DNA of 63,136 nt from a virus (taxonomy: Duplodnaviria; Caudoviricetes): positions 1-63,136 of the IMG/VR virus record IMGVR_UViG_3300036770_007416; one strand, written 5' to 3'. The notes under the pieces were generated by a model. The model did no database searches, was not told the DNA's origin, and worked only from the letters and a program-made list of their open reading frames with translations. This document shows positions 1-63,136 of this stretch, piece by piece. The first letter of the stretch is position 1, and each line of letters begins with the position of its first letter. Made by a program: the position numbers and the translations under genes.

Positions 1-25
1 TAGTAGAGAGTATAGAATGGGTGTT

Positions 26-433
26 TCATTTTTCTGAAATAATTTTTTGTAGTGAAGTTTTGATATTTTTGGTAATTTGTTTTTCAAAGTCCTCCCTTCG
101 TTTTTCAACTTCGTTGTCAAACAATTTGATTAATTGATTCCATGACCTGTCATTCATCAGTACATCATATGCGTACACATGGTTAATAATTTTTACACGA
201 TGGGATTCTAAAATAATAAAAATTTGACTGTTTTCACTTCTAATGTATCTCTTACCCGTAATAGGAGTTAGTAACATTATTGAGTCAGGTTCGTAAATAA
301 ACTTTTTACAAACTGCAATACAGTCCCGTTCATAGATTGACCTTTCCTGTTCGGTATTCAAATACCGAAATAACTTCAAAGCCAGTTTCTGAATGAAACG
401 ACGAAATGTGTGGTTCAAATTTTTCATTACCAT
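26..433 (-). CDS. hypothetical protein
   Basis: ORF track 26..448. Start moved to ATG at 433 because the TTG at 448 lies inside a promoter-like TACCTTTG. No family motif recognised. Confidence 0.6.
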   Translation of the reverse strand: MVMKNLNHTFRRFIQKLALKLFRYLNTEQERSIYERDCIAVCKKFIYEPDSIMLLTPITGKRYIRSENSQIFIILESHRVKIINHVYAYDVLMNDRSWNQLIKLFDNEVEKRREDFEKQITKNIKTSLQKIISEK

Positions 434-445
434 TATCTTTGACGA

Positions 446-476
446 CAAAGGTAAATCAAACTTTTTAGATTAACAA
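446..476 (-). promoter_or_regulatory. Bacteroidota-type primary-sigma promoter
   Basis: Minus strand TTG-N20-TACCTTTG, 12 nt before the ATG at 433. Confidence 0.6.
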
Positions 477-946
477 TAGGCTCCCGAACATCTTTTCTTT
501 CCGTCAAGACCTGGTTGTTTTCCTTTACATACTTGTACCGCGTAACCATTTGCATACGCTGAGGGATACACATCGTACTTAGCTTTAGCCGCTGCTTTGC
601 CACGTGCACATAACTTAGTGCCGGTTTTTCTTCTTCCCTCCATTACCGTGAGGTCATCCATCATTACCATATCTTCGTCAGAATCTTGAGTTTCGTTCAT
701 CAAAAAGTCAAAAACTTGGTCCAAATTTTCCTTGGCAACTGTGATGTGGTCATCAGCCCAATCGTGCCCATTTTCCAAAATTTGATGAATCATGTCATCG
801 TCCAACTCTAAAAGCAATTCTGCTTGTCTTTTGATTTGTTCAAGATTACTGAAGAACATATATCTATTGTTCTCGTGTTCTGCCTCAGTGATTGCTTTAC
901 GTACTATTCTTTGAATGTCCGTCTCAGTTAATTTTACGATTTTCAT
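470..946 (-). CDS. putative internal head protein with basic C-terminal YPSAYANG domain
   Basis: N-terminal KLTETDIQRIVRKAITE leader; C-terminal KAKYDVYPSAYANGY motif of a kind seen in viral proteins; TATTTATA at 981-988 upstream. Confidence 0.5.
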   Translation of the reverse strand: MKIVKLTETDIQRIVRKAITEAEHENNRYMFFSNLEQIKRQAELLLELDDDMIHQILENGHDWADDHITVAKENLDQVFDFLMNETQDSDEDMVMMDDLTVMEGRRKTGTKLCARGKAAAKAKYDVYPSAYANGYAVQVCKGKQPGLDGKKRCSGAYC

Positions 947-2457
947 TTTTTATTAACTATTTGGAATTGTAATGTGTCTTTATAAATATCTTTCTCCCCG
1001 CTAGTATTTACTCGAATATCAACAAAATACTCATTAGGTATTTTGTCTCTCATATCAAAGATGAAATAATATTCATTAGGTGTTCTGTTTACAGGTGTCC
1101 AATTTTGGACCTGCACCTCTGTAGTCCCCTCCATTACATACACTCGGTAGTATATGTCGATGTTCTGAAGTAGGGTTTGTGCCGTCCATTGTTTTTTAGC
1201 AACTACCCCCACTTTTCGAATTTCAGTGTTAAGGATTTTTTCGTTTTGAAGAATTCCGTAGAAACTAAATCCGAATTTTTCGGGTTCTCTTGACAGGCTT
1301 CCGATGTTGATACCAGCTGTGTAGGCTTGGAGTATAAATTGATTTTGTACATTAGGAAGTGATTGACCATTGATTGTCAATCCTGTCCACACATCATAGA
1401 ATAAACAAGGTACTGGTTGAGCGGTGAATATATTAGGTACTGTCACTTCATAAACACCTTTTGTAACCTGACACGTTGTAAGTCCCGAACCCCCCGTAAC
1501 AACATCACCATTTTGGTCTTCGATATTAACACCAGGTAGATTATCTAAATTGGCGAAATCACCGTTTTGGTAAACATACAAGTAAAGTTTGTTGGTTTGG
1601 TTTTTCAAGAATACGTTTCTGTCATCTTGAATCAAATCATTGTAATCGGTAAGAAGATAAGGTTGGTAGAAGGTTTGGGTGTATTTTCCAAAGAATCCTA
1701 CGGAGTATGAGTCTGTTAATCCTGTGATATTTTCAATATCGGGTTTGTAGGCAATTCCCCATCCTGTAACACCTGTAATCGAACCGTTAAGTATTCCGTT
1801 GATTTCGTTGGTCATATTGAACTGAATGTCTTCGTTACCCAATTCAAAGTGTTGTTCATCAACTATTGTCAGTGCAGAATAGTTTAACCCTGTAATGGAC
1901 AGTTGATTGTTTCTATTATCGTAGATACCAGGGTAAGACCAATTTTTGACAGTTGTTGTTTGATACCAGTTGGATGGTCTTAATGAAAACATTTTGTCAT
2001 TGAATTGTTCCAAGGCACTTAGTTGTCCTGACAATCCGTTCTTGGTGGTTCCAAAATCATTGTAGTCATATCCTACACCCTCATCCCAAAATTGTGGTTC
2101 ACCTGTTGTTCCCGAAAATTTCGGAATTCTGAAAAGTATCAAATCAAATGATGTGGCTCTTTTTCTTCCGTTACTCATACTTGTGTTGAGCAGGTCGTCG
2201 TCAAATGATGATGTGTTGGTCATCATCAATGTATGTGTCATTCCTGTTGTACATCCCGTTGAAATGACCTTATCTGCAATCATTTCTTCAAGACCAATTA
2301 AGTCCAAATCGAAAATAAATCTCGTGAATCCAAAGTTTGGGACAATTAAGTTCGAACTACCAAAGTTCAACTCTACGACAGGGTTTCTGCATGTATTTGT
2401 ATACAAATTCGAAATTAAAGTATTGTTTCGACTAAAATAAGACCTATAAATTGACAT
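943..2457 (-). CDS. putative virion structural protein (504 aa)
   Basis: Beta-rich T/N/G composition, late TATTTATA motif 12 nt upstream, next to the spike gene. Confidence 0.5.
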   Translation of the reverse strand: MSIYRSYFSRNNTLISNLYTNTCRNPVVELNFGSSNLIVPNFGFTRFIFDLDLIGLEEMIADKVISTGCTTGMTHTLMMTNTSSFDDDLLNTSMSNGRKRATSFDLILFRIPKFSGTTGEPQFWDEGVGYDYNDFGTTKNGLSGQLSALEQFNDKMFSLRPSNWYQTTTVKNWSYPGIYDNRNNQLSITGLNYSALTIVDEQHFELGNEDIQFNMTNEINGILNGSITGVTGWGIAYKPDIENITGLTDSYSVGFFGKYTQTFYQPYLLTDYNDLIQDDRNVFLKNQTNKLYLYVYQNGDFANLDNLPGVNIEDQNGDVVTGGSGLTTCQVTKGVYEVTVPNIFTAQPVPCLFYDVWTGLTINGQSLPNVQNQFILQAYTAGINIGSLSREPEKFGFSFYGILQNEKILNTEIRKVGVVAKKQWTAQTLLQNIDIYYRVYVMEGTTEVQVQNWTPVNRTPNEYYFIFDMRDKIPNEYFVDIRVNTSGEKDIYKDTLQFQIVNKK

Positions 2458-2477
2458 TTAGTTTTTCTTTATAAATA

Positions 2478-3977
2478 TCAATTCAAACGAATATATTGAT
2501 TCAATACTTTTTGGTAGGCGTCATTTAGTTGTTGGACTAAATTTTGAACGGAAGAGCCGTCTTCCGTAATAGAAATGGGGGGTTCACCAGGAAATCCGTG
2601 GGTGTGTGAAACTAAAAATCTAACAATAACATTAAGGAGTTCAAGGAGTTCTTCACCCCTTACTGAACTCGATGTATTTGGCATGATTTGGAGAGCGAAG
2701 GTTTGTTCATCAATCCCATACAAATTGTTGTCGAAATTAATTTTTGCTTTACCAGGTATTTGTGAAAGTTGTGATAAAAGAAAGACGTGTTGGGCTGCCA
2801 TGGCACCATAGGTTTCAGGAAGTGAGTTTGTTTCAATTTTTCTAAAACTTTTTGGTTTGAACTGCACGGGGTCTCCAACCCTATCTTGTTGATAAATTAG
2901 TCCATAACCCCCAATTTTATCTGTTGGAATTAATTTGATACTTGAAAAAACCTTGGTAAGGTTTTGTCTAACCACAGTAAGACCTGTGGTTTGCATTGTT
3001 TGATAGAAGTTGAGAGATGGTCTGTAAAAAATTGGGAATTTTTCATCCAATACATTAAACAAGATTGTACCTTCACCAGTTTTCAACTTCGAATTACACT
3101 CACTAACGAAGTTATTTATGTATTTGATGACATTGTCCAATGACAACATAGTAAAGGTCTGAGAAGCTCTAATAAACTTATAATCCTCAACATTTGTGTC
3201 AACTTTCAAGTTCTGAGATGTTGTAATTCTATTTGGTAAGAGTTTATAGAGTCTTACACTCCCATTGAATAAATCGAATGTGTTTTCGGGATTAACAATT
3301 TCATACTCAATGAGGTAATTAACCTGTACATTCTGTATTTTTGCCTCTGCTTGTTTTACAGTACCCCCAACAGTTGTTTTTGTTTGAAATTTACTAAGTT
3401 GAATAAAGGCTCGGTTTTTATTTCCTACAGGGTCTCTGTCAGAAATTAATTCTCCATTGTATTTTCCCGCCCTCAGTAACACTTCATTTTCCTTGAGAAC
3501 AACGTCCGTTGACCCACGACCCAAAATAGCAACATCTCCAGGGTCTGGAAATACTCCATTTGGGTCAGGGTTTTTATAAGTTCCATCGGGATTTCTCAAA
3601 TTTTTTGCTCCGATTATTTGAACACCCGAAATGTCAGTATATTTTTGAGACTCGTTAAAATTTTCTTGAACTATATTCTGAATTCGGTTAAATGGTCCTT
3701 GGATGTAATATGCATTCAAGAACTGAGCACCATTTGGTTCGTGATAATATATTTGAACTAATTCATCTATTTTTGGGACTGCCCAAATATAAAGTGGTAA
3801 AAGAGAATTAAATACGAAAGGGTCCTTGTCCGTCCAATAATCTTGTGGACCAAAACCTTGATAACTCTTTTGAATTGCAGAAATATCATCCGTAAGCACT
3901 TGAGCTCTTACCCTACCTAAGTTAAGTGGGTCTTGGTTGTCAACAACCACAGCGTAAAACCAAATTCTAGACTGCAT
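2478..3977 (-). CDS. baseplate hub/central spike protein (gp5/gpV-like)
   Basis: N-terminal OB-fold signature AVVVDNQDPLNLGRVRAQV; C-terminal HTH (HxH) spike-tip motif followed by GFPGEPP. Confidence 0.8.
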   Translation of the reverse strand: MQSRIWFYAVVVDNQDPLNLGRVRAQVLTDDISAIQKSYQGFGPQDYWTDKDPFVFNSLLPLYIWAVPKIDELVQIYYHEPNGAQFLNAYYIQGPFNRIQNIVQENFNESQKYTDISGVQIIGAKNLRNPDGTYKNPDPNGVFPDPGDVAILGRGSTDVVLKENEVLLRAGKYNGELISDRDPVGNKNRAFIQLSKFQTKTTVGGTVKQAEAKIQNVQVNYLIEYEIVNPENTFDLFNGSVRLYKLLPNRITTSQNLKVDTNVEDYKFIRASQTFTMLSLDNVIKYINNFVSECNSKLKTGEGTILFNVLDEKFPIFYRPSLNFYQTMQTTGLTVVRQNLTKVFSSIKLIPTDKIGGYGLIYQQDRVGDPVQFKPKSFRKIETNSLPETYGAMAAQHVFLLSQLSQIPGKAKINFDNNLYGIDEQTFALQIMPNTSSSVRGEELLELLNVIVRFLVSHTHGFPGEPPISITEDGSSVQNLVQQLNDAYQKVLNQYIRLN

Positions 3978-4176
3978 TTCTGTTTTGATATTCTTTAAGG
4001 ATTGTATTATAAAGTTCCTCTACTTTGTCCAAGTATAAGCTTAAACCTAAAATATTTTGTTTGGTAGTTTCAAATTCTTCGGCTAACTGGTCCATGGTCT
4101 GTTCCAATCTATTATTAGGGACATTTTTAACATCTTTGGCAACTTCTACCATTACCTTTAATTCTTCTTGTGTCAT
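3967..4176 (-). CDS. small coiled-coil hypothetical protein
   Basis: 69 aa ORF overlapping both neighbours; heptad-like pattern. Confidence 0.6.
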   Translation of the reverse strand: MTQEELKVMVEVAKDVKNVPNNRLEQTMDQLAEEFETTKQNILGLSLYLDKVEELYNTILKEYQNRNAV

Positions 4177-6329
4177 TACTTTCCTTTTGCAAAAACTTTT
4201 ATTACTCCCCCCGTTAAAGGTGGTACAATTGCGGTTCCTTCCACTTTTCCATTACGTGTAAATTCATCATATCCCCCTCTTTGAAGTGCGTCCGTAAACC
4301 TCACCATTCTATTTGGACTTCCATCGGGTAATGTGCCTGTTTTTAGCCCGTAGGCTTGCATGTATTCAATAGTGTTGAGAATACCTTTCTCTGGTGAAAC
4401 ACCCGGAAGAAACTCCGTTAAAAACAATAGTGCATCGGACAAAGGATTTGGGAGTCGTGGATTTCCGGCAATCAAACTAAGAACTCTTTGAATTTGTTTG
4501 ATTAAGGACTTACATTCTCGGTAATTTATAAAACCTTGTAATAAGGGTTCAGCATAGTCCAATATACTGTTAATTGCCTTCAGTTGTGCTGACTTAGTTG
4601 TCTTGGCAATGTCCCGAAGAATGTTTCTTAGAAGTAATAATAAGTTCTTTTTAAGAAGATTGAAAAGAAGTTCCAAAAAACGGTTGGCAATCCTACCAAC
4701 AACTCTAAACACAAACTTTCTATTACGTTTGATAAAATCCACTCCATCCGCAATAAGGGGAGACACAAGTTGGTTTATCGTGTTTGCCGAGTTTATCAAG
4801 GTATTTCCCGAAGAAATAATACTGTTACCTGAAGTAATTAATTGATTTGCAAATCCGACTACTTGATTGTTTAAGTACTGACTAAATACAGGAATAGGCA
4901 ATAGAACTTTTGGGGACAAAACAGAGGATACAAGTGCTAAAAATATTTTTTTTAAGAGACTTTCATTGAAAGGATTTGACAAATCAAATCCCACACCACC
5001 AAAACCTGTTTGAGAAAATTGTTGTGGTATGGAATCTAAAATACGTTCTATCTCAGCTAATTGTTGTTCGACAGTTGCGTTAGGGTCTAAGTTTTGTGCT
5101 TGTTGGAGTAAATTACTGTTATTAACAGGAAGTCTGATGTTGTCACAATCAATAAATTCAATTATACCTTGTTTTTGGTTGTTGGACACTGCGTTTATGT
5201 CATTCAATTCTATTTCTGTAAATTCGAAAAAAGAATCGTCGAGGTTGTCAGTTTCAGACAATTTAGCAACCCCTGATACATCAATTTCGTTTGAACCTGG
5301 TTCACATATACCTAAAATTCGATTCAGAATAGCAACGAATTTATTCTGATTTTCTATCTGTTTTATTGAGATGGATTGTGCTGCTAAACCAGTTGCTAAG
5401 TTCAACAAAACCCCTAAGAAAGACTTAGAATCATATAGTTCTATTGACTCGTAGTAGTCTCCAAGTGCACTAATAATTGTATTGGCAGAATATGATAAGC
5501 GTGAAAGTGTAGAACCCGTTGCACCTGATGGGGGAGGACTTCCTTCACGGTCCAATAAAAACACCCTAAAATAATTACCTGATACACCTTCACCATTTTC
5601 TTTAGTGTACTCAATATCGAATATGGGTTGACGACTTCTCCCCTGATAATAACTTGGTGAAAATTCATCTCTAAATGTAACACCAGGTTTTTGCAGGAGT
5701 TGATTCAACTCAAAGTTCATTGGAAATGGGTCTACTCCGGCGTAGTTGTTGTATTGTGCTAGAGATGTGATTCCCGTTGTCTCATAATATAGTTTACCAA
5801 TTTCGGTTTGAGCACTTATTGTTAGATTCTTGTTAAAATCAATGTACTCTAAATTCACATAAATTCCCTCTTGTTGGGGAAGTAAAGAAAGTGAGTTCTG
5901 AGTTTGTAATCCCGATAATGAAAGACCTCTATAGGTTTCCTGTTGGGTACAGTTGAGTGCTCTGAAAGCCTCCTCTTTAATTATGGTCTTAATTTCCCCT
6001 TTCATCTTAAGAACTAAACCGATTAGTTCTTTTCTAATTTGTTGATTGGTATTTGAAAAAGTGGTGCCTGAAGAGCTTTGGTTGATAAGTTGAATTAACT
6101 TTGTATAACTATCTTCTTGGTTTCTTTTGTTGCGACTTTGGTTGGCTTCTACAGAATTTTTTTGACCCGCTAAAATTTGAAAAGATTGTACTAAACTATT
6201 TCCTCTTTGTCTTTCATCCTGTATTTGACCTTGTCTAGACTCATTGTACGCTTGAAGTGCAGAAATTCTGCTTTGGATTTCATTGTATCCACCACTGATG
6301 TCAAATGATTGATTGTTGAAAATTGCCAT
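4176..6329 (-). CDS. putative baseplate/virion structural protein (717 aa)
   Basis: Long ORF in the late-motif operon just upstream of the spike gene; no catalytic motif seen. Confidence 0.5.
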   Translation of the reverse strand: MAIFNNQSFDISGGYNEIQSRISALQAYNESRQGQIQDERQRGNSLVQSFQILAGQKNSVEANQSRNKRNQEDSYTKLIQLINQSSSGTTFSNTNQQIRKELIGLVLKMKGEIKTIIKEEAFRALNCTQQETYRGLSLSGLQTQNSLSLLPQQEGIYVNLEYIDFNKNLTISAQTEIGKLYYETTGITSLAQYNNYAGVDPFPMNFELNQLLQKPGVTFRDEFSPSYYQGRSRQPIFDIEYTKENGEGVSGNYFRVFLLDREGSPPPSGATGSTLSRLSYSANTIISALGDYYESIELYDSKSFLGVLLNLATGLAAQSISIKQIENQNKFVAILNRILGICEPGSNEIDVSGVAKLSETDNLDDSFFEFTEIELNDINAVSNNQKQGIIEFIDCDNIRLPVNNSNLLQQAQNLDPNATVEQQLAEIERILDSIPQQFSQTGFGGVGFDLSNPFNESLLKKIFLALVSSVLSPKVLLPIPVFSQYLNNQVVGFANQLITSGNSIISSGNTLINSANTINQLVSPLIADGVDFIKRNRKFVFRVVGRIANRFLELLFNLLKKNLLLLLRNILRDIAKTTKSAQLKAINSILDYAEPLLQGFINYRECKSLIKQIQRVLSLIAGNPRLPNPLSDALLFLTEFLPGVSPEKGILNTIEYMQAYGLKTGTLPDGSPNRMVRFTDALQRGGYDEFTRNGKVEGTAIVPPLTGGVIKVFAKGK

Positions 6330-6330
6330 T

Positions 6331-6699
6331 CTATTTCATTCTATATGTGGGTTCGTCCGACACATCAGAATCTTTTTCCATCAATTTGTCAATAAGGTCT
6401 TCATCCAATTCTGAAAGTGTAAATGATTCTTGGGTGTTATTGGATTTCTCCCAAATAGAACTTTGTAGTCTCGAAAGACTAAGTTTTTTTTCAACACAAT
6501 CATTAATGATTTTTTGTTGTTTTTCCAAGACAGGACCAATTTCTTTCATATCCTCGGCATCTTTCATCAAGGAAATCATTTTGTTTTGAATTCTGAGTGC
6601 AGTATTTCTCTGTTCAACAAGCTCATTGTATATCTCCTGCATCAAAGACAGGATTGAGTCTTTTGAAAAATTAATTTCTTTTTTGTGTGGACGTGGCAT
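6331..6699 (-). CDS. helical-hairpin protein, possibly terminase small subunit-like
   Basis: Two long amphipathic helices and an acidic tail; TATTTAT 4 nt before the ATG. The function is a guess. Confidence 0.3.
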   Translation of the reverse strand: MPRPHKKEINFSKDSILSLMQEIYNELVEQRNTALRIQNKMISLMKDAEDMKEIGPVLEKQQKIINDCVEKKLSLSRLQSSIWEKSNNTQESFTLSELDEDLIDKLMEKDSDVSDEPTYRMK

Positions 6700-6745
6700 A
6701 CCAATAAATACTGCTAATTAAATTATCTATAATTTTCAATAAAAG

Positions 6746-7495
6746 TTAAGCTTTCATTCGGATTTGAACAAAAGAATATAATTTTTTGTACTTCTTCATG
6801 GAGTTTCGTATTTCTTTCGTAGATAAATTCGTCATCTCTCTAAGAGATAAAAGTATAATGTTTTTGTTAAATTTGTTATTATCGGCACCTGCAAAGATGG
6901 TTTCATAGTTTTCAAACAAATCAACTAAAGCATATCCTAATTTGACTTCGTTTTCTGAGAGATGTTCTTTATTAATGTATTCTTTCAGTTCATTAAGATA
7001 TGTTTGAATTACAACCTCCATTTCGATAGTGTCCGAATCGATGGTGTACATCATATCAGGTCTTTGTTCCAATGAAATAGAAATGTCCTCGTAAGAGACT
7101 TTTCTATTCATTTCTTTTTGGTCTTTGATGATTTGACCCATCAAATAATTTTTACAAATAGTACCAAAGTACGAATATGCCTTTTTATTTTTCGCAGGTT
7201 TGAACTTGTCAACTTTTGTCATCAAAAAAGAATGTGTATCAACATGAATTTCTCTGAAATCCATGTCTTTACGGTAAAGTTTATATCTACGAATAATAGA
7301 TGAAATCATCTTATCTAAGGGTGCGCGAAGAAATTCATTATAAATTTGATTTTTTTCTTCGTAACTTTCGGCTAAGAGGAAGGCCTTAACAGCCTCTTCC
7401 TCTCTAACATCAAAATAGTTTGTAGTTGTGGCCTTACGTCCCCTTTTTTTTGACGAAACATCCTCGGTTTGTGCCGTTAATGTTTCCAACATCAA
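6746..7495 (-). CDS. phage late-transcription sigma factor (T4 gp55-like, sigma region 2)
   Basis: KFKPAKNKKAYSYFGTICKNYLMGQIIKDQKE resembles sigma region 2 of gp55-type proteins; basic N-terminus followed by NYF. Confidence 0.7.
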   Translation of the reverse strand: MMLETLTAQTEDVSSKKRGRKATTTNYFDVREEEAVKAFLLAESYEEKNQIYNEFLRAPLDKMISSIIRRYKLYRKDMDFREIHVDTHSFLMTKVDKFKPAKNKKAYSYFGTICKNYLMGQIIKDQKEMNRKVSYEDISISLEQRPDMMYTIDSDTIEMEVVIQTYLNELKEYINKEHLSENEVKLGYALVDLFENYETIFAGADNNKFNKNIILLSLREMTNLSTKEIRNSMKKYKKLYSFVQIRMKA

Positions 7496-8298
7496 TCATT
7501 TGATATCTCAAAATTTATGGTTCTATCTTCTTTGAAGAAGTATTCTTTTTTTGCGGATTGGACCCAAAACTTGACTTCCTCGTCCAACATTTTTTCGTTA
7601 CCGAATTTGTAATTCCAAAACAAAGACCCTTCTCTCATGTTTGTGTGTTTGTATCCTAATCTTGGAATAGACATGATAGAAACTGAATTATAAGTCAGTC
7701 TAAGTAAGAATTCGTAAACGAAGGTTAGTTTAATCGAAGTTTTGAATCCACCAAAATCTTCAATTACATCTTTTCTGATAACCATACCTGAAGATTGAAA
7801 ATTCTGATAATCTTGTAAAATATCATTTGTCAAATACCCAACTTCTTGTGCAAAGTTTGCTGCGAAGACTGCCTCATTGGTAAATCCTGCGAAAGCTCCT
7901 TTCTCATCCGTATCAACCACGATTGGAAGAAAAGCTTGAACCATGGGATAAAACTCCATGTATTTTCTTACATTATCAAACCAAATGTTCGCGTACTCAT
8001 CATCAAATTCAAAGATTGAAACCCATTTTCCTGTGGCGTTTTCAATTCCAAAATTTACTTGTGATGCAAAACTTGGTTGTTTGTCCCAAACAACTTTATT
8101 GACATTCAAGTCACCAAAATCATAACTGTCAATAATTGAGTTTAACTTTTCTTCGGGAGTAACAACAATTACAACTTCTTTGAGTTTTACTTTTTGATTT
8201 TTGATTGATTGAATTGCCTTTTCAAAGTAATCATCAAAGTCCTTAACAACTGATGATTTAATTGGTAGGATGATTGAAATATCTAAAATTTGTTCCAT
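7492..8298 (-). CDS. glycosyltransferase, GT-A/GT2-like
   Basis: ISIILPI N-terminus, FASQVNFGIENATGKW, FEFDDE (DxD-equivalent). Confidence 0.75.
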   Translation of the reverse strand: MEQILDISIILPIKSSVVKDFDDYFEKAIQSIKNQKVKLKEVVIVVTPEEKLNSIIDSYDFGDLNVNKVVWDKQPSFASQVNFGIENATGKWVSIFEFDDEYANIWFDNVRKYMEFYPMVQAFLPIVVDTDEKGAFAGFTNEAVFAANFAQEVGYLTNDILQDYQNFQSSGMVIRKDVIEDFGGFKTSIKLTFVYEFLLRLTYNSVSIMSIPRLGYKHTNMREGSLFWNYKFGNEKMLDEEVKFWVQSAKKEYFFKEDRTINFEISND

Positions 8299-8300
8299 AA

Positions 8301-9356
8301 TTATTCTTCGAATTTTGAAATTTGTTCTTCCATTGATTTTGCTCTCAAATCAAGGTATGATGTGAAAATTTCGATGACACGATTTTCGAAATCTTCTTTA
8401 GTTGGTAGTTTATTTACAGTTTCTTCGATGTTTTTATACATTTCTTCGGAGATGTTGTCTTCTAACCAATTCTGAGTCCAATCCGCAATAATGTCTGGTA
8501 GAAGAATTTCGTCCTTAATCCAAACACCATTACCCTCGTTCATCCAGTCTGGTACTAAATTAGGAGTCAATCCGATTACAGGTACCCCTACTTTCATCGA
8601 TTCAAGTGGGAATGTTCCGTATCCACTTTGTCTATCAATCCAAACTGACACAAAACACTCTGAAATTGCATTTGCGAATTCATCTTGAGAGAGTCCTCGT
8701 AGGTCTCTGAAGGTAAACCACCTGTATTGTGGAAATCTTAGATAAAAAGTTTTGATAAGATTAATAGTATCTTCTTGTTCTCTCGAATGTACTCCGATGA
8801 TTGGTAATGCCGGTAATTCTCTTTTTTTGAAAGAGTCCGAAATAAAAGGTTCGACTATGTCGTAACTTTGATTTCTCATTACTTTCGCAATTTGATTTTT
8901 TTGGGTTTCCGAAGTAGTAATTGTTTTGTAAAAACCGAACTGATTCCATGTTTGACCGGGTTGTAAAGTTTCTAACATGTACGCATATGATTGTGTCAAA
9001 ACAATTTTTCCACAAGGGAGGTTTTTTACCTGGTCCATCATAAAACCGAATATCTCAGGTACAACTAAAAAGTCTTCTGCAGCTATTTCTACATTCTGAC
9101 CTTCAATTACTTGGTGAGGGATTTCATCCATGTAGTTTTGGTTTAACCACGAAGCAACACCTGTATAGTCTGATTTTTCGTGAAGGATTACAACATTGAA
9201 ACCTTTTGTCTTAAGTGTTAAAGCCATATCATAAATGTATTTGATTGAGGCCTTAGCATTACCTTTTGTATCGTGAATAAAAAAGTAAATTTTTGAATTT
9301 TTGTTCCTTAAATTTTCAATCGAACGTTTTACTTTTTCAATTTGAGATTGCTCCAT
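8301..9356 (-). CDS. glycosyltransferase, GT-B/GT4-like
   Basis: C-terminal SGYGTFPLESMKVGVPVIG nucleotide-sugar-binding motif; LVVPE motif. Confidence 0.7.
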   Translation of the reverse strand: MEQSQIEKVKRSIENLRNKNSKIYFFIHDTKGNAKASIKYIYDMALTLKTKGFNVVILHEKSDYTGVASWLNQNYMDEIPHQVIEGQNVEIAAEDFLVVPEIFGFMMDQVKNLPCGKIVLTQSYAYMLETLQPGQTWNQFGFYKTITTSETQKNQIAKVMRNQSYDIVEPFISDSFKKRELPALPIIGVHSREQEDTINLIKTFYLRFPQYRWFTFRDLRGLSQDEFANAISECFVSVWIDRQSGYGTFPLESMKVGVPVIGLTPNLVPDWMNEGNGVWIKDEILLPDIIADWTQNWLEDNISEEMYKNIEETVNKLPTKEDFENRVIEIFTSYLDLRAKSMEEQISKFEE

Positions 9357-9357
9357 T

Positions 9358-9636
9358 TTAGTAGTGAGTTATTATTTTTTTATTTAGTAAAGAATTGAAA
9401 GCCAATCTGAAGGGTATTGATAATTCTTTGCTTTTAAATCCTAGTTGTTCATCCCCTTCAGATTGTTCACTCATTATGACATCTAACATCAATTTAACCA
9501 TTTCAAACTTGACGACATTGATTTTATGTTCATTTGTACTTCCACTTAATTCATCGTTAATAATATTTGTCAAATCGATACATTCTTCGATTCTATCGAT
9601 ATCTATGTAATAATTTTCATTCCAAATTGGTATCAT
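9358..9636 (-). CDS. hypothetical protein
   Basis: 92 aa ORF packed in the operon. Confidence 0.6.
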   Translation of the reverse strand: MIPIWNENYYIDIDRIEECIDLTNIINDELSGSTNEHKINVVKFEMVKLMLDVIMSEQSEGDEQLGFKSKELSIPFRLAFNSLLNKKIITHY

Positions 9637-10216
9637 CAGTTATAAAATTTTTTAATTCTTTTAGGTTGTCGATGTTCGGCAGGTTGGTTATTTGAGTATT
9701 ATAAATTGTATTATACTTAATAATTTTTTTATCTGAAGGATGATTTAATAATAAGTCAGGATTTGCGGTAAGTAAAAGGTCAAATTCATCCCAAATTTTG
9801 GGTAAGGTTATTTGATTGTAAAAATAAATTTTCTCAATCTGACACCCAAACTTAGATAAAAAAAATAGGGTCGCAGGCTTTGATTTTCCTATTTCGTCTG
9901 AAATTATAAAAATTTCGTGGTTGTCTCTGTGGTCGACATAAAATTCGTTCAAATCATTAAACGTGTTATATTCTGTTGATGGTGCGTGTCCAAATATTTC
10001 CATACAATGTTCTGTGTACAAAAAATCATAGACTTCGTCATCATCTTTGAACTTTAAGTGATTTTGAATTTTAAGTGAGGTAATTTCAGAAAGTTTTTCA
10101 TAAACAAAATCTCGTTGTTCATTTAATACATTATCAATATAAAATTTTTCGTAGACCTGCTCAATTTTTTTTATGGTATCCCTCAAGACCCCATTTACCT
10201 CAATTGCAATTTTCAT
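9617..10216 (-). CDS. 5'(3')-deoxyribonucleotidase-like HAD-fold protein, degenerate motif I
   Basis: MKIAIEVNGVLRD aligns with HAD motif I (IxIDxDGVLxD); also KPATLFFL and YNTIYN. Confidence 0.6.
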   Translation of the reverse strand: MKIAIEVNGVLRDTIKKIEQVYEKFYIDNVLNEQRDFVYEKLSEITSLKIQNHLKFKDDDEVYDFLYTEHCMEIFGHAPSTEYNTFNDLNEFYVDHRDNHEIFIISDEIGKSKPATLFFLSKFGCQIEKIYFYNQITLPKIWDEFDLLLTANPDLLLNHPSDKKIIKYNTIYNTQITNLPNIDNLKELKNFITDDTNLE

Positions 10217-10938
10217 TCGTCGTATTTTTCTAAAATTTTTGTAATTAATGGATTTCGTACCACATCTTTTTGAGAAAACTCATGACACAAAATGGAATTC
10301 ACATTCTTGAATCTTGTAATTGCATCATAAAGACCTGAGTGAGTTTTATCTTTGTATCGGTCGGTCTGTTCCAAATCACCTGATATGAAAAACTTCGAAT
10401 TGAAACCAATTCTCGTCAATAACAATTTCATTTGGTTGGGAGTAGAATTTTGAGCCTCTTCAAAAATCAAAATTGAGTTGTCGATGTTCATTCCTCTCAT
10501 ATACGCCAAAGCAAAAACTTCGATAACCTCAATTTCTTTCAATTTCTCACGCGCATCCTTACCTATAATTTTATTCAGTAGATAATAAGTTGGAAAAATG
10601 TAGGGGTCTAATTTCTCCTCAACGTTTCCCGGTAGGGAACCCAATTTTTCTTCCGCTTCAACAGCCGGCCTTACAATAATAATCTTCTCATAAGGTGTTG
10701 TTGGGTCAACTAATAGGTCGACAGCAGCTTTCATTGCTATGTAACTCTTTCCAACACCTGCAGGTCCCGCACAAATCGTAATCTGTCCATCTTTAAGTTT
10801 ATCATAATATAATCTTTGACTTTCAGTTAAAAACTTTTCTTTAGTTTTTTTCTTCAGAATTGAACATATAATCTCCTTCTTGGTTTTTGGATTTTCTTGT
10901 GCCATGTAGGATGGCGTTGGAGTGGGTTTTTTCCTCAT
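10213..10938 (-). CDS. phoH: PhoH family ATPase
   Basis: Walker A GPAGVGKS, RPAVEAEEKLGSLPG, AYMRG, EEAQN, LLTRIG, GDLEQTD, VVRNPL. Confidence 0.95.
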   Translation of the reverse strand: MRKKPTPTPSYMAQENPKTKKEIICSILKKKTKEKFLTESQRLYYDKLKDGQITICAGPAGVGKSYIAMKAAVDLLVDPTTPYEKIIIVRPAVEAEEKLGSLPGNVEEKLDPYIFPTYYLLNKIIGKDAREKLKEIEVIEVFALAYMRGMNIDNSILIFEEAQNSTPNQMKLLLTRIGFNSKFFISGDLEQTDRYKDKTHSGLYDAITRFKNVNSILCHEFSQKDVVRNPLITKILEKYDE

Positions 10939-10940
10939 AA

Positions 10941-11327
10941 TTAATTTTTGTAATCCTCGTAACTTTTTTGTTCTTGGATTTCTGAACCAGCAACTTGGTT
11001 TATTTTATTTTTTATTTCAAACCGTTCATCGTTTGTAAAATAAACCGCCCGAGCTAGTTCAACAAATTTGTCATCAAACTTTTTATTTTTCTCACAAATT
11101 CTAATTTGGTCCTCGATGTTCCAAAGTTTTGTATTTGTAATAATTAAATCGTCATATAAATTAAATAAATCTTTATCATTCAAATAAACTTGAGAACGTT
11201 CGTAAAGAAGTTCATATTCTTTGGTTACTGAACTTAGTTTTGTTGGTTCCGAAATTTTTTGTTTTTTGATGTGAAGTATTGATAATTTATCGAGTAATTC
11301 ACCAAGACTTATAGGGATATTCAACAT
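10941..11327 (-). CDS. DUF6165-like protein
   Basis: IPISLGELLDKLSILHIK ... LWNIEDQIR ... LARAVYFTNDERFEIK ... EQKSY pattern. Confidence 0.7.
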   Translation of the reverse strand: MLNIPISLGELLDKLSILHIKKQKISEPTKLSSVTKEYELLYERSQVYLNDKDLFNLYDDLIITNTKLWNIEDQIRICEKNKKFDDKFVELARAVYFTNDERFEIKNKINQVAGSEIQEQKSYEDYKN

Positions 11328-11376
11328 AGTGTTTTTTTTACAATGTAGGTGAATTTTCCGAAAAAAAAACTTTTTA

Positions 11377-12741
11377 TTACCTACGAAGAAAATTTGTTAA
11401 ATCTTCTGGTGTACCTAATCCCCACATTTTGGCAATTTCATATGTTCTGATTTCTTTATTATCTTGAATTGCCTCATTAAACACGGGGCACACGTAAAAC
11501 TCATTATTAACCCTCAGATTTTTTTGAATCATTTGTTCGGCGTACTTCACATAATCGGAACCTTTTTTCCAATAATAAACTCCCACTGTTGCTATATCAG
11601 AAATAGGATTTTTTTCGGCAACCTCTGTTACCAAACCGTTTTCATTAACCTTAGCAAATGACCATTTAGGGTGGGATGATTTGAAAGTCACAATACCACC
11701 ATCACAATTGGTCTCCGACATTTTATACATAAATTCATTTGAGTCCCATTCTATGAATTGGTCTGAGTTTGCCATAACTAACGGGTTATCATTATCAATA
11801 TATTCTTTAGCCAAAAGAGTAGTGCTGGCAGCTCCCTCGGTGATACCGTCAACCTCAACGATTTTACAGTTAGGTGAAACCATACCAAGTAAGGTGTCTA
11901 AGTTATATTTTTCCCTGTGTGATTTTTGAACGATGAAAATGTAATTTGCTTTGATGTTCAAGTTTTCTGTTACGACCTTAATCATAGGGTCACCCTCAAC
12001 ATCAATAAGAGGTTTAGGAAAAGTGTATCCCGCTTTTTCAAATCTTGAACCTGCACCTGCCATAGGTATCAGTACATTAAGAGTCTCATCGGTCCATTTA
12101 GGTTTCTTCATTTTGAACTTGTTATTTATTTCATTCAATTTTTTATAGAGGTTTTGGATATTAACCTCTTTGGGGGACTTTACTCTAAGTATTGGTGCGT
12201 GTGTTCTTGCGGCAGCCAAAAGTCCGTAAGGAGAATCCTCCACAATTAAAGTTTCATCCGCAATAACTCCCATTTCAGAAATAACTCTCCAATAGATTTC
12301 AGGATGGGGTTTACTGTTCTTGACATCTTCATTGGATAAGATTTGGTCGAAGTATTCTATGATATTTAATTTGGATAAAACAGTTAGAACTGTTTTTCTA
12401 ATAGAATTACTACAACAAGCAATCTTGAAACCATCCTCCGACAACTTTTTCAGTAGTTCAATCAAGTTATTTTGTGGTTGAATGTTTTTTAATTTTTCGT
12501 TTGTGATTTTTTGTTTGTAATCCCAAATCAAACTATGGTCTTCTATTTTTAGTCCTTTTTCCTGAGTTAACATTTCAAGTTTTTGTTTGGTTTTTAATCC
12601 ATCATATTTTGATAAATGTTCATTCCAAGAAATGACACACTCAGGGGCATGTATTTTCAATGAATCATTCAATGCTTCGAAGTGTAATTGTTTTGCTTCG
12701 ATTAACACACCATCCAAATCAAATACTATTAATTTTATCAT
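11377..12741 (-). CDS. HAD phosphatase fused to sugar-phosphate nucleotidyltransferase
   Basis: N-terminal FDLDGVL, KPHPEIY, VEDS; C-terminal IPMAGAGSRF...PKPLI, EKNPIS, NNEFYVCP, GLGTPEDL. Confidence 0.9.
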   Translation of the reverse strand: MIKLIVFDLDGVLIEAKQLHFEALNDSLKIHAPECVISWNEHLSKYDGLKTKQKLEMLTQEKGLKIEDHSLIWDYKQKITNEKLKNIQPQNNLIELLKKLSEDGFKIACCSNSIRKTVLTVLSKLNIIEYFDQILSNEDVKNSKPHPEIYWRVISEMGVIADETLIVEDSPYGLLAAARTHAPILRVKSPKEVNIQNLYKKLNEINNKFKMKKPKWTDETLNVLIPMAGAGSRFEKAGYTFPKPLIDVEGDPMIKVVTENLNIKANYIFIVQKSHREKYNLDTLLGMVSPNCKIVEVDGITEGAASTTLLAKEYIDNDNPLVMANSDQFIEWDSNEFMYKMSETNCDGGIVTFKSSHPKWSFAKVNENGLVTEVAEKNPISDIATVGVYYWKKGSDYVKYAEQMIQKNLRVNNEFYVCPVFNEAIQDNKEIRTYEIAKMWGLGTPEDLTNFLRR

Positions 12742-13190
12742 CGGTATTTTGAAATGTAATCAGAACATATTCCCAAACAATTTATGAGAATATTTTTGTA
12801 AACAGTGTTTTCAGGTAATACCCAAATAGAATTTTCATAAACTTTTTTTCCGGGAAAAACCCACGGTATACCTTTGGAGGTTAGAGTGTAATCGTCGGTT
12901 TGATGCCAAAAACTATGAATTTTAGGATTTGATAACATTTTTGAAAATGCTTCTCGATTTTTCGCGTGACACCATAATTTTTCATTTTCCAAAAACTCTT
13001 CGTTGGTCAAATAAAGCGGTTCGTCATGACCCAAGTAAAATGAGCCATCAACAAACCACACGTCTATTTCAACTTCGTATCCCAAAGACAAAGCCCTTTG
13101 TACATAATCTGGCGAGTTTTCTATGTTTACAATTTTACCATCTATGTTTCCCCGATGTGAAATGTAATGTTTAATTGTTGAATTACGCAT
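12738..13190 (-). CDS. glycerophosphodiester phosphodiesterase (PLC-like) family protein
   Basis: ISHRGN, ENS, VEIDVW, LGHDEP, WCHAKN, GICSD. Confidence 0.75.
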   Translation of the reverse strand: MRNSTIKHYISHRGNIDGKIVNIENSPDYVQRALSLGYEVEIDVWFVDGSFYLGHDEPLYLTNEEFLENEKLWCHAKNREAFSKMLSNPKIHSFWHQTDDYTLTSKGIPWVFPGKKVYENSIWVLPENTVYKNILINCLGICSDYISKYR

Positions 13191-14157
13191 AATATTCCAA
13201 CCAATAATTAATCATTTCATCTATCATAGATTCAAACGTATATTTTGGAGCCCAACCTGTTACGTTCCTGAGTTTTGTAGAATCTCCTTTCAAATCGTGT
13301 AGTTCTTCTGGTCTTAAAAATTTTTCATCCAATTTGACATAATTTTTATAATCCAAACTTAGTTTACTAAATGTGTAGTCACATAATTCTTTTACGGAAT
13401 GTGAGATTCCTGTTGAACAAACAAAGTCATCAGAATCTTTTTGTTGAAGGATTAACCACATTGCTTCCACATAATCTTTTGCGTGTCCCCAATCTCTAGT
13501 TGCCTCTAAATTTCCAAGCTTGAGTTCAGTTGATAAATTGTAGTAAATTTTGACGGCTTCTTTTACAACTTTATTGGTTACAAAATTAGTTCCTCTTCTT
13601 GGTGATTCATGGTTAAATAAAATACCATTCGAAATAAACATGTTATAGGAGTTTCTATAGTTTTTACAAATGTTATATGAAAAAACTTTTGCACATCCGT
13701 ATGGAGAAACAGGTGTCATTGGGGTTGTCTCCCTCTGAAAACCATCTTCATCTATTGAATTTCCAAACATTTCTGAAGAAGACGCCTGATAAATTTTTAT
13801 TCGAGAGTCTATTAATCTAACCGCCTCAAGTAAATTAAGTGTTCCCAAACCAGTCACTTGTGCCGTGTAAATTGGCTGGTCAAATGATATCCGCACGTGA
13901 GATTGTGCGGCCAAATTATAAATTTCTGTGGGTTTGATTTTTTGTACTACAGAAATTAGTGAGGACAAGTCAATCAAATCCGCATAGTGTAATGTGATTT
14001 GACTAAATATTTTATCCAACCTTGCCGTTTGATTTTCACTTACAGAGTTCCTTTTCAAAGTTCCGTGAACTTCATAACCCTTATCCAACAAAAATTCCGC
14101 CAAATAAGAACCGTCTTGACCATTTATTCCAGTTATTAATGCTACATTGGATTTCAT
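13183..14157 (-). CDS. gmd: GDP-mannose 4,6-dehydratase
   Basis: ALITGINGQDGSYLAEFLL, YNLAAQSHV, QASSSEMFG, SPYGCAK, FNHESPRRG, RDWGHAKDYV. Confidence 0.95.
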   Translation of the reverse strand: MKSNVALITGINGQDGSYLAEFLLDKGYEVHGTLKRNSVSENQTARLDKIFSQITLHYADLIDLSSLISVVQKIKPTEIYNLAAQSHVRISFDQPIYTAQVTGLGTLNLLEAVRLIDSRIKIYQASSSEMFGNSIDEDGFQRETTPMTPVSPYGCAKVFSYNICKNYRNSYNMFISNGILFNHESPRRGTNFVTNKVVKEAVKIYYNLSTELKLGNLEATRDWGHAKDYVEAMWLILQQKDSDDFVCSTGISHSVKELCDYTFSKLSLDYKNYVKLDEKFLRPEELHDLKGDSTKLRNVTGWAPKYTFESMIDEMINYWLEYYA

Positions 14158-14170
14158 TTGTGTAAGTTTT

Positions 14171-14956
14171 TTAATTTAATTTTACATATTCTAATTTAGG
14201 GTTTGCCAAAATTGCAAATGTGGATAAATTCGATTTGCTACAAAGGAGTTTTTTCGTTTTACTCAAAATAAATGTATTAAGAGTTAAGTTTTGAATGTGT
14301 TTTTTTAATTCTTCAGGACTTTTATCATTCTTAAAGAAAGGATTTACCACGTTGTCGCTAGTAGTATCTTCTTCAAAAGATATCACCTTTTCCGAGTACC
14401 TTTTTATAAAAAGGTTCAAGTCCTGTAAATTATCTGACATAACAAAAATATTTTTCCAATCTTTTTCATCAATTATAGAATAGTATTGTTCCAAACTTGG
14501 GGCTGTTATGTGGTGTCCGACTCTCATATCGGTATCTCTTCTGTGAATTGAAATTGTATTTTCTAAGTCCATAGATTCCAATTTAGAATTAAGTTCACTT
14601 AAGAGTTCAGAGTTGAGTGGGAAATATTCTTTAATTACACTTTCAGCACTTACCCTTATGTCATCAGGATAAATTTTTAAGTCATAGTGATTGAAATTAA
14701 CATTACACTCAAACGTTTCTATATTTACATATTCATCACGGTGCGAAATAAAATCTTCTTTGTCCTGTTCAAAACAGACATCAAATAAATTTTCTTGTTT
14801 ATAATGATGTACTTTTGTTAAATCAAAATAAACTTTTAATTCTTCTTCAGGAAATTGTTTTTTTAACGAGATAATTTCAATTACCGCTTCAGTAAAGTAT
14901 GAGTAATAACCTCGGATGTCCGACTCATTTCTGATAGTTTTTACCAAACGCATCAT
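14171..14956 (-). CDS. fucosyltransferase-superfamily GT (NodZ/GT23/O-FucT-like)
   Basis: Motif I ISIHRRDTD, motif II IFVMSD, motif III ILSKTKKLLCSKSNLSTF. Confidence 0.65.
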   Translation of the reverse strand: MMRLVKTIRNESDIRGYYSYFTEAVIEIISLKKQFPEEELKVYFDLTKVHHYKQENLFDVCFEQDKEDFISHRDEYVNIETFECNVNFNHYDLKIYPDDIRVSAESVIKEYFPLNSELLSELNSKLESMDLENTISIHRRDTDMRVGHHITAPSLEQYYSIIDEKDWKNIFVMSDNLQDLNLFIKRYSEKVISFEEDTTSDNVVNPFFKNDKSPEELKKHIQNLTLNTFILSKTKKLLCSKSNLSTFAILANPKLEYVKLN

Positions 14957-14957
14957 T

Positions 14958-16121
14958 TTAACTATTGTTCAAAATTATTTTACAAATTAATTCGATTTCA
15001 GTTTCTTCGAGTTGAGGGTGATTAGGTACGTAAATCCCTCTTTCATCAATAATCGAGCAATTAGGTAGTATCATCTCACCATATACTTTTTTATAAAAGG
15101 GTTGTGAACCCATAGAACCAGAAATCAAAGGTCGACAAGCAATACCATTTTCAATTAATTCTTTTATTAAATTCTCCTTTTTTTGCTTATTTTGTGTAAT
15201 AACAGGAATTGCAAAGTTTGCGGTAAACGTGTTTTCGATTTCTTTTGGGAACCATACTTTTGGGGATAAAATTTCTGAATATTTTTTGAAGTTTTTGTTA
15301 CGTTGCTCAATTAATCCATCGATTTTTTTCAATTGATTTAATCCAATTTGTGCCTGTAAATCTGTGCTTCTGAGATTAAATCCTGGTATAAAAAAGGTGT
15401 ACAATGAACTAAAGTCATCACATTGCCATTCTTCTTGTAGAATACGTTGGTTTTCTAAAGGCAAGTCTCTTGACCACCCATGACTTCTAAGTTGTAACAA
15501 TGTGTGGTATATTTTCTCATCGTTTGTTGTAATAACTCCCCCCTCTATTGTACTCATTGTGTGTCCAAAATATGTGGAAAAAGAAGACATTAAACCAAAG
15601 TTTCCTAATCTTTTTCCTTCGAATTTTGTACCTTGAGACTCACAATTATCTTCTAAAAGTATGACATCGTATTTTTCACACAGTTCAGTAACTTTTTTCA
15701 TATCTGGTGAAAGTCCCAACACTGAAACTAATATCAGTGCGGATGGATTCTCATTGATAAAAATTTCCTCCAAATGGTTCAAATCTACAGAAAGATTTTC
15801 AAGATTACAATCAACCAACAAGGGTTTCAAATCGAATTGTAATATTGGGGCTAAGTCAGTTGCCCAAGAAAGGGATGGTACACAGATTTTGTTATTTTTA
15901 AGTAGATTCAAATACTTCAAAGCATACACCATCAAAAGATTTGCTGAAGACCCTGAATTGACAAATACAGAATATTTGGTCCCAATCCATTCAGACCATT
16001 TTGATTCAAATTCTAAAGTTAAAGGTCCTTTAGTCAACCGAGGATAAGTTGATAACCATTCAATTAAACTGTCGATATCTTTATTATCGATTGTGTCTTG
16101 TACTAATTCAATTTTTTTCAT
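14958..16121 (-). CDS. colD: DegT-family PLP enzyme, ColD-type GDP-4-keto-6-deoxymannose 3-dehydratase
   Basis: VNSGSSANLL, LLEDNCES, and FSTYFGHTMSTIEGG with His at the Schiff-base Lys position; lies between gmd and fcl. Confidence 0.75.
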   Translation of the reverse strand: MKKIELVQDTIDNKDIDSLIEWLSTYPRLTKGPLTLEFESKWSEWIGTKYSVFVNSGSSANLLMVYALKYLNLLKNNKICVPSLSWATDLAPILQFDLKPLLVDCNLENLSVDLNHLEEIFINENPSALILVSVLGLSPDMKKVTELCEKYDVILLEDNCESQGTKFEGKRLGNFGLMSSFSTYFGHTMSTIEGGVITTNDEKIYHTLLQLRSHGWSRDLPLENQRILQEEWQCDDFSSLYTFFIPGFNLRSTDLQAQIGLNQLKKIDGLIEQRNKNFKKYSEILSPKVWFPKEIENTFTANFAIPVITQNKQKKENLIKELIENGIACRPLISGSMGSQPFYKKVYGEMILPNCSIIDERGIYVPNHPQLEETEIELICKIILNNS

Positions 16122-17041
16122 TTTCTTAAATTTTCATAATTATTAATGAACCATTCAATTGTTGAATTGATTCCATACTCAAACTTTATAAATTCGAAAT
16201 TCGAGGGGATGTCGGTTTTAGCCGGTTTTCGGAATTGTCCTCTTGGTTTGGTTGAATCGAATAATAAGTCTTCTTCGTTGATTTCAAATTTTTTGCAAAT
16301 TATTTTTGCAACCTCCATAACAGATATTTCCGTTTCATTTATTGCTTGGAAATTATTTTCCGAATTCCAATTTGTTAACGCCCACAGAATGTTATTTGCC
16401 AAATCTTCTGAATGTATAAATTGTCTAAGAGGTGAACCATCACCCCAAATTACCATTTTTTCATTTCGTTGTTTTGCCAAATATGCTCGGTGTATCATTC
16501 CCGGAATTATGTGACTATGGTCAAGATTAAAATTATCGTGTGGACCATAAACATTTGTTGGGACCACGGATATCCAATTTTTTTTCAAAAAACTTCGGAA
16601 AATTTTTGTTTCATAACCCGACAAACGTTTTGCATATGAATACCCTTCGTTGGAGGGGTGGGGTCTTCCATTATCTATTTGGTCTGAAGTTAACGGATAA
16701 ACAATGTTTGTATCAGGAAAAACACAAGTTGATAAGAGGTTTACGAAATTAGGAACTTCAAGTTCAAAGGCGGACTGAAGAACATTTTTGTTAATCAAAT
16801 AGTTTTCTAAAAAAAACCCGTGATTATTACTCGAATTAGCCCCGACCCCACCGACTTTTGCGGCACAGTGGATAATGGTATCTACACCCGAGTTTTTTAC
16901 GTGATATTCAAAATAATCTTTTGTTTTTTTTGCGTCAAATAAATCGACGTCTTTTCTAACGTGATAAACATGTTCATCCCCTAAAATCTTTTTCAAAGCA
17001 CTTCCAACCAAACCGTTAGAACCTGTAACTAATACTTTCAT
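16118..17041 (-). CDS. fcl: GDP-L-fucose/GDP-colitose synthase (epimerase-reductase)
   Basis: VTGSNGLVG, AAKVGG, LSTCVFP, YSYAK, PTNVYGPHDNF, SHIIPG, WGDGSPLRQF; start placed at MKVLV. Confidence 0.9.
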   Translation of the reverse strand: MKVLVTGSNGLVGSALKKILGDEHVYHVRKDVDLFDAKKTKDYFEYHVKNSGVDTIIHCAAKVGGVGANSSNNHGFFLENYLINKNVLQSAFELEVPNFVNLLSTCVFPDTNIVYPLTSDQIDNGRPHPSNEGYSYAKRLSGYETKIFRSFLKKNWISVVPTNVYGPHDNFNLDHSHIIPGMIHRAYLAKQRNEKMVIWGDGSPLRQFIHSEDLANNILWALTNWNSENNFQAINETEISVMEVAKIICKKFEINEEDLLFDSTKPRGQFRKPAKTDIPSNFEFIKFEYGINSTIEWFINNYENLRK

Positions 17042-17820
17042 ATAACTATCCATTTTTCACAATATAAGTCTTTTGTTTCAAGATGTGAATTTGATTTACC
17101 AAACCATTTTTGAGGTGCAATAACTTTTTTATTTTCATTGGTATTGAGCCAAGCACCCCACCAACTAAAACTAGAATTTGCTATTATATTATTTGCACAT
17201 TGAGTCATTAAAAATAATTCTTCAAAATCTTCATTACCTGACACAAAAGTTTTATTTTTTATAAATTCAAAATTTTCTTCACACCAACTTATGTCGTCTG
17301 AAAAAATTAAGAAATCAGTATCATTTCCTACAATATCAATCGCGTTTCTGTAGTAATCCAAGTTTTGATTTTCGTGGAAATCATTTAACCAAACATAATC
17401 ACCCCGTCTTACATGAATTGAAGTTGGTTTTTTTTCAAGAACTTCTTTATACTTGGTTGTAATTTTTTGTTGTGTTTCCTGACCAAATTCAAATAATTCG
17501 ATAATTTCTTGTCGATATGTTTTGAAATATTTTTCACTCTGAAAATATCCATATAGTCGTAAATTACCCTCAACTTGTGGTATTTCTCTAAAAGAAAATG
17601 GACCCTCCCCATACGGTATGTAAGGGATAAGGTCATTGGTGAACTCTATCTTTGAGAATATATTTCCCGTATAATTAGTTAAAGGTTTTTGGGGGGACTG
17701 TATATCATAAGTTTCACAGACGAGTTTTTTTTTATCTCTCAAAGACACAGCATATGCTGTGGCTATTTGAAACATATAATTTCCCAATCCCCCCATCAAT
17801 TTGGTGGAAATTGTATTCAT
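17038..17820 (-). CDS. alpha-1,2-fucosyl/colitosyltransferase (GT11)
   Basis: MGGLGNYMFQ, GYFQSEKYF, HVRRGDY, FSDDISW, IIANSSFSWWGAWL. Confidence 0.9.
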   Translation of the reverse strand: MNTISTKLMGGLGNYMFQIATAYAVSLRDKKKLVCETYDIQSPQKPLTNYTGNIFSKIEFTNDLIPYIPYGEGPFSFREIPQVEGNLRLYGYFQSEKYFKTYRQEIIELFEFGQETQQKITTKYKEVLEKKPTSIHVRRGDYVWLNDFHENQNLDYYRNAIDIVGNDTDFLIFSDDISWCEENFEFIKNKTFVSGNEDFEELFLMTQCANNIIANSSFSWWGAWLNTNENKKVIAPQKWFGKSNSHLETKDLYCEKWIVI

Positions 17821-17823
17821 TTT

Positions 17824-18621
17824 TTAGAGTGTTTCCAAAAAACTTGTTATTTCACTTTCGATACGTGCTCTGTGGTCGTTGTATTTCATAGATTCCTCGA
17901 AATTGATTTCAACAAATTCCAACATGCTCTGATAAGTTTGTTCATTGATTTGTTTCAATGATTCTTTCAGTTCCTCCAAAGTTTTTACATGAATGATACC
18001 TCTTATATCAAAAAATTCTCCAATGTTTTCACATCCGATGTAGATTGGGACCGTCTTAGTCTGAAAACAATCAATCAATTTTTCAGTGAACCAATTTTTT
18101 GAATTAACATTTTCAATAACAATATGAAATTGTGAATAAAATAATTCATTTTTTACAACATGATTTTTCATATTCCTGAACCCGTCTTCCACACGGAAAA
18201 CTGTATTGATACTATTGTACATATGATAAGGAATGTTTTCAATTTCTGATAAAACATTAGGAATGGAATGTCTAAGGACATGTCCACTACATTGAGTTTT
18301 TCCACCAATCAAAGTTGTTACACAGTATTCCTTTTCTTCGAAGTTGAAATCTTGTACCCAAGTTGTTCCATAAGGGAAAAGTTTGGCGTTGGGACACGAA
18401 CTTAAGATTTGGTCGTCCCAAGTAAGAATCAAATCAAACTTATCACAGTTGTTGATTGCACTTTCTCTGAAACCTGACACCTCATTTGGTTCAATTATCC
18501 ATAGAACTCGTTGAGCTTCTTTGGGTGTTGTTGGAATTCTGTCAACATATAGTTCACAAGGAACTTTTGTCTGAAATTGGATATCCAATCCGAAATTTGC
18601 GATGATAGATAAATTATACAT
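17824..18621 (-). CDS. alpha-1,3/4-fucosyltransferase-like (GT10)
   Basis: FHIVIENVNSKNWFTEKLIDCFQTKTVPIYIG matches the GT10 motif. Confidence 0.8.
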   Translation of the reverse strand: MYNLSIIANFGLDIQFQTKVPCELYVDRIPTTPKEAQRVLWIIEPNEVSGFRESAINNCDKFDLILTWDDQILSSCPNAKLFPYGTTWVQDFNFEEKEYCVTTLIGGKTQCSGHVLRHSIPNVLSEIENIPYHMYNSINTVFRVEDGFRNMKNHVVKNELFYSQFHIVIENVNSKNWFTEKLIDCFQTKTVPIYIGCENIGEFFDIRGIIHVKTLEELKESLKQINEQTYQSMLEFVEINFEESMKYNDHRARIESEITSFLETL

Positions 18622-18627
18622 ATTAAA

Positions 18628-19398
18628 TTAATTTTTTGTCCAAAATATTCCACATTGGTCTATTATGGTTATTTCTTCCGTGAATGAGTTCACTTCTCTG
18701 AATTTATGAACCGCATTTTTACAATTCGGGATGCAATAATCGTCAATAATTACTCGACCTCCTTTTACGACTTTATGATAACATGAATCGAAAACATCCA
18801 TTGTTGATTTGTACATATCACCGTCCATTCTCAGAACACTGAGTTCTCCGATTGAATCATTGTTTGGTAGTGTGTCTTCAAACCAACCCTCCAAGAAGAT
18901 AACATTTTCATCCAAAGCTCCGTACAACTTAAAATTGTTTTGGACATCCGCCAAAGAAACTCTCAAGAAATCAATGGTATGGTGAGGGTCTCCAGCATCT
19001 TCTTGGACTTGGGGTGGGGGAAGTCCCTTAAAAGAGTCTGCAACAAATACTTTTCTATTCATTCCATAGAGGTCAAAATATTTTTTTGCGAAAATTGAAG
19101 CTCCTCCTCTCCAAACGCCAGTTTCGATAAAATCTCCTTGTATGTTGTTTTCACGTACATAATCCAAAGATTCGTGAAGGTTATTCATTCTCTTTAATCC
19201 AATCATTGTGTGAGCTGAGTGAGGCCAATCTCTACCGTAAAGTCTGTCATCACTTACCTGTCGTGAAATGATTTCCTCCATTTTGGTATCTGTTGGGTAG
19301 ATACCATTTGCAAAAAATTCATCTGTAATTTGTTTGTCACCTACGGTGTCTGTAAGAACTCTTTGTATAAATAAAAGTTTGAGTTTAATATTATCCAT
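18628..19398 (-). CDS. TylF/MycF-family sugar O-methyltransferase
   Basis: GDFIETGVWRGG, DSFKGLP, GWFEDTLP, LRMDGDMYKST, IIDDY. Confidence 0.9.
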   Translation of the reverse strand: MDNIKLKLLFIQRVLTDTVGDKQITDEFFANGIYPTDTKMEEIISRQVSDDRLYGRDWPHSAHTMIGLKRMNNLHESLDYVRENNIQGDFIETGVWRGGASIFAKKYFDLYGMNRKVFVADSFKGLPPPQVQEDAGDPHHTIDFLRVSLADVQNNFKLYGALDENVIFLEGWFEDTLPNNDSIGELSVLRMDGDMYKSTMDVFDSCYHKVVKGGRVIIDDYCIPNCKNAVHKFREVNSFTEEITIIDQCGIFWTKN

Positions 19399-19402
19399 TC
19401 TT

Positions 19403-19954
19403 TTAGTTTTTTTTGAGGATTGTTAGTCCGTTGTTATTTTGGAAAACTTCATGTATTTGCCAATTTGTATTTTCTGAAAGGAATTCTTCGATTGCTGGCC
19501 ATATACCAACTTCGTTTGGTGTTTCCCCTTTAGTTCTGAAAGTTTCTGTATCGTGAAAAACCAAATATTTTTTTACTTTGTTGTGATGAACTTCTAACTC
19601 CTTTTTTATTTGGGGGTAAGTGTGTAAAGTATCTATAAAAAGTAGGTCACACTCGGGAATTTCGACAGTTCTACTGTCGGAAAGAATAAATTCATAATCT
19701 ATGTTTTTTTCTTTTGCAATCGATTCTACTAAGGGTAAATCAACTGAGTTGTACTCTGATGGGTGCTTATAATCAACAGAGATTAATTTTTTTGGGTTTC
19801 CAAGTAAGAATGCCCATGTAGAAACGATGGTTCTTACTCCCATCTCAACGATGGTTTCACACTCTTCAGAGTAACGCTTCAAAGTAGGTAGATGTTCATT
19901 TATATCACTTGAGGTTCCAACCTTAGTGTCGTATATGCTTTGTAATTGGTCCAT
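19403..19954 (-). CDS. class I SAM-dependent methyltransferase (Methyltransf_24-like)
   Basis: VEMGVRTIVST, DLLFIDTLHTY, FHDT, NNNGLTIL. Confidence 0.8.
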   Translation of the reverse strand: MDQLQSIYDTKVGTSSDINEHLPTLKRYSEECETIVEMGVRTIVSTWAFLLGNPKKLISVDYKHPSEYNSVDLPLVESIAKEKNIDYEFILSDSRTVEIPECDLLFIDTLHTYPQIKKELEVHHNKVKKYLVFHDTETFRTKGETPNEVGIWPAIEEFLSENTNWQIHEVFQNNNGLTILKKN

Positions 19955-19959
19955 TTTTT

Positions 19960-20652
19960 TTAGTTTAATTGATGTTTAAGTTTTACATGTGCGATTTCGT
20001 CCCACATATTTTTATTATACATAGTGCTTATCTGATGAGAATGCATTCTGTTTGTAATTAATGTTTCAGGAACAATAGTGGGTAATCCGTGTTTTTTGTA
20101 TAGTTGATAATACATTTCACAATCCATGAGCATAACCAAATCTTCATCAAAAAGTACGGAATCCTCTTTCCGAAATGATAAGACTGATGGCGAGCTTATT
20201 GTGTTTGTTCCCGTGGGAATATTGTCATTCCATGCGGGGACCATATAATTCGAAAATGTTTTCCCATCATCATGAGTATGATTACAACCGTTAACGACCC
20301 ATTTGGTACCGTCGATGACAAATTTTTCAACAATTTTTTCCAATGCCAAACTTGAGAAAAAAAAGTCATCTTGAAAAAGTATTTTTATGATTTGTCCTTT
20401 AGCGTTAATAATTGCGTTGTTGGTATTAGCGGGCCCATTACCTCTCAAATTTTCATTTTTGAAATAATTTATTTCGAACAAATGTTGGAACTCATCACAG
20501 ATGTTTTTAATTTCATCATTTTGACTGTGGTCAGATATCACAACTTCAAAATCTTTATAAGTTTGTTCTGAAATTTTTTCTAAATTATTTTTTATAAATT
20601 CAACACCTCTACCATATTGTTCCCAAGTTGGTATACAAATAGAAACTTTCAT
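19960..20652 (-). CDS. glycosyltransferase family 2
   Basis: VSICIPT, QTYKDFEVVISD, NNAIINAKG, LFQDD. Confidence 0.85.
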   Translation of the reverse strand: MKVSICIPTWEQYGRGVEFIKNNLEKISEQTYKDFEVVISDHSQNDEIKNICDEFQHLFEINYFKNENLRGNGPANTNNAIINAKGQIIKILFQDDFFFSSLALEKIVEKFVIDGTKWVVNGCNHTHDDGKTFSNYMVPAWNDNIPTGTNTISSPSVLSFRKEDSVLFDEDLVMLMDCEMYYQLYKKHGLPTIVPETLITNRMHSHQISTMYNKNMWDEIAHVKLKHQLN

Positions 20653-20655
20653 TTT

Positions 20656-21366
20656 TCAGATTTTTTTATACGGAGTTTTATTTCTTATCAAAGTCACTGT
20701 ATTTGTTACATTTGACATGTTGACCTTGTGGTCGTTCAAAGGATTTGATTCATTATAGGTATACAAAACATCTGAAACGAATCTAAAGTGTTGCATTCCC
20801 GACATTTCCAACATTGGGTACATAAACGACAAATCACCCGCCACGGACCAATACTCACCGAATTCATCTTTTAAATCTTTTTCTTCGATTTTTTTCCACA
20901 ACCATGATTTCCAAGTTCTAAGATGTGACAAGGTAAATGCCTGTTTTCTTAAATTCTCGATGGTGTTTGGGGGAGTTGCAAAACCAGGTCTTCCATTATG
21001 ATATGAAAATGAACCACTTGTCATCCAAACGTCCTCTGAATTGTAAATTTCATTAACTTTGGTGAAAACTTTGGAATTTGGTAACCAATCGTCGCCGTCG
21101 ACTTCCACACACACTTCATTATCATCTAAGTTCATATGCCTGATTACTAAATCGTAATTACCAGGTTGATACAACTTTTTTTCGTTTTTGATAAGAATAA
21201 ATCTCGAATCTCCCTTGATAGTTTCTTCGATTTTTTTCTGAGTTTTATCTGTGGATAAATCGTCAAAAATATAACAGGTAAAATCTTTATACTGTTGAGA
21301 CATAATACTGTAAAGACATTTTTCAATATATTCTTCACAATTATATGCGGTTGTCAAAATAGTCAT
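20656..21366 (-). CDS. glycosyltransferase family 2
   Basis: TTAYNCEEYIEKCL, IFDDLSTD, VDGDDW. Confidence 0.85.
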   Translation of the reverse strand: MTILTTAYNCEEYIEKCLYSIMSQQYKDFTCYIFDDLSTDKTQKKIEETIKGDSRFILIKNEKKLYQPGNYDLVIRHMNLDDNEVCVEVDGDDWLPNSKVFTKVNEIYNSEDVWMTSGSFSYHNGRPGFATPPNTIENLRKQAFTLSHLRTWKSWLWKKIEEKDLKDEFGEYWSVAGDLSFMYPMLEMSGMQHFRFVSDVLYTYNESNPLNDHKVNMSNVTNTVTLIRNKTPYKKI

Positions 21367-23000
21367 TAGGACAGTATTTTTAGAAATTCTTCTTTTATTT
21401 GCTTTGCAACATTTTCTGAATAGAACTTTTCGATGTCGGATGGTGGCGATGTTTTTTCTTTAGAAATTATATCTCCACTGTCATTTACTTTGTAAATCCA
21501 ACTATCTTTTCCGCTCATCCAACTTTCAATTGTTGTTCTTCCTAATTGTATACCAGCGGTTTCAAAAGCACCTTCAATAAAAGGTTTCAAATTCCAAGTT
21601 GGGGGGAAATGTTTGATAATTGGGTTCTCTAAATAACTTTTCAAATAAATAGATTTGTCCTCACCCACTAACCAAAGTTCTTTACCTAAGGAGAACGCAT
21701 ATTCAGCAGCATCTTTGATTGCCAATTCTCTCAAATAATCCACTGTTCCGACAAAAAGAATGTATCCACCTTCATTTTTGGGTAAAGTGGGAAACTTACT
21801 TTTGTCGACAGGATTGTAAATCACAGAGATTTTATCTTCAGGTATTTCAAATTTATTTATTAAATGGTCTTTGATTTCAGGTCTAATTGCCACATAACGT
21901 TTAATTGAGTCATGAATAATAGGGTCTTCTAACTCAATTACTTCAGAGTGTATTGTTGCAATTTTGTCAATATTAGGGTATAAATTTATTATCCTTTCAG
22001 CAACGGGTTTATGTTGTATACTGATAATGTCAAAATCAACTTCTCCAATTTTGTATAGTGTTGTTGGTTTGGACAATTCTGGTTTTCCATCGGGGCCCAT
22101 AACCTGCCATTTTCCGTCTCCCATTTTGAACCCTGGGGATTCTTCAAACGATAAACATTTGATACCCTCTTTACGTGCTAAATCCGTGAGTGGACCACCA
22201 ATTTGTGATAAAACAGTCACTTGACAATTTTCTTTTTGAAGTGCCTTTGCTAATTCATAAACGTAAACTTCTGAACCAGTAAAGGTTCTAAAAAACATAC
22301 ACGAAATCAAAACATTCATTTTCCTTTTTGGGTCGAAAGGAATTTTAATTGGTAAATTGTTTTTATATTTTTCAACGAAAATTTGTCTGTTATCTTCCCA
22401 TTGTTGGTTCGTTTGTCCAATAGATTTGTGTGTAATTCGAATGTTGGTAAAAACACCAATTTTTACTCCTTCCAAGTAGTTTTCAACACAAAAAGGTAAA
22501 TCATAAAAATGAAACCCTTTGAAATCTTCAACAAAATTTTTCTTGATTCTTTGTTTGTGTACCGCAATAAAGACACCATCAATAATTGCAACTTCTCGAA
22601 TATCATTTCCTTGATTAGGAGAATATCTACTTTCCCATTTTTTACCACCACTTTCATGATTGACAATTCCAATCATTTTTCTCCTTTCTTCCCACCACAA
22701 TCCTGATTGGGGAAGGTTTGGTGTCCCTGCAACCCCAAGAATTCCGAAATCGTTTTTTTCGAAATTTCGTAAAATTTTGGAGTACCAAGCAGGGGTATCG
22801 AAATAAATATCATCATGACATAAAATCACAATGTCAGATTTTGACTCACTCAAAATTTCATTGTAAACCTCCGAAAGAGACTTATCACCATTGTTAATTT
22901 TTTCAATGACCTCTACATATTTTGGGTTACCCGAAGATTTCTTAAAATATTCTATAAGTTCGGGTTTGTGTGATTTTGTTGAATACCCTATTGTAATCAT
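21366..23000 (-). CDS. bifunctional glycosyltransferase (GT-A-like N-domain + GT-B/GT4-like C-domain)
   Basis: N: LCHDD, IDGVFIA, GFHFYD. C: TGSEVYVYELAKAL, VIYNPVD, GRTTIESWMSG. Confidence 0.8.
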   Translation of the reverse strand: MITIGYSTKSHKPELIEYFKKSSGNPKYVEVIEKINNGDKSLSEVYNEILSESKSDIVILCHDDIYFDTPAWYSKILRNFEKNDFGILGVAGTPNLPQSGLWWEERRKMIGIVNHESGGKKWESRYSPNQGNDIREVAIIDGVFIAVHKQRIKKNFVEDFKGFHFYDLPFCVENYLEGVKIGVFTNIRITHKSIGQTNQQWEDNRQIFVEKYKNNLPIKIPFDPKRKMNVLISCMFFRTFTGSEVYVYELAKALQKENCQVTVLSQIGGPLTDLARKEGIKCLSFEESPGFKMGDGKWQVMGPDGKPELSKPTTLYKIGEVDFDIISIQHKPVAERIINLYPNIDKIATIHSEVIELEDPIIHDSIKRYVAIRPEIKDHLINKFEIPEDKISVIYNPVDKSKFPTLPKNEGGYILFVGTVDYLRELAIKDAAEYAFSLGKELWLVGEDKSIYLKSYLENPIIKHFPPTWNLKPFIEGAFETAGIQLGRTTIESWMSGKDSWIYKVNDSGDIISKEKTSPPSDIEKFYSENVAKQIKEEFLKILS

Positions 23001-23617
23001 ACTATTCCTGTGCTACCAAATCCATTATCACCTCTTTCTGAGGTTCCTAAACTTTCTTGTTCAACAAATTTAACTTTTTTTCCATTAAAAACGGGACACA
23101 AAACTCCTTGACCTACTTTTGTTCCTTTTTCAATTGTAACCGCCAAATTGCTCATGTTCATAACAATCACCTTGATTTCACCAAGGTATCCACAATCAAC
23201 AGTTCCAGGACTATTTAAGACCATTAAACCTCGATTAATTGCAAGACCACTTTTACTCCGTATCTGAAGTTCTGCACCATCAGGTACTTCAAATGCCAAA
23301 CCTGTTGGGACTAATACCCTTTCAAAAGGTGACAGACACACTTCTTCGGTACTGTACAAATCAAATCCTGAGTCCAAATTATAGGCAAAATTGGGTGCAA
23401 TAGCATCAGGATGAAGTTTCTTGAAAGGTAGTTTGACTTTCATGAATTCTTCTTGAAAAAATTCTCCAAGTTCATCCATCGATTCCTGAGTATCTTCACC
23501 ACTCTCATCCAAATCAGTCAAACTTTGATTTGGATTAAAAGAAAGGTTTTCAATTTCTTTAATAAGTTGGTTCAACTCTTTTACCAACTCATCATCTTCT
23601 TCGTTATAATCACTCAT
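22997..23617 (-). CDS. dut: trimeric dUTPase with acidic N-terminal extension
   Basis: SGFDL, RSKSGLA, GTVDCGYLGEI, VGQ, RGDNGFGSTG. Confidence 0.9.
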   Translation of the reverse strand: MSDYNEEDDELVKELNQLIKEIENLSFNPNQSLTDLDESGEDTQESMDELGEFFQEEFMKVKLPFKKLHPDAIAPNFAYNLDSGFDLYSTEEVCLSPFERVLVPTGLAFEVPDGAELQIRSKSGLAINRGLMVLNSPGTVDCGYLGEIKVIVMNMSNLAVTIEKGTKVGQGVLCPVFNGKKVKFVEQESLGTSERGDNGFGSTGIV

Positions 23618-24324
23618 CTTAGAGATTTTAGTTTCATTATTACGTCAACCAATACTTGAACATCACGCTCACAGTATTCGGCAATTTCTTTTAACATTTT
23701 TTTATTCCAATAGGAATCGTGTACTTTAGACCCAACTACCTCACCTTCCTTCGGTGATGGGACTTCCATACAGGCACACAACAAGTCCAATGAACCGATT
23801 GCGGTATATGCACCGAATTGCCAAACTTCTTTTGTATCGATAGCCTTAACTTCCCAAGGCTTGGTATCATAAGACGGAAGAATTGATGGTGGAAGAATAT
23901 TTTGAATCAACATTCTTTTTGCCATCATAGGGATGTCAAAGTTTTTCAGGTTGTGACCACACAACCAAAAGTCCAACTTTCCACATCGGTCAAGAAGAAT
24001 TTGAACTTCTCTCAGAAGTTTGTGCTCATCATCCCCAGCAAATGTTTGTTTTTTTACTGTTCCATTTTCCATGACAAAGGCAACACTTACGCAAACAATC
24101 TTTGCAAATTCAGGGACCAATGCGGCTCTTGTTGCAAAGACAATATTCTTTTGGTCTACCTCAATTTCTTTATCCTCAGGAAATCTTTTGAGGAACCAAT
24201 CGAAGTACTTGTCAAATTGGTCTGCAACACGTGGGTGATTTTTTACCAAATCATCATAATTTTTTTCCAAACCGACAGTCTCGATATCCAAGAAAAGAAT
24301 TTTATGTGTGGGTACTTTAATCAT
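23614..24324 (-). CDS. DEDD 3'-5' exonuclease (PolB-exonuclease-related)
   Basis: FLDIET, GHNLKNFDIP, YCERDV. Confidence 0.85.
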   Translation of the reverse strand: MIKVPTHKILFLDIETVGLEKNYDDLVKNHPRVADQFDKYFDWFLKRFPEDKEIEVDQKNIVFATRAALVPEFAKIVCVSVAFVMENGTVKKQTFAGDDEHKLLREVQILLDRCGKLDFWLCGHNLKNFDIPMMAKRMLIQNILPPSILPSYDTKPWEVKAIDTKEVWQFGAYTAIGSLDLLCACMEVPSPKEGEVVGSKVHDSYWNKKMLKEIAEYCERDVQVLVDVIMKLKSLR

Positions 24325-24334
24325 TTTGTTTTTT

Positions 24335-25549
24335 TTATTTAATTAGACTTTTGTAAAACTCAGCACGGTCAAGGGTAACAATATTCAAATCATATTTTTT
24401 ACTAACTGTCTCGTATAATCTTTCTCCCATGTCTTGTACCAAGTTCGGATTCTTGAGAAGTTTAATAATAAACTTGGACCAGTCGGAGTGATTTCGACTC
24501 TCACTAACAAGAAGCGCGTTACCATCAACAAATTCACCGTTTTTCAAACAATGCTTTAAGTCAATGGTGTAAGGACCCAAATCTGTTGCAATCAGAGCTT
24601 TTTTGTAAAATCCCGCCTCAATGACTTTGAGTTGTGACTTCATCCTGTTGAACATATGATTTTTAATCGGTGCTAAAGATACGTCAAATTTTGCGTAGTT
24701 CTTCGCGTAAGACGTTACAGGAAGAGTCCAAACTCTCCTGTAGGATTCTCCAAGATATTCGGGATACTCCTCTTGAGTATATTTTTTCAGAACTTTTTCG
24801 TATTCAGGACTTACGTAATTGTAATTCTGTGTAAAGATTTTCTCATACGACGCCCAAACTGTTTCCTCGGGTTTAATGGGACGTTTTTTGTGTTCACCCG
24901 TTTGAGCATTAATTTCTGTGATTGTACCCCTCGTATCAAAACCACAAAGAACAAATTGTAATTCCTTGTAGTGTTGACTCAACTTTGCAAATGAACTATC
25001 TAAAAGTTGTAAATCACCCAAGTGGGAAGAACCACCTAACCAACCAACTCGTAATTTATCCGACTCTGTTGTTTTTTCTTTGAATTGTGCCTCGTCAGGG
25101 TTAATTGCGTTTGGAAACACAAAAACATTTTTATTGTACTTTCTAATTTCGTCCGCAAACAAAGGGGTTGTGGTAGTAACGTAATCTGATTGTTTGATAC
25201 TATTAACGATTTTTTCGTTAATTTTGTTGTACATAATTACATCATAGATTGGGTGGTCCTTAGTAGGATTCCAATAATCGTCCATGTCACAAACAGTAAT
25301 AATGCCCAAACTTTTGAGGGTTTCGACTAACTCAAACGACTTTTCGAAATCATTAGTAATACTACGGTGATAAACAACAATTTGAAATTTCTTGAAGAAA
25401 TTCAAATCATTTAAGGGAGGATTCAAATCTATTTCTACATGAAAATCCTCAGGAAATTTATTTTGTAAAAAAATGTGGGGTTCTATGGAACGAAATTTTC
25501 CAACACCAAATCTGTCTGATGGTACTACAAGTACATTAATTTTTGACAT
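24335..25549 (-). CDS. glycosyltransferase, GT-B/GT4-like
   Basis: GVGKFRSIEP, DMDDYW, GWLGGSSH, DVSLAPI..FNRMKSQLKVIEAG. Confidence 0.8.
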   Translation of the reverse strand: MSKINVLVVPSDRFGVGKFRSIEPHIFLQNKFPEDFHVEIDLNPPLNDLNFFKKFQIVVYHRSITNDFEKSFELVETLKSLGIITVCDMDDYWNPTKDHPIYDVIMYNKINEKIVNSIKQSDYVTTTTPLFADEIRKYNKNVFVFPNAINPDEAQFKEKTTESDKLRVGWLGGSSHLGDLQLLDSSFAKLSQHYKELQFVLCGFDTRGTITEINAQTGEHKKRPIKPEETVWASYEKIFTQNYNYVSPEYEKVLKKYTQEEYPEYLGESYRRVWTLPVTSYAKNYAKFDVSLAPIKNHMFNRMKSQLKVIEAGFYKKALIATDLGPYTIDLKHCLKNGEFVDGNALLVSESRNHSDWSKFIIKLLKNPNLVQDMGERLYETVSKKYDLNIVTLDRAEFYKSLIK

Positions 25550-25606
25550 GAATTCAATTTTAGTTCCCTAAAATATACGAACTCAAATACCAAATGAAAA
25601 GGGGGG

Positions 25607-26191
25607 TTATTGTAATTTTTTGACCTTGGTCAACTTACCCTCGAAGACATGTTTACCGACTTGAAATCTGAAGGCCTCATTTGACTTTTCAGAACTTTCG
25701 GCAATAACACCACTTTCCAATAATACCTCTGTTACTACTTCTTTCAAAATTTTTCTCAAATCTGATGAATTGTTCGACCCAACAGGTTGTTCAACAACTT
25801 GTTTTTTCTGATTACCCATGAGTCTTGCCGCCTTTTCTACAAGCTCATCTGAAAGTGTTACGTTACCACCCATTGATGTTGGTTGTTCGATTGGATGTTC
25901 AATCATTAACTTTTTGATTGCATCGGGTAACTTTGAATTTTTGATTGCGTCTGCCGATGCTGCCGGATAGGGCTTGTTCATAAATTGGCTGGTTGGCATT
26001 GTGGGTGCCGAAGCCATTGGCATTCTTTGTGGAGATTCCGCCAAAAATTCTTGTGGGATGTTGTATTTGACATCAGGTACGTCAAAGTTTTCCATCATGG
26101 GTTGTGACTTTGCCTTAGGGGTACCTCCTTTATCCATCTGTGAATGTCTATCCATAATTGCTTTAGACATCATAATTTTCTCTAAGTCCAT
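25607..26191 (-). CDS. hypothetical protein, possibly virion-internal
   Basis: P/M/Q-rich low-complexity ORF containing LRKILKEVVTEVLLES. Confidence 0.55.
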   Translation of the reverse strand: MDLEKIMMSKAIMDRHSQMDKGGTPKAKSQPMMENFDVPDVKYNIPQEFLAESPQRMPMASAPTMPTSQFMNKPYPAASADAIKNSKLPDAIKKLMIEHPIEQPTSMGGNVTLSDELVEKAARLMGNQKKQVVEQPVGSNNSSDLRKILKEVVTEVLLESGVIAESSEKSNEAFRFQVGKHVFEGKLTKVKKLQ

Positions 26192-26194
26192 AAT

Positions 26195-26575
26195 TTAGAA
26201 TTTTGCTATAATAATAATGTTTGTCATGTCTTTGTCACCAGTTGGATTGAAATTTGGTCTTGGAGTGTTGAAATTTTCTCCTGTTGGCTTGTAAGATAAA
26301 ATCTTGTCCAACTTAAACAATCTCCAACCCGGCATAGGTCTTGTCCCCAAATATCCTCTATGAGAAGCACCCTCGTCGTCCCAAGCTCTAAGTACAAGAT
26401 TTCCTTTTTTACTTCTACCCAACGCAACAGGTTCAATAAGTCTAAGGCCTTTACCACCTGGTTCATCTCCATCGTAATACATTACAATTTTTTGTTTATC
26501 TTCAATAGATTTTCTAACCGAATCCACCGAGGCAATTTCAGTTATCAGAGATTTGAAGATAGAAGTAAGTTTCAT
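26195..26575 (-). CDS. stand-alone WYL domain protein
   Basis: IVMYY..RLIEPVALG..LVLRAW..WRLFKLDKI is the WYL pattern; no HTH and no WCX domain. Confidence 0.75.
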   Translation of the reverse strand: MKLTSIFKSLITEIASVDSVRKSIEDKQKIVMYYDGDEPGGKGLRLIEPVALGRSKKGNLVLRAWDDEGASHRGYLGTRPMPGWRLFKLDKILSYKPTGENFNTPRPNFNPTGDKDMTNIIIIAKF

Positions 26576-26880
26576 TAGAAGTTCGGATAAGTTTTGAATT
26601 TGTTGTATTTGTTGATTTTGATATCATCTTTTCTTTCCGCAACGTCCAATGCAGTTCCTGCTTTGTCGTTGTATACATCCAAGTACACACCAGTTCCACG
26701 ACCCATGTTATCACCATCGGCCAATGCTTGTGTGTTATTTACCCCATACTCATCAGCCCCTTGTTGAAAATCGTTTCGGGTAATCAAACGCTTTCTTTCT
26801 ATGTCAGCAATTGCTGTGAGAGTGTTTTGTTCACTTTGACTCAAATCAAGAGGTTCGTAAACATTAGGATTGTTAGCCAT
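26575..26880 (-). CDS. hypothetical protein
   Basis: 101 aa ORF coupled to its neighbours. Confidence 0.6.
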   Translation of the reverse strand: MANNPNVYEPLDLSQSEQNTLTAIADIERKRLITRNDFQQGADEYGVNNTQALADGDNMGRGTGVYLDVYNDKAGTALDVAERKDDIKINKYNKFKTYPNF

Positions 26881-26881
26881 A

Positions 26882-27370
26882 TTAAATTTTTGAAATTAAT
26901 TCGTTTATCCGTTTAAGACTTTCAACAACTGTGTGTTCAAAAGTTGCTGTGGCATGTTTTTGAGAAGTGCGTTTGTGTTCCTTAGAAGGTCTCACCAAAT
27001 TTTTTACGTTAGTTTTCAAATCTTTAGATTGTATTGTTGGGTCTTCAATTTGAGTTACTTGTTGATTATTTGTTGTGTTGTTTCTCATATTATTGAGAGT
27101 GTTGTTAACCCATGTTCTCATTAGTACTCCACCATTCAAAATAAAGGAAGGGTCATTGGGCTTACCTTGATAGGTATCAAAAAAATTTTTTATTCTTTTA
27201 AGTTGTTTGTAGGTAATCTTTTCTTGGTTTTGTAATTCTTGATTCCTTTTGTATCCTTCTGTATTCTGTGGTGCAGTTTTCATTTGAGCAAATGAATTTC
27301 TCAAATGTTGCTTTATGTCATTTGGTATTACAACTTCACCTGAACTGGTGTTATAAAGATTACTATTCAT
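26882..27370 (-). CDS. hypothetical protein, possibly head-associated
   Basis: GYKRNQEL..LKRIKNFF..GG..W helical domain; C-terminal VVESLKRINELI. Confidence 0.55.
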   Translation of the reverse strand: MNSNLYNTSSGEVVIPNDIKQHLRNSFAQMKTAPQNTEGYKRNQELQNQEKITYKQLKRIKNFFDTYQGKPNDPSFILNGGVLMRTWVNNTLNNMRNNTTNNQQVTQIEDPTIQSKDLKTNVKNLVRPSKEHKRTSQKHATATFEHTVVESLKRINELISKI

Positions 27371-28160
27371 CTGAAGAATTGATTAGATTGTTTGGGTTTT
27401 CCTTATCTGAAATTTTACTAATTAAGTCCAAGATTTCTCCTTTGGTCATAACCTCAGATTTTTTTGTTTTGTCAACAAAATCTTTTTTCATTTTTTTACC
27501 CACGAGTATGTCCTCAATAATTTTTGCCATTTGCTCCCTTTGGAGTTTTTTCATTGCCTCTTTTTCTTGAAGACGGATTCTCATGTCACTTCCCTTTTTT
27601 TTCTTTTCTTGAGAAATTTTTGGGTCTTTACCAAATTCAATCGCCCTTTCAACAGGATTATCAACACCCATTTTTTCAAGTGTTTTGACTGTCTCCTCAG
27701 GTGACATGTCTTTTGTTTCTTCATATCCAAAAGCTGCTGACATGTCTTCTTCTTTTACTTCTGATTCTGAATAATAAGTTCTACCACCTCTATAAGACCA
27801 TGCTAAGTAATTACCTGGTTGCGTTGTGGCTTGAACCGTTTGGTCCATAGTCTTTCTTGGTGTTAATCTTGGGTCGAGGATGGGAATGTTCGAATTTGAT
27901 AATGTTCCGTCAGAATTAACCAATTCTTCGATTTCTCCTTTTACCTCTTCTTTTGATTTCTTCTTTTTTGATTTGACCAATTTTTCGAGGTGTGACTTTA
28001 GTGCTTCGATTTTGTCCTTGGGCACTTTTACATAGTCATCTTTCTTTCTTGCCTCGGTCAGAGTATTGGCAACGGAAAACCATAGGTGTCCTCCATCCTT
28101 TTTTTCTCTAAGAAGGAAGTAATAATTTGAACCGAAATATTCCTCGTTTAATTTCAGCAT
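27363..28160 (-). CDS. hypothetical K/E-rich late protein
   Basis: TATTTATA 11 nt upstream; LNE, LTE and LQE motifs. Confidence 0.6.
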   Translation of the reverse strand: MLKLNEEYFGSNYYFLLREKKDGGHLWFSVANTLTEARKKDDYVKVPKDKIEALKSHLEKLVKSKKKKSKEEVKGEIEELVNSDGTLSNSNIPILDPRLTPRKTMDQTVQATTQPGNYLAWSYRGGRTYYSESEVKEEDMSAAFGYEETKDMSPEETVKTLEKMGVDNPVERAIEFGKDPKISQEKKKKGSDMRIRLQEKEAMKKLQREQMAKIIEDILVGKKMKKDFVDKTKKSEVMTKGEILDLISKISDKENPNNLINSSDE

Positions 28161-28171
28161 GTTTTTTTATC

Positions 28172-28199
28172 TATAAATACTCAAGAGAAAGGTATTTAT
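28172..28199. promoter_or_regulatory. back-to-back putative late promoters (TATTTATA minus, TATTTAT plus)
   Basis: TATAAATA at 28172-28179 and TATTTAT at 28193-28199, at the strand switch; the same motif precedes about 15 genes. Confidence 0.7.
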
Positions 28200-28208
28200 C
28201 ATTAGTTT

Positions 28209-31200
28209 ATGGCATACCAAAATATCAATCAGTACAATTATAGGAAGATTGGCCTGAAACCCGTCAATGAAATTTTAGATTTCTGTTTGGCAGATGATGC
28301 TCGGGATTTCAACCAAGAAGTTATTTTTTCGCCACTTTTGATTGCGGAGAATGATGGAAATAGGATGCCTTTTAATTTTGATTTTAATTCTACAGGTACA
28401 ACCATATCTCCTGTACGACATGAGTTTTTATACGACACAATTGTTTCTCAAAATTATTACAATCCATCAGATATCGACCCGAATTTTTGTGCAAAAACCA
28501 CTGAGATTTGTGACGTTGGTTTAACAGGTATCGACAATGGATTAACAAAAGAAATGTCGGGTATTACAATGACCGCATACACAGGTCTTTATACCACAAC
28601 AGCCGAAACTTTTAATAGATACATCTACGACAGAAGGTTCAAGATGCACCCAATCTCAGGAAACACCACACCTCAAAATCGTTTGTGGAATGACAATTCT
28701 TATTCTTACGGGCTTTCTTATGTAAATGCTGGTGGTGACATCGGAACAGTTGCTCAACTTAACGGTGGATTTTATCAAGGTTTTTACAAGCTTCAAGGTT
28801 ATGACTACCAAGTATTCCCAACTCGTATGAGTCAAGGGTGGACGGTAGAAATGATGTTGAAATATAGGTTTACTGGTGATACAAACGTTGGACTCAACGC
28901 TCGTTATCCTGAAAACAAAGGTATTTTCTTTTTCTTAGGAACAAGAGCGGAAAACAAATTTTATCACTATGCCGATGGCCACCCGTCTTCTGACACAGGT
29001 TACACACGAGTAACTTCAGGACTTACTTGTATGCACACTTGTGGGTGTTCTGTAACGGGAGGTACAGGTGCTGATTGTATTCCTGTCTACCAACCATCAG
29101 GTGTAACATCATCGAATTGTAATTGTGGTTGTCCGTGTAGTTGTTCCACTCAAGCATCTGTCAAGGAATTAGACCCATTATATGATGGAGTATCAAACGC
29201 TATGTCGATACGTTTTAGTGGTGATACTGGTAATCCAAGAGTTTGTGTAAAAGAATATCTAATCACGGGAAGCTGTATCCCATCAGGAACTTGTTTGACA
29301 GGGACTAGTTTTGTGACAGGAGTTACAACCGTTGAGTGGTGTTCGACTCGTGGTATTTTTGAAGATTGTAAATTTACCCCCTACATTAATTTGGAACACT
29401 GGGTTCAGATTGATGCGGTGTTTGAACGGAACGCCTACTTGGATTGTAAAGACCTTGATTATTTGGGGGGTTTAGGTCAAATAGAACAAGAGGTCTTCAC
29501 TGCCACATCGGCCAATAATAGTATCAGTTTAGTAACTGACCCAATTACTCACGAAGAAGGATATTCGGGATACAAACCAGCCAAAACAACACAGGTTGAA
29601 ATCACCGACTTGTGGTTGGAGGAAAGGAAATACAGACTCGGGACTCTGAAAATTTTCGTCAACGGTAAACTCCTTATGGTCTGTGAAGACTTTGAGGAAA
29701 TTATACCAAGACCTCTTAACACATACAAGGAGAGACAAGTTGGTGTTCCATTTAATATTTCGATTGGTGGAGGAACACAAGGACTAAAAGACAACTTAAC
29801 TTTTTCAGGTGGATGTCCTCCTGAAATTTCGGAAATAGTCTATCAACAAGACCCCGAGTGTCTGACAACTGAAGATTTGGATAATACAATTTATTCAGGA
29901 CTGTCAACAAACATTTACCTCGAAGAAATTTTCGGAGGTAGTTTTATCGGAGCCATCAGTGCATTCAGAATGTATGTTGACCCATTAGATGCCTCTGAGG
30001 TTAAACACAACTTCAGACTGCTTCAAAACAAATATGGACTTCTTGACCCTGATTGTCCGAACTGTGCTATTATTGTTCCCGCGAATGACCTCACTTATCT
30101 TGTTATTCCTGACGAAGATTTAGTTTATTTAATCATTCCTGATGATGATTTGGGTTACATTTTGATTCCTGAAAACGACTTAACATATGAAGAGTTGTTA
30201 GGGAATATTGTTGATGTGCAGTCTAATTATTCTCAGGGGTCGATTGTTGGAGATTTTTCTGCAGTTGGTAGTAGAGTTTTCGATGTACCAACAACCATCA
30301 GTTTCACAGTACAACTTGACACACTTACGGGGTCTCCAATAAATGAGGAGGTCAATATCTTTATAGATACGGGTGAGATTTCGGGAACAACTTCTAATGA
30401 AGTCGGTGGTAATTACCGTGATTTGTCTCTTTCGGGTTCTTACTTAAGTCTTAGCGCAAATACTTCAGGTCAGAGTATTAATATTTTCTCATTTACTACA
30501 GGTATAACTTTCGAAGTTCTTGAGACGGTTACTCCAACCCCAACGGTTACAAACACGCAAACTCCAACTAACACGCCTTCAAACACCCCATCAGTAACAA
30601 CTACTCAGACCCAAACAAATACTCCATCAAATAGCCAAACACCAACTAACACACCTTCGAACACACCATCGGGTACTGTAACTCCAACTCAGACCGCAAC
30701 AACTACAATGACACCAACCCCGAGTGCGACAGTTGGGTTGACACCAACCGCAACTGAATCACCAACACCAACTCAGACATTAACTCCAACAAATACTGAA
30801 ACGCCAACAAATACCCCGAGCGAAACACCAACAAATACTCCAACCTCAACTTTTACTCAAACCCCAACTCAAACTTCAACTGAAACCCCAACTAACACAC
30901 CCACATCCACAAACACTGAAACTCCAACCGAGACTCCTACGAATACACCAACTGAGAACCCAACAAATACACCAACCCATACGGCAACTCCAACTCCAAC
31001 ACCAACTTTACCGAATGAAGGATTCTTACTTCAAGAAAATTTGTTTATGATTCTTCAAGATGATGGTTACGGAATTTTGATTGAACCAATTCAAGCAACA
31101 CCCACGCTGACTCCAACACACACTCAAACACCAACACCAACTGTTGGGACAGTGACAATTGAGTTAGAAGGTGAATATTCACCTGGGTCAATTAATGCTC

Positions 31201-32966
31201 TTTACATTGCAACAGCAAACACAACATTGGATTCGGATGTTGAAATATTTTTTGTTGATGTATTAGGTACAACAACAGGTTCTCCAATTTCTCTGAGCGG
31301 TTCCGTTATTATAACTTCAGGTTCAAGTGTTGGAACGAGTTATTATACAATTGCCGGTGATTACGCTGAATTAAACAAAGTTTCAAACTTTAATGAAATT
31401 ACTTATGAAGTTACTGGCTCAAGCATAAATGTTCAAGTTAATACCAATTCTGTTTTTGATGTTACACCTACCCCAACAAACACATCTTCAATCACTCCAA
31501 CACCAACTATAACACCAAGTTCAAATATCGTAACTTCAGGTTTGATAATTCAACTTGATGCCAATAATACAACGAGTTACCCGGGTACAGGTACTTCAGT
31601 ATTCAATTTACAAAGTGGTTCATACACACACACATTAACAAATGCACCATTTACAATTTTGAATGGTATCAAATGTTTTGATTGTAATGGTCTCAGTACA
31701 ACAATTTCAGTTCCTAATGATACAGGTCCAATACTACCTACGACAGGCTATACTTACATAACTTGGGCAAGAATTAAAACAAGTTCTTCAACATACAGAA
31801 CTCTATTTAGAACCTTACCTTCGGACCACCCTATACTAGTTGATATTCTAACTGATAATTTAGGTTTTTGGAATAACGAGACCTCATCATTTACTGACTC
31901 GGGATATGATGTAACACCAATTGAAGACGTTTGGGTTCAATATACAGTTGTTGGTGATTCTTCAAGTAGTATATTCTACATTAATGGTGCACAAGTTGGG
32001 ACTGTTGCTTTGGGGGCGGGTGGAAATACCCATTGGGCTTGGGGTTCAATTGTTGGACAACCTTTCGGATATGTTGCTAACATGTATTTTTACAACAGAA
32101 AACTTTCCTTGGGTGAAATTACACAACAATACGATTTCTTAGCACCAAGATTTGTTGAACCATCTCCAACACCTACCAACACTCCCACTAACACTAATAC
32201 CCCTACTGTTACACCAACAACATCCCCTACGGTTACCCCAACAATTACACCAACACCATCATCAACACCTGCGATTGTAACAAATAATTTACAATTCTAT
32301 GTTTCACCTGAAAGTTACATTGGTTCAGGAACTGTTTGGAATTCCTCCGCTGGTTCAACAGATGCGACTTTATCAGGAAGTCCCACATACAACGTATTGA
32401 GTGGATTCACATTTGACGGTAGTACTTCTTATGGTAGAATACCAAGTGTGAATGGAGTCACGAATTTTACAAACACACAACAATATACTGTCGAAGTGTG
32501 GTTTAATCCTTCAAATGGACAACCAAACTCAGGTGAAGCGGAATTGTTGGAGAAGTGGAATTTGAATAACGAATCAAGATACCCATATACTATTAGATTT
32601 AATGAAGGGGGTAGTAGTATGTTAGTTGCTGTTTTTGATGGTACAGGTCCAGGTTTCCGTAACGTTTCAGTTTCTGGTTTCCCTGTAAACACATGGAGAC
32701 AGATTGTTGCGGTATTTGATTTTGTCGCTGGAACCCTCACAGTTTATAATAACGGTGTTTCGGGTGGTTCAACTAGTTTAGTTGGTGTGGGACAAGTAAG
32801 TAACACAAGTCCTGTAGGTATTGCGGGTAGAGTCGCTCAAGGTACAGGGGCTTTGCAAGTTCCATTCAAAGGTACCGTCGGAATTATAAGAATATACAAT
32901 GCACCATTGACGGCGTTTCAAGTTTTACAAAACTTCAATGCCGATAAAACCAAATACGGACTCTAA
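28209..32966 (+). CDS. large virion fibre/decoration protein with ConA/LamG-like domains and mucin-like Thr/Pro tracts (1585 aa)
   Basis: Two C-terminal LamG-like domains (YINGAQV..YNRKLS; [19 protein letters not shown]), an N-terminal LamG-like region, T/P tracts and a late motif. Confidence 0.75.
30084..30195 (+). repeat. 10-aa tandem repeat ([10 protein letters not shown]-type, ~3.5 copies)
   Basis: [37 protein letters not shown]. Confidence 0.8.
30525..31013 (+). repeat. mucin-like Thr/Pro tract (~160 aa)
   Basis: Degenerate TPT/TNTP/TETP repeats. Confidence 0.9.
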
Positions 32967-32981
32967 TATTTATAAAATAAA

Positions 32982-33623
32982 ATGCCAAATTTACCCATAT
33001 CCCAATTACCTGACATCTCAACTTCGAGTGCTGGAAGACTTATCTCAACAGGAGAATTTGCCGTTGCCCAAGATGGTACAACATATAAAGTTCCAAGTTC
33101 AGGTCTAAACCCCTATCCTGTTGTTTACGGATTGTTTTCTCAAACAGGAAATAGTGTAACCGTAAGTGGTACTACTTCAGAAACGACAATATTGGGAAGT
33201 GGAACCGGAACACTGAGTGTACCTGCAAATGGTTTTTCAGTTGGTGATAGTTTTCAGTGTATTATCGGTGGAATTTTGGACAATACAAATGATACTCTAA
33301 CAATCAGACTGAAGACTGGCTCTGTTATTCTTGCTGAGAGTAGCGCTTTTGACCCATCATCAGATGAAGATATTTTCTTTATGAACGTATACTTTACAAT
33401 AAGGGCAATCGGTACCACGGGTGTTGCATCAATATCAACTCATGGAAATTTCCAAGTAGTTAAAGGTAACGGACAAGTTTATGGGACCGCGTTTCAAACA
33501 ATAAATAATTCCACTTTCGACACCACAATTCCAAATACTTTGGATATTACAGTTCAATTTAGCAGTGATAACCCATTGAATTTGATTTATAGTGATTTAT
33601 TTGTTTTGAACAAGATATTTTAA
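32982..33623 (+). CDS. putative tail fibre/appendage protein
   Basis: N-terminal PISQLP...VAQDGTTYKV motif of fibre proteins; TATTTATA upstream. Confidence 0.55.
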   Translation: MPNLPISQLPDISTSSAGRLISTGEFAVAQDGTTYKVPSSGLNPYPVVYGLFSQTGNSVTVSGTTSETTILGSGTGTLSVPANGFSVGDSFQCIIGGILDNTNDTLTIRLKTGSVILAESSAFDPSSDEDIFFMNVYFTIRAIGTTGVASISTHGNFQVVKGNGQVYGTAFQTINNSTFDTTIPNTLDITVQFSSDNPLNLIYSDLFVLNKIF

Positions 33624-33641
33624 TTTCTTAACAAAAACCTC

Positions 33642-34208
33642 ATGTCTTGTTTATACTACAGAATAACCAATTATAATTCCATCCAAGATGGTTATTATAA
33701 GTGGACAGGTTGTACTGGTAGTGTAAACATTACTCAAATATCCCCTTTATTTTCTGAAAGTATTTGTGCAGAATCAATTACAGTTGAGTTGTATGGTGCA
33801 CCTTTGACAATAGTTAATATGGGTCCTTGTCCATCTTCAACACCAACACCCACGGTTTCACCTTCAGTCACTCCAACAGTGAGTCTTAGTGCGACTCCAA
33901 CGACACAAACCCCCACACCAACAAATACTGTTACACCATCTGTAACCCCTTCTCCCGTTTATGTGAGAAATTTGAGAACGGGTGGATATTTTCAAGATGT
34001 CTGTCAACAAATAAATCAATTTGGTGGGTTTGCCGCTAACGTCACGGTGTATTCAACAAAACCATTCAACCAATTAACAGTCGGAGACCATGTATTTGGT
34101 AACCGAGAGTTAACGATACCACCAATCGGAGCAAACTTTACAATTTCTGATGGGGTAAAAATTATTCAGATAAGTGGAACACTAATAATCAATACCGGTG
34201 TTTGTTGA
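33642..34208 (+). CDS. Cys-module/Thr-Pro protein (188 aa)
   Basis: Four-Cys N-module, ~40 aa T/P/S linker, two-Cys C-module. Confidence 0.7.
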   Translation: MSCLYYRITNYNSIQDGYYKWTGCTGSVNITQISPLFSESICAESITVELYGAPLTIVNMGPCPSSTPTPTVSPSVTPTVSLSATPTTQTPTPTNTVTPSVTPSPVYVRNLRTGGYFQDVCQQINQFGGFAANVTVYSTKPFNQLTVGDHVFGNRELTIPPIGANFTISDGVKIIQISGTLIINTGVC

Positions 34209-34243
34209 TAAAAACTAATTCGAGATTTTGAGTATTTATTGTT

Positions 34244-36142
34244 ATGGCTTTAGGTATAAGAATTTTAAGTGAAAATTTAAGCGGACAAACTGTTAACGTT
34301 ACTTACTTACCATCTTCAGGTGGAACAATCGATTTGGGTACTCAAGTTATCCCGTTCAATTACTTAAGTTCTTACTACTTTGGACTCTACGAGGTTTACT
34401 CACCAACATATGGATATACCTACACCTTGGAAGTACCAGGTCCATCACCTTCTCCTACGCCCACTTCAACAGCAACACCAACGCCAACGCCAAGTGTAAC
34501 GGTAACAAATACACCAACAGGAACGCCAACATCAACACCTTCAACAACACCAACTAATACTCCAACTGAAACCTCAACACCCACACCGAGTCCTTCAAGA
34601 GCTACGTTCTTGGTATATTCGGGTACATCGGCCATCGATGCTTGTGAAAGAATTGTATCTACGGTACTTTACGGAGACAACAGTCAATTTGATTTGAACA
34701 CCCAATTCTTCAACACACCAACAGGACCATCAACAATTGATTTAACAGGATATTACAGTTATAACTCGTTGATTGTTGAATTGAACTCTTTGGGTGTGGA
34801 GATAGGTGGCTACAGTATTTGTCCTACAGTAACAAGTACAGTTACACCAACTCAAACTGAGACGCCAACACAGACCCCATCACAAACGCCAACACAAACG
34901 ATTACTCAAACACCAACAAGAACACAGACTCCAACACCTTCAATAAATTACTATACGTATTTTGTTGGTTCAGGTTCAACTTTTGATGATGCATGTTATA
35001 ACTTTGTGGGTTCACCATTCAACATTTATGCACCTTTATCTGCGGGTATCGGACCAAACGTGTTCGAAATTGTTTATGAAACAGGTGGTAATCCACCAAC
35101 AAACCCAGTTGGGGACGGATTCTATTCTAATGGAATCTACGTATTTGAAGTAAGCGGAGGTCAAGGTGAAATTATTTTCTTGGACCCAAATGGTTGTTTA
35201 GATGCACCAACACAAACACCAACTCAGACTCAGACTCAGACTCCAACAAACACTCAGACTCCAACACAAACTCAAACACCGACTAATACTTCAACACAAA
35301 CACCGACAGCAACACAACCAAATAGAACTGCCTTTAGCGTATACAGTGGTACATCAATTATCGAATCTTGTTCTGAGGTTAATACCCCAGTGACAGTATA
35401 TGGTAACAATTCAGTATGGGGAGATGTCACCGCAATTTTGAATGTACCTACAGGTCCCGCAACGATTGACATGACAGGGTTCTATAATTTCGGAGGAATT
35501 TCAATCGAAGTTGATTCCACGGGACAGTTGGTTTCGGCCTCTTTATGTATAACTCAAACACCAACACATACACCAACTCCGACAACAACACCATCTGAAA
35601 CACCAACTCAAACACCTACCGAAACTCCGACAAATACCCCGTCTGAGACACCAACTCAAACACCTACAGAAACACCTACCGAAACTCCGACAAATACCCC
35701 CTCTGAAACACAAACTCAAACACCTACGGGAACACCTACAGAAACCCCAACTCAGACACCAACAGAAACACCCACGGGAACACCTACAGGAACCCCAACG
35801 CCAACTCCGACAATACCAGCTACAGTCCAAATTAAAAACGAAAATACTAATGGTGCAATTATAAATTCTATTGGGGCCGCTGGTAATTGGGCATTCTCTC
35901 CCACTCCGTCTTTCCCTATTTTATTTGGAGAAACTGGTTTTAGTTATTTGACTCAAAATATTTTAAGTGGTGACATACTTACTTACGATATACAAGGAAC
36001 TAGCGGACCAACTTTTACTTTGACCATCCTGAAGAATGGTATCTTTGTAGATAGTATTACTAACACAGTTCCGTATGCAGACGCTTATGTATTTACAGAA
36101 AGTTTCTTGATAACGGATATATTAACAATAACTCTTACTTGA
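34244..36142 (+). CDS. mucin-like virion protein (632 aa): four Thr/Pro tracts and three two-Cys modules
   Basis: T/P tracts at about 34441-34597, 34823-34942, 35206-35320 and 35551-35818; TATTTAT 4 nt before the ATG. Confidence 0.75.
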   Translation: MALGIRILSENLSGQTVNVTYLPSSGGTIDLGTQVIPFNYLSSYYFGLYEVYSPTYGYTYTLEVPGPSPSPTPTSTATPTPTPSVTVTNTPTGTPTSTPSTTPTNTPTETSTPTPSPSRATFLVYSGTSAIDACERIVSTVLYGDNSQFDLNTQFFNTPTGPSTIDLTGYYSYNSLIVELNSLGVEIGGYSICPTVTSTVTPTQTETPTQTPSQTPTQTITQTPTRTQTPTPSINYYTYFVGSGSTFDDACYNFVGSPFNIYAPLSAGIGPNVFEIVYETGGNPPTNPVGDGFYSNGIYVFEVSGGQGEIIFLDPNGCLDAPTQTPTQTQTQTPTNTQTPTQTQTPTNTSTQTPTATQPNRTAFSVYSGTSIIESCSEVNTPVTVYGNNSVWGDVTAILNVPTGPATIDMTGFYNFGGISIEVDSTGQLVSASLCITQTPTHTPTPTTTPSETPTQTPTETPTNTPSETPTQTPTETPTETPTNTPSETQTQTPTGTPTETPTQTPTETPTGTPTGTPTPTPTIPATVQIKNENTNGAIINSIGAAGNWAFSPTPSFPILFGETGFSYLTQNILSGDILTYDIQGTSGPTFTLTILKNGIFVDSITNTVPYADAYVFTESFLITDILTITLT

Positions 36143-36205
36143 TGAATTTTTCCCGAAAAAACAAATTTAAGCTCAGGACTAATATTTATAATATAAAAAA
36201 CAACA

Positions 36206-37414
36206 ATGGCTTGTAGAAAATATATTTTGACCAACAACACTTCATCGAATGGAGTTTATTCTTATCAGGAATGTTCAAATCAACTGTGGATTTATGACAT
36301 TCTCTTACCAGCCGGTTCAGTCAACAACATTTGGTTGACAGAAGGAACTTTTAACACCGCAATGCCTGCAATCGTTACTTTTACGGACTTGGGACCTTTT
36401 CCATTCGTCGTTACACCAACATCTACCGTAACAAGTACTCCAACGCCAACAATGACCCCAACTCAAACTCAAACACAAACTCCAACCCAAACACAAACTC
36501 CAACTCAAACCGAAACACCGACCCAAACCTCAACACAAACACCTTCGGCCACCACTACCCTTACAGCATCACAAACTCAGACACAAACTCCAAGTCAGAC
36601 CGAAACACCAACCCAAACCCCAACTCAAACTCAGACACAAACTCCGAGTCAGACAACCACCCAAACTCCAACAAATACACACACTTCAACTCAGACCATG
36701 ACTCCAACTCCGAGTGTAACACCACCAATAAGGACCGCATTTTTAGTTTACCCAGGTTCAACGTTAGTTGAATCTTGTAGTCAAACATTATCACAAATCA
36801 CTGTTTACGGAAATGATGCTGTTTGGGGAGACGTGACAGCAGTGCTTGATGTACCAACTGGACCAGCAACTATTAATATGACTGGTTTCTACAACTTCAA
36901 TGGTATTAGTATCGAGGTTGATAGCACGGGTCAATTCGTTAACATTTCTACATGTGTAACACCAACACAAACAACAACAAACACATCAACTCCAACGGAA
37001 ACACCAACCAACACACCGACACCAAGTGAATCACCGACTCAGACTCCTACATCAACTGAGACACCGACTCAGACTCCTACATCAACTGAGACACCGACTC
37101 AGACGCCAACTCAAACCGCAACACCAACTGAAACAACAACTCAGACACCAACACCAACACCAACAATATCTTATTGGGTTTATACTTTGACATCAGGAGC
37201 AACCGCGAACGATGCGTGTACAAGTGTAACAACATATACAATTTATTCGAGTTCATCGTTCCCTCAAGGACCAACAGTTGGGGAATTCTTATTCCTTGAT
37301 TCAGCACTGACTAATCCTGTAAATAACGGATGGTGGGGAGACGGTTCTTCCGCATTCGAAACTGATGACACCATAGGTTCACCAGGACAAATATTAACTG
37401 AAGACCCTTGTTAA
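36206..37414 (+). CDS. mucin-like virion protein (402 aa)
   Basis: T/P/Q tracts at about 36410-36727 and 36957-37165 between Cys modules paralogous to those of the upstream gene; TATTTATA at 36183. Confidence 0.75.
   Translation: MACRKYILTNNTSSNGVYSYQECSNQLWIYDILLPAGSVNNIWLTEGTFNTAMPAIVTFTDLGPFPFVVTPTSTVTSTPTPTMTPTQTQTQTPTQTQTPTQTETPTQTSTQTPSATTTLTASQTQTQTPSQTETPTQTPTQTQTQTPSQTTTQTPTNTHTSTQTMTPTPSVTPPIRTAFLVYPGSTLVESCSQTLSQITVYGNDAVWGDVTAVLDVPTGPATINMTGFYNFNGISIEVDSTGQFVNISTCVTPTQTTTNTSTPTETPTNTPTPSESPTQTPTSTETPTQTPTSTETPTQTPTQTATPTETTTQTPTPTPTISYWVYTLTSGATANDACTSVTTYTIYSSSSFPQGPTVGEFLFLDSALTNPVNNGWWGDGSSAFETDDTIGSPGQILTEDPC
37032..37104 (+). repeat. perfect 30-nt tandem repeat (2.4 copies)
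   Basis: caccgactcagactcctacatcaactgaga twice plus a partial copy; encodes PTQTPTSTET. Confidence 0.9.
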
Positions 37415-37420
37415 ATTTAC

Positions 37421-37450
37421 GACCCCTCTTTTGAGGGGTTTTTCTTTTTC
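37421..37450 (+). terminator. intrinsic terminator
   Basis: ACCCCTC-TTTT-GAGGGGT followed by TTTTCTTTTT. Confidence 0.85.
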
Positions 37451-37503
37451 TGATATTCAGTTTGTAATCTTATTGTTTATTTTTTTTGTAAAAAATTGGA
37501 TTA

Positions 37504-38751
37504 ATGAAAATATTTGTTCAGATTGCCTCTTATAGAGACCCCCAACTTGTTCATACGTTAAAGAACATGATTGAAAATGCTAAACGACCAAAAAACCTAA
37601 GAATTGGTATTGCAAGACAGTTTAGCCCCGACGATAAATTTGATGATTTAACCGAATACGAAAAGGATAAAAGATTCAGAATTCTGAATATCCCATACCA
37701 AGAAGCGCAGGGTGTTTGTTGGGCACGTAACTTAGTACAACAACTTTATGAAGGGGAGGAGTACACACTTCAAATTGATTCTCATATGAGATTTGCCCCG
37801 AATTGGGACGATGAGATGATTAAAATGATTAAGCAACTTCAGAAGAAAGGTCACAAAAAACCTCTGTTGACTGGTTACGTTTCTTCATTTGACCCTGACA
37901 ATGACCCGGCAGGAAGAGTTCAAGAACCTTGGAGAATGGTGTTTGATAGATTTATACCTGAGGGTGCAGTATTCTTTTTACCTGAGACGATACCAGGTTG
38001 GAGAGATTTGAAAGAACCAACTACTGCAAGATTTTATTCGGCCCACTACGCATTTACATTGGGACAATTTTCCAACGAAGTTCAACACAATCCGAATTAT
38101 TATTTTCATGGTGAAGAAATTTCGATTGCTGCTAGAGCATATACTTGGGGTTATGATTTGTTCCACCCCCATAAGGTTTTGATTTGGCACGAATACACAC
38201 GTAAAGGAAGAACCAAACAATGGGATGATGACAAACAATGGGTTGACCGAAATAATAAATCACACCTCACCAACCGAAAGTTGTTTGGTATGGACGGTGA
38301 AATTCAAGAGGGTCATGATGGACCATTTGGATTTGGAACTGAAAGAACGTTGAGAGATTACGAAAAGTATTCAGGTTTGTTGTTTGAAAAAAGAGCGGTA
38401 CAACAATATACTTTGGACAAACATTATCCACCAAACCCCTACAACTACGAAACTGAAGAAGATTGGAAGAAAGACTTTGCTCAAGTTTTCAAACATTGTA
38501 TTGATGTAGGTTACCCTAGTGTGCCTGAAACTGATTATGATTTTTGGGTTGTTGCTTTCCACGGAGAAGATGATTCCACATTATTCAGAAAAGACGCCGA
38601 CAAGGCAGAGATTTCAAGAATGATGAATGACCCTGACAAATATTGTAAGATTTGGAGAGAATTCCAAACCACGCAAAAACCTAAGTATTGGGTTGTGTGG
38701 CCTCACTCAGAATCTAAAGGTTGGTGTGACCGTTTAACAGGAAATTTGTAA
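37504..38751 (+). CDS. GT60 polypeptide alpha-GlcNAc transferase (Skp1 Gnt1 / protist mucin-initiating ppGlcNAcT-like)
   Basis: IFVQIASYRDPQL, GVCWAR, LQIDSHMRF (DxH), YFHGEEI, WHEY. Confidence 0.85.
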   Translation: MKIFVQIASYRDPQLVHTLKNMIENAKRPKNLRIGIARQFSPDDKFDDLTEYEKDKRFRILNIPYQEAQGVCWARNLVQQLYEGEEYTLQIDSHMRFAPNWDDEMIKMIKQLQKKGHKKPLLTGYVSSFDPDNDPAGRVQEPWRMVFDRFIPEGAVFFLPETIPGWRDLKEPTTARFYSAHYAFTLGQFSNEVQHNPNYYFHGEEISIAARAYTWGYDLFHPHKVLIWHEYTRKGRTKQWDDDKQWVDRNNKSHLTNRKLFGMDGEIQEGHDGPFGFGTERTLRDYEKYSGLLFEKRAVQQYTLDKHYPPNPYNYETEEDWKKDFAQVFKHCIDVGYPSVPETDYDFWVVAFHGEDDSTLFRKDADKAEISRMMNDPDKYCKIWREFQTTQKPKYWVVWPHSESKGWCDRLTGNL

Positions 38752-39479
38752 TGGACTTAAATAATATTTACAAATACGTTGTCAATTTAGATAGAAGAAC
38801 TGACAGGATGGAATCCATAAAATTTGAAATGGATTACATTGGTTGGGAGTATGAAAGGTTTAGTGCAATTGACACTAATAGTCACGGTGGTTGTTCTTTG
38901 TCACACATTGAAATAATAAAACAAGCAATCTCGAAAGGGTTGGATGAAGTGATGGTTATTGAGGACGATTGTTCGGTTATGCCCTATGCAAAGTCTTTGA
39001 TAGAAAAAATTACCTCAGATACTGAAGGTACTGAATATGGTATTTTGAACTTATCACCAACACTTAATCGTCCTGTGAATAAAAGTGAACGACATAGTAC
39101 TTTATTGGATTTAACAAATTTCCCACCAATGATGGAACATCATAGAGGAATTTTTGCAACAAACATGATTGTCTATCATCATAGTATTTACGATGAGGTT
39201 TTGAAATTGGAACCAAGAGAATTTTTGGGATACTATGCAATAGATGATTTCATTTATCAATTTGTTATGAGTAAACACCAAAGTTATGCACCTGTTTTAC
39301 CAATTGCACCACAAATAAGTGATTGGTCGGATGTATCTCACGGTAACTATAATAATTTTTACACTCAAACTTATAATTGGAATCAATATTCTCCAATAAA
39401 AATTCCTTCCGAATTTCTCAATCTTGGATACAATATTCAAACTAAACAAGAAAAACTTTTTCACGATATTTCTTTATGA
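38751..39479 (+). CDS. glycosyltransferase family 25 (beta-galactosyltransferase-like)
   Basis: VVNLDRRTDR, RFSAID, GCSLSH, VIEDD, IDDF. Confidence 0.8.
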   Translation: MDLNNIYKYVVNLDRRTDRMESIKFEMDYIGWEYERFSAIDTNSHGGCSLSHIEIIKQAISKGLDEVMVIEDDCSVMPYAKSLIEKITSDTEGTEYGILNLSPTLNRPVNKSERHSTLLDLTNFPPMMEHHRGIFATNMIVYHHSIYDEVLKLEPREFLGYYAIDDFIYQFVMSKHQSYAPVLPIAPQISDWSDVSHGNYNNFYTQTYNWNQYSPIKIPSEFLNLGYNIQTKQEKLFHDISL

Positions 39480-40357
39480 AAACTAAATTTATTACATGTA
39501 TTTACAGTGACCTAAACGGTACTGAATTAGGAGGAAGACCTGGCAGAGGAGGACATTATAGATGGAGTTTAATGTCCTTACTTAAAATGACTGATGCAGA
39601 TTTTGTTTGTTACACTTCTGATAGAGAGTACGAATCACTCATTGAGTTTTTTTATAATATGCACAATGTTTCACCTCAAAAATTGGAAATCAAGGTTTTT
39701 GACATTACAAAAACACGACACGCAAAAAGACTCAATGAAATAAAACAAGTCGATTTGATTAAGTGGGGTGATAGATGTTTAGAAATACAATATGCGAAAT
39801 TTGAATGGTTTGATTATGAAGATGGTTCGTATGACAACTATTTTTGGATTGATGCTGGTCTATCACATACAGGTTTAATTCCAAACAAATATTTGATTGG
39901 CACCCATCCTGAAAGGAGATATTACGATTCAACTTTGTTTAACAATGAATTTTTGAAAAACTTAATAGAATTCACTGGTGATAAATTTTTCATGATAGCA
40001 AAAGATAATGAAAGAAATTATTGGTCAGGCACTGTAGACCCCAAATGGTACAATCAATACGACAGGTCCTTACACGTTGTTGGGGGTTTGTTTGGGGGAA
40101 AAAGAGAACAATGGAGACAAATGGTAGATTTATTTGACAATTATCTGTCACAAATAATGGAAGTAGATAGTCAACACCCTTATGAGGAATTGATTATGAC
40201 TTTGATATTTTTCAATCATCCTGATTTGATTAGTAAAAAGTTATTTGACGTTTGGTGGTCTCCTGACTCTGGCATAAGTGGTTTACAAGAAGATTTCTTT
40301 ATTATTAACAGAAGTTTCTATAAAATATTTGAAGAGTTTAATGGAATATATGAATAA
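39476..40357 (+). CDS. HtrL/YibB-like putative glycosyltransferase
   Basis: YFWIDAGL, VGGLFGG, YEELIM; paralogous to the N-domain of the next gene. Confidence 0.6.
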   Translation: MKTKFITCIYSDLNGTELGGRPGRGGHYRWSLMSLLKMTDADFVCYTSDREYESLIEFFYNMHNVSPQKLEIKVFDITKTRHAKRLNEIKQVDLIKWGDRCLEIQYAKFEWFDYEDGSYDNYFWIDAGLSHTGLIPNKYLIGTHPERRYYDSTLFNNEFLKNLIEFTGDKFFMIAKDNERNYWSGTVDPKWYNQYDRSLHVVGGLFGGKREQWRQMVDLFDNYLSQIMEVDSQHPYEELIMTLIFFNHPDLISKKLFDVWWSPDSGISGLQEDFFIINRSFYKIFEEFNGIYE

Positions 40358-42020
40358 GGTAACTTTTGTAACGGGACTTTGGAACATAAAAAGGGACCAA
40401 CTCTCAGAGGGTTGGTCTCGCTCATTTGAGCATTATTTGGAAAAGTTTGACCAACTTCTAAAAATAGAAGCAAACCTTATCATATTTGGTGAAAAGGAAT
40501 TAGAAGATTTTGTGTGGGAAAGAAGAAATCGTGAAAACACACAGTTTATTGTTCGTTCAACAGATTGGTTTGTCAATGACTTCCACACAAAAATACAATC
40601 AATTAGAACAAACCCCGATTGGTACAATCAATCAGGTTGGTTACCAGAATCAACCCAAGCAAGACTTGAGATGTACAATCCACTTGTTATGTCTAAAATG
40701 TTTTTACTTAATGATGCTCGAATCTTTGATAATTTTGATTCATCCCATCTTTTTTGGCTTGATGCCGGTATAACAAACACTGTACATCCTGGTTATTTTA
40801 CTCACGATAAGATTCATGAAAAATTTGACAAGTTGTTTAATAAATTTGGATTTATTGCGTTTCCTTATGATGCCGAGAGAGAAATACATGGATTTTCATA
40901 CCCCAAAATAAATCAATATGCGGGTGGAAATGTAAAGTTGGTTTGTCGGGGAGGAATTTTTGGTGGTACTAAAGATTCTATCAGTGATGTGAACGGGATT
41001 TACTACAATGTGATGAACCAAACACTGAACGATGGTTACATGGGTACTGAAGAATCTTTGTTCAGTATTCTTCTCTACAGACACCCCGATATTTTTGATT
41101 ACTACGAAATTGAGTCCAACGGACTAATTGGTAAATTTTGTGAGGATGTGAAAAACGATACTCATAAAGTAAAAAATATACAAGGAAAAACATCTTATTC
41201 AGATTTGAAGTTTGACAATAGTGCTCTATATGTAATAACATTTAACAGTCCAAAACAATTCGAGACACTCTTGAAATCCATGGAGTTATATGATAGAAAC
41301 TTTATTGATAAACCCAAAAAGTTTTTATTGGATAACTCATCAGATTTGACAACTACGGAAAGGTACATTGAATTGTGTGAGGAATATGGATTTGAGCACG
41401 TAAAGAAAGATAATTTAGGAATTTGTGGTGGTCGTCAATGGATTGCAGAACACTCTCACGAAAACAAATTTGATTTTTATTGGTTCTTCGAAGATGATAT
41501 GTTTTTCTACGGAGGACAGGACCAAGTTTGTAAAAACGGATTTATTAGAAAAATTGATGATTTGTACAACAAATCTCTTCAGATTACGAAGAATCACTCC
41601 TTGGATTTTCTGAAACTTAATTTTACAGAATTTTACGGAGACAATGGTACCCAATGGTCATGGTACAATGTACCCCAAAACGTCAGGGAGGAATATTGGC
41701 CCGAAAAACCTACATTACCAGTTCAAGGTTTGGACCCGAATGCTCCACGAACGAAGTTCAATGAAATCAGGTCATACAAAGGTGTTGCATTTGGAATTGG
41801 TGAAGTTTATTATTGTAACTGGCCACAAGTTGTCACAAAGTATGGTAACGAAAAAATGTTTTTGACAACAAAATGGGACAGACCTTTTGAACAAACATGG
41901 ATGAGTTACATTTATCAAGAAACTAAAAAAGATAATATCAAACCAGGTTTGTTGATGGCAACACCCACCGAACACGATAGATTTGAATTCTACGATGGAA
42001 AACTAAGAAAAGAGTCCTAA
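40350..42020 (+). CDS. HtrL/YibB-like domain fused to a GT-A-like domain
   Basis: TFVTGLWNI, SKMFLL, FWLDAG, GGIFGG, TEE; C-domain LLDNS, NLGICGGR, FFEDD. Start placed at MNKVTF. Confidence 0.65.
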   Translation: MNKVTFVTGLWNIKRDQLSEGWSRSFEHYLEKFDQLLKIEANLIIFGEKELEDFVWERRNRENTQFIVRSTDWFVNDFHTKIQSIRTNPDWYNQSGWLPESTQARLEMYNPLVMSKMFLLNDARIFDNFDSSHLFWLDAGITNTVHPGYFTHDKIHEKFDKLFNKFGFIAFPYDAEREIHGFSYPKINQYAGGNVKLVCRGGIFGGTKDSISDVNGIYYNVMNQTLNDGYMGTEESLFSILLYRHPDIFDYYEIESNGLIGKFCEDVKNDTHKVKNIQGKTSYSDLKFDNSALYVITFNSPKQFETLLKSMELYDRNFIDKPKKFLLDNSSDLTTTERYIELCEEYGFEHVKKDNLGICGGRQWIAEHSHENKFDFYWFFEDDMFFYGGQDQVCKNGFIRKIDDLYNKSLQITKNHSLDFLKLNFTEFYGDNGTQWSWYNVPQNVREEYWPEKPTLPVQGLDPNAPRTKFNEIRSYKGVAFGIGEVYYCNWPQVVTKYGNEKMFLTTKWDRPFEQTWMSYIYQETKKDNIKPGLLMATPTEHDRFEFYDGKLRKES

Positions 42021-42038
42021 CAAAGTATTTATCTTTGT

Positions 42039-42437
42039 ATGGAATTTTTTATTAGAAAGAATGCAACACTACCTGTACTTAAAATGCAAGTAGTTCAAGA
42101 TGGACGTAGTAGTTATGGTGACACCATGGAATTTTTGGAACTATCCACCATTTTCTTTTCGATGGTCAACGTTCAAACAGGTATTCCCAAAATTGTTGGT
42201 GCCCCTTGTTCGATTGTAAGTCTAATTCCAAATGAGTTGGGTGCTCCTGTAGAATATTACATATATTACCAATTTACCACACGAAACACTGACACACCTG
42301 GTAGGTACCAAGGTCAATTCTTAATCAAGAACACTGGTTTACTCGGAACTCAACAAGGAAGTTTAATAGTTCCAATACGAGAGGAGCTCTACATTAACGT
42401 AGAGGATAGTTTTATTTCAGAACAAGCTTGTTGTTAA
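42039..42437 (+). CDS. BppU-like Ig-fold virion protein
   Basis: FFIRKNATLP..YQF...TDTPGRYQGQF..IVP..L.INV; TATTTAT at 42026. Confidence 0.55.
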   Translation: MEFFIRKNATLPVLKMQVVQDGRSSYGDTMEFLELSTIFFSMVNVQTGIPKIVGAPCSIVSLIPNELGAPVEYYIYYQFTTRNTDTPGRYQGQFLIKNTGLLGTQQGSLIVPIREELYINVEDSFISEQACC

Positions 42438-42522
42438 TTTGACTCACAGACTTTAGTCTTTTATATTTATCATTGAATGAGTAAGACAAATTCCACAAGG
42501 TGTGGAAGATAATGTGTCACTC
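42438..42522 (+). promoter_or_regulatory. DNA polymerase promoter and structured 5' leader
   Basis: TTTG-N20-TATATTTA (42438-42469) followed by an extended hairpin at 42479-42522. Confidence 0.55.
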
Positions 42523-42539
42523 GGTAAAATATTGAAAAT

Positions 42540-45341
42540 ATGATTGACGAAGAAGTTATCAAGTCATTCTTAGAGGGTAATGACCCTGAAGAATTTATCG
42601 TGGCGTGTGAGTTTGACTACGTCTCTGATTCCATTTACAAAATCAAGGAAATTCCTGGCAAAGGAAAAGAAATACGAAAGGATACGTTTATCCCTTTCTG
42701 TTGGGTTGGTGATTTACACAACATGGGATTTTACAAAGATTCCAAAGGATTACAAAAAGAGGCGATGACAAAACATGGAATTGTCATTACAAAATTAGAT
42801 ACCCACGGTGACCCCCGAATGGAAAAAGGGTTAACTTATATGGTTAAGTCTTTGAAGGGTTACCGAAGTCTAATTCAGTTTTTTCGTGAGGGTGGAGCAG
42901 ACCCTTGGGGAGATAAGTTCCGAGAAAAAATTCTTATTCTCCCCCCCGTCGAACAATACTTTATCTCCAAAGAAAAACGTCTTTTCAAAGGATATGAGGA
43001 CTATGATGAGGTAACTCGGCTTGTATATGACTTGGAGACCACCTCACTCGAACCTAAAGACGGACGCATCTTCATGATTGGTATCAGAACCAACAAGGGG
43101 TTCAATAAGATTATCGAATGTATCAATGAGGAGGACGAAAAAAAGGGTATCTTAGAATTTTTTGATATTATCAATCAAATCAAACCAAGTATTATCGGTG
43201 GATACAATTCGGCAAACTTTGACTGGTATTGGATTTTTGAACGTTGTCGTATCTTGGGTATCGAAATACGTAAGGTTGTTAAGTCACTTCACCCACAACA
43301 TTCCATTTCTCAGAAGAAAAACATTCTCAAATTAGCTAACGAAGTTGAGGATTACATGCAAACCTCGATTTGGGGTTACAATGTAATTGATATTATCCAT
43401 GCTGTTAGACGAGCTCAAGCCATCAACTCGTCAATCAAGTCTGCGGGTCTGAAATATATTTCTGAATTTATCAATGCGAAGGAACCCGACCGAGTTTATA
43501 TCAACCACGATAGTATCGGTAAGATGTATACGGAGAAAGAAGAGTATTGGCTCAACCTTAAGAATGGTGAGTATCGTAAAAAGGGTTCTTTTGAAGATTT
43601 GGACAAGAAGTTTCCTGACACTTATTTGTTGACAAACGGTGCAGATATCGTTGAACGATATCTTCAAGATGACTTGGAGGAAACTTTGAAGGTTGACAAG
43701 GAATTCAATCAAGGTTCTTTTCTTCTTGCTGCGATGATTCCGACAACGTATGAGAGAGTTTCAACTATGGGAACTGCAACCCTTTGGAAGATGCTTATGC
43801 TTGCTTGGAGTTATAAAAACAATTTGGCAATTCCCGCTAAACAAAGTAAAACAGATTTTGTTGGTGGGCTTTCTCGACTTCTTAAGGTTGGGTACTCTAA
43901 AGACGTACTCAAACTTGACTTCTCTTCCCTGTATCCATCTATTCAGTTGGTGCACGATGTATTTCCACAATGTGATGTGACAGGTGCGATGAAGGGGATG
44001 CTCAAATACTTCCGAGATACCCGTATCAAGTACAAAGAATTGGCTGAGGAATATTACGAAATAGATAGAAAAAAATCCGAATCTTTCGGAAACAAACAAC
44101 TTCCCATCAAAATCTTTATTAACTCGATGTTCGGTGCACTATCAGCACCACAGGTGTTTGCATGGGGGGATATGTATATGGGTGAACAAATCACTTGTAC
44201 AGGTCGACAATATCTTCGTCAGATGATTAAGTTTTTTATGGCTCGTGGGTATACCCCCCTTGTTATGGACACGGATGGTGTAAACTTCTCACTTCCTGAG
44301 GGTGCGACCGAACGAAAGTATGTTGGTCGAGGCTTGAATTGGAAAGTCAAAGAGGGTAAAGTTTACGAAGGGGCTGAAGCGGACGTGGCCGAATACAACG
44401 ATATTTTTATGAGAGGGGAAATGGCTTTGGACACAGATGGTGTTTGGCCTTCGTGTATTAACCTTGCTCGTAAGAACTATGCGGTTATGGATTACAAGGG
44501 TAAGATTAAACTTACTGGTAATTCAATCAAGTCAAAGAAACTTCCTGGATACATTGAAAAGTTTTTGGATATGGGGATTAAGATGTTATTGGAGGGTAAG
44601 GGTAAAGAGTTCGTAGATTACTATTACGAATACTTGGAGAAGATTTACAATCAACAGATTCCTCTTGCTCAGATTGCTCAAAAGGCTAAGGTTAAGCAAA
44701 CCCTTCAGGATTATAAAGTTCGTTGTACACAGACCACAAAAGCGGGGTCTTTGATGTCAAGACAAGCCCACATGGAGTTGGCAATTCACCACAAGATGAA
44801 TGTCAACTTGGGGGACGTAATTATGTACGTCAATAATGGGGAGAAAGCTTCTCATGGTGATGTTCAAAAAGTCCCAGCAAAAAAGTATTCTGACTTACAA
44901 CGTAAAAGACATTTTGATAAAACAGGAGAAGTTCTTCAGGATGTCGAATCAAGAATCCAACTTAATTGTTACATTTTGGACCCTGCAGAATTGGAACAAA
45001 ATCCTGACATGACAGGGGATTACAATGTCGCTCGTGCGGTTACCACCTTCAACAAACGTATTGAACCTTTGTTGGTTTGTTTCAAGGACGATGTTAGAAA
45101 CAATCTTATTGTAAACAACCCTGAGGACATGGGTATCTTCACCGCTAGTCAGTGTGAACTAATAAACGGATATCCGATGGGACCTGGTGACCAAGATGAA
45201 CTTGACGAGGTTATGACTATGTCTGATGGTGAAATCAAATACTGGGAAAAACGAGGTCTTTCATCGGATTACATGTACGATTTGGCGGAAGAAGGTTGGG
45301 AGCAGTATATTTACCAATATGAAACTGAAACACATAGTTAA
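42540..45341 (+). CDS. polB: family B DNA polymerase
   Basis: ExoI YDLET, ExoII GYNSANFD, motif A DFSSLYPS, motif B KIFINSMFG, motif C DTDG. Confidence 0.95.
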   Translation: MIDEEVIKSFLEGNDPEEFIVACEFDYVSDSIYKIKEIPGKGKEIRKDTFIPFCWVGDLHNMGFYKDSKGLQKEAMTKHGIVITKLDTHGDPRMEKGLTYMVKSLKGYRSLIQFFREGGADPWGDKFREKILILPPVEQYFISKEKRLFKGYEDYDEVTRLVYDLETTSLEPKDGRIFMIGIRTNKGFNKIIECINEEDEKKGILEFFDIINQIKPSIIGGYNSANFDWYWIFERCRILGIEIRKVVKSLHPQHSISQKKNILKLANEVEDYMQTSIWGYNVIDIIHAVRRAQAINSSIKSAGLKYISEFINAKEPDRVYINHDSIGKMYTEKEEYWLNLKNGEYRKKGSFEDLDKKFPDTYLLTNGADIVERYLQDDLEETLKVDKEFNQGSFLLAAMIPTTYERVSTMGTATLWKMLMLAWSYKNNLAIPAKQSKTDFVGGLSRLLKVGYSKDVLKLDFSSLYPSIQLVHDVFPQCDVTGAMKGMLKYFRDTRIKYKELAEEYYEIDRKKSESFGNKQLPIKIFINSMFGALSAPQVFAWGDMYMGEQITCTGRQYLRQMIKFFMARGYTPLVMDTDGVNFSLPEGATERKYVGRGLNWKVKEGKVYEGAEADVAEYNDIFMRGEMALDTDGVWPSCINLARKNYAVMDYKGKIKLTGNSIKSKKLPGYIEKFLDMGIKMLLEGKGKEFVDYYYEYLEKIYNQQIPLAQIAQKAKVKQTLQDYKVRCTQTTKAGSLMSRQAHMELAIHHKMNVNLGDVIMYVNNGEKASHGDVQKVPAKKYSDLQRKRHFDKTGEVLQDVESRIQLNCYILDPAELEQNPDMTGDYNVARAVTTFNKRIEPLLVCFKDDVRNNLIVNNPEDMGIFTASQCELINGYPMGPGDQDELDEVMTMSDGEIKYWEKRGLSSDYMYDLAEEGWEQYIYQYETETHS

Positions 45342-45606
45342 CCTGTCTGTTGACAACCCTGATGCAGACTTTTGGATTATTCGTCGTGGTAATGCCCGTC
45401 AAGTTGGTCGACCTACTCGTGAATATTCTCCCGAACATATTGGGGTAACAGTAACTCGTCCTGACTTGGTTTTGTCTGATTATCTTTTCTATGTTTTTGA
45501 GTTCTTGGCAAACAACGGAGTTTTTACCGAAATTGCTCAAGGAACCACGGGTCTAAAAAGTATCAGTATAAAAGATTTGAAGAATATTCCTCTTAAGACT
45601 GCTTAA
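45319..45606 (+). CDS. small protein resembling a type I R-M specificity (HsdS TRD) fragment
   Basis: Start moved to ATG 45319 (95 aa); DYLFYVF..GVF..AQGTTGLKSISIKDLKNIPL; promoter-like TTTG-N21-TATATTTA at 45281-45313. Confidence 0.5.
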   Translation: MKLKHIVNLSVDNPDADFWIIRRGNARQVGRPTREYSPEHIGVTVTRPDLVLSDYLFYVFEFLANNGVFTEIAQGTTGLKSISIKDLKNIPLKTA

Positions 45607-45928
45607 GTCCGTCTGAAGATATAATATACCAAGTTCCGGCACAGAAACGGAATTCTACACATGCACCTTTGTCAATTAGAATTTCATCATATTCTTCATC
45701 AATTTTTCCCATATCAGGAATAATAAGGACTTTAGTCATAGCTTTGATTACTGTGTGGTCTGTGGAAAGGCTATCTAATCTTACTTTTGAGGAGTTTACA
45801 CCTCTTATTACAATACAGGCTTCTCCGTGGGTTTCATAAAAAGGTTCTGAAACAACAGCGGTCTCTGAGGTGGTAATTATTTTACCATTAATTATTCTTT
45901 GTGAGGGGGTGTTTTTGATTACTGACAT
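45593..45928 (-). CDS. hypothetical beta-rich protein
   Basis: 111 aa ORF downstream of the neck gene. Confidence 0.55.
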   Translation of the reverse strand: MSVIKNTPSQRIINGKIITTSETAVVSEPFYETHGEACIVIRGVNSSKVRLDSLSTDHTVIKAMTKVLIIPDMGKIDEEYDEILIDKGACVEFRFCAGTWYIISSDGLKQS

Positions 45929-45932
45929 GGTT

Positions 45933-46310
45933 CTATACTTCTACAGATACTGTGAAATTTATTTTTTTGGTTTCGTCTTTCATAGTTGCTACAATATCTG
46001 TAACCATGACCCCAACAAAACCTGAGGTTTGGTATGTCCCGTCTTGTTTGAATTTTCCCTGAATGTCGAAATAATACTTCACAAATAAAAGTTCCAAAAA
46101 ATCTAACTGCGAGTTGATTTCTTTGAATTGTTCTCGAAGTTCAAGTCCGTCAAAATAACTTTTGGATTCAATATCACATTCATATCCCAAAATTTTGTCT
46201 CCTTGGGAACTTATCCAAAATTTTTTTATTTCAAACTTAGTGTCTGGGTTTTCTTTTTTACCCTTCAAATCCAACAAGTGTTGAAACACTTCCATCATTT
46301 TTTCTTTCAT
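45933..46310 (-). CDS. hypothetical protein
   Basis: 125 aa ORF filling the gap between two minus-strand genes. Confidence 0.55.
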   Translation of the reverse strand: MKEKMMEVFQHLLDLKGKKENPDTKFEIKKFWISSQGDKILGYECDIESKSYFDGLELREQFKEINSQLDFLELLFVKYYFDIQGKFKQDGTYQTSGFVGVMVTDIVATMKDETKKINFTVSVEV

Positions 46311-46311
46311 G

Positions 46312-47430
46312 TTATATCACATAAATTTGACGAGGCATTGCCCTGAACTTCATTTGTTTGTTGAGGTTTTCTGCCAAAAGTGCTTCTTTCTCCATTTGTT
46401 TTTCAGGACGTAATCTTTCCAACCTGAGTTTCAATTCTTCCTCTAACTTACTTTTTTCGTCTTTCGCTTCTGTTTGTAAAGACGCATAGTCCATCTGAAC
46501 TTCACTATCAGGTGTTTTAAGATTTCCGCTGAACTTACCTCTGACTCGAGCTAATGTTTCTTTAGCGTATGCGGTAAACCATTTTCTCACCCACTGTTGT
46601 GCAGGTACATTCAAATCTTCCCAACTAAGTTCCTCAATAGGAACATCTGATGGTAACTTTATTATATCAGGATTATCCTTAATACATTGGGCTCTACTGT
46701 CTCCGTCTACGTCATAGTACCAATACCATACAGCTTTACCAGTGTATTCTGAGTAGTTACTCCAAGAAAAGTTTGAACCAGGTGCGTTGTATAGTGTAAC
46801 CAACCTTTTTCCATCAGGAAGACCCGTGATTTTATAGGTCAACGCACCACCGAGAATTCTATTCAAGATGTTTGCCTCTTGATATCTGAGTAAGTAATCG
46901 AAACCACTTAACATAAAGTAAGAACCCGCAGTTCCTATTTGAGCATAACCAGCTTGGTTGGCACCTAATCCTAAACCACCGAATCCATAGTCAGTTGTAC
47001 CCCAAAGAGCTAAGTTTTGGAATGGTTGGTTAGAGAACCACAGAAGTTCGTTAATTTCTCTTCCTGCAGGAATTTCGTAAGATTGTGTATTGGCACTCAG
47101 GACAAAATAGTCTTTTTTCAAAACGTATGGACCAGTTGTCTGAAGTCCAACAATCTTAGAATATGCATAAGTAAATTGATTCTCAAGGTTGAAAGTACGA
47201 GTCACAAGTGCTCGTGCAACTGATTGTTCTTTCATGTTGAGGTTAACCAAGTTAACCCAATTCGATTCAATCAACCAATCAAGAGTGTATTGTTCGTAAT
47301 CTTGAATGGATAATTCCATCAAGGAATCTAACATATCATCTTCCAATTCAACTGACCTCAAGGGTGCACCGAGTTGGTGACGAAGTCTTGTATAAATTCT
47401 TGTTCTTTCGGGTTCAGGTATTACAGCCAT
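46312..47430 (-). CDS. neck/head-tail adaptor protein (T4 gp13-like)
   Basis: RLRHQLGAPLRSVELEDD, WVRKWFTAYAKETLARVRGKF; TATTTATA 3 nt before the ATG. Confidence 0.8.
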   Translation of the reverse strand: MAVIPEPERTRIYTRLRHQLGAPLRSVELEDDMLDSLMELSIQDYEQYTLDWLIESNWVNLVNLNMKEQSVARALVTRTFNLENQFTYAYSKIVGLQTTGPYVLKKDYFVLSANTQSYEIPAGREINELLWFSNQPFQNLALWGTTDYGFGGLGLGANQAGYAQIGTAGSYFMLSGFDYLLRYQEANILNRILGGALTYKITGLPDGKRLVTLYNAPGSNFSWSNYSEYTGKAVWYWYYDVDGDSRAQCIKDNPDIIKLPSDVPIEELSWEDLNVPAQQWVRKWFTAYAKETLARVRGKFSGNLKTPDSEVQMDYASLQTEAKDEKSKLEEELKLRLERLRPEKQMEKEALLAENLNKQMKFRAMPRQIYVI

Positions 47431-47447
47431 ACCTATAAATACCTCGA

Positions 47448-48974
47448 TTATTTCAAATCGTAGAGAAGTGACTTTTTGTTAAAAACGTAATTACCGTCGA
47501 CGATTTTTGATTTGTTTTCGAAAACAACAACTTTTCTACCTTTGACAAAAACCATCCAATCAACGTTGTATTTCGCGACTTCTCCTGTTTTGGTTATCAT
47601 CAATTCATCGTTACGTTCCAAAATTTCATCGAATCCTTTTACTTGAGCGGTTTTTTTCACACCCTCAATTACGATTTCCATATCAATTTTTTTCACTGCG
47701 TCAATTACTTTTCCCCCACCCGCAGTCTGAATAATTTTCGCATTAGGTAGTGACTCTTGAAGTCTTACCGCCGCTGTTTTTTCTCTACGGTTTCCTATGT
47801 TACCTTTTTCTTTGAGGGTATTCATAAGGGAATGAAACGTTTGACTGTTTGTATCGAATATTCTTGTCTGGTATTTTTCAATGTAGTCACACATTCTTTT
47901 CATTTCCTCAATCTGAGTCTCGGTGTCTGTTGTAGCAAAATTCAGAGGTTTTTGTCCAAGTGTTTTGGTTATTACTCTGTTGAGGTCTCTTGCCATTATA
48001 CAAGCCGCCGAATAGTTTGTATTCAGGTAGTTGATAACACTATGACCAGGTTTTTCCAAATCAAAAACACCAGGTAGGTTCCCCCCCTCTTTTTTGGTGT
48101 GGTAGTTGTCTGCAAACATTGACCTTAGAACTTGGTCGATTGTTGTTCTGTATAGTGAACGGGCGATTGAATTGTAATTGAAAAGATTTCTGAAAACTTC
48201 AATTTCACTTCTCGAACATGCTTCTGATTTTGATTCCATTAGGATTGATTCTAACTCTTTGGTTTCTAATAATTTTGTCTGTGTTTTAACAAGATACATA
48301 CCCTCAACAAAATCCCAATTGACGACGGTCCAAAAGTTTTTGATGTATTCATCTCTTTTGTTTTTGTATTTGAGGTAATATGCATGTTCCCACAAATCTA
48401 AGCCCAAAAGTGGATATCCGCCGCCTTCGATAATGTTCATAAGTGGATTATCTTGATTGGGGGTGGACATGATTTTCAGAGTACCTTTGTTGGTCAGCAC
48501 AAGCCACACCCACCCTGAACCAAATCTTTGTTTGGCAATCTCTTCAAATTGTTTTTTGAATTTTTCGTAAGTGCCGAAGTCTTTTTTAATTTTCAGAAGT
48601 AGTTCCTTCCCAATTCTTTGTGGGTTGGGTGAGAGCATGTTCCAAAAAAGTGCGTGGTTGAATGCTCCCCCTGCGTTATCTCGGATGGCTTTGGGGTACC
48701 TTGAAATGTTTCTGACTATTTTTTCAAGTTCGTGGTCTCCTTTTCTTTTACTCAAAAGAGTATTGAGTTTATCTACGTAACCTTTGTAATGTTTGTTGTA
48801 GTGAACGTTCATTGTTTCTGAGTCAATGAATCTTTTCACTGCGGAATAACTATAGGGTAGTTTTTCGATTCCTATTTTTTTCCCTTCAATCAGTAAATTT
48901 TTGGCAGTTTCTCTTTTTTGTTCGTGGAGGATTTGTGTTTCTATTTTTTTCACCTCTTCTTGTATATGTTGCAT
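47448..48974 (-). CDS. sodA: Mn/Fe superoxide dismutase fused to a C-terminal PD-(D/E)xK-like domain
   Basis: LPYSY, HYNKH, GGAFNHALFW, FGSGWVWL, NQDNP, DLWEHAYY; C-terminal GNRREK..IDM..AQVK..VDWMVF. Confidence 0.85.
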   Translation of the reverse strand: MQHIQEEVKKIETQILHEQKRETAKNLLIEGKKIGIEKLPYSYSAVKRFIDSETMNVHYNKHYKGYVDKLNTLLSKRKGDHELEKIVRNISRYPKAIRDNAGGAFNHALFWNMLSPNPQRIGKELLLKIKKDFGTYEKFKKQFEEIAKQRFGSGWVWLVLTNKGTLKIMSTPNQDNPLMNIIEGGGYPLLGLDLWEHAYYLKYKNKRDEYIKNFWTVVNWDFVEGMYLVKTQTKLLETKELESILMESKSEACSRSEIEVFRNLFNYNSIARSLYRTTIDQVLRSMFADNYHTKKEGGNLPGVFDLEKPGHSVINYLNTNYSAACIMARDLNRVITKTLGQKPLNFATTDTETQIEEMKRMCDYIEKYQTRIFDTNSQTFHSLMNTLKEKGNIGNRREKTAAVRLQESLPNAKIIQTAGGGKVIDAVKKIDMEIVIEGVKKTAQVKGFDEILERNDELMITKTGEVAKYNVDWMVFVKGRKVVVFENKSKIVDGNYVFNKKSLLYDLK

Positions 48975-49012
48975 CGTTAATATTTTTTCTATAAATAATA
49001 GAAAGCAACCGA

Positions 49013-50767
49013 TTATCTTCTTTGATTGATTAAGTTTAAGATTTCTTCTACCACGGTGGTCTCATCGGATGTGTCTCCCATTACGGTTGCTATTATTTTC
49101 TTTTTGTTGTTTAGTATGTCGTAAATTATTCCCTCGATTGTATTTTCGAATATTGGGTAGTACACCAAGACATTGTTTTTTTGTCCGTATCTGTAGGCTC
49201 TGTCCTCTGACTGACTGTGGTCAGACGGGAGAAAAGACAGGTCATTCATAATCACCGCTTCTGCTGCTGTAAGAGTAATTCCCACACCAGCTGCTTTGAT
49301 GTTTCCAACAAAAACTTTGACTTTTTCATCCTGTTGAAATCTATCAACAGAATCTTGACGTTGTATTTTACTCATTGACCCGTCAAGTCTAACCGCACTT
49401 TTTCCGAAATGGTTGTAAATGGTCTCCAAGGATTTTGTGAAGTTACAAAAAATGATAACTTTTTTTCCTTGTTCGATTATGTTTTCGGCAAGTTCGATGG
49501 TATGTTGAGTTTTCTCTTCAGCAATAATCTGTCTGACTTGGGTAAGTTTGGTAAACTGAATAGAAAGGTTTTTGCTTTCCTCGGGGTTCTTGTCGTACCA
49601 ATTGTAGTAATCACCCATAAGCTCCTCATATACTTTTGAACGAAGTCTAAGATAAACTGGTGTGATTATTTTATCAGGTAAATCCAAAACGTCTTCCTTC
49701 AAACGTCGGAGTACTGTTGAGGAGGTTCTGTCTCTGAGTTCCTCTAAGTTCGAGGCTCCCATTACGTTCCAAATTTTTCTTGGACCCACCCTAAATTGAA
49801 ATCCCGAACAATATCTAACAACATAAGCCATCCAATTTTTTGCCACAGGAGAATCAACCAAACTCAACAGATTGAAATAGTTGATTGGTCGAGAAGTCAT
49901 GGGCGTACCTGTCAACAACCAAAGTCGTTCAATGTCTCTAACCAAATCATTGATTAATTTAGTACGTTGAGCTTGAACGTTTTGAATGTAGTGTGCCTCA
50001 TCAATTATTACCAAATCAAAATTTGATTTGAGTATAATAGAATTTTTTTTGTCTTTCGAATCGTGAAAATTTTTAATGATGTCGTAGTTCATTATTACAA
50101 TCTCCGAATCTTCGGAATAATTTTTTCCTTCACAAACGTAACTGGTCTTATCAGAGTAAAGTTGGTATTCCCGTTGCCAGTTAATCTTCAAAGACGCAGG
50201 ACAAATTATCAAAATCTTTTTAGCACCAGTTTCCAATGAAGCAATAATCGTTGAGGTGGTTTTACCCAATCCCATATCGTCCGCCAAAATGTATTTTTTG
50301 TTTTTCAAAAGTTGCTCGATTGCAACCTTTTGGTGGTCCAATGGTGGTCGGTGTGAATACTTAGAATAATCTATTTCGCCAATTTCAATTTTATTGTCTT
50401 TGATGATTGCCGCTTTGGGAAGCCACATCTCTGACAATTCTTCATTTTCAAAAAACTTCCCCCAAATGTGATACGCTTTGTCTTTCTCAGCCAAAAGTTT
50501 TTCAATCCACATCTTTTCAGGGATTGTCATCATGAATTTGTCGTTAGCAATTTTATTTGCGAAATAAGAATCCAAGACCACCCACTTTTTGGCCACAAGG
50601 GGGGTTTTATTGTGATTGGCTATGATATATTCGGACTGACTGCGCGTGGGATAAAACTTAGAGTTTTTTTCAAGTTTTACCTTTAACCCCAAGATATAGT
50701 TATTGGCCCCTTGATAGTTCTCCAAAAGTGAGATGGCCTTGGATTCTATTGTTATAGATTCATTCAT
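49013..50767 (-). CDS. SNF2/SWI2-family helicase
   Basis: LADDMGLGKT, IIDEAH, LTGTP, GVGITLT, QSEDRAYRYGQ. Confidence 0.92.
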   Translation of the reverse strand: MNESITIESKAISLLENYQGANNYILGLKVKLEKNSKFYPTRSQSEYIIANHNKTPLVAKKWVVLDSYFANKIANDKFMMTIPEKMWIEKLLAEKDKAYHIWGKFFENEELSEMWLPKAAIIKDNKIEIGEIDYSKYSHRPPLDHQKVAIEQLLKNKKYILADDMGLGKTTSTIIASLETGAKKILIICPASLKINWQREYQLYSDKTSYVCEGKNYSEDSEIVIMNYDIIKNFHDSKDKKNSIILKSNFDLVIIDEAHYIQNVQAQRTKLINDLVRDIERLWLLTGTPMTSRPINYFNLLSLVDSPVAKNWMAYVVRYCSGFQFRVGPRKIWNVMGASNLEELRDRTSSTVLRRLKEDVLDLPDKIITPVYLRLRSKVYEELMGDYYNWYDKNPEESKNLSIQFTKLTQVRQIIAEEKTQHTIELAENIIEQGKKVIIFCNFTKSLETIYNHFGKSAVRLDGSMSKIQRQDSVDRFQQDEKVKVFVGNIKAAGVGITLTAAEAVIMNDLSFLPSDHSQSEDRAYRYGQKNNVLVYYPIFENTIEGIIYDILNNKKKIIATVMGDTSDETTVVEEILNLINQRR

Positions 50768-50803
50768 TCATTAGTCTCGTATTTTTCACGAGCGTAATAT
50801 GGG

Positions 50804-50834
50804 TAAATATAATGTTCATTAAGGTATTTATCAA
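50804..50834. promoter_or_regulatory. overlapping divergent promoters (host-type for helicase, late motif for head-completion gene)
   Basis: Minus: TTG-N20-TATATTTA. Plus: TATTTAT at 50825-50831, inside that spacer. Confidence 0.55.
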
Positions 50835-50844
50835 TATATCAGTT

Positions 50845-51360
50845 ATGGCAGAAAGATTAGTTCCAATTACGCGGTTAGGTAAATTCTTCGGTGGTGAGGA
50901 TTTTGAACTTGATACGTCCATGGGTCAAGAGTGGCTCGAGGGTGATATGAATTTCACTGTGGTACTGTATCGTATTGACCGATATAAAACCCGTGTCGAC
51001 GATGTTTATGGTGAATCACCCGAAGGTGGAATACAATTCTTGGCTCCTGTGGAGTTAAAAGGTTATGTTCAAATTCTTGCACCTAACGCACAAAGACTTG
51101 GAACTTCTCGAATTGAACAAAATGAGCCTGGTAATCTACGATTCTCAGTATACCAATCTTACTTGGACGAACTCGGTGTGGATATTCAATACGGTGACTA
51201 CATCGGATACTACGAAACCGAAAGCAAAGTACGATACTACTCAGTTGCCGACGATGGTCGTGTTGTCTCTGACAATAAACATACTTATGGAGGTTACAAA
51301 CCGTTCTACAGAACAGTAATTGCGACCCCTGCCAGTCAAAACGAATTCTTTGGAACCTAA
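50845..51360 (+). CDS. head completion/neck protein (gp14-like)
   Basis: DDVYGES..F..PVELKGYV..LGVDIQYGDYI; start moved to MAERL after the late motif. Confidence 0.6.
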   Translation: MAERLVPITRLGKFFGGEDFELDTSMGQEWLEGDMNFTVVLYRIDRYKTRVDDVYGESPEGGIQFLAPVELKGYVQILAPNAQRLGTSRIEQNEPGNLRFSVYQSYLDELGVDIQYGDYIGYYETESKVRYYSVADDGRVVSDNKHTYGGYKPFYRTVIATPASQNEFFGT

Positions 51361-52424
51361 TGGCACTACCTAAAGTCCCTATATTCAAAACTCAAATCAA
51401 ACCCAACATCGATTTGGTTCCACCCAAAACTTTGTCGGCGAGAAGAGAACAACTCCTTCAGTACATAAATGAAGATGGTACTTACCTCCCCAAAAGTGTT
51501 TTACATGCCGATTTGGATGGGGGAATGTTGGAATTTGTTATGGGGGAATTAAAAACAACGGTTTCAGGTAAAGATATCAGTGTGGTTGACAAAATTATCA
51601 CCAATCAACGGTGGTCACAATTTACTGAAACATGGAATTTCAAAGACCAAGATTTCAACGTACAACTGCCATTTATAACAGTGGTACGTCAACCTGAGGT
51701 GAAGTTTGGTACGAATCCATCCACACAATATACTATTCCTAATAGGAAACAGTTCTATTATGCCCGTGTCCCAACTTGGAACGGAAACCAAAAAGGATAC
51801 GACATTTATACAATCCCACAACCAGTACCTGTTGATATCAATTATAGTGTAAAAATTATTTGTAACAGGATGAGGGAGTTGAACACATTTAATAAGAATG
51901 TTTTACAAACTTTTTCTTCTCGTCAAGCGTATACGTTCATCAAAGGTCAATATGTTCCAATTATTATGAACAATATTTCAGATGAATCTGTAATCGATAT
52001 CGAAAGACGAAACTACTACATTCAGAGTTATGATTTTACAATGCTTGGTTATTTGATTGACGAAGAAGAATTCCAAGTCAAACCAGCAATTTCAAGAGTC
52101 CTTCAATTGGTTGAGGTTGATACCCAAGTTGCTCAAGGGCTACGAGCTCGACAGTTCCCTGAAAACCCCGATGAGTTTATCTATGATTTGTACTATACAC
52201 CTAGCAATAGTGTAATTGTTGACGACCAAGTTGATTATAGAATCGACCTTAGTTTGATTGGTACAGACAATGTTGACAATTATTTTGTATACATCAACGA
52301 TGATTATTACGGACAAAATGTGTCAAATATTCAACTCAATACAGGAGATTTATTTAGAGTTGAAATTACAAAGACAACTGTAGGTCAGGAGGCTAATGTA
52401 AAGTTCCAAGCTAAGCTTGTTTAG
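51360..52424 (+). CDS. tail terminator/completion protein (gp15-like)
   Basis: LPFITVVR, PVPVDINYSVKI; position upstream of the sheath gene. Confidence 0.6.
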   Translation: MALPKVPIFKTQIKPNIDLVPPKTLSARREQLLQYINEDGTYLPKSVLHADLDGGMLEFVMGELKTTVSGKDISVVDKIITNQRWSQFTETWNFKDQDFNVQLPFITVVRQPEVKFGTNPSTQYTIPNRKQFYYARVPTWNGNQKGYDIYTIPQPVPVDINYSVKIICNRMRELNTFNKNVLQTFSSRQAYTFIKGQYVPIIMNNISDESVIDIERRNYYIQSYDFTMLGYLIDEEEFQVKPAISRVLQLVEVDTQVAQGLRARQFPENPDEFIYDLYYTPSNSVIVDDQVDYRIDLSLIGTDNVDNYFVYINDDYYGQNVSNIQLNTGDLFRVEITKTTVGQEANVKFQAKLV

Positions 52425-52585
52425 TTTTCCCCATAGATATCTTTCTTGTCACCACACTTATCCAAGATGAGTTTTTCTAAAAACTTATACATTTTCAAAC
52501 CATTTTTTTCACAATAAGTTTTCAAGACCTTGTGAGTCTCTGGTGAAATTTTTAGGTTCTTAATGTCTTTAGTGGTGTTTTTCAT
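52421..52585 (-). CDS. 54-aa ribbon-helix-helix-like DNA-binding protein (not in ORF track)
   Basis: Hand translation MKNTTKDIKNLKISPETHKVLKTYCEKNGLKMYKFLEKLILDKCGDKKDIYGEN shows a strand-helix-G-helix pattern. Confidence 0.7.
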   Translation of the reverse strand: MKNTTKDIKNLKISPETHKVLKTYCEKNGLKMYKFLEKLILDKCGDKKDIYGEN

Positions 52586-52633
52586 AGGGAGAAAAAAGGT
52601 AGAAAAAAATCTTACTACTTAATAATACGTATT

Positions 52634-52671
52634 CAAAAGTAAAGTTTTTTGTATTGAAATCAAATATTTAT
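52634..52671. promoter_or_regulatory. consensus Bacteroidota promoter (minus) abutting the sheath late motif (plus)
   Basis: Minus TTTG-N19-TACTTTTG at 52664-52634; plus TATTTAT at 52665-52671. Confidence 0.7.
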
Positions 52672-52707
52672 CTTAAAAATAAAACCGAATAAGAAAAATT
52701 TAGAAAA

Positions 52708-55700
52708 ATGTTTTTTCAATTAACTTCTCAAGCAAACCAAAAGGTCTTCGTATCTCCTGGAGTTTACACATCTGAAACTGATTTATCATTTGTTGCTCAG
52801 AGTGTTGGTGTAACAACTTTGGGTATTGTAGGTGAGACTCTCAAAGGTCCTGCTTTCGAACCAATTTTCATTACCAACTACGATGAGTTCCAAACATTCT
52901 TCGGAGGAACGGTACCAACAAAATTTATCGGAACTCAAATTCCAAAATATGAAGCCGCTTACATTGCCAAAGCGTATCTTCAACAATCAAATCAACTATT
53001 TGTTACTCGTATCTTGGGTTTATCAGGATATGATGCGGGTCCTTCATGGAGTTTGCAGGCGGTAGCAAACGTAGACAGTGCCTTCATCGGTATCGACACA
53101 TCAATTGCAACTGTTTCATTCACTGCTAATTTTTCCGGTTTTACTACAGGTAATACAGTGTCTTTTGGTTCAGGTCTACCAGCACTTCTTTCGAATAATC
53201 TCTCAACATCTTACACTTTGATTGATGGTTCAACTTCAACATATAGTAGAGATGTATACAACTTCGCTACAGATATTATTGCGGCTAATTCAGTATCAGG
53301 AAATACCGCCGTTGGTTATGGTTCAATTCCGAGTGTGGATTACAATACTTTGGCTTCGACCTATCCGAATGTTAACAACGAATTTGGTTGTGACAATTTG
53401 AGTTTGTCCTTCGCGGATTTGTCCAATGGAAATAATGACCCTTGGTACTACGCAACTTTTGACCCAACTACAGGAAATAACTACTCAGGGTATTCTTGGT
53501 ATTACTCAGTCACAAATTTCTTTACTGCGGCAACACCTTCAGTGGCAAACAACTACTTCTTTTCAGGAACTGTTACTGGTCAATTGTACACTTATTCAGG
53601 ACAAGCATACTATGATTGGAACAACTTAATTTTGGCAACAGTTCGTTCAAGAGGTATTTCAATTTATGATGCAAACGACCATGGTCCTCAATATCAAGTT
53701 ACAGGTCTTACTGACTTGAACTTGGTATGTACAGGTCCTTACTCGGGAATTTCCCAAAGTCCATTTGCAACATTCTTGTTGAGTGGTACAACCTACCAAG
53801 GAAATCCGTTTAGTTTTGAGGCGTCTTTTGATTCAACAAACTCCAACTACATTACAAAGGTGTTGGGTGTAACCAACTTTGCTAAACCAAGAACTGATGT
53901 TCCAATTTACGTGGAGGAATCATATCTTGGATTATTGAATTACGGATTTAACAAAGGGTACGTTCGTGGGGTCAAATGTGATTTGATTGCATTACCTGAG
54001 GCAAGAGATAAAACCTCAACAACTTCAATTGCTTGGTTCTTGGACCAATACCAAACACCTAAAACTCCATTCCTTGTTTCTGAACTTCGTGGTAATGTTG
54101 TTTACAATCTCTTCCGATTCATGACAATAAGCGATGGTAATTCCGCTAATACAGAGGTGAAAATCTCGATTGCGAATATTTCTTTCAGTAATCTTACGTT
54201 TGATGTTTTAGTTAGAGATTTCTTTGACACGGACGCTAACCCAGTAGTTTATGAAAAATTCACCAACTGTACTATGGACCCCACTAGTAACAGTTTTGTT
54301 GCTAAGAAAATCGGTTCTTCTGATGGTGAATATCCGTTAAACTCGGCTTACGTAATGGTTGAACTCTCTGATGAATACCCTGTAGATGCATTACCTTGTG
54401 GTTTCTATGGTCTCGAAGAAAGAGTTTACGAAAGTACCGCTAACCCTTCTCCTTTCCCAATCATCAAAAACAAGTATTTCTTCCCAGGAGAAACTATCTT
54501 TGACCCACCATTCGGAACAAGTGCGGGAGGAAGTAATATAACTTCATCCTCGGGTGACATAGTCAGAAGAACTTACTTAGGTATTTCATCTCAGTTTGGT
54601 ATCGACACTGATTTGTTACAGTACAAAGGAAAAAAGAATCCAGTTGTGGGATGGGATTTGGCAACAACTTCTGAACCTTGGAACTACCAAACAAAAGGTT
54701 TCCACATGGACTCAGGTGCAACAATTATTCAGATTGCTAACTCACAAATAACTAGTGGTACTCCAGCGTTCGTCTGTGGTGTTGCTAATTTCAGTGATGA
54801 ACCTACAGACCAAGCGAATCCTTATTACTTCCTTTACTCAAGAAAATTCACCACTGTATTCCAAGGTGGTTTCGATGGATGGGACATTTACAGAGAGTTC
54901 CGTACAAACCAAGATAGATTTGCTTTGGGAGCTTCAGGTTATTTACAAGGTGCTACTCCTACTCAACGTTATCCAACGGCTTCGGGAGATGGTACATTCA
55001 AGAGAATTGTTATTGGAGATAATACTCAAGATTTTGCTAACACCGACTATTACGCGTACTTGTTAGGTCAACTAGCGTTTGCGAATCCTGAGTCAACAAA
55101 CATAAATGTTTTTGCTACACCTGGTATCGACTACGTGAATAATTCTAATTTGTGTGAGTTGGCAATTGGTATGGTTGAGAATGAAAGAGCGGATGCGGTT
55201 TATATCGTTACTTCTCCTGACTACAACATGTATACACCTGATGGAGGTTCTCAATATGAAATTATCTATCCACAAGAGGCGGTGGATAATCTTGACCAAA
55301 CAGGAATAGATTCATCATACACCGCAACGTATTACCCATGGATTTTGGAAAGGGATACGGTTAACAACACTCAGTTATACATTCCACCAACAGGTCAAGT
55401 TTGTAGAAACTTAGCACTTACCGATAACATTTCCTTCCCATGGTTCGCTTCGGCGGGTTACACAAGAGGTCTTGTAAATTCAGTAAAGGCAAGATTAAAA
55501 CTGACTCAAGAGGATAGAGACACTCTTTACCAAGGTAGAATTAACCCAATCGCAACATTCTCGGACGTTGGTACTGTAATTTGGGGTAACAAAACACTTC
55601 AGATTAGAGATTCGGCACTTAACAGACTGAATGTTAGAAGACTTCTACTTCAAGCACGTAAGTTAATTTCGGCAGTAGCTGTTAGATTGTTGTTCGAACA

Positions 55701-55932
55701 AAACGATGAAATCGTGAGACAACAATTCTTGGATTCTGTAAATCCAATTTTGGACGCAATCCGAAGAGACCGTGGTTTGTATGACTTCCGTGTGACAGTG
55801 TCTTCAACTCCTGAAGATTTGGATAGAAACACCTTAACAGGTAAGATTTATCTTAAACCAACGAAGGCACTCGAATTCATAGACATAGAATTTTTGATTA
55901 CACCAACTGGTGCATCTTTCGAAAATATTTAA
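52708..55932 (+). CDS. contractile tail sheath protein
   Basis: SPGVYTSETD, PWFASAGYTRG, RDTLYQGRINPI, WGNKTLQ, LNVRRLL, FEQND, PTKALEFI. Confidence 0.95.
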   Translation: MFFQLTSQANQKVFVSPGVYTSETDLSFVAQSVGVTTLGIVGETLKGPAFEPIFITNYDEFQTFFGGTVPTKFIGTQIPKYEAAYIAKAYLQQSNQLFVTRILGLSGYDAGPSWSLQAVANVDSAFIGIDTSIATVSFTANFSGFTTGNTVSFGSGLPALLSNNLSTSYTLIDGSTSTYSRDVYNFATDIIAANSVSGNTAVGYGSIPSVDYNTLASTYPNVNNEFGCDNLSLSFADLSNGNNDPWYYATFDPTTGNNYSGYSWYYSVTNFFTAATPSVANNYFFSGTVTGQLYTYSGQAYYDWNNLILATVRSRGISIYDANDHGPQYQVTGLTDLNLVCTGPYSGISQSPFATFLLSGTTYQGNPFSFEASFDSTNSNYITKVLGVTNFAKPRTDVPIYVEESYLGLLNYGFNKGYVRGVKCDLIALPEARDKTSTTSIAWFLDQYQTPKTPFLVSELRGNVVYNLFRFMTISDGNSANTEVKISIANISFSNLTFDVLVRDFFDTDANPVVYEKFTNCTMDPTSNSFVAKKIGSSDGEYPLNSAYVMVELSDEYPVDALPCGFYGLEERVYESTANPSPFPIIKNKYFFPGETIFDPPFGTSAGGSNITSSSGDIVRRTYLGISSQFGIDTDLLQYKGKKNPVVGWDLATTSEPWNYQTKGFHMDSGATIIQIANSQITSGTPAFVCGVANFSDEPTDQANPYYFLYSRKFTTVFQGGFDGWDIYREFRTNQDRFALGASGYLQGATPTQRYPTASGDGTFKRIVIGDNTQDFANTDYYAYLLGQLAFANPESTNINVFATPGIDYVNNSNLCELAIGMVENERADAVYIVTSPDYNMYTPDGGSQYEIIYPQEAVDNLDQTGIDSSYTATYYPWILERDTVNNTQLYIPPTGQVCRNLALTDNISFPWFASAGYTRGLVNSVKARLKLTQEDRDTLYQGRINPIATFSDVGTVIWGNKTLQIRDSALNRLNVRRLLLQARKLISAVAVRLLFEQNDEIVRQQFLDSVNPILDAIRRDRGLYDFRVTVSSTPEDLDRNTLTGKIYLKPTKALEFIDIEFLITPTGASFENI

Positions 55933-55940
55933 TATCTTTG

Positions 55941-55971
55941 GGGTGGGAAAACAAATTCCCACCCTTTTTTT
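55941..55971 (+). terminator. intrinsic terminator
   Basis: GGGTGGGAA-aacaaa-TTCCCACCC followed by T7. Confidence 0.9.
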
Positions 55972-55983
55972 GCCATTTAGTAA

Positions 55984-56805
55984 ATGAAAACTAAACTACA
56001 GGACACTTTCAAAAGTGGAACACCGGACCTTAAGTACTATGCTTTTGATTGGGACGACAATATTGTTTTAATGCCAACCAAAATCATTTTGTTAAATGAT
56101 AAGGGAGAAGAGGTAGAAATGTCAACTGAAGATTTTGCAGAGTATCGTTCAAAAATCGGAAAAGATAATTTCGAGTACAAAAATAATTTGATTGTTGACT
56201 ACGCTAAAAACGCATTTCGTAACTTCGGTGTAAAAGGGGATGATAAGTTTTTAAAGGAGTCTCTCAAAGCTAAGGTTGGACCTGCGTGGAACGATTTCAA
56301 AGAAGCCGTTAACAATGGGTCTATATTCGCTATTATAACCGCACGAGGTCATAACCCAAATACCATCAAAAAGTCAATTTTCAACTTCATACAGAAAAAT
56401 CATAACGGAATTTCTAAGTCTGAACTTATAAAAAATCTAAAAAAATATAGAGATTTTGTCGACGAAGAAGAAATGTCTGAAGATGATATGATTAAATCTT
56501 ACTTAGAGTTAAATAGATACAACCCTGTAAGTTTTGGGGTAGAAGATGAAGCGGTTTCTCCTGAGGAAGCCAAAGTCAGAGCCATGGCAGATTTTGTTAA
56601 TTATGTAAAAATAATTGCAGCTAGTTTGCAAAAAAAAGCATTTCTTAAAAAAGATATTGCTAATAAATTTATTCCTAGAAAACCAGTTATAGGCTTTTCA
56701 GATGATGATGAAAGCAATGTAAAAAAGATTAAAGATTATTTCAAAAGCATCAAAGAACCAATTAAGACATATTCAACTAAAGGAGGAATAAAAAAAGAAT
56801 ACTAG
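55984..56805 (+). CDS. HAD-superfamily phosphatase
   Basis: AFDWDDNI, IITARG, K, GFSDDD. Confidence 0.7.
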   Translation: MKTKLQDTFKSGTPDLKYYAFDWDDNIVLMPTKIILLNDKGEEVEMSTEDFAEYRSKIGKDNFEYKNNLIVDYAKNAFRNFGVKGDDKFLKESLKAKVGPAWNDFKEAVNNGSIFAIITARGHNPNTIKKSIFNFIQKNHNGISKSELIKNLKKYRDFVDEEEMSEDDMIKSYLELNRYNPVSFGVEDEAVSPEEAKVRAMADFVNYVKIIAASLQKKAFLKKDIANKFIPRKPVIGFSDDDESNVKKIKDYFKSIKEPIKTYSTKGGIKKEY

Positions 56806-56918
56806 AACTAGATTACATAAGCAAGAGTAAAATTCTGAAAAAAAAAGTCAAGAGAAAAAATATTGTCATGGGTATATTTATAATAAAAGATAAAAGTAAA
56901 AAAAACTAAGATATTACC

Positions 56919-57407
56919 ATGGCGGATTTATTAATGAAAATGCCGATTCCTTATGAACCAAAAAGACAAAACAGGTTCATACTAAGGTTTCCTTCATCAT
57001 TAGGTATTAATGAGTGGTTCGTAGAGTCAACGGCACGTCCTCACATAACCATTACACCTACTGAAATTCAATTCTTGAATACCTCAACGTTTGTTGCGGG
57101 AAGATTCAACTGGCAAACGATTCCAGTAACTTTCCGTGACCCCATCGGACCTTCAGCCGCTCAGGCACTTATGGAATGGGTACGTTTACACGCAGAATCT
57201 GTGACTGGACGTATGGGTTACGCTGCGGGATACAAAAAAGACATCGACCTTGAAATGTTGGACCCAACAGGTGTAGTTGTAGAAAAATGGATTTTGTACG
57301 GTACATTCTTAACTGATGTTAACTTCAACACTTTGAATTATTCTCAAGATGGATTGGCAACAATCTCTGCTACTCTGAGAATGGACCGTTGTGTATTGAT
57401 ATACTAA
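56919..57407 (+). CDS. tail tube protein (gp19-like)
   Basis: EPKRQNRF, AGRFNWQTIPVTFRD, YKKDIDLEMLDPTG..W.LYG; follows the sheath; TATTTATA at 56875. Confidence 0.85.
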   Translation: MADLLMKMPIPYEPKRQNRFILRFPSSLGINEWFVESTARPHITITPTEIQFLNTSTFVAGRFNWQTIPVTFRDPIGPSAAQALMEWVRLHAESVTGRMGYAAGYKKDIDLEMLDPTGVVVEKWILYGTFLTDVNFNTLNYSQDGLATISATLRMDRCVLIY

Positions 57408-57442
57408 TTTCTATTTATTTACTTTTATCAAACAGTATATTT

Positions 57443-57477
57443 AACCGTAGAGCCATACTCTACGGTTTTTCTTTTTT
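57443..57477 (+). terminator. terminator-like hairpin directly before the chaperone ATG
   Basis: AACCGTAGAG-CCATA-CTCTACGGTT followed by TTTCTTTTTT. Confidence 0.75.
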
Positions 57478-58221
57478 ATGGACCAAGATACACAAAATTA
57501 CGGACAACAAAACTTTACCCTTCCTCATGATGTGGTTCAACTACCATCTAAGGGAACTTTTTATAAAAATAAAAAGAGTTCAATCAAAGTGGGTTACCTC
57601 ACAGCAAGTGATGAAAACATTTTACTTGCTGGTGGTAAGGACATGACATTAAACTTATTGAGGGCAAAGATATACGAACCAGGTCTTCGACCTGAAGAAC
57701 TTTTGGAAACCGATATTGAGGCAATATTGATTTTTTTGAGAAACACAGCCTTTGGTCCTGATATAGAACTGAACTTAACAGACCCAGTCACAGGGAAAAA
57801 ATTCAAAGCCACCGAAAGACTCGATGAATTGAACATCCAACACGGACAACAACCCGCAGAAGACGGTACATTCTCCACAAGACTACCGATGTCTGAAAAA
57901 ACAATCAAAGTAAAACCAATCACGTATGGAGAGAGTATTGAAATTAGTAATATGGTAGACACTTACCCACAAGGAAGAGTTGCACCAGTCAGAACTTGGA
58001 GACTTCAAAAAGAAATTGTTTCAGTAGAGGGAGTGACAGACAAAACTGAAATTCAGAAATTTGTGGAATCAATGCCATTGGCAGATTCTAAACACATAAA
58101 AAAATTCTTAAATGAAAACGAACCCCGCTTGGACCTAATCCGAGTGATTATTGCCCCATCAGGAGAAAAGCTGAACGTGAATATCGGCTTTGGGGTGGAC
58201 TTTTTTCGCCCTTTCTTCTGA
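57478..58221 (+). CDS. tail assembly chaperone / baseplate hub protein (gp26-like)
   Basis: VQLPSKG..YLTASDENIL..D..AILIFLR..DFFRP; between tube and tape measure. Confidence 0.7.
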   Translation: MDQDTQNYGQQNFTLPHDVVQLPSKGTFYKNKKSSIKVGYLTASDENILLAGGKDMTLNLLRAKIYEPGLRPEELLETDIEAILIFLRNTAFGPDIELNLTDPVTGKKFKATERLDELNIQHGQQPAEDGTFSTRLPMSEKTIKVKPITYGESIEISNMVDTYPQGRVAPVRTWRLQKEIVSVEGVTDKTEIQKFVESMPLADSKHIKKFLNENEPRLDLIRVIIAPSGEKLNVNIGFGVDFFRPFF

Positions 58222-58360
58222 GTATCGGCAAAACCAAATTGATGAATTTTATTATCTCTCTCAATTTTTCGGAGTTTCCTACTCGGATTTTACGGTTATG
58301 CCAATATTTGTCCGAAAGTATCTTCTTAATAAATGGATTGAGGAAAAACAGAAATCCTGA
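58202..58360 (+). CDS. +1-frame extension of the chaperone (gpT/gp51-like; not in ORF track)
   Basis: FFALSSEYRQNQIDEFYYLSQFFGVSYSDFTVMPIFVRKYLLNKWIEEKQKS; no ATG near its 5' end. Confidence 0.65.
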   Translation, partial: FFALSSEYRQNQIDEFYYLSQFFGVSYSDFTVMPIFVRKYLLNKWIEEKQKS

Positions 58361-58399
58361 TTTAACCTATTTATCTAGAAGAAACAAGTAACAAAAAAA

Positions 58400-60022
58400 A
58401 TGTTTTTTCAAAACACAGGAGATAATCAAGGTAGTGAGAACTTTGCAGACCGTATCAAAGAAGGTATTAAGGAGTCTGTAAATCTACTCGGAAACATTGG
58501 ACGTATCCAAGATGGTATCACCAACATCAACCGTGGATTTGGTGAAACTCGTGAAAGATATCAAGAATTTTCTAGAGTTGTCTCTGACAGTGTTTCAGAT
58601 ATCACACGATTAGGTGGGGGTGTTGCGGACATTGCTACGACAATAGAACAAATAGGTGTGGGTGCGAGAAGAAACGTAGTCGCTTCCAAAGAAACGTTAT
58701 TGGAGATTTTCGCCACCCAAAAATTTTTGGGACAAACTGTTGCGGGTATAGTCGAAAATTTTGCACAAATAGGTGTAGATTCTTCTATGATTGCTGAAAA
58801 CGTAGAAAACTCCGTTAATTACGTAAGAGGAATAGGACTTAATGCAATAACCATCATGAGTGACGTTTCTGCCAAAATGGATTTGATGAATAGATTCAAT
58901 TTCCAAGATGGTGTTTTAGGTCTCACAAAAATGGCTGCGCAGGCTTCAATGTTGAGATTTGATATGCAAAAAACCGCAGATTTTGCAGACAAGGTTATGA
59001 ATCCTGAAGGTGCAATTCAAACGGCTGCGGCATTCCAAAGACTTGGAGTTGCTTCAGGAGATTTAATTGACCCATTTGTTTTGATGGACAAATCAATAAA
59101 TGACCCTCAGGGACTTCAAGACTCACTAATTGACCTTACAAGACAGTTTACTTACTTCGATGAACAGGCTCAACAGTTTAGAATTAATCCTGGCGGGGTT
59201 AGGTTGATGAAAGAACTTGCTGAGGCTGCGGGTATGACGTATTCCGAGTTTTCCAAAACTGCAATATCGGCGGCTGACTTAGATAGAAGGTTATCTATGA
59301 TAAACTTTGAAATAGAGGCACCTGAAGAAGATAAACTTCTCATTGCTAATATGGCAAAAATGGGTGAGGGTGGTCGTTACTTCGTAGAAATTGAAGATAA
59401 GGGTCAAGTCGAATTGGGACAAATAACTCAGGAAGAGTTCGGAAAGTTAAGAGAATCATTTGAAGAACCAAAAACAATTGAAGAAATTCAAAGGAGTCAA
59501 TTGGATACGTTCAGGCAGGTATCCAACGATATTATAGCCTTACCATTGAGAATTGGATATGCTCTTGCGGGCCAAACAGGACTCGTTCGTGGTATCGAAA
59601 CCTTAAGGTTTGAAACAGACAAATTAGCCGAAAGATTTTTAGGCGAACAAGGATTCGGAACATCACAAGATTTTCGTGAAGGGTTCGAAGGTATGGGAGA
59701 TAAATTAATTGGAGACTTAAAAAGTGTCATTGCTGGTGAAATGACCACCACAGAGTTTCAGGCGAGTGCTATGTCGGCAATACGTGGTAATACTTCCCTT
59801 TTTCAAGAACAAGACAGAAGAAGAGGGTCCGCAGCAACAATTCAGACCGAAAGTAAAGTTGAAGTAGATGGGGATATAGTTATTCGGGTAGAAGCACCCA
59901 CAACTTTAAGTGAGCAACAAATTGATAGTATATTCAGTAAAAGAGAGGTACAAGAAAAAATATACCAAATAGTTTCGTCACAGGCTGATGTCGCTATTAG
60001 AAAATCTAAAAATAACAACTAA
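58400..60022 (+). CDS. tape measure-like protein
   Basis: Helical A/Q/G-rich 540 aa ORF immediately after tube and chaperone. Confidence 0.65.
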   Translation: MFFQNTGDNQGSENFADRIKEGIKESVNLLGNIGRIQDGITNINRGFGETRERYQEFSRVVSDSVSDITRLGGGVADIATTIEQIGVGARRNVVASKETLLEIFATQKFLGQTVAGIVENFAQIGVDSSMIAENVENSVNYVRGIGLNAITIMSDVSAKMDLMNRFNFQDGVLGLTKMAAQASMLRFDMQKTADFADKVMNPEGAIQTAAAFQRLGVASGDLIDPFVLMDKSINDPQGLQDSLIDLTRQFTYFDEQAQQFRINPGGVRLMKELAEAAGMTYSEFSKTAISAADLDRRLSMINFEIEAPEEDKLLIANMAKMGEGGRYFVEIEDKGQVELGQITQEEFGKLRESFEEPKTIEEIQRSQLDTFRQVSNDIIALPLRIGYALAGQTGLVRGIETLRFETDKLAERFLGEQGFGTSQDFREGFEGMGDKLIGDLKSVIAGEMTTTEFQASAMSAIRGNTSLFQEQDRRRGSAATIQTESKVEVDGDIVIRVEAPTTLSEQQIDSIFSKREVQEKIYQIVSSQADVAIRKSKNNN

Positions 60023-60046
60023 TTCTATTTATAGAATAAAAGAATA

Positions 60047-63000
60047 ATGGCCAGTCCACTCGATTTTCCTAGTTCAGAGGTCTTCAGAAAAAAACTTATT
60101 GTAAGAAACTTAGTTCCTTACAAAAAGACTCCTGGTTTACCGAGTGCCCCATTTCAATATGAAGTAGTACAGAGAGATTTATCTCCTGTTGATTCCAACG
60201 ATGCTCTTATTGACACACCTGTATTGGCTAATGGTTTATACCCACTCAATCAATATGGTGCTGACGGTGGTTACAAACAAGTAAGAGATGTTAACATTTT
60301 ACAAAACACCCGTAGTAACGAAGGTGAATATGGATACCAAGATGCTAACATAATCGATGAAGGATTCATTGCAGCACAAACGGGTTTCCCTGGAGTGGCA
60401 CCGGCTTGGAAACCCCTTAACGCATATGCCAGTACTGACCAATTAACTGACGCGGCTGGTTTTTTCGGTAGTTTAGAAATCTTAACTCAAAATAACGGAA
60501 GGAGTTCAAACGCTCAACCTTATCCTAATTTCAATTCTTCTTCGTACTCAACAATTAGTTTAATGTTGAATCCTGACCCTCAAGGTTCAAATGGTTTATT
60601 GTCGAGTGATTCTTATTTGGCAAAATTAGGTGCAACAAACCTAAAAAAACAAATCGAATATAATATTGGTCGAGAAATTAGACGTAACACTTTGGGACGT
60701 GCTAATTTTCTTAACGTAAATGGTGGGGAAGATATACTTGCATTCATTAATGGAAGGGTACCTTTATTAGAACCAAACTGGACAATTACTGAGGGTTCTA
60801 CAATTATTGGTGCTGCTGCGGGATTGTTGAATAGAATATCGGGTTCATATGCACCGTTTTCAGTCATACCAGGACAATATTTTGACCCACAAATCAATAG
60901 TGGTATACCTACAACGGGCCAACAGTTAGCTTCGGCATTTTTAGGCGCAAACTTAGCGGCTGGTATTGGTAGATTTTTTGCAAGACTTAATTCTCAGTCA
61001 AACTTAAGGGGGTCACAACTGTTCCTTGAAAATACTGGCGGAGGTCAACGTTCTCAACTATTCAAAAATTTAGATTACAACCTCTACAAGCCGGGTTACG
61101 ACCGACCGATTTTCGACCGAGTTGCTGGTGCTCTACAAGGTAGAAATACAAATAATGGGGAATATTATATTGGAAGTGTAAAAACGGAACCATCACAGGT
61201 ATTCTCACCTTCTGGTGATGTTCCTGTTGACCAATTTGGTAGAGAAATTCAATCTCCTGTTTATGGACCACAAGAGTTGGCTCAACTTTATGAGGGACCT
61301 GGACAAGCACTTAACTTGGGTGCTAACGGGCCAACATACAGTAGTGGTGGTGATATTGTGGGTGGGTTCACTTGGGTGTCTCCGAAGTTTAAGGGCAATG
61401 CGGGAAAGTATGTTGGATTGGGTGGAGACCCAATTGCCGAAGACCCTGACTTTAGACCATCTGCCTACCAACCAACAGAATCTACAGAATTCCAATTCAG
61501 ACAAGGGTCGATTATGGATGATACCCAACGTATCATTGACTCACAGCCAAGAGGAGGTAGAAGACTTCAACATGTCGGAAACGCAATTGACCAAGTATCG
61601 AAAGTGTTTAATGATGGGTATAAAGAAATCACAAAAGGTTCAAGAGTTAGAAGATATATTGGTGAAATCGGTGCCGAAGTGGGAATTGAATATTGTAGAA
61701 TATTCCAAAAAGATACTCCGTACCTACAATACAATGACCTTCAAAAAACTGATGGTATAACCACCGAAGGAAGAAGATTCGCTTATTCGATATTTGACAA
61801 AACTTACAACCTTAATATTGCCCCCAATAAAAGAGAAGGTGGACAAGACTCTACAAATATTATAGGTGGACCTGAGGGATATGCTAAAAAGTATATGTTC
61901 TCTTTAGAAAACTTGGCTTGGAGGACTTCGAACAGACCAGGTTTAACAGTTTCTGACTTACCTGTGTGTGAAAGAGGTCCAAATGGGGGTCGGGTTATGT
62001 GGTTCCCACCATACGGATTACAATTTAACGAGTCTGTAAGAGCATCGTTCAAATCAACTGATTTTATCGGTAGACCAGAACCTGTATTTACCTACTCCAA
62101 CACTTCTAGGTCGGGAACCCTTAATTGGAAGATAGTTGTCGACCACCCATCAGTGCTCAATATGTTGGTCAACAGAGTCTTAAACGACACCACCTTGAAA
62201 CAAAGGGCAGATGAAATTTTGGATTCTTTCTTTGCGGGATGTAGGAAATACGACCTTTATGAATTGGCAAGAAAATATTACACCGTTAACCCAAATGACA
62301 TTTTTGAAATTCAACAAAGATTGGAAACTAAAAATGTCACAAGAGAAGAAGTTCAGTATTATACAAGAACTATTCAAAGTGGGGGATTCAATACAACAAA
62401 TGGAGGTACTGCAGGGGTTTCAACTATTGCTGGAAGTTCTTCCTCACAGGTGGCAAATTCGGGATACAATTACCAATCGATAGTCAATTTTGGTTTTTAC
62501 TACGACAATGATATTCCTAAACCACCACCAGCTCAAACAACGAGCTTTCAGGGTTACTGGGATGCATACACTAGTCAATCGAATAAATCTAAATATCAAT
62601 CTAAAAGTACACCTTTGGGTCAGGCAACGAATGTTGCGAATTTCTTTACTCAAGTTGTTGAGGGAAACAAACAAGCTATTGATGTTGCCCTACGTAGCTT
62701 GAGTGACGACTTAACGAATGACCCAAGCGCGACCGCAACAATTTTATTGGAAGGAACGGCTTCGGCGCCACAAAAAGTGGATTACAACCAAAGATTATCT
62801 GTAAGAAGAAATGATGCGGTAATACAATACATTGCATCCATTGGTAACTTAGGTAGTTTGATAGACGTACAACTGTTCATTCAACAAAGAGCGTCTGGTG
62901 AAACTTCAACAGTAACTGTAAAGGGTGTAAACCAAACCGAAAATTTTGGAACCTACAATTGTGCGAGTGTTGTTGATGGTGCCGATAACCTTTCAAGTGA

Positions 63001-63136
63001 TGAGTTAATTTACACCATTAACGCAATGGCTTGTAGAAGAACTTCGATTGCCAACATTTCATATAACCCGTCAACCAAAATAGAAGAGGTTACTTCAACT
63101 GATGAAATACCTTTCTATAACACAGAAATCATTGAA
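60047..63136 (+). CDS. large baseplate/tube-initiator protein with OmpA-like domain (partial, runs off the window)
   Basis: ATG at 60047 after TATTTATA (60026); spot checks are in frame; DFIGRPEPVFTYSNTSRSG tube-like motif; EGTASA..YNQRLSVRR..V..CRR OmpA-like motif. Confidence 0.75.
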   Translation, partial: MASPLDFPSSEVFRKKLIVRNLVPYKKTPGLPSAPFQYEVVQRDLSPVDSNDALIDTPVLANGLYPLNQYGADGGYKQVRDVNILQNTRSNEGEYGYQDANIIDEGFIAAQTGFPGVAPAWKPLNAYASTDQLTDAAGFFGSLEILTQNNGRSSNAQPYPNFNSSSYSTISLMLNPDPQGSNGLLSSDSYLAKLGATNLKKQIEYNIGREIRRNTLGRANFLNVNGGEDILAFINGRVPLLEPNWTITEGSTIIGAAAGLLNRISGSYAPFSVIPGQYFDPQINSGIPTTGQQLASAFLGANLAAGIGRFFARLNSQSNLRGSQLFLENTGGGQRSQLFKNLDYNLYKPGYDRPIFDRVAGALQGRNTNNGEYYIGSVKTEPSQVFSPSGDVPVDQFGREIQSPVYGPQELAQLYEGPGQALNLGANGPTYSSGGDIVGGFTWVSPKFKGNAGKYVGLGGDPIAEDPDFRPSAYQPTESTEFQFRQGSIMDDTQRIIDSQPRGGRRLQHVGNAIDQVSKVFNDGYKEITKGSRVRRYIGEIGAEVGIEYCRIFQKDTPYLQYNDLQKTDGITTEGRRFAYSIFDKTYNLNIAPNKREGGQDSTNIIGGPEGYAKKYMFSLENLAWRTSNRPGLTVSDLPVCERGPNGGRVMWFPPYGLQFNESVRASFKSTDFIGRPEPVFTYSNTSRSGTLNWKIVVDHPSVLNMLVNRVLNDTTLKQRADEILDSFFAGCRKYDLYELARKYYTVNPNDIFEIQQRLETKNVTREEVQYYTRTIQSGGFNTTNGGTAGVSTIAGSSSSQVANSGYNYQSIVNFGFYYDNDIPKPPPAQTTSFQGYWDAYTSQSNKSKYQSKSTPLGQATNVANFFTQVVEGNKQAIDVALRSLSDDLTNDPSATATILLEGTASAPQKVDYNQRLSVRRNDAVIQYIASIGNLGSLIDVQLFIQQRASGETSTVTVKGVNQTENFGTYNCASVVDGADNLSSDELIYTINAMACRRTSIANISYNPSTKIEEVTSTDEIPFYNTEIIE

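Follow-up and report, generated by a model that had tools for sequence, protein, structure and literature searches.

Can a bacteriophage O-glycosylate mucin-like proteins of its own? This question is raised by a 63,136-nucleotide stretch of viral DNA (the window), in which genes for proteins rich in threonine and proline (T/P) are followed by a gene for a GT60-type glycosyltransferase (GT). The phage, a large freshwater virus, is a jumbo myovirus with a genome of roughly 300 kb. The window represents about 21%, a fifth, of that genome, and its GT60 cluster sits among genes for a dUTPase, an exonuclease and PolB. The nine ORFs on which the initial annotation had built are all present where it had placed them, on the + strand (Table 1). 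Sequences, family memberships, predicted folds and gene co-occurrence are what is directly established here. Glycosylation by the phage of its own T/P proteins through a GT60 module is plausible, with chances that we judge to be about even.

Table 1. Features of the window, in positions of the 63,136-nucleotide stretch
Feature	Position	Strand	Description
GT2 gene and weak GT1-like gene	7492..9356	-	
HAD phosphatase/mutase-like domain fused to sugar-1-phosphate nucleotidyltransferase	11377..12741	-	
Putative Gmd (GDP-mannose 4,6-dehydratase)	13183..14157	-	TIGR01472, 401.7 bits against a cut-off of 415
DegT-family enzyme (best match RfbH 3-dehydrase type) and Fcl-like reductase/epimerase	14958..17053	-	
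GT11 and GT10 (fucosyltransferase-type)	17038..18621	-	Homologues abut GT60 in G001
TylF-type sugar O-methyltransferase and CmcI-like methyltransferase	18628..19954	-	
Two GT2 genes, GT2_5 + GT4 fusion	19960..23000	-	
Weak GT1-like protein	24335..25549	-	Conserved beside the T/P region in relatives
p1585	28209..32966	+	Large modular protein (profile matches, tract count)
p213	32982..33623	+	No T/P tract (tract count, homology)
p188	33642..34208	+	Two small domains with a 35-residue T/P tract between them; conserved in related loci
p632	34244..36142	+	Beads-on-a-string; four T/P tracts (226 residues)
p402	36206..37414	+	Same beads-on-a-string architecture as p632; three T/P tracts (170 residues)
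Terminator-like hairpin	37421..37440	+	8 pairs, 5 of them G-C, then a T-run; between T/P genes and GT unit
GT60	37504..38751	+	First gene of the next transcription unit; PF11397, predicted fold
GT25	38751..39479	+	PF01755, 47.1 bits against a cut-off of 24
p293	39476..40357	+	Distant paralogue of the HtrL-like half of p580
p580	40350..42020	+	Putative two-domain GT-A enzyme: HtrL_YibB N-domain, C-domain with EDD motif

At the level of the possible acceptors, four adjacent + strand ORFs (28209-37414) encode (T-P-T-x)n tracts of about 645 residues in all, in keeping with the several hundred Thr/Pro tract residues announced for the proteins of 1585, 188, 632 and 402 aa. Counted as residues in 12-residue windows of which T and P make up 66% or more, tracts comprise 218, 35, 226 and 170 residues in p1585, p188, p632 and p402, respectively (649 in total), and a stricter criterion that also demands at least two T and at least two P gives 215, 35, 226 and 167 (643 in total). 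They are confined to these 4 of the 71 window ORFs of at least 80 aa. In 200 residue shuffles per protein, the respective means are 7, 2, 50 and 55 and the maxima 44, 19, 109 and 107; long tandem Thr/Pro-rich tracts of the mucin type are thus present at counts far above those of shuffled proteins. Their coding DNA consists of degenerate repeats with a 12-nt period (65-82% matches). In p1585, an uncharacterised N-terminal part of about 770 aa is accompanied by six of the tracts and two C-terminal Laminin_G_3 (ConA-like lectin) domains. Both p1585 and its homologue in G001, a close relative of the window phage whose genome is 98% complete, match LamG and the phrog_8510 'virion structural protein' family. 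We regard p1585 as a candidate acceptor of glycans that may serve as an adhesin or fibre. Its LamG end, with the T/P tract before it, aligns to ORF350 of the Xanthomonas jumbo phage XacN1 (28% identity, E 2e-5). The modules between the tracts of p632 are Cys-containing units of about 75 aa from no known family, whereas p213 carries no tract at all; over its C-terminal 134 aa, the latter shares 47% identity with a Flavobacterium phage protein whose gene lies beside a putative tail fibre gene. The matches of p1585 and this tail-fibre neighbour point indirectly to a putative virion or late role of the T/P proteins. Another T/P ORF of G001 shows a weak Hoc-like match.

Downstream of these genes, the hairpin and T-run separate the T/P genes from GT60, so that the view of the GT genes as the next operon is reasonable. 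The GT60 assignment proved solid: the protein matches PF11397 with 229.3 bits (cut-off 21, E 1.3e-67), a match confirmed on genome search, and the signatures IASYRD, WAR, QIDSH and GEE can be read in its translation. A catalytic GT-A domain (residues ~1-330) is followed by a conserved beta-rich C-terminal domain (~330-415) of no assigned fold. D92, H94 and H229 do not vary across an alignment of 33 homologues (35-49% identity); this is the pattern that a DxH...H metal site should show, and the three residues would presumably bind the metal. The predicted model (pLDDT 95.4) retrieves mucin-type ppGalNAc-transferases as all of its top Foldseek hits against the PDB. In VIA-align, the best 29 rows are all ppGalNAc-transferases (Z 19.3-22.4, rmsd 3.3-3.9 A over 265-283 residues) and other GT-A enzymes begin at Z 18.0. 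The predicted fold is therefore nearest to that of the transferases initiating mucin-type glycosylation, and we propose that GT60 is an initiating polypeptide HexNAc-transferase. A TM-like segment was found in none of the GT ORFs of the window, which fits the cytoplasmic system that had been suggested.

The connection between enzyme and tracts was addressed through gene co-occurrence, since independent distribution among relatives would have told against it. Of 55 related viral loci with 3 kb or more of sequence upstream of GT60, 50 have a same-strand T/P ORF there and five do not, against a downstream T/P ORF in 9/79, although these loci come from close relatives with GT60 76-92% identical to that of the window, so that the upstream figure counts one lineage repeatedly. 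In locus L060, 1300 of 1792 residues are tract residues, and tracts of this scale far exceed the length of linkers. Two GT60-positive cultured phages, XacN1 and RAS14, carry 15 and 14 T/P ORFs, respectively, and in the former three of them lie beside tail sheath genes; the two GT60-negative phages of the same host genera in this comparison of two against two genomes have one weak T/P ORF (Moby) and none (BUDD). T/P linkers are, on the other hand, common in proteins that are unglycosylated, and the tracts could be plain spacers. GT60 and p580 would then glycosylate proteins or peptides without particular regard for T/P tracts, whether host proteins, a small peptide or, on the mycobacteriophage pattern, capsid or tail loops or termini, and the adjacency would be accidental. 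Consistent with this, T/P genes are dispersed beyond the GT60 neighbourhood in the genomes of G001 (8 T/P ORFs), XacN1 and RAS14, so that their adjacency in the window may reflect gene order and not function. Furthermore, G002, a phage record of 219 kb (88% complete according to CheckV) whose GT60 is 76% identical to that of the window, has no T/P tract in any of 343 ORFs despite encoding GT60 and p580, so that not every phage with GT60 requires such tracts. Independent distribution, named in the initial annotation as a ground for refutation, is thus seen in part, in G002 and in the scattering of the genes, whereas co-occurrence holds for the 50 loci, XacN1 and RAS14.

Bacterial homologues of GT60 bear on the same alternative from both sides. 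Across 80 loci, the T/P regions found number 20 up to 3.5 kb from the GT60 gene and 10 between 3.5 and 10 kb, against an expected share of 0.40 for the nearer zone (binomial p 0.0027, about threefold enrichment), and in 61 of the 80 loci this nearer zone is free of T/P tracts. Directly upstream of GT60 and a p580 homologue, Gemmatimonadaceae carry a gene for a PqqD peptide-chaperone domain whose tail is T/P-rich. A PqqD-type peptide chaperone occurs in 14/80 loci and an HprK-related-kinase-like protein in 13/80, and most of these associated loci show no T/P tail, as expected if peptides other than T/P tracts were the targets. No counterpart of this cassette was detected by tblastn at E<=0.01 in the window, G001, G002, XacN1 or RAS14 with three PqqD-like and three HprK-like bacterial proteins as queries. 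Taken with the strongly polar placement of T/P ORFs around viral GT60 genes, the restriction of T/P richness to the GT60-positive Xanthomonadaceae phages and the Thr-rich mucin repeats among known GT60 substrates, the bacterial enrichment makes tracts that serve as plain spacers rather unlikely.

If the tracts are the acceptors, the sugar could be attached to Thr or to hydroxyproline. The GT60 family includes the Skp1 hydroxyproline GlcNAc-transferase, and by the same route tract Pro could be hydroxylated first and GlcNAc added afterwards. The initial annotation had preferred Thr for lack of a prolyl hydroxylase. No PF13640 oxygenase was indeed found in the window, which however takes in just 21% of the genome, and the conclusion does not follow: G001 encodes two PF13640 proteins (70.8 and 55.8 bits), one of which is a 620-aa fusion with a GT2 domain, and G002 encodes one, 4 kb from GT60. 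Since a close relative encodes oxygenases of the prolyl-hydroxylase type, Thr is not favoured over hydroxyproline on this ground. However, PF13640 spans many 2OG oxygenases besides prolyl hydroxylases, the two G001 genes are about 210 kb away from GT60, and XacN1 and RAS14, both T/P-rich and GT60-positive, gave no PF13640 match; prior hydroxylation of the tracts is accordingly regarded as quite improbable.

Regarding the remaining genes of the unit, the GT25 and the two HtrL-like genes announced beside GT60 are real. The N-terminal half of p580 matches HtrL_YibB (PF09612) with 65.1 bits (cut-off 24.1), and p293, which has no Pfam match, is 27% identical to this half over 161 aa (E 5e-7) and has homologues in XacN1 and RAS14. 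The start of p580 in the ORF list is a GTG at 40278, but the ATG at 40350 (giving 556 aa) is most likely correct because 19 homologues align from there. The most conserved partner of GT60 is the putative dual GT-A enzyme p580 rather than GT25. The best PDB matches of the p580 model in Foldseek are dual-domain and protein-directed GTs, namely LH3, LARGE1, mimivirus R699, COLGALT1, K4CP and heparosan synthase 2; those to LARGE1, LH3, COLGALT1 and R699 have E-values of 5e-11 to 2e-8 at 8-13% identity, and their TM-scores are low (0.23-0.26) because domain orientations differ. The C-terminal half also gives a weak match to TAGT (PF20691), and phage GTs are described as frequently acting on DNA (10.1101/2023.12.21.572611). 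Together with the dUTPase, exonuclease and PolB neighbours, this would suit enzymes that glycosylate modified bases of the phage DNA to evade restriction. The TAGT score of 17.1 bits is nevertheless below the cut-off of 27.5, none of the window ORFs scanned matched a hydroxymethylase, a TET enzyme or a cytosine methyltransferase, and the GT60 fold is nearest to ppGalNAc-transferases, so that DNA as the substrate is very improbable. A Tet_JBP search gave no match in five genomes, but none in control genomes either.

Further sugar genes occupy the opposite strand. Together, Gmd, the DegT-family enzyme and the Fcl-like protein would make a GDP-6-deoxy- or 3,6-dideoxyhexose, although the Gmd, DegT/RfbH-type and Fcl-like assignments all fall below equivalog cut-offs. 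The proposed capping of the glycan by the genes at 13-20 kb gains support in part: GT10 and GT11 homologues adjoin GT60 in G001, but the Gmd, 3-dehydratase-like, Fcl-like and methyltransferase cassette is absent from that genome and is, as far as gene content tells, accessory and outside any fixed pathway. GT10, GT11, the GDP-deoxyhexose pathway and the sugar methyltransferases also recall O-antigen clusters, the names HtrL/YibB and GT25 come from LPS-core loci, and p580 resembles the polysaccharide polymerases K4CP and heparosan synthase 2. The enzymes might thus build or remodel a polysaccharide, such as host LPS or capsule (for instance in a superinfection block), with no relation to phage proteins. 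Against this speak the absence of TM-like segments from the GT ORFs, the failure of all window ORFs scanned to match a Pfam flippase, polymerase or priming transferase for a lipid carrier, the closeness of the first enzyme's fold to polypeptide-directed transferases and the glycoproteins on XacN1 virions, and we give a polysaccharide product a low probability.

The mechanism that we favour is thus the modification of phage proteins. During infection and ahead of assembly, soluble GT60 would transfer HexNAc in the host cytoplasm to hydroxyls in the (T-P-T-x)n tracts that fibre or decoration proteins of the phage carry. Going by its family, the enzyme would use UDP-GlcNAc and attach alpha-GlcNAc. 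The dual GT-A enzyme p580 would lengthen the glycan with the assistance of GT25 and p293, and the strain-variable GT2, GT4, GT10 and GT11 enzymes, methyltransferases and GDP-deoxyhexose pathway may diversify or cap it. Donor sugar, acceptor residue, the succession of the steps and the virion location of the T/P proteins are all inferences in this scheme, the first two being beyond prediction from sequence. If true, the virion would bear stiff, protease-resistant, mucin-like glycoprotein stalks.

Several known systems resemble parts of this scheme. The Skp1 pathway, composed of a prolyl hydroxylase and the GT60 enzyme Gnt1, is likewise cytoplasmic, and PF13640 genes exist in G001 and G002; it differs in modifying one Pro in one protein instead of tracts, and neither the window nor XacN1 nor RAS14 gave a PF13640 match. 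LARGE1 builds a polymer of a disaccharide on an O-glycan of a mucin domain. Like p580, LARGE1 (alpha-dystroglycan), LH3 and COLGALT1 (collagen) and mimivirus R699 are dual-domain or protein-directed GT-A enzymes, but the likeness of p580 to them, with the low TM-scores and identities given above, is drawn from its predicted model. In mycobacteriophages, capsid and tail tube subunits reportedly carry glycans at their C-termini (Freeman et al. 2023), and to our knowledge neither a mucin-like tract nor GT60 is involved. The common element is the use of phage-encoded GTs on virion proteins, as proposed for the window phage; these enzymes place O-glycans in the cytoplasm, as cited in PMC12619734.

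Among solved structures, those of the metazoan GT27 ppGalNAc-transferases come closest (Z 19-22 for some 270 residues of the catalytic domain); these enzymes share the DxH motif, although they form another CAZy family and are only 10-14% identical to the phage GT60. No ricin-type lectin domain was seen in the latter in VIA rows that mostly span model residues 1-330, so that the C-terminal domain was barely probed. Protist GT60 enzymes (TcOGNT1 of Trypanosoma cruzi and those of Dictyostelium) belong to the same CAZy and Pfam family. According to PMC9472816 and PMC8724618, GT60 members are polypeptide alpha-GlcNAc-transferases, TcOGNT1 forms GlcNAc-alpha-1-O-Thr on T. cruzi mucins, and the GlcNAc on these Thr-rich mucin-like acceptors is extended by further GTs. 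Theirs are eukaryotic Golgi enzymes, whereas that of the phage is predicted to be soluble, is phage-encoded and carries in addition a C-terminal domain of some 85 aa that is conserved. Another parallel among phages is XacN1. It belongs to a different lineage, since the PolB of the window has no match to its own, and its hosts are Xanthomonadaceae, but it shares orthologues of GT60 (ORF334, 47.5% identity) and p580 (ORF330, 41%), a p293-like gene, the T/P-tract ORFs and, in ORF350, the succession of T/P tract and LamG end seen in p1585. In the main text of its description by Yoshikawa et al. 2018, as far as consulted, GT60, T/P tracts and the identity of the glycosylated proteins go unmentioned (PMC5852040); that paper does, however, report glycoproteins in XacN1 virions, so that virion glycosylation, invoked for the window phage from the outset, is already published for a GT60-bearing relative.

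The arrangement of threonine-proline (T/P) tract proteins beside a GT60 enzyme was confirmed as a whole, and all nine open reading frames (ORFs) claimed in the window are as the initial annotation described them. When tracts are defined by 12-residue windows in which T+P reaches at least 66%, the window ORFs p1585, p188, p632 and p402 (named by their length in amino acids) contain 218, 35, 226 and 170 tract residues, respectively. Residue shuffles of the same four proteins give far fewer, in agreement with the hundreds of tract residues proposed for them, and no other T/P tract was found among the 71 window ORFs of at least 80 aa. The tract unit is T-P-T-x, where x is mainly Q, N, E, S or G, and is encoded by degenerate 12-nt repeats (65-82% matches), indicating that the periodicity is maintained at the protein level and does not stem from recent slippage. 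Besides its tracts, p1585 carries two Laminin_G_3 lectin-like domains, and its first 770 aa gave no match by tblastn against phage records. In p632 and p402 the tracts alternate with repeated Cys-containing modules of ~75 aa; a search of the ESM Atlas with the p402 module retrieved only virus-only clusters with no family attached. The family phrog_15511 (function unknown) matches T/P regions in 8 of the 10 proteins scanned, taken from the window and from T/P ORFs of G001, a long related viral record, so that an existing phage protein family already includes such tracts. Evidence for a virion location of the T/P proteins is indirect. Directly after p402 lies a strong terminator-like hairpin, and GT60 begins a new unit 64 bases past it, which supports the proposal that the enzyme belongs to a separate, following operon.

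Features of the window and of related loci, with coordinates on the record named
Record	Coordinates	Strand	Feature
Window	7.5-25.5 kb	-	Three GT2 genes, one GT2_5+GT4 fusion, two weak GT1-like genes
Window	7.5-25.5 kb	-	GT11, GT10
Window	7.5-25.5 kb	-	TylF-type and CmcI-like methyltransferases
Window	7.5-25.5 kb	-	Gmd (401.7 bits, slightly below equivalog cut-off 415)
Window	7.5-25.5 kb	-	DegT-family enzyme (best match RfbH 3-dehydrase type)
Window	7.5-25.5 kb	-	Fcl-like reductase
Window	7.5-25.5 kb	-	HAD-nucleotidyltransferase fusion
Window	10941-11327	-	DUF6165 protein, 128 aa, between PhoH and sugar-nucleotide genes
Window	13183-21366		Putative swappable sugar cassette
Window	28209-37414	+	p1585, p188, p632, p402
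Window	32982-33623	+	p213
Window	33642-37414		Window part of the phrog_15511 scan
Window	37421-37440		Terminator-like hairpin
Window	37504-38751	+	GT60
Window	38751-39479	+	GT25
Window	39476-40357	+	p293
Window	40350-42020	+	p580
Window	47448-48974	-	508-aa protein, complete Fe/Mn superoxide dismutase domains at residues 37-224, C-terminal half unassigned
Window	52708-55932	+	Tail sheath ORF, 1074 aa; sheath profile covers only residues 753-1072, leaving first ~750 outside
XacN1	124048-133104		ORF232-237, six tandem paralogous genes
G001	~287.7-289.5 kb (L250:280-2142)	-	620-aa PF13640 (67 bits) + GT2 fusion, adjoining another GT2
G001	L252:1480-2067	-	Stand-alone PF13640 gene
G002	L076:11261-12562	+	433-aa protein, GT34 (GMA12/MNN10-type) domain + weak methyltransferase match
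Locus L085	L085:1183-1827		Paired with p213 in the host evidence
Bacterial locus	L097:7335-12267		HprK-related-kinase-A-like + PqqD-family + GT60 + p580-like dual GT
Bacterial locus	L101:8455-12972		Same cassette

The enzyme opening this operon matches the GT60 profile PF11397 with an E value of 1.3e-67, as had been expected, and residues R75, D92, H94, E204, E205 and H229 are invariant in 33 homologues (35-49% identity). PTVT-repeat acceptors in Dictyostelium, for which the literature searched gave only a review, were not used as evidence here. A sequence comparison with the PDB gave no match at E ≤0.01; no GT60 structure has been solved, and folds were therefore compared through predicted models. 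In the AlphaFold model (pLDDT 95.4, pTM 0.91), the predicted fold finds its best PDB matches exclusively among mucin-type polypeptide GalNAc-transferases (human T1/T2/T4/T7/T10/T12, Drosophila PGANT9 and Toxoplasma T3). For the same predicted fold, VIA-align places ppGalNAc-transferases in rows 1-29 (Z 19.3-22.4, rmsd 3.3-3.9 A over 265-283 residues), and other GT-A enzymes start below them at Z 18.0. The match spans residues 1 to ~330, leaving a beta-rich C-terminal domain (~330-415) that is conserved within the clade. The closest entries in a viral structure library are named 'Glycosyltransferase, GlcNAc' and come from uncultured tailed phages, Megaviridae and Pandoravirus. Reviews describe GT60 enzymes as polypeptide alpha-GlcNAc-transferases, and the TcOGNT1 product on T. 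cruzi mucins as GlcNAc-alpha-1-O-Thr (PMC9472816, PMC8724618). No GT60-mucin fusion protein was found among the best 150 GT60 representatives, of which a single one (P0138, 23 residues) contains a T/P tract.

Of the GT25 and the two HtrL-like genes said to follow GT60, GT25 (PF01755, E 3.3e-12) and the N-terminal half of p580 (HtrL_YibB, E 9.9e-18) were recovered by profile, and p293 holds only as a distant paralogue of that half. The start assigned to p580 was taken from its homologues. A homologue of p580 sits with GT60 in 73 of 80 viral loci (the best 80 of 157 contigs), in 16 of 22 genome-contig loci (the best, taken for comparison), in G002, a second long viral record, and in the cultured GT60-positive phages XacN1 (Xanthomonas) and RAS14 (Stenotrophomonas); GT25 and p293 are less constant companions. 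The p580 model (pLDDT 88) shows two GT-A-like domains, and in the PDB it comes closest to enzymes that have two domains or are directed at proteins (LH3, LARGE1, mimivirus R699, K4CP, COLGALT1 and heparosan synthase 2), with E values of 5e-11 to 1e-7 and low TM-scores. We infer that GT60 and p580 form a fixed initiating and extending core, and that the other enzymes make up a variable, serotype-like periphery. In G002, the GT34 protein right after GT60 occupies the place of GT25 and p293.

Outside the GT60 unit, the glycosylation genes of the window lie on its minus strand. The set fits the production of a GDP-6-deoxy- or 3,6-dideoxyhexose, as had been guessed, but equivalog scores are all under cut-off. 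No TM-like segment was detected in any glycosyltransferase ORF of the window, which bears out for these ORFs the reported lack of TM helices. Homologues of the Gmd, 3-dehydratase-like and Fcl-like genes, of both methyltransferases and of two GT2 genes from window 13183-21366 are absent from G001; the genes flanking this segment do have G001 homologues, and those of GT10 and GT11 directly adjoin GT60 there. By gene content, the segment is an apparently swappable sugar cassette, similar to an O-antigen locus.

The window, a 63,136-bp IMG/VR virus record, is 21% complete by CheckV and encodes a tail sheath (phrog_23, E 2e-56), a T4 gp19-like tail tube, a T4-type baseplate protein, a family-B DNA polymerase (PolB) and helicase, PhoH, dUTPase and an Fe/Mn superoxide dismutase domain; no tRNA genes were found in it. 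Its closest long relative, G001 (294,914 bp, 98% complete), contains nearly every window gene at 29-85% identity, so the window represents about one fifth of a ~300-kb jumbo myovirus. This lineage is common in metagenomes, being represented by 157 contigs of viruses and by 7141 proteins in the database (E ≤1e-5). The C-terminal part of p213 shares 47% identity with a protein of Flavobacterium phage elemoA, whose gene adjoins a putative tail fibre gene, and among the matches listed the closest genome-contig GT60 sequences (67-71% identity) come from low-GC contigs, probably of phage origin, binned with Saprospiraceae or Bacteroidia MAGs. Together, both observations hint at a Bacteroidota host.

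The association of GT60 with T/P genes was followed in the best 80 of the 157 contigs with GT60 relatives (76-92% identity), where 25 loci with less than 3 kb upstream were set aside. A same-strand upstream ORF containing 40 or more T/P tract residues is present in 50 of the 55 counted (exceptions L048, L069, L070, L074 and L076), and a downstream one in 9 of 79. Since these loci are close relatives, the former figure reflects conserved gene order and not independent events. The T/P genes vary strongly in number and length, reaching 1300 tract residues out of 1792 in one ORF and 844 of 1383 in another, and GT60 is conserved. In the phage collection, GT60 matches were limited to four records at 46-48% identity: Xanthomonas phages XacN1 and Xoo-sp13, and Stenotrophomonas phages CM1 and RAS14. 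Window PolB has no match in any of them, and the shared genes are limited to GT60, p580, p293 and a few that are widespread in phages, which argues for another lineage with the same module. In a same-host comparison of two positive and two negative genomes, in which XacN1 and RAS14 are related to each other, T/P ORFs number 15/758 in XacN1 and 14/485 in RAS14 versus 1/373 (30 residues) in Stenotrophomonas phage Moby and 0/426 in Xanthomonas phage BUDD, both devoid of GT60. The XacN1 examples include ORF369, 370 and 372, which adjoin tail sheath genes, the tandem array ORF232-237, and ORF350, in which a T/P tract and a LamG end can be aligned to the last part of p1585. Each gene of the array carries a tract of 71-134 residues and is annotated as hypothetical; most encode ~400-530 aa, and one 746 aa.

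The proposed co-occurrence thus held in the 50 loci, XacN1 and RAS14, but failed in G002 (219,475 bp, 88% complete), which has a GT60 76% identical to that of the window and almost nothing else in common with it beyond p580. None of the 343 G002 ORFs has a T/P tract, nor was any notable S/T/P-rich region found there; either its acceptor is encoded in the 12% that is missing, or GT60/p580 is able to act on non-T/P targets. In G001, moreover, the eight T/P ORFs are dispersed over the genome and only one abuts GT60. The coupling of GT60 to T/P genes is not universal.

Regarding the acceptor residue, the initial annotation had argued for Thr from the lack of a prolyl hydroxylase. The absence itself stands, as PF13640, a 2OG oxygenase family that includes the prolyl-hydroxylase type, has no match in the window, XacN1 or RAS14. 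The argument drawn from it does not, given that G001 has two PF13640 genes and G002 one, 4 kb from GT60. Hydroxyproline is a possible acceptor because the window is only a fifth of its genome; Thr is more likely, since XacN1 and RAS14 are T/P-rich without the oxygenase. The layout of the G001 hydroxylase-glycosyltransferase fusion presumably resembles that of LH3 and mimivirus L230. On the alternative of a DNA target, a Tet_JBP search of five genomes gave no match, and none in the controls either, so that it carries no weight.

GT60 relatives extend to 4565 cluster representatives (E ≤0.001), and at least 560 GT60 stretches were confirmed in species-representative genomes; 80 loci were kept for bacterial neighbourhood counts. 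T/P tract regions, present in 19 of these 80 loci, are enriched near GT60: 20 lie within 3.5 kb versus 10 at 3.5-10 kb (expected share 0.40, p 0.0027), a count that still includes VgrG-like Burkholderiales matches, most of them in the far zone. With their PPPSET repeats, these Burkholderiales matches were rejected as mucin-like tracts. Among the clear cases, small proteins that combine a signal-like N-terminus with a T/P tail adjoin GT60 in L125 and L134 and lie ~2.5 kb away in L113, L119 and L155; larger T/P proteins abut it in L147, L150 and L164. PqqD domains hand peptides to modifying enzymes, and such a domain (PF05402, over cut-off) occurs in the neighbourhood of 14 of the 80 loci, a peptide-presenting context that points to polypeptide substrates. 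An HprK-related kinase A-like protein occurs in 13 of the 80 (E 1e-13 to 1e-23, under cut-off). In Gemmatimonadaceae, the PqqD protein combines a hydrophobic segment with a T/P/S/A-rich tail, and is encoded immediately 5' of GT60 and p580. The full HprK/PqqD/GT60/p580-like cassette was observed in L097, L101 and 12 further genome loci from Gemmatimonadota, Acidobacteriota, Alphaproteobacteria and other bacteria; no published description of it was found. Neither PqqD nor kinase homologues were detected in the phages.

The O-glycosylation proposal is partly supported. Enzyme family, predicted fold, topology and co-occurrence at several levels agree with it; it is weakened by a coupling that is not universal and by the indirect nature of the evidence for a virion location. 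That the phage GT60 system glycosylates a protein or peptide of some kind is likely; that it O-glycosylates mucin-like T/P tracts has, in our estimation, an even chance of being right. On an extended reading, three or more lineages of jumbo phages would place a strain-variable and perhaps polymeric glycan on the (TPTx)n stalks of their virion fibres, which would provide the phages with a serotype-like glycocalyx. In bacteria, the PqqD recognition domain and the HprK-like kinase would direct the same core to T/P-tailed substrates, in a ribosomal-peptide-style route to glycoproteins. An undescribed prokaryotic mucin-type O-glycosylation uniting a mobile GT60+p580 core, phage (TPTx)n fibre stalks and bacterial PqqD/HprK-steered T/P tails is a speculative and rather unlikely proposal.

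To our knowledge, few cases of glycosylated phage virions are documented, and little is established about site choice in them. The present case pairs an initiating enzyme that can be recognised as such, from the family that starts protist mucin glycans, with recognisable acceptor-like tracts. If true, O-glycosylation of the tracts would account for the long T/P stretches of many jumbo-phage proteins, and virion glycans would vary among close relatives as O-antigens do, the sugar-nucleotide and capping cassettes of the window and G001 being different. It would also draw attention to a related glycosylation cassette, as yet unstudied, that Gemmatimonadota, Acidobacteriota and other bacteria carry. 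Further consequences would concern the stability of phages, grazing, recognition by the immune system and the way in which low-complexity phage proteins now labelled 'hypothetical' are annotated.

A glutamine-synthetase-like protein of ~350 aa is encoded in all three long records (G001 at 230.5 kb, G002 at 158.6 kb and G003 at 115 kb). This trait is shared, by published description alone, with the moraphages, freshwater jumbo phages of up to 307 kb with Bacteroidota hosts, glutamine synthetase and four core GT groups (PMC12619734). No description of a phage GT60-mucin pairing was found in the literature searched, and the nearest precedent is a short remark on virion glycoproteins in the XacN1 paper (PMC5852040). 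Phage virion glycosylation and GT60 mucin glycosylation are both known already, and the proposed system would be a variation on the two.
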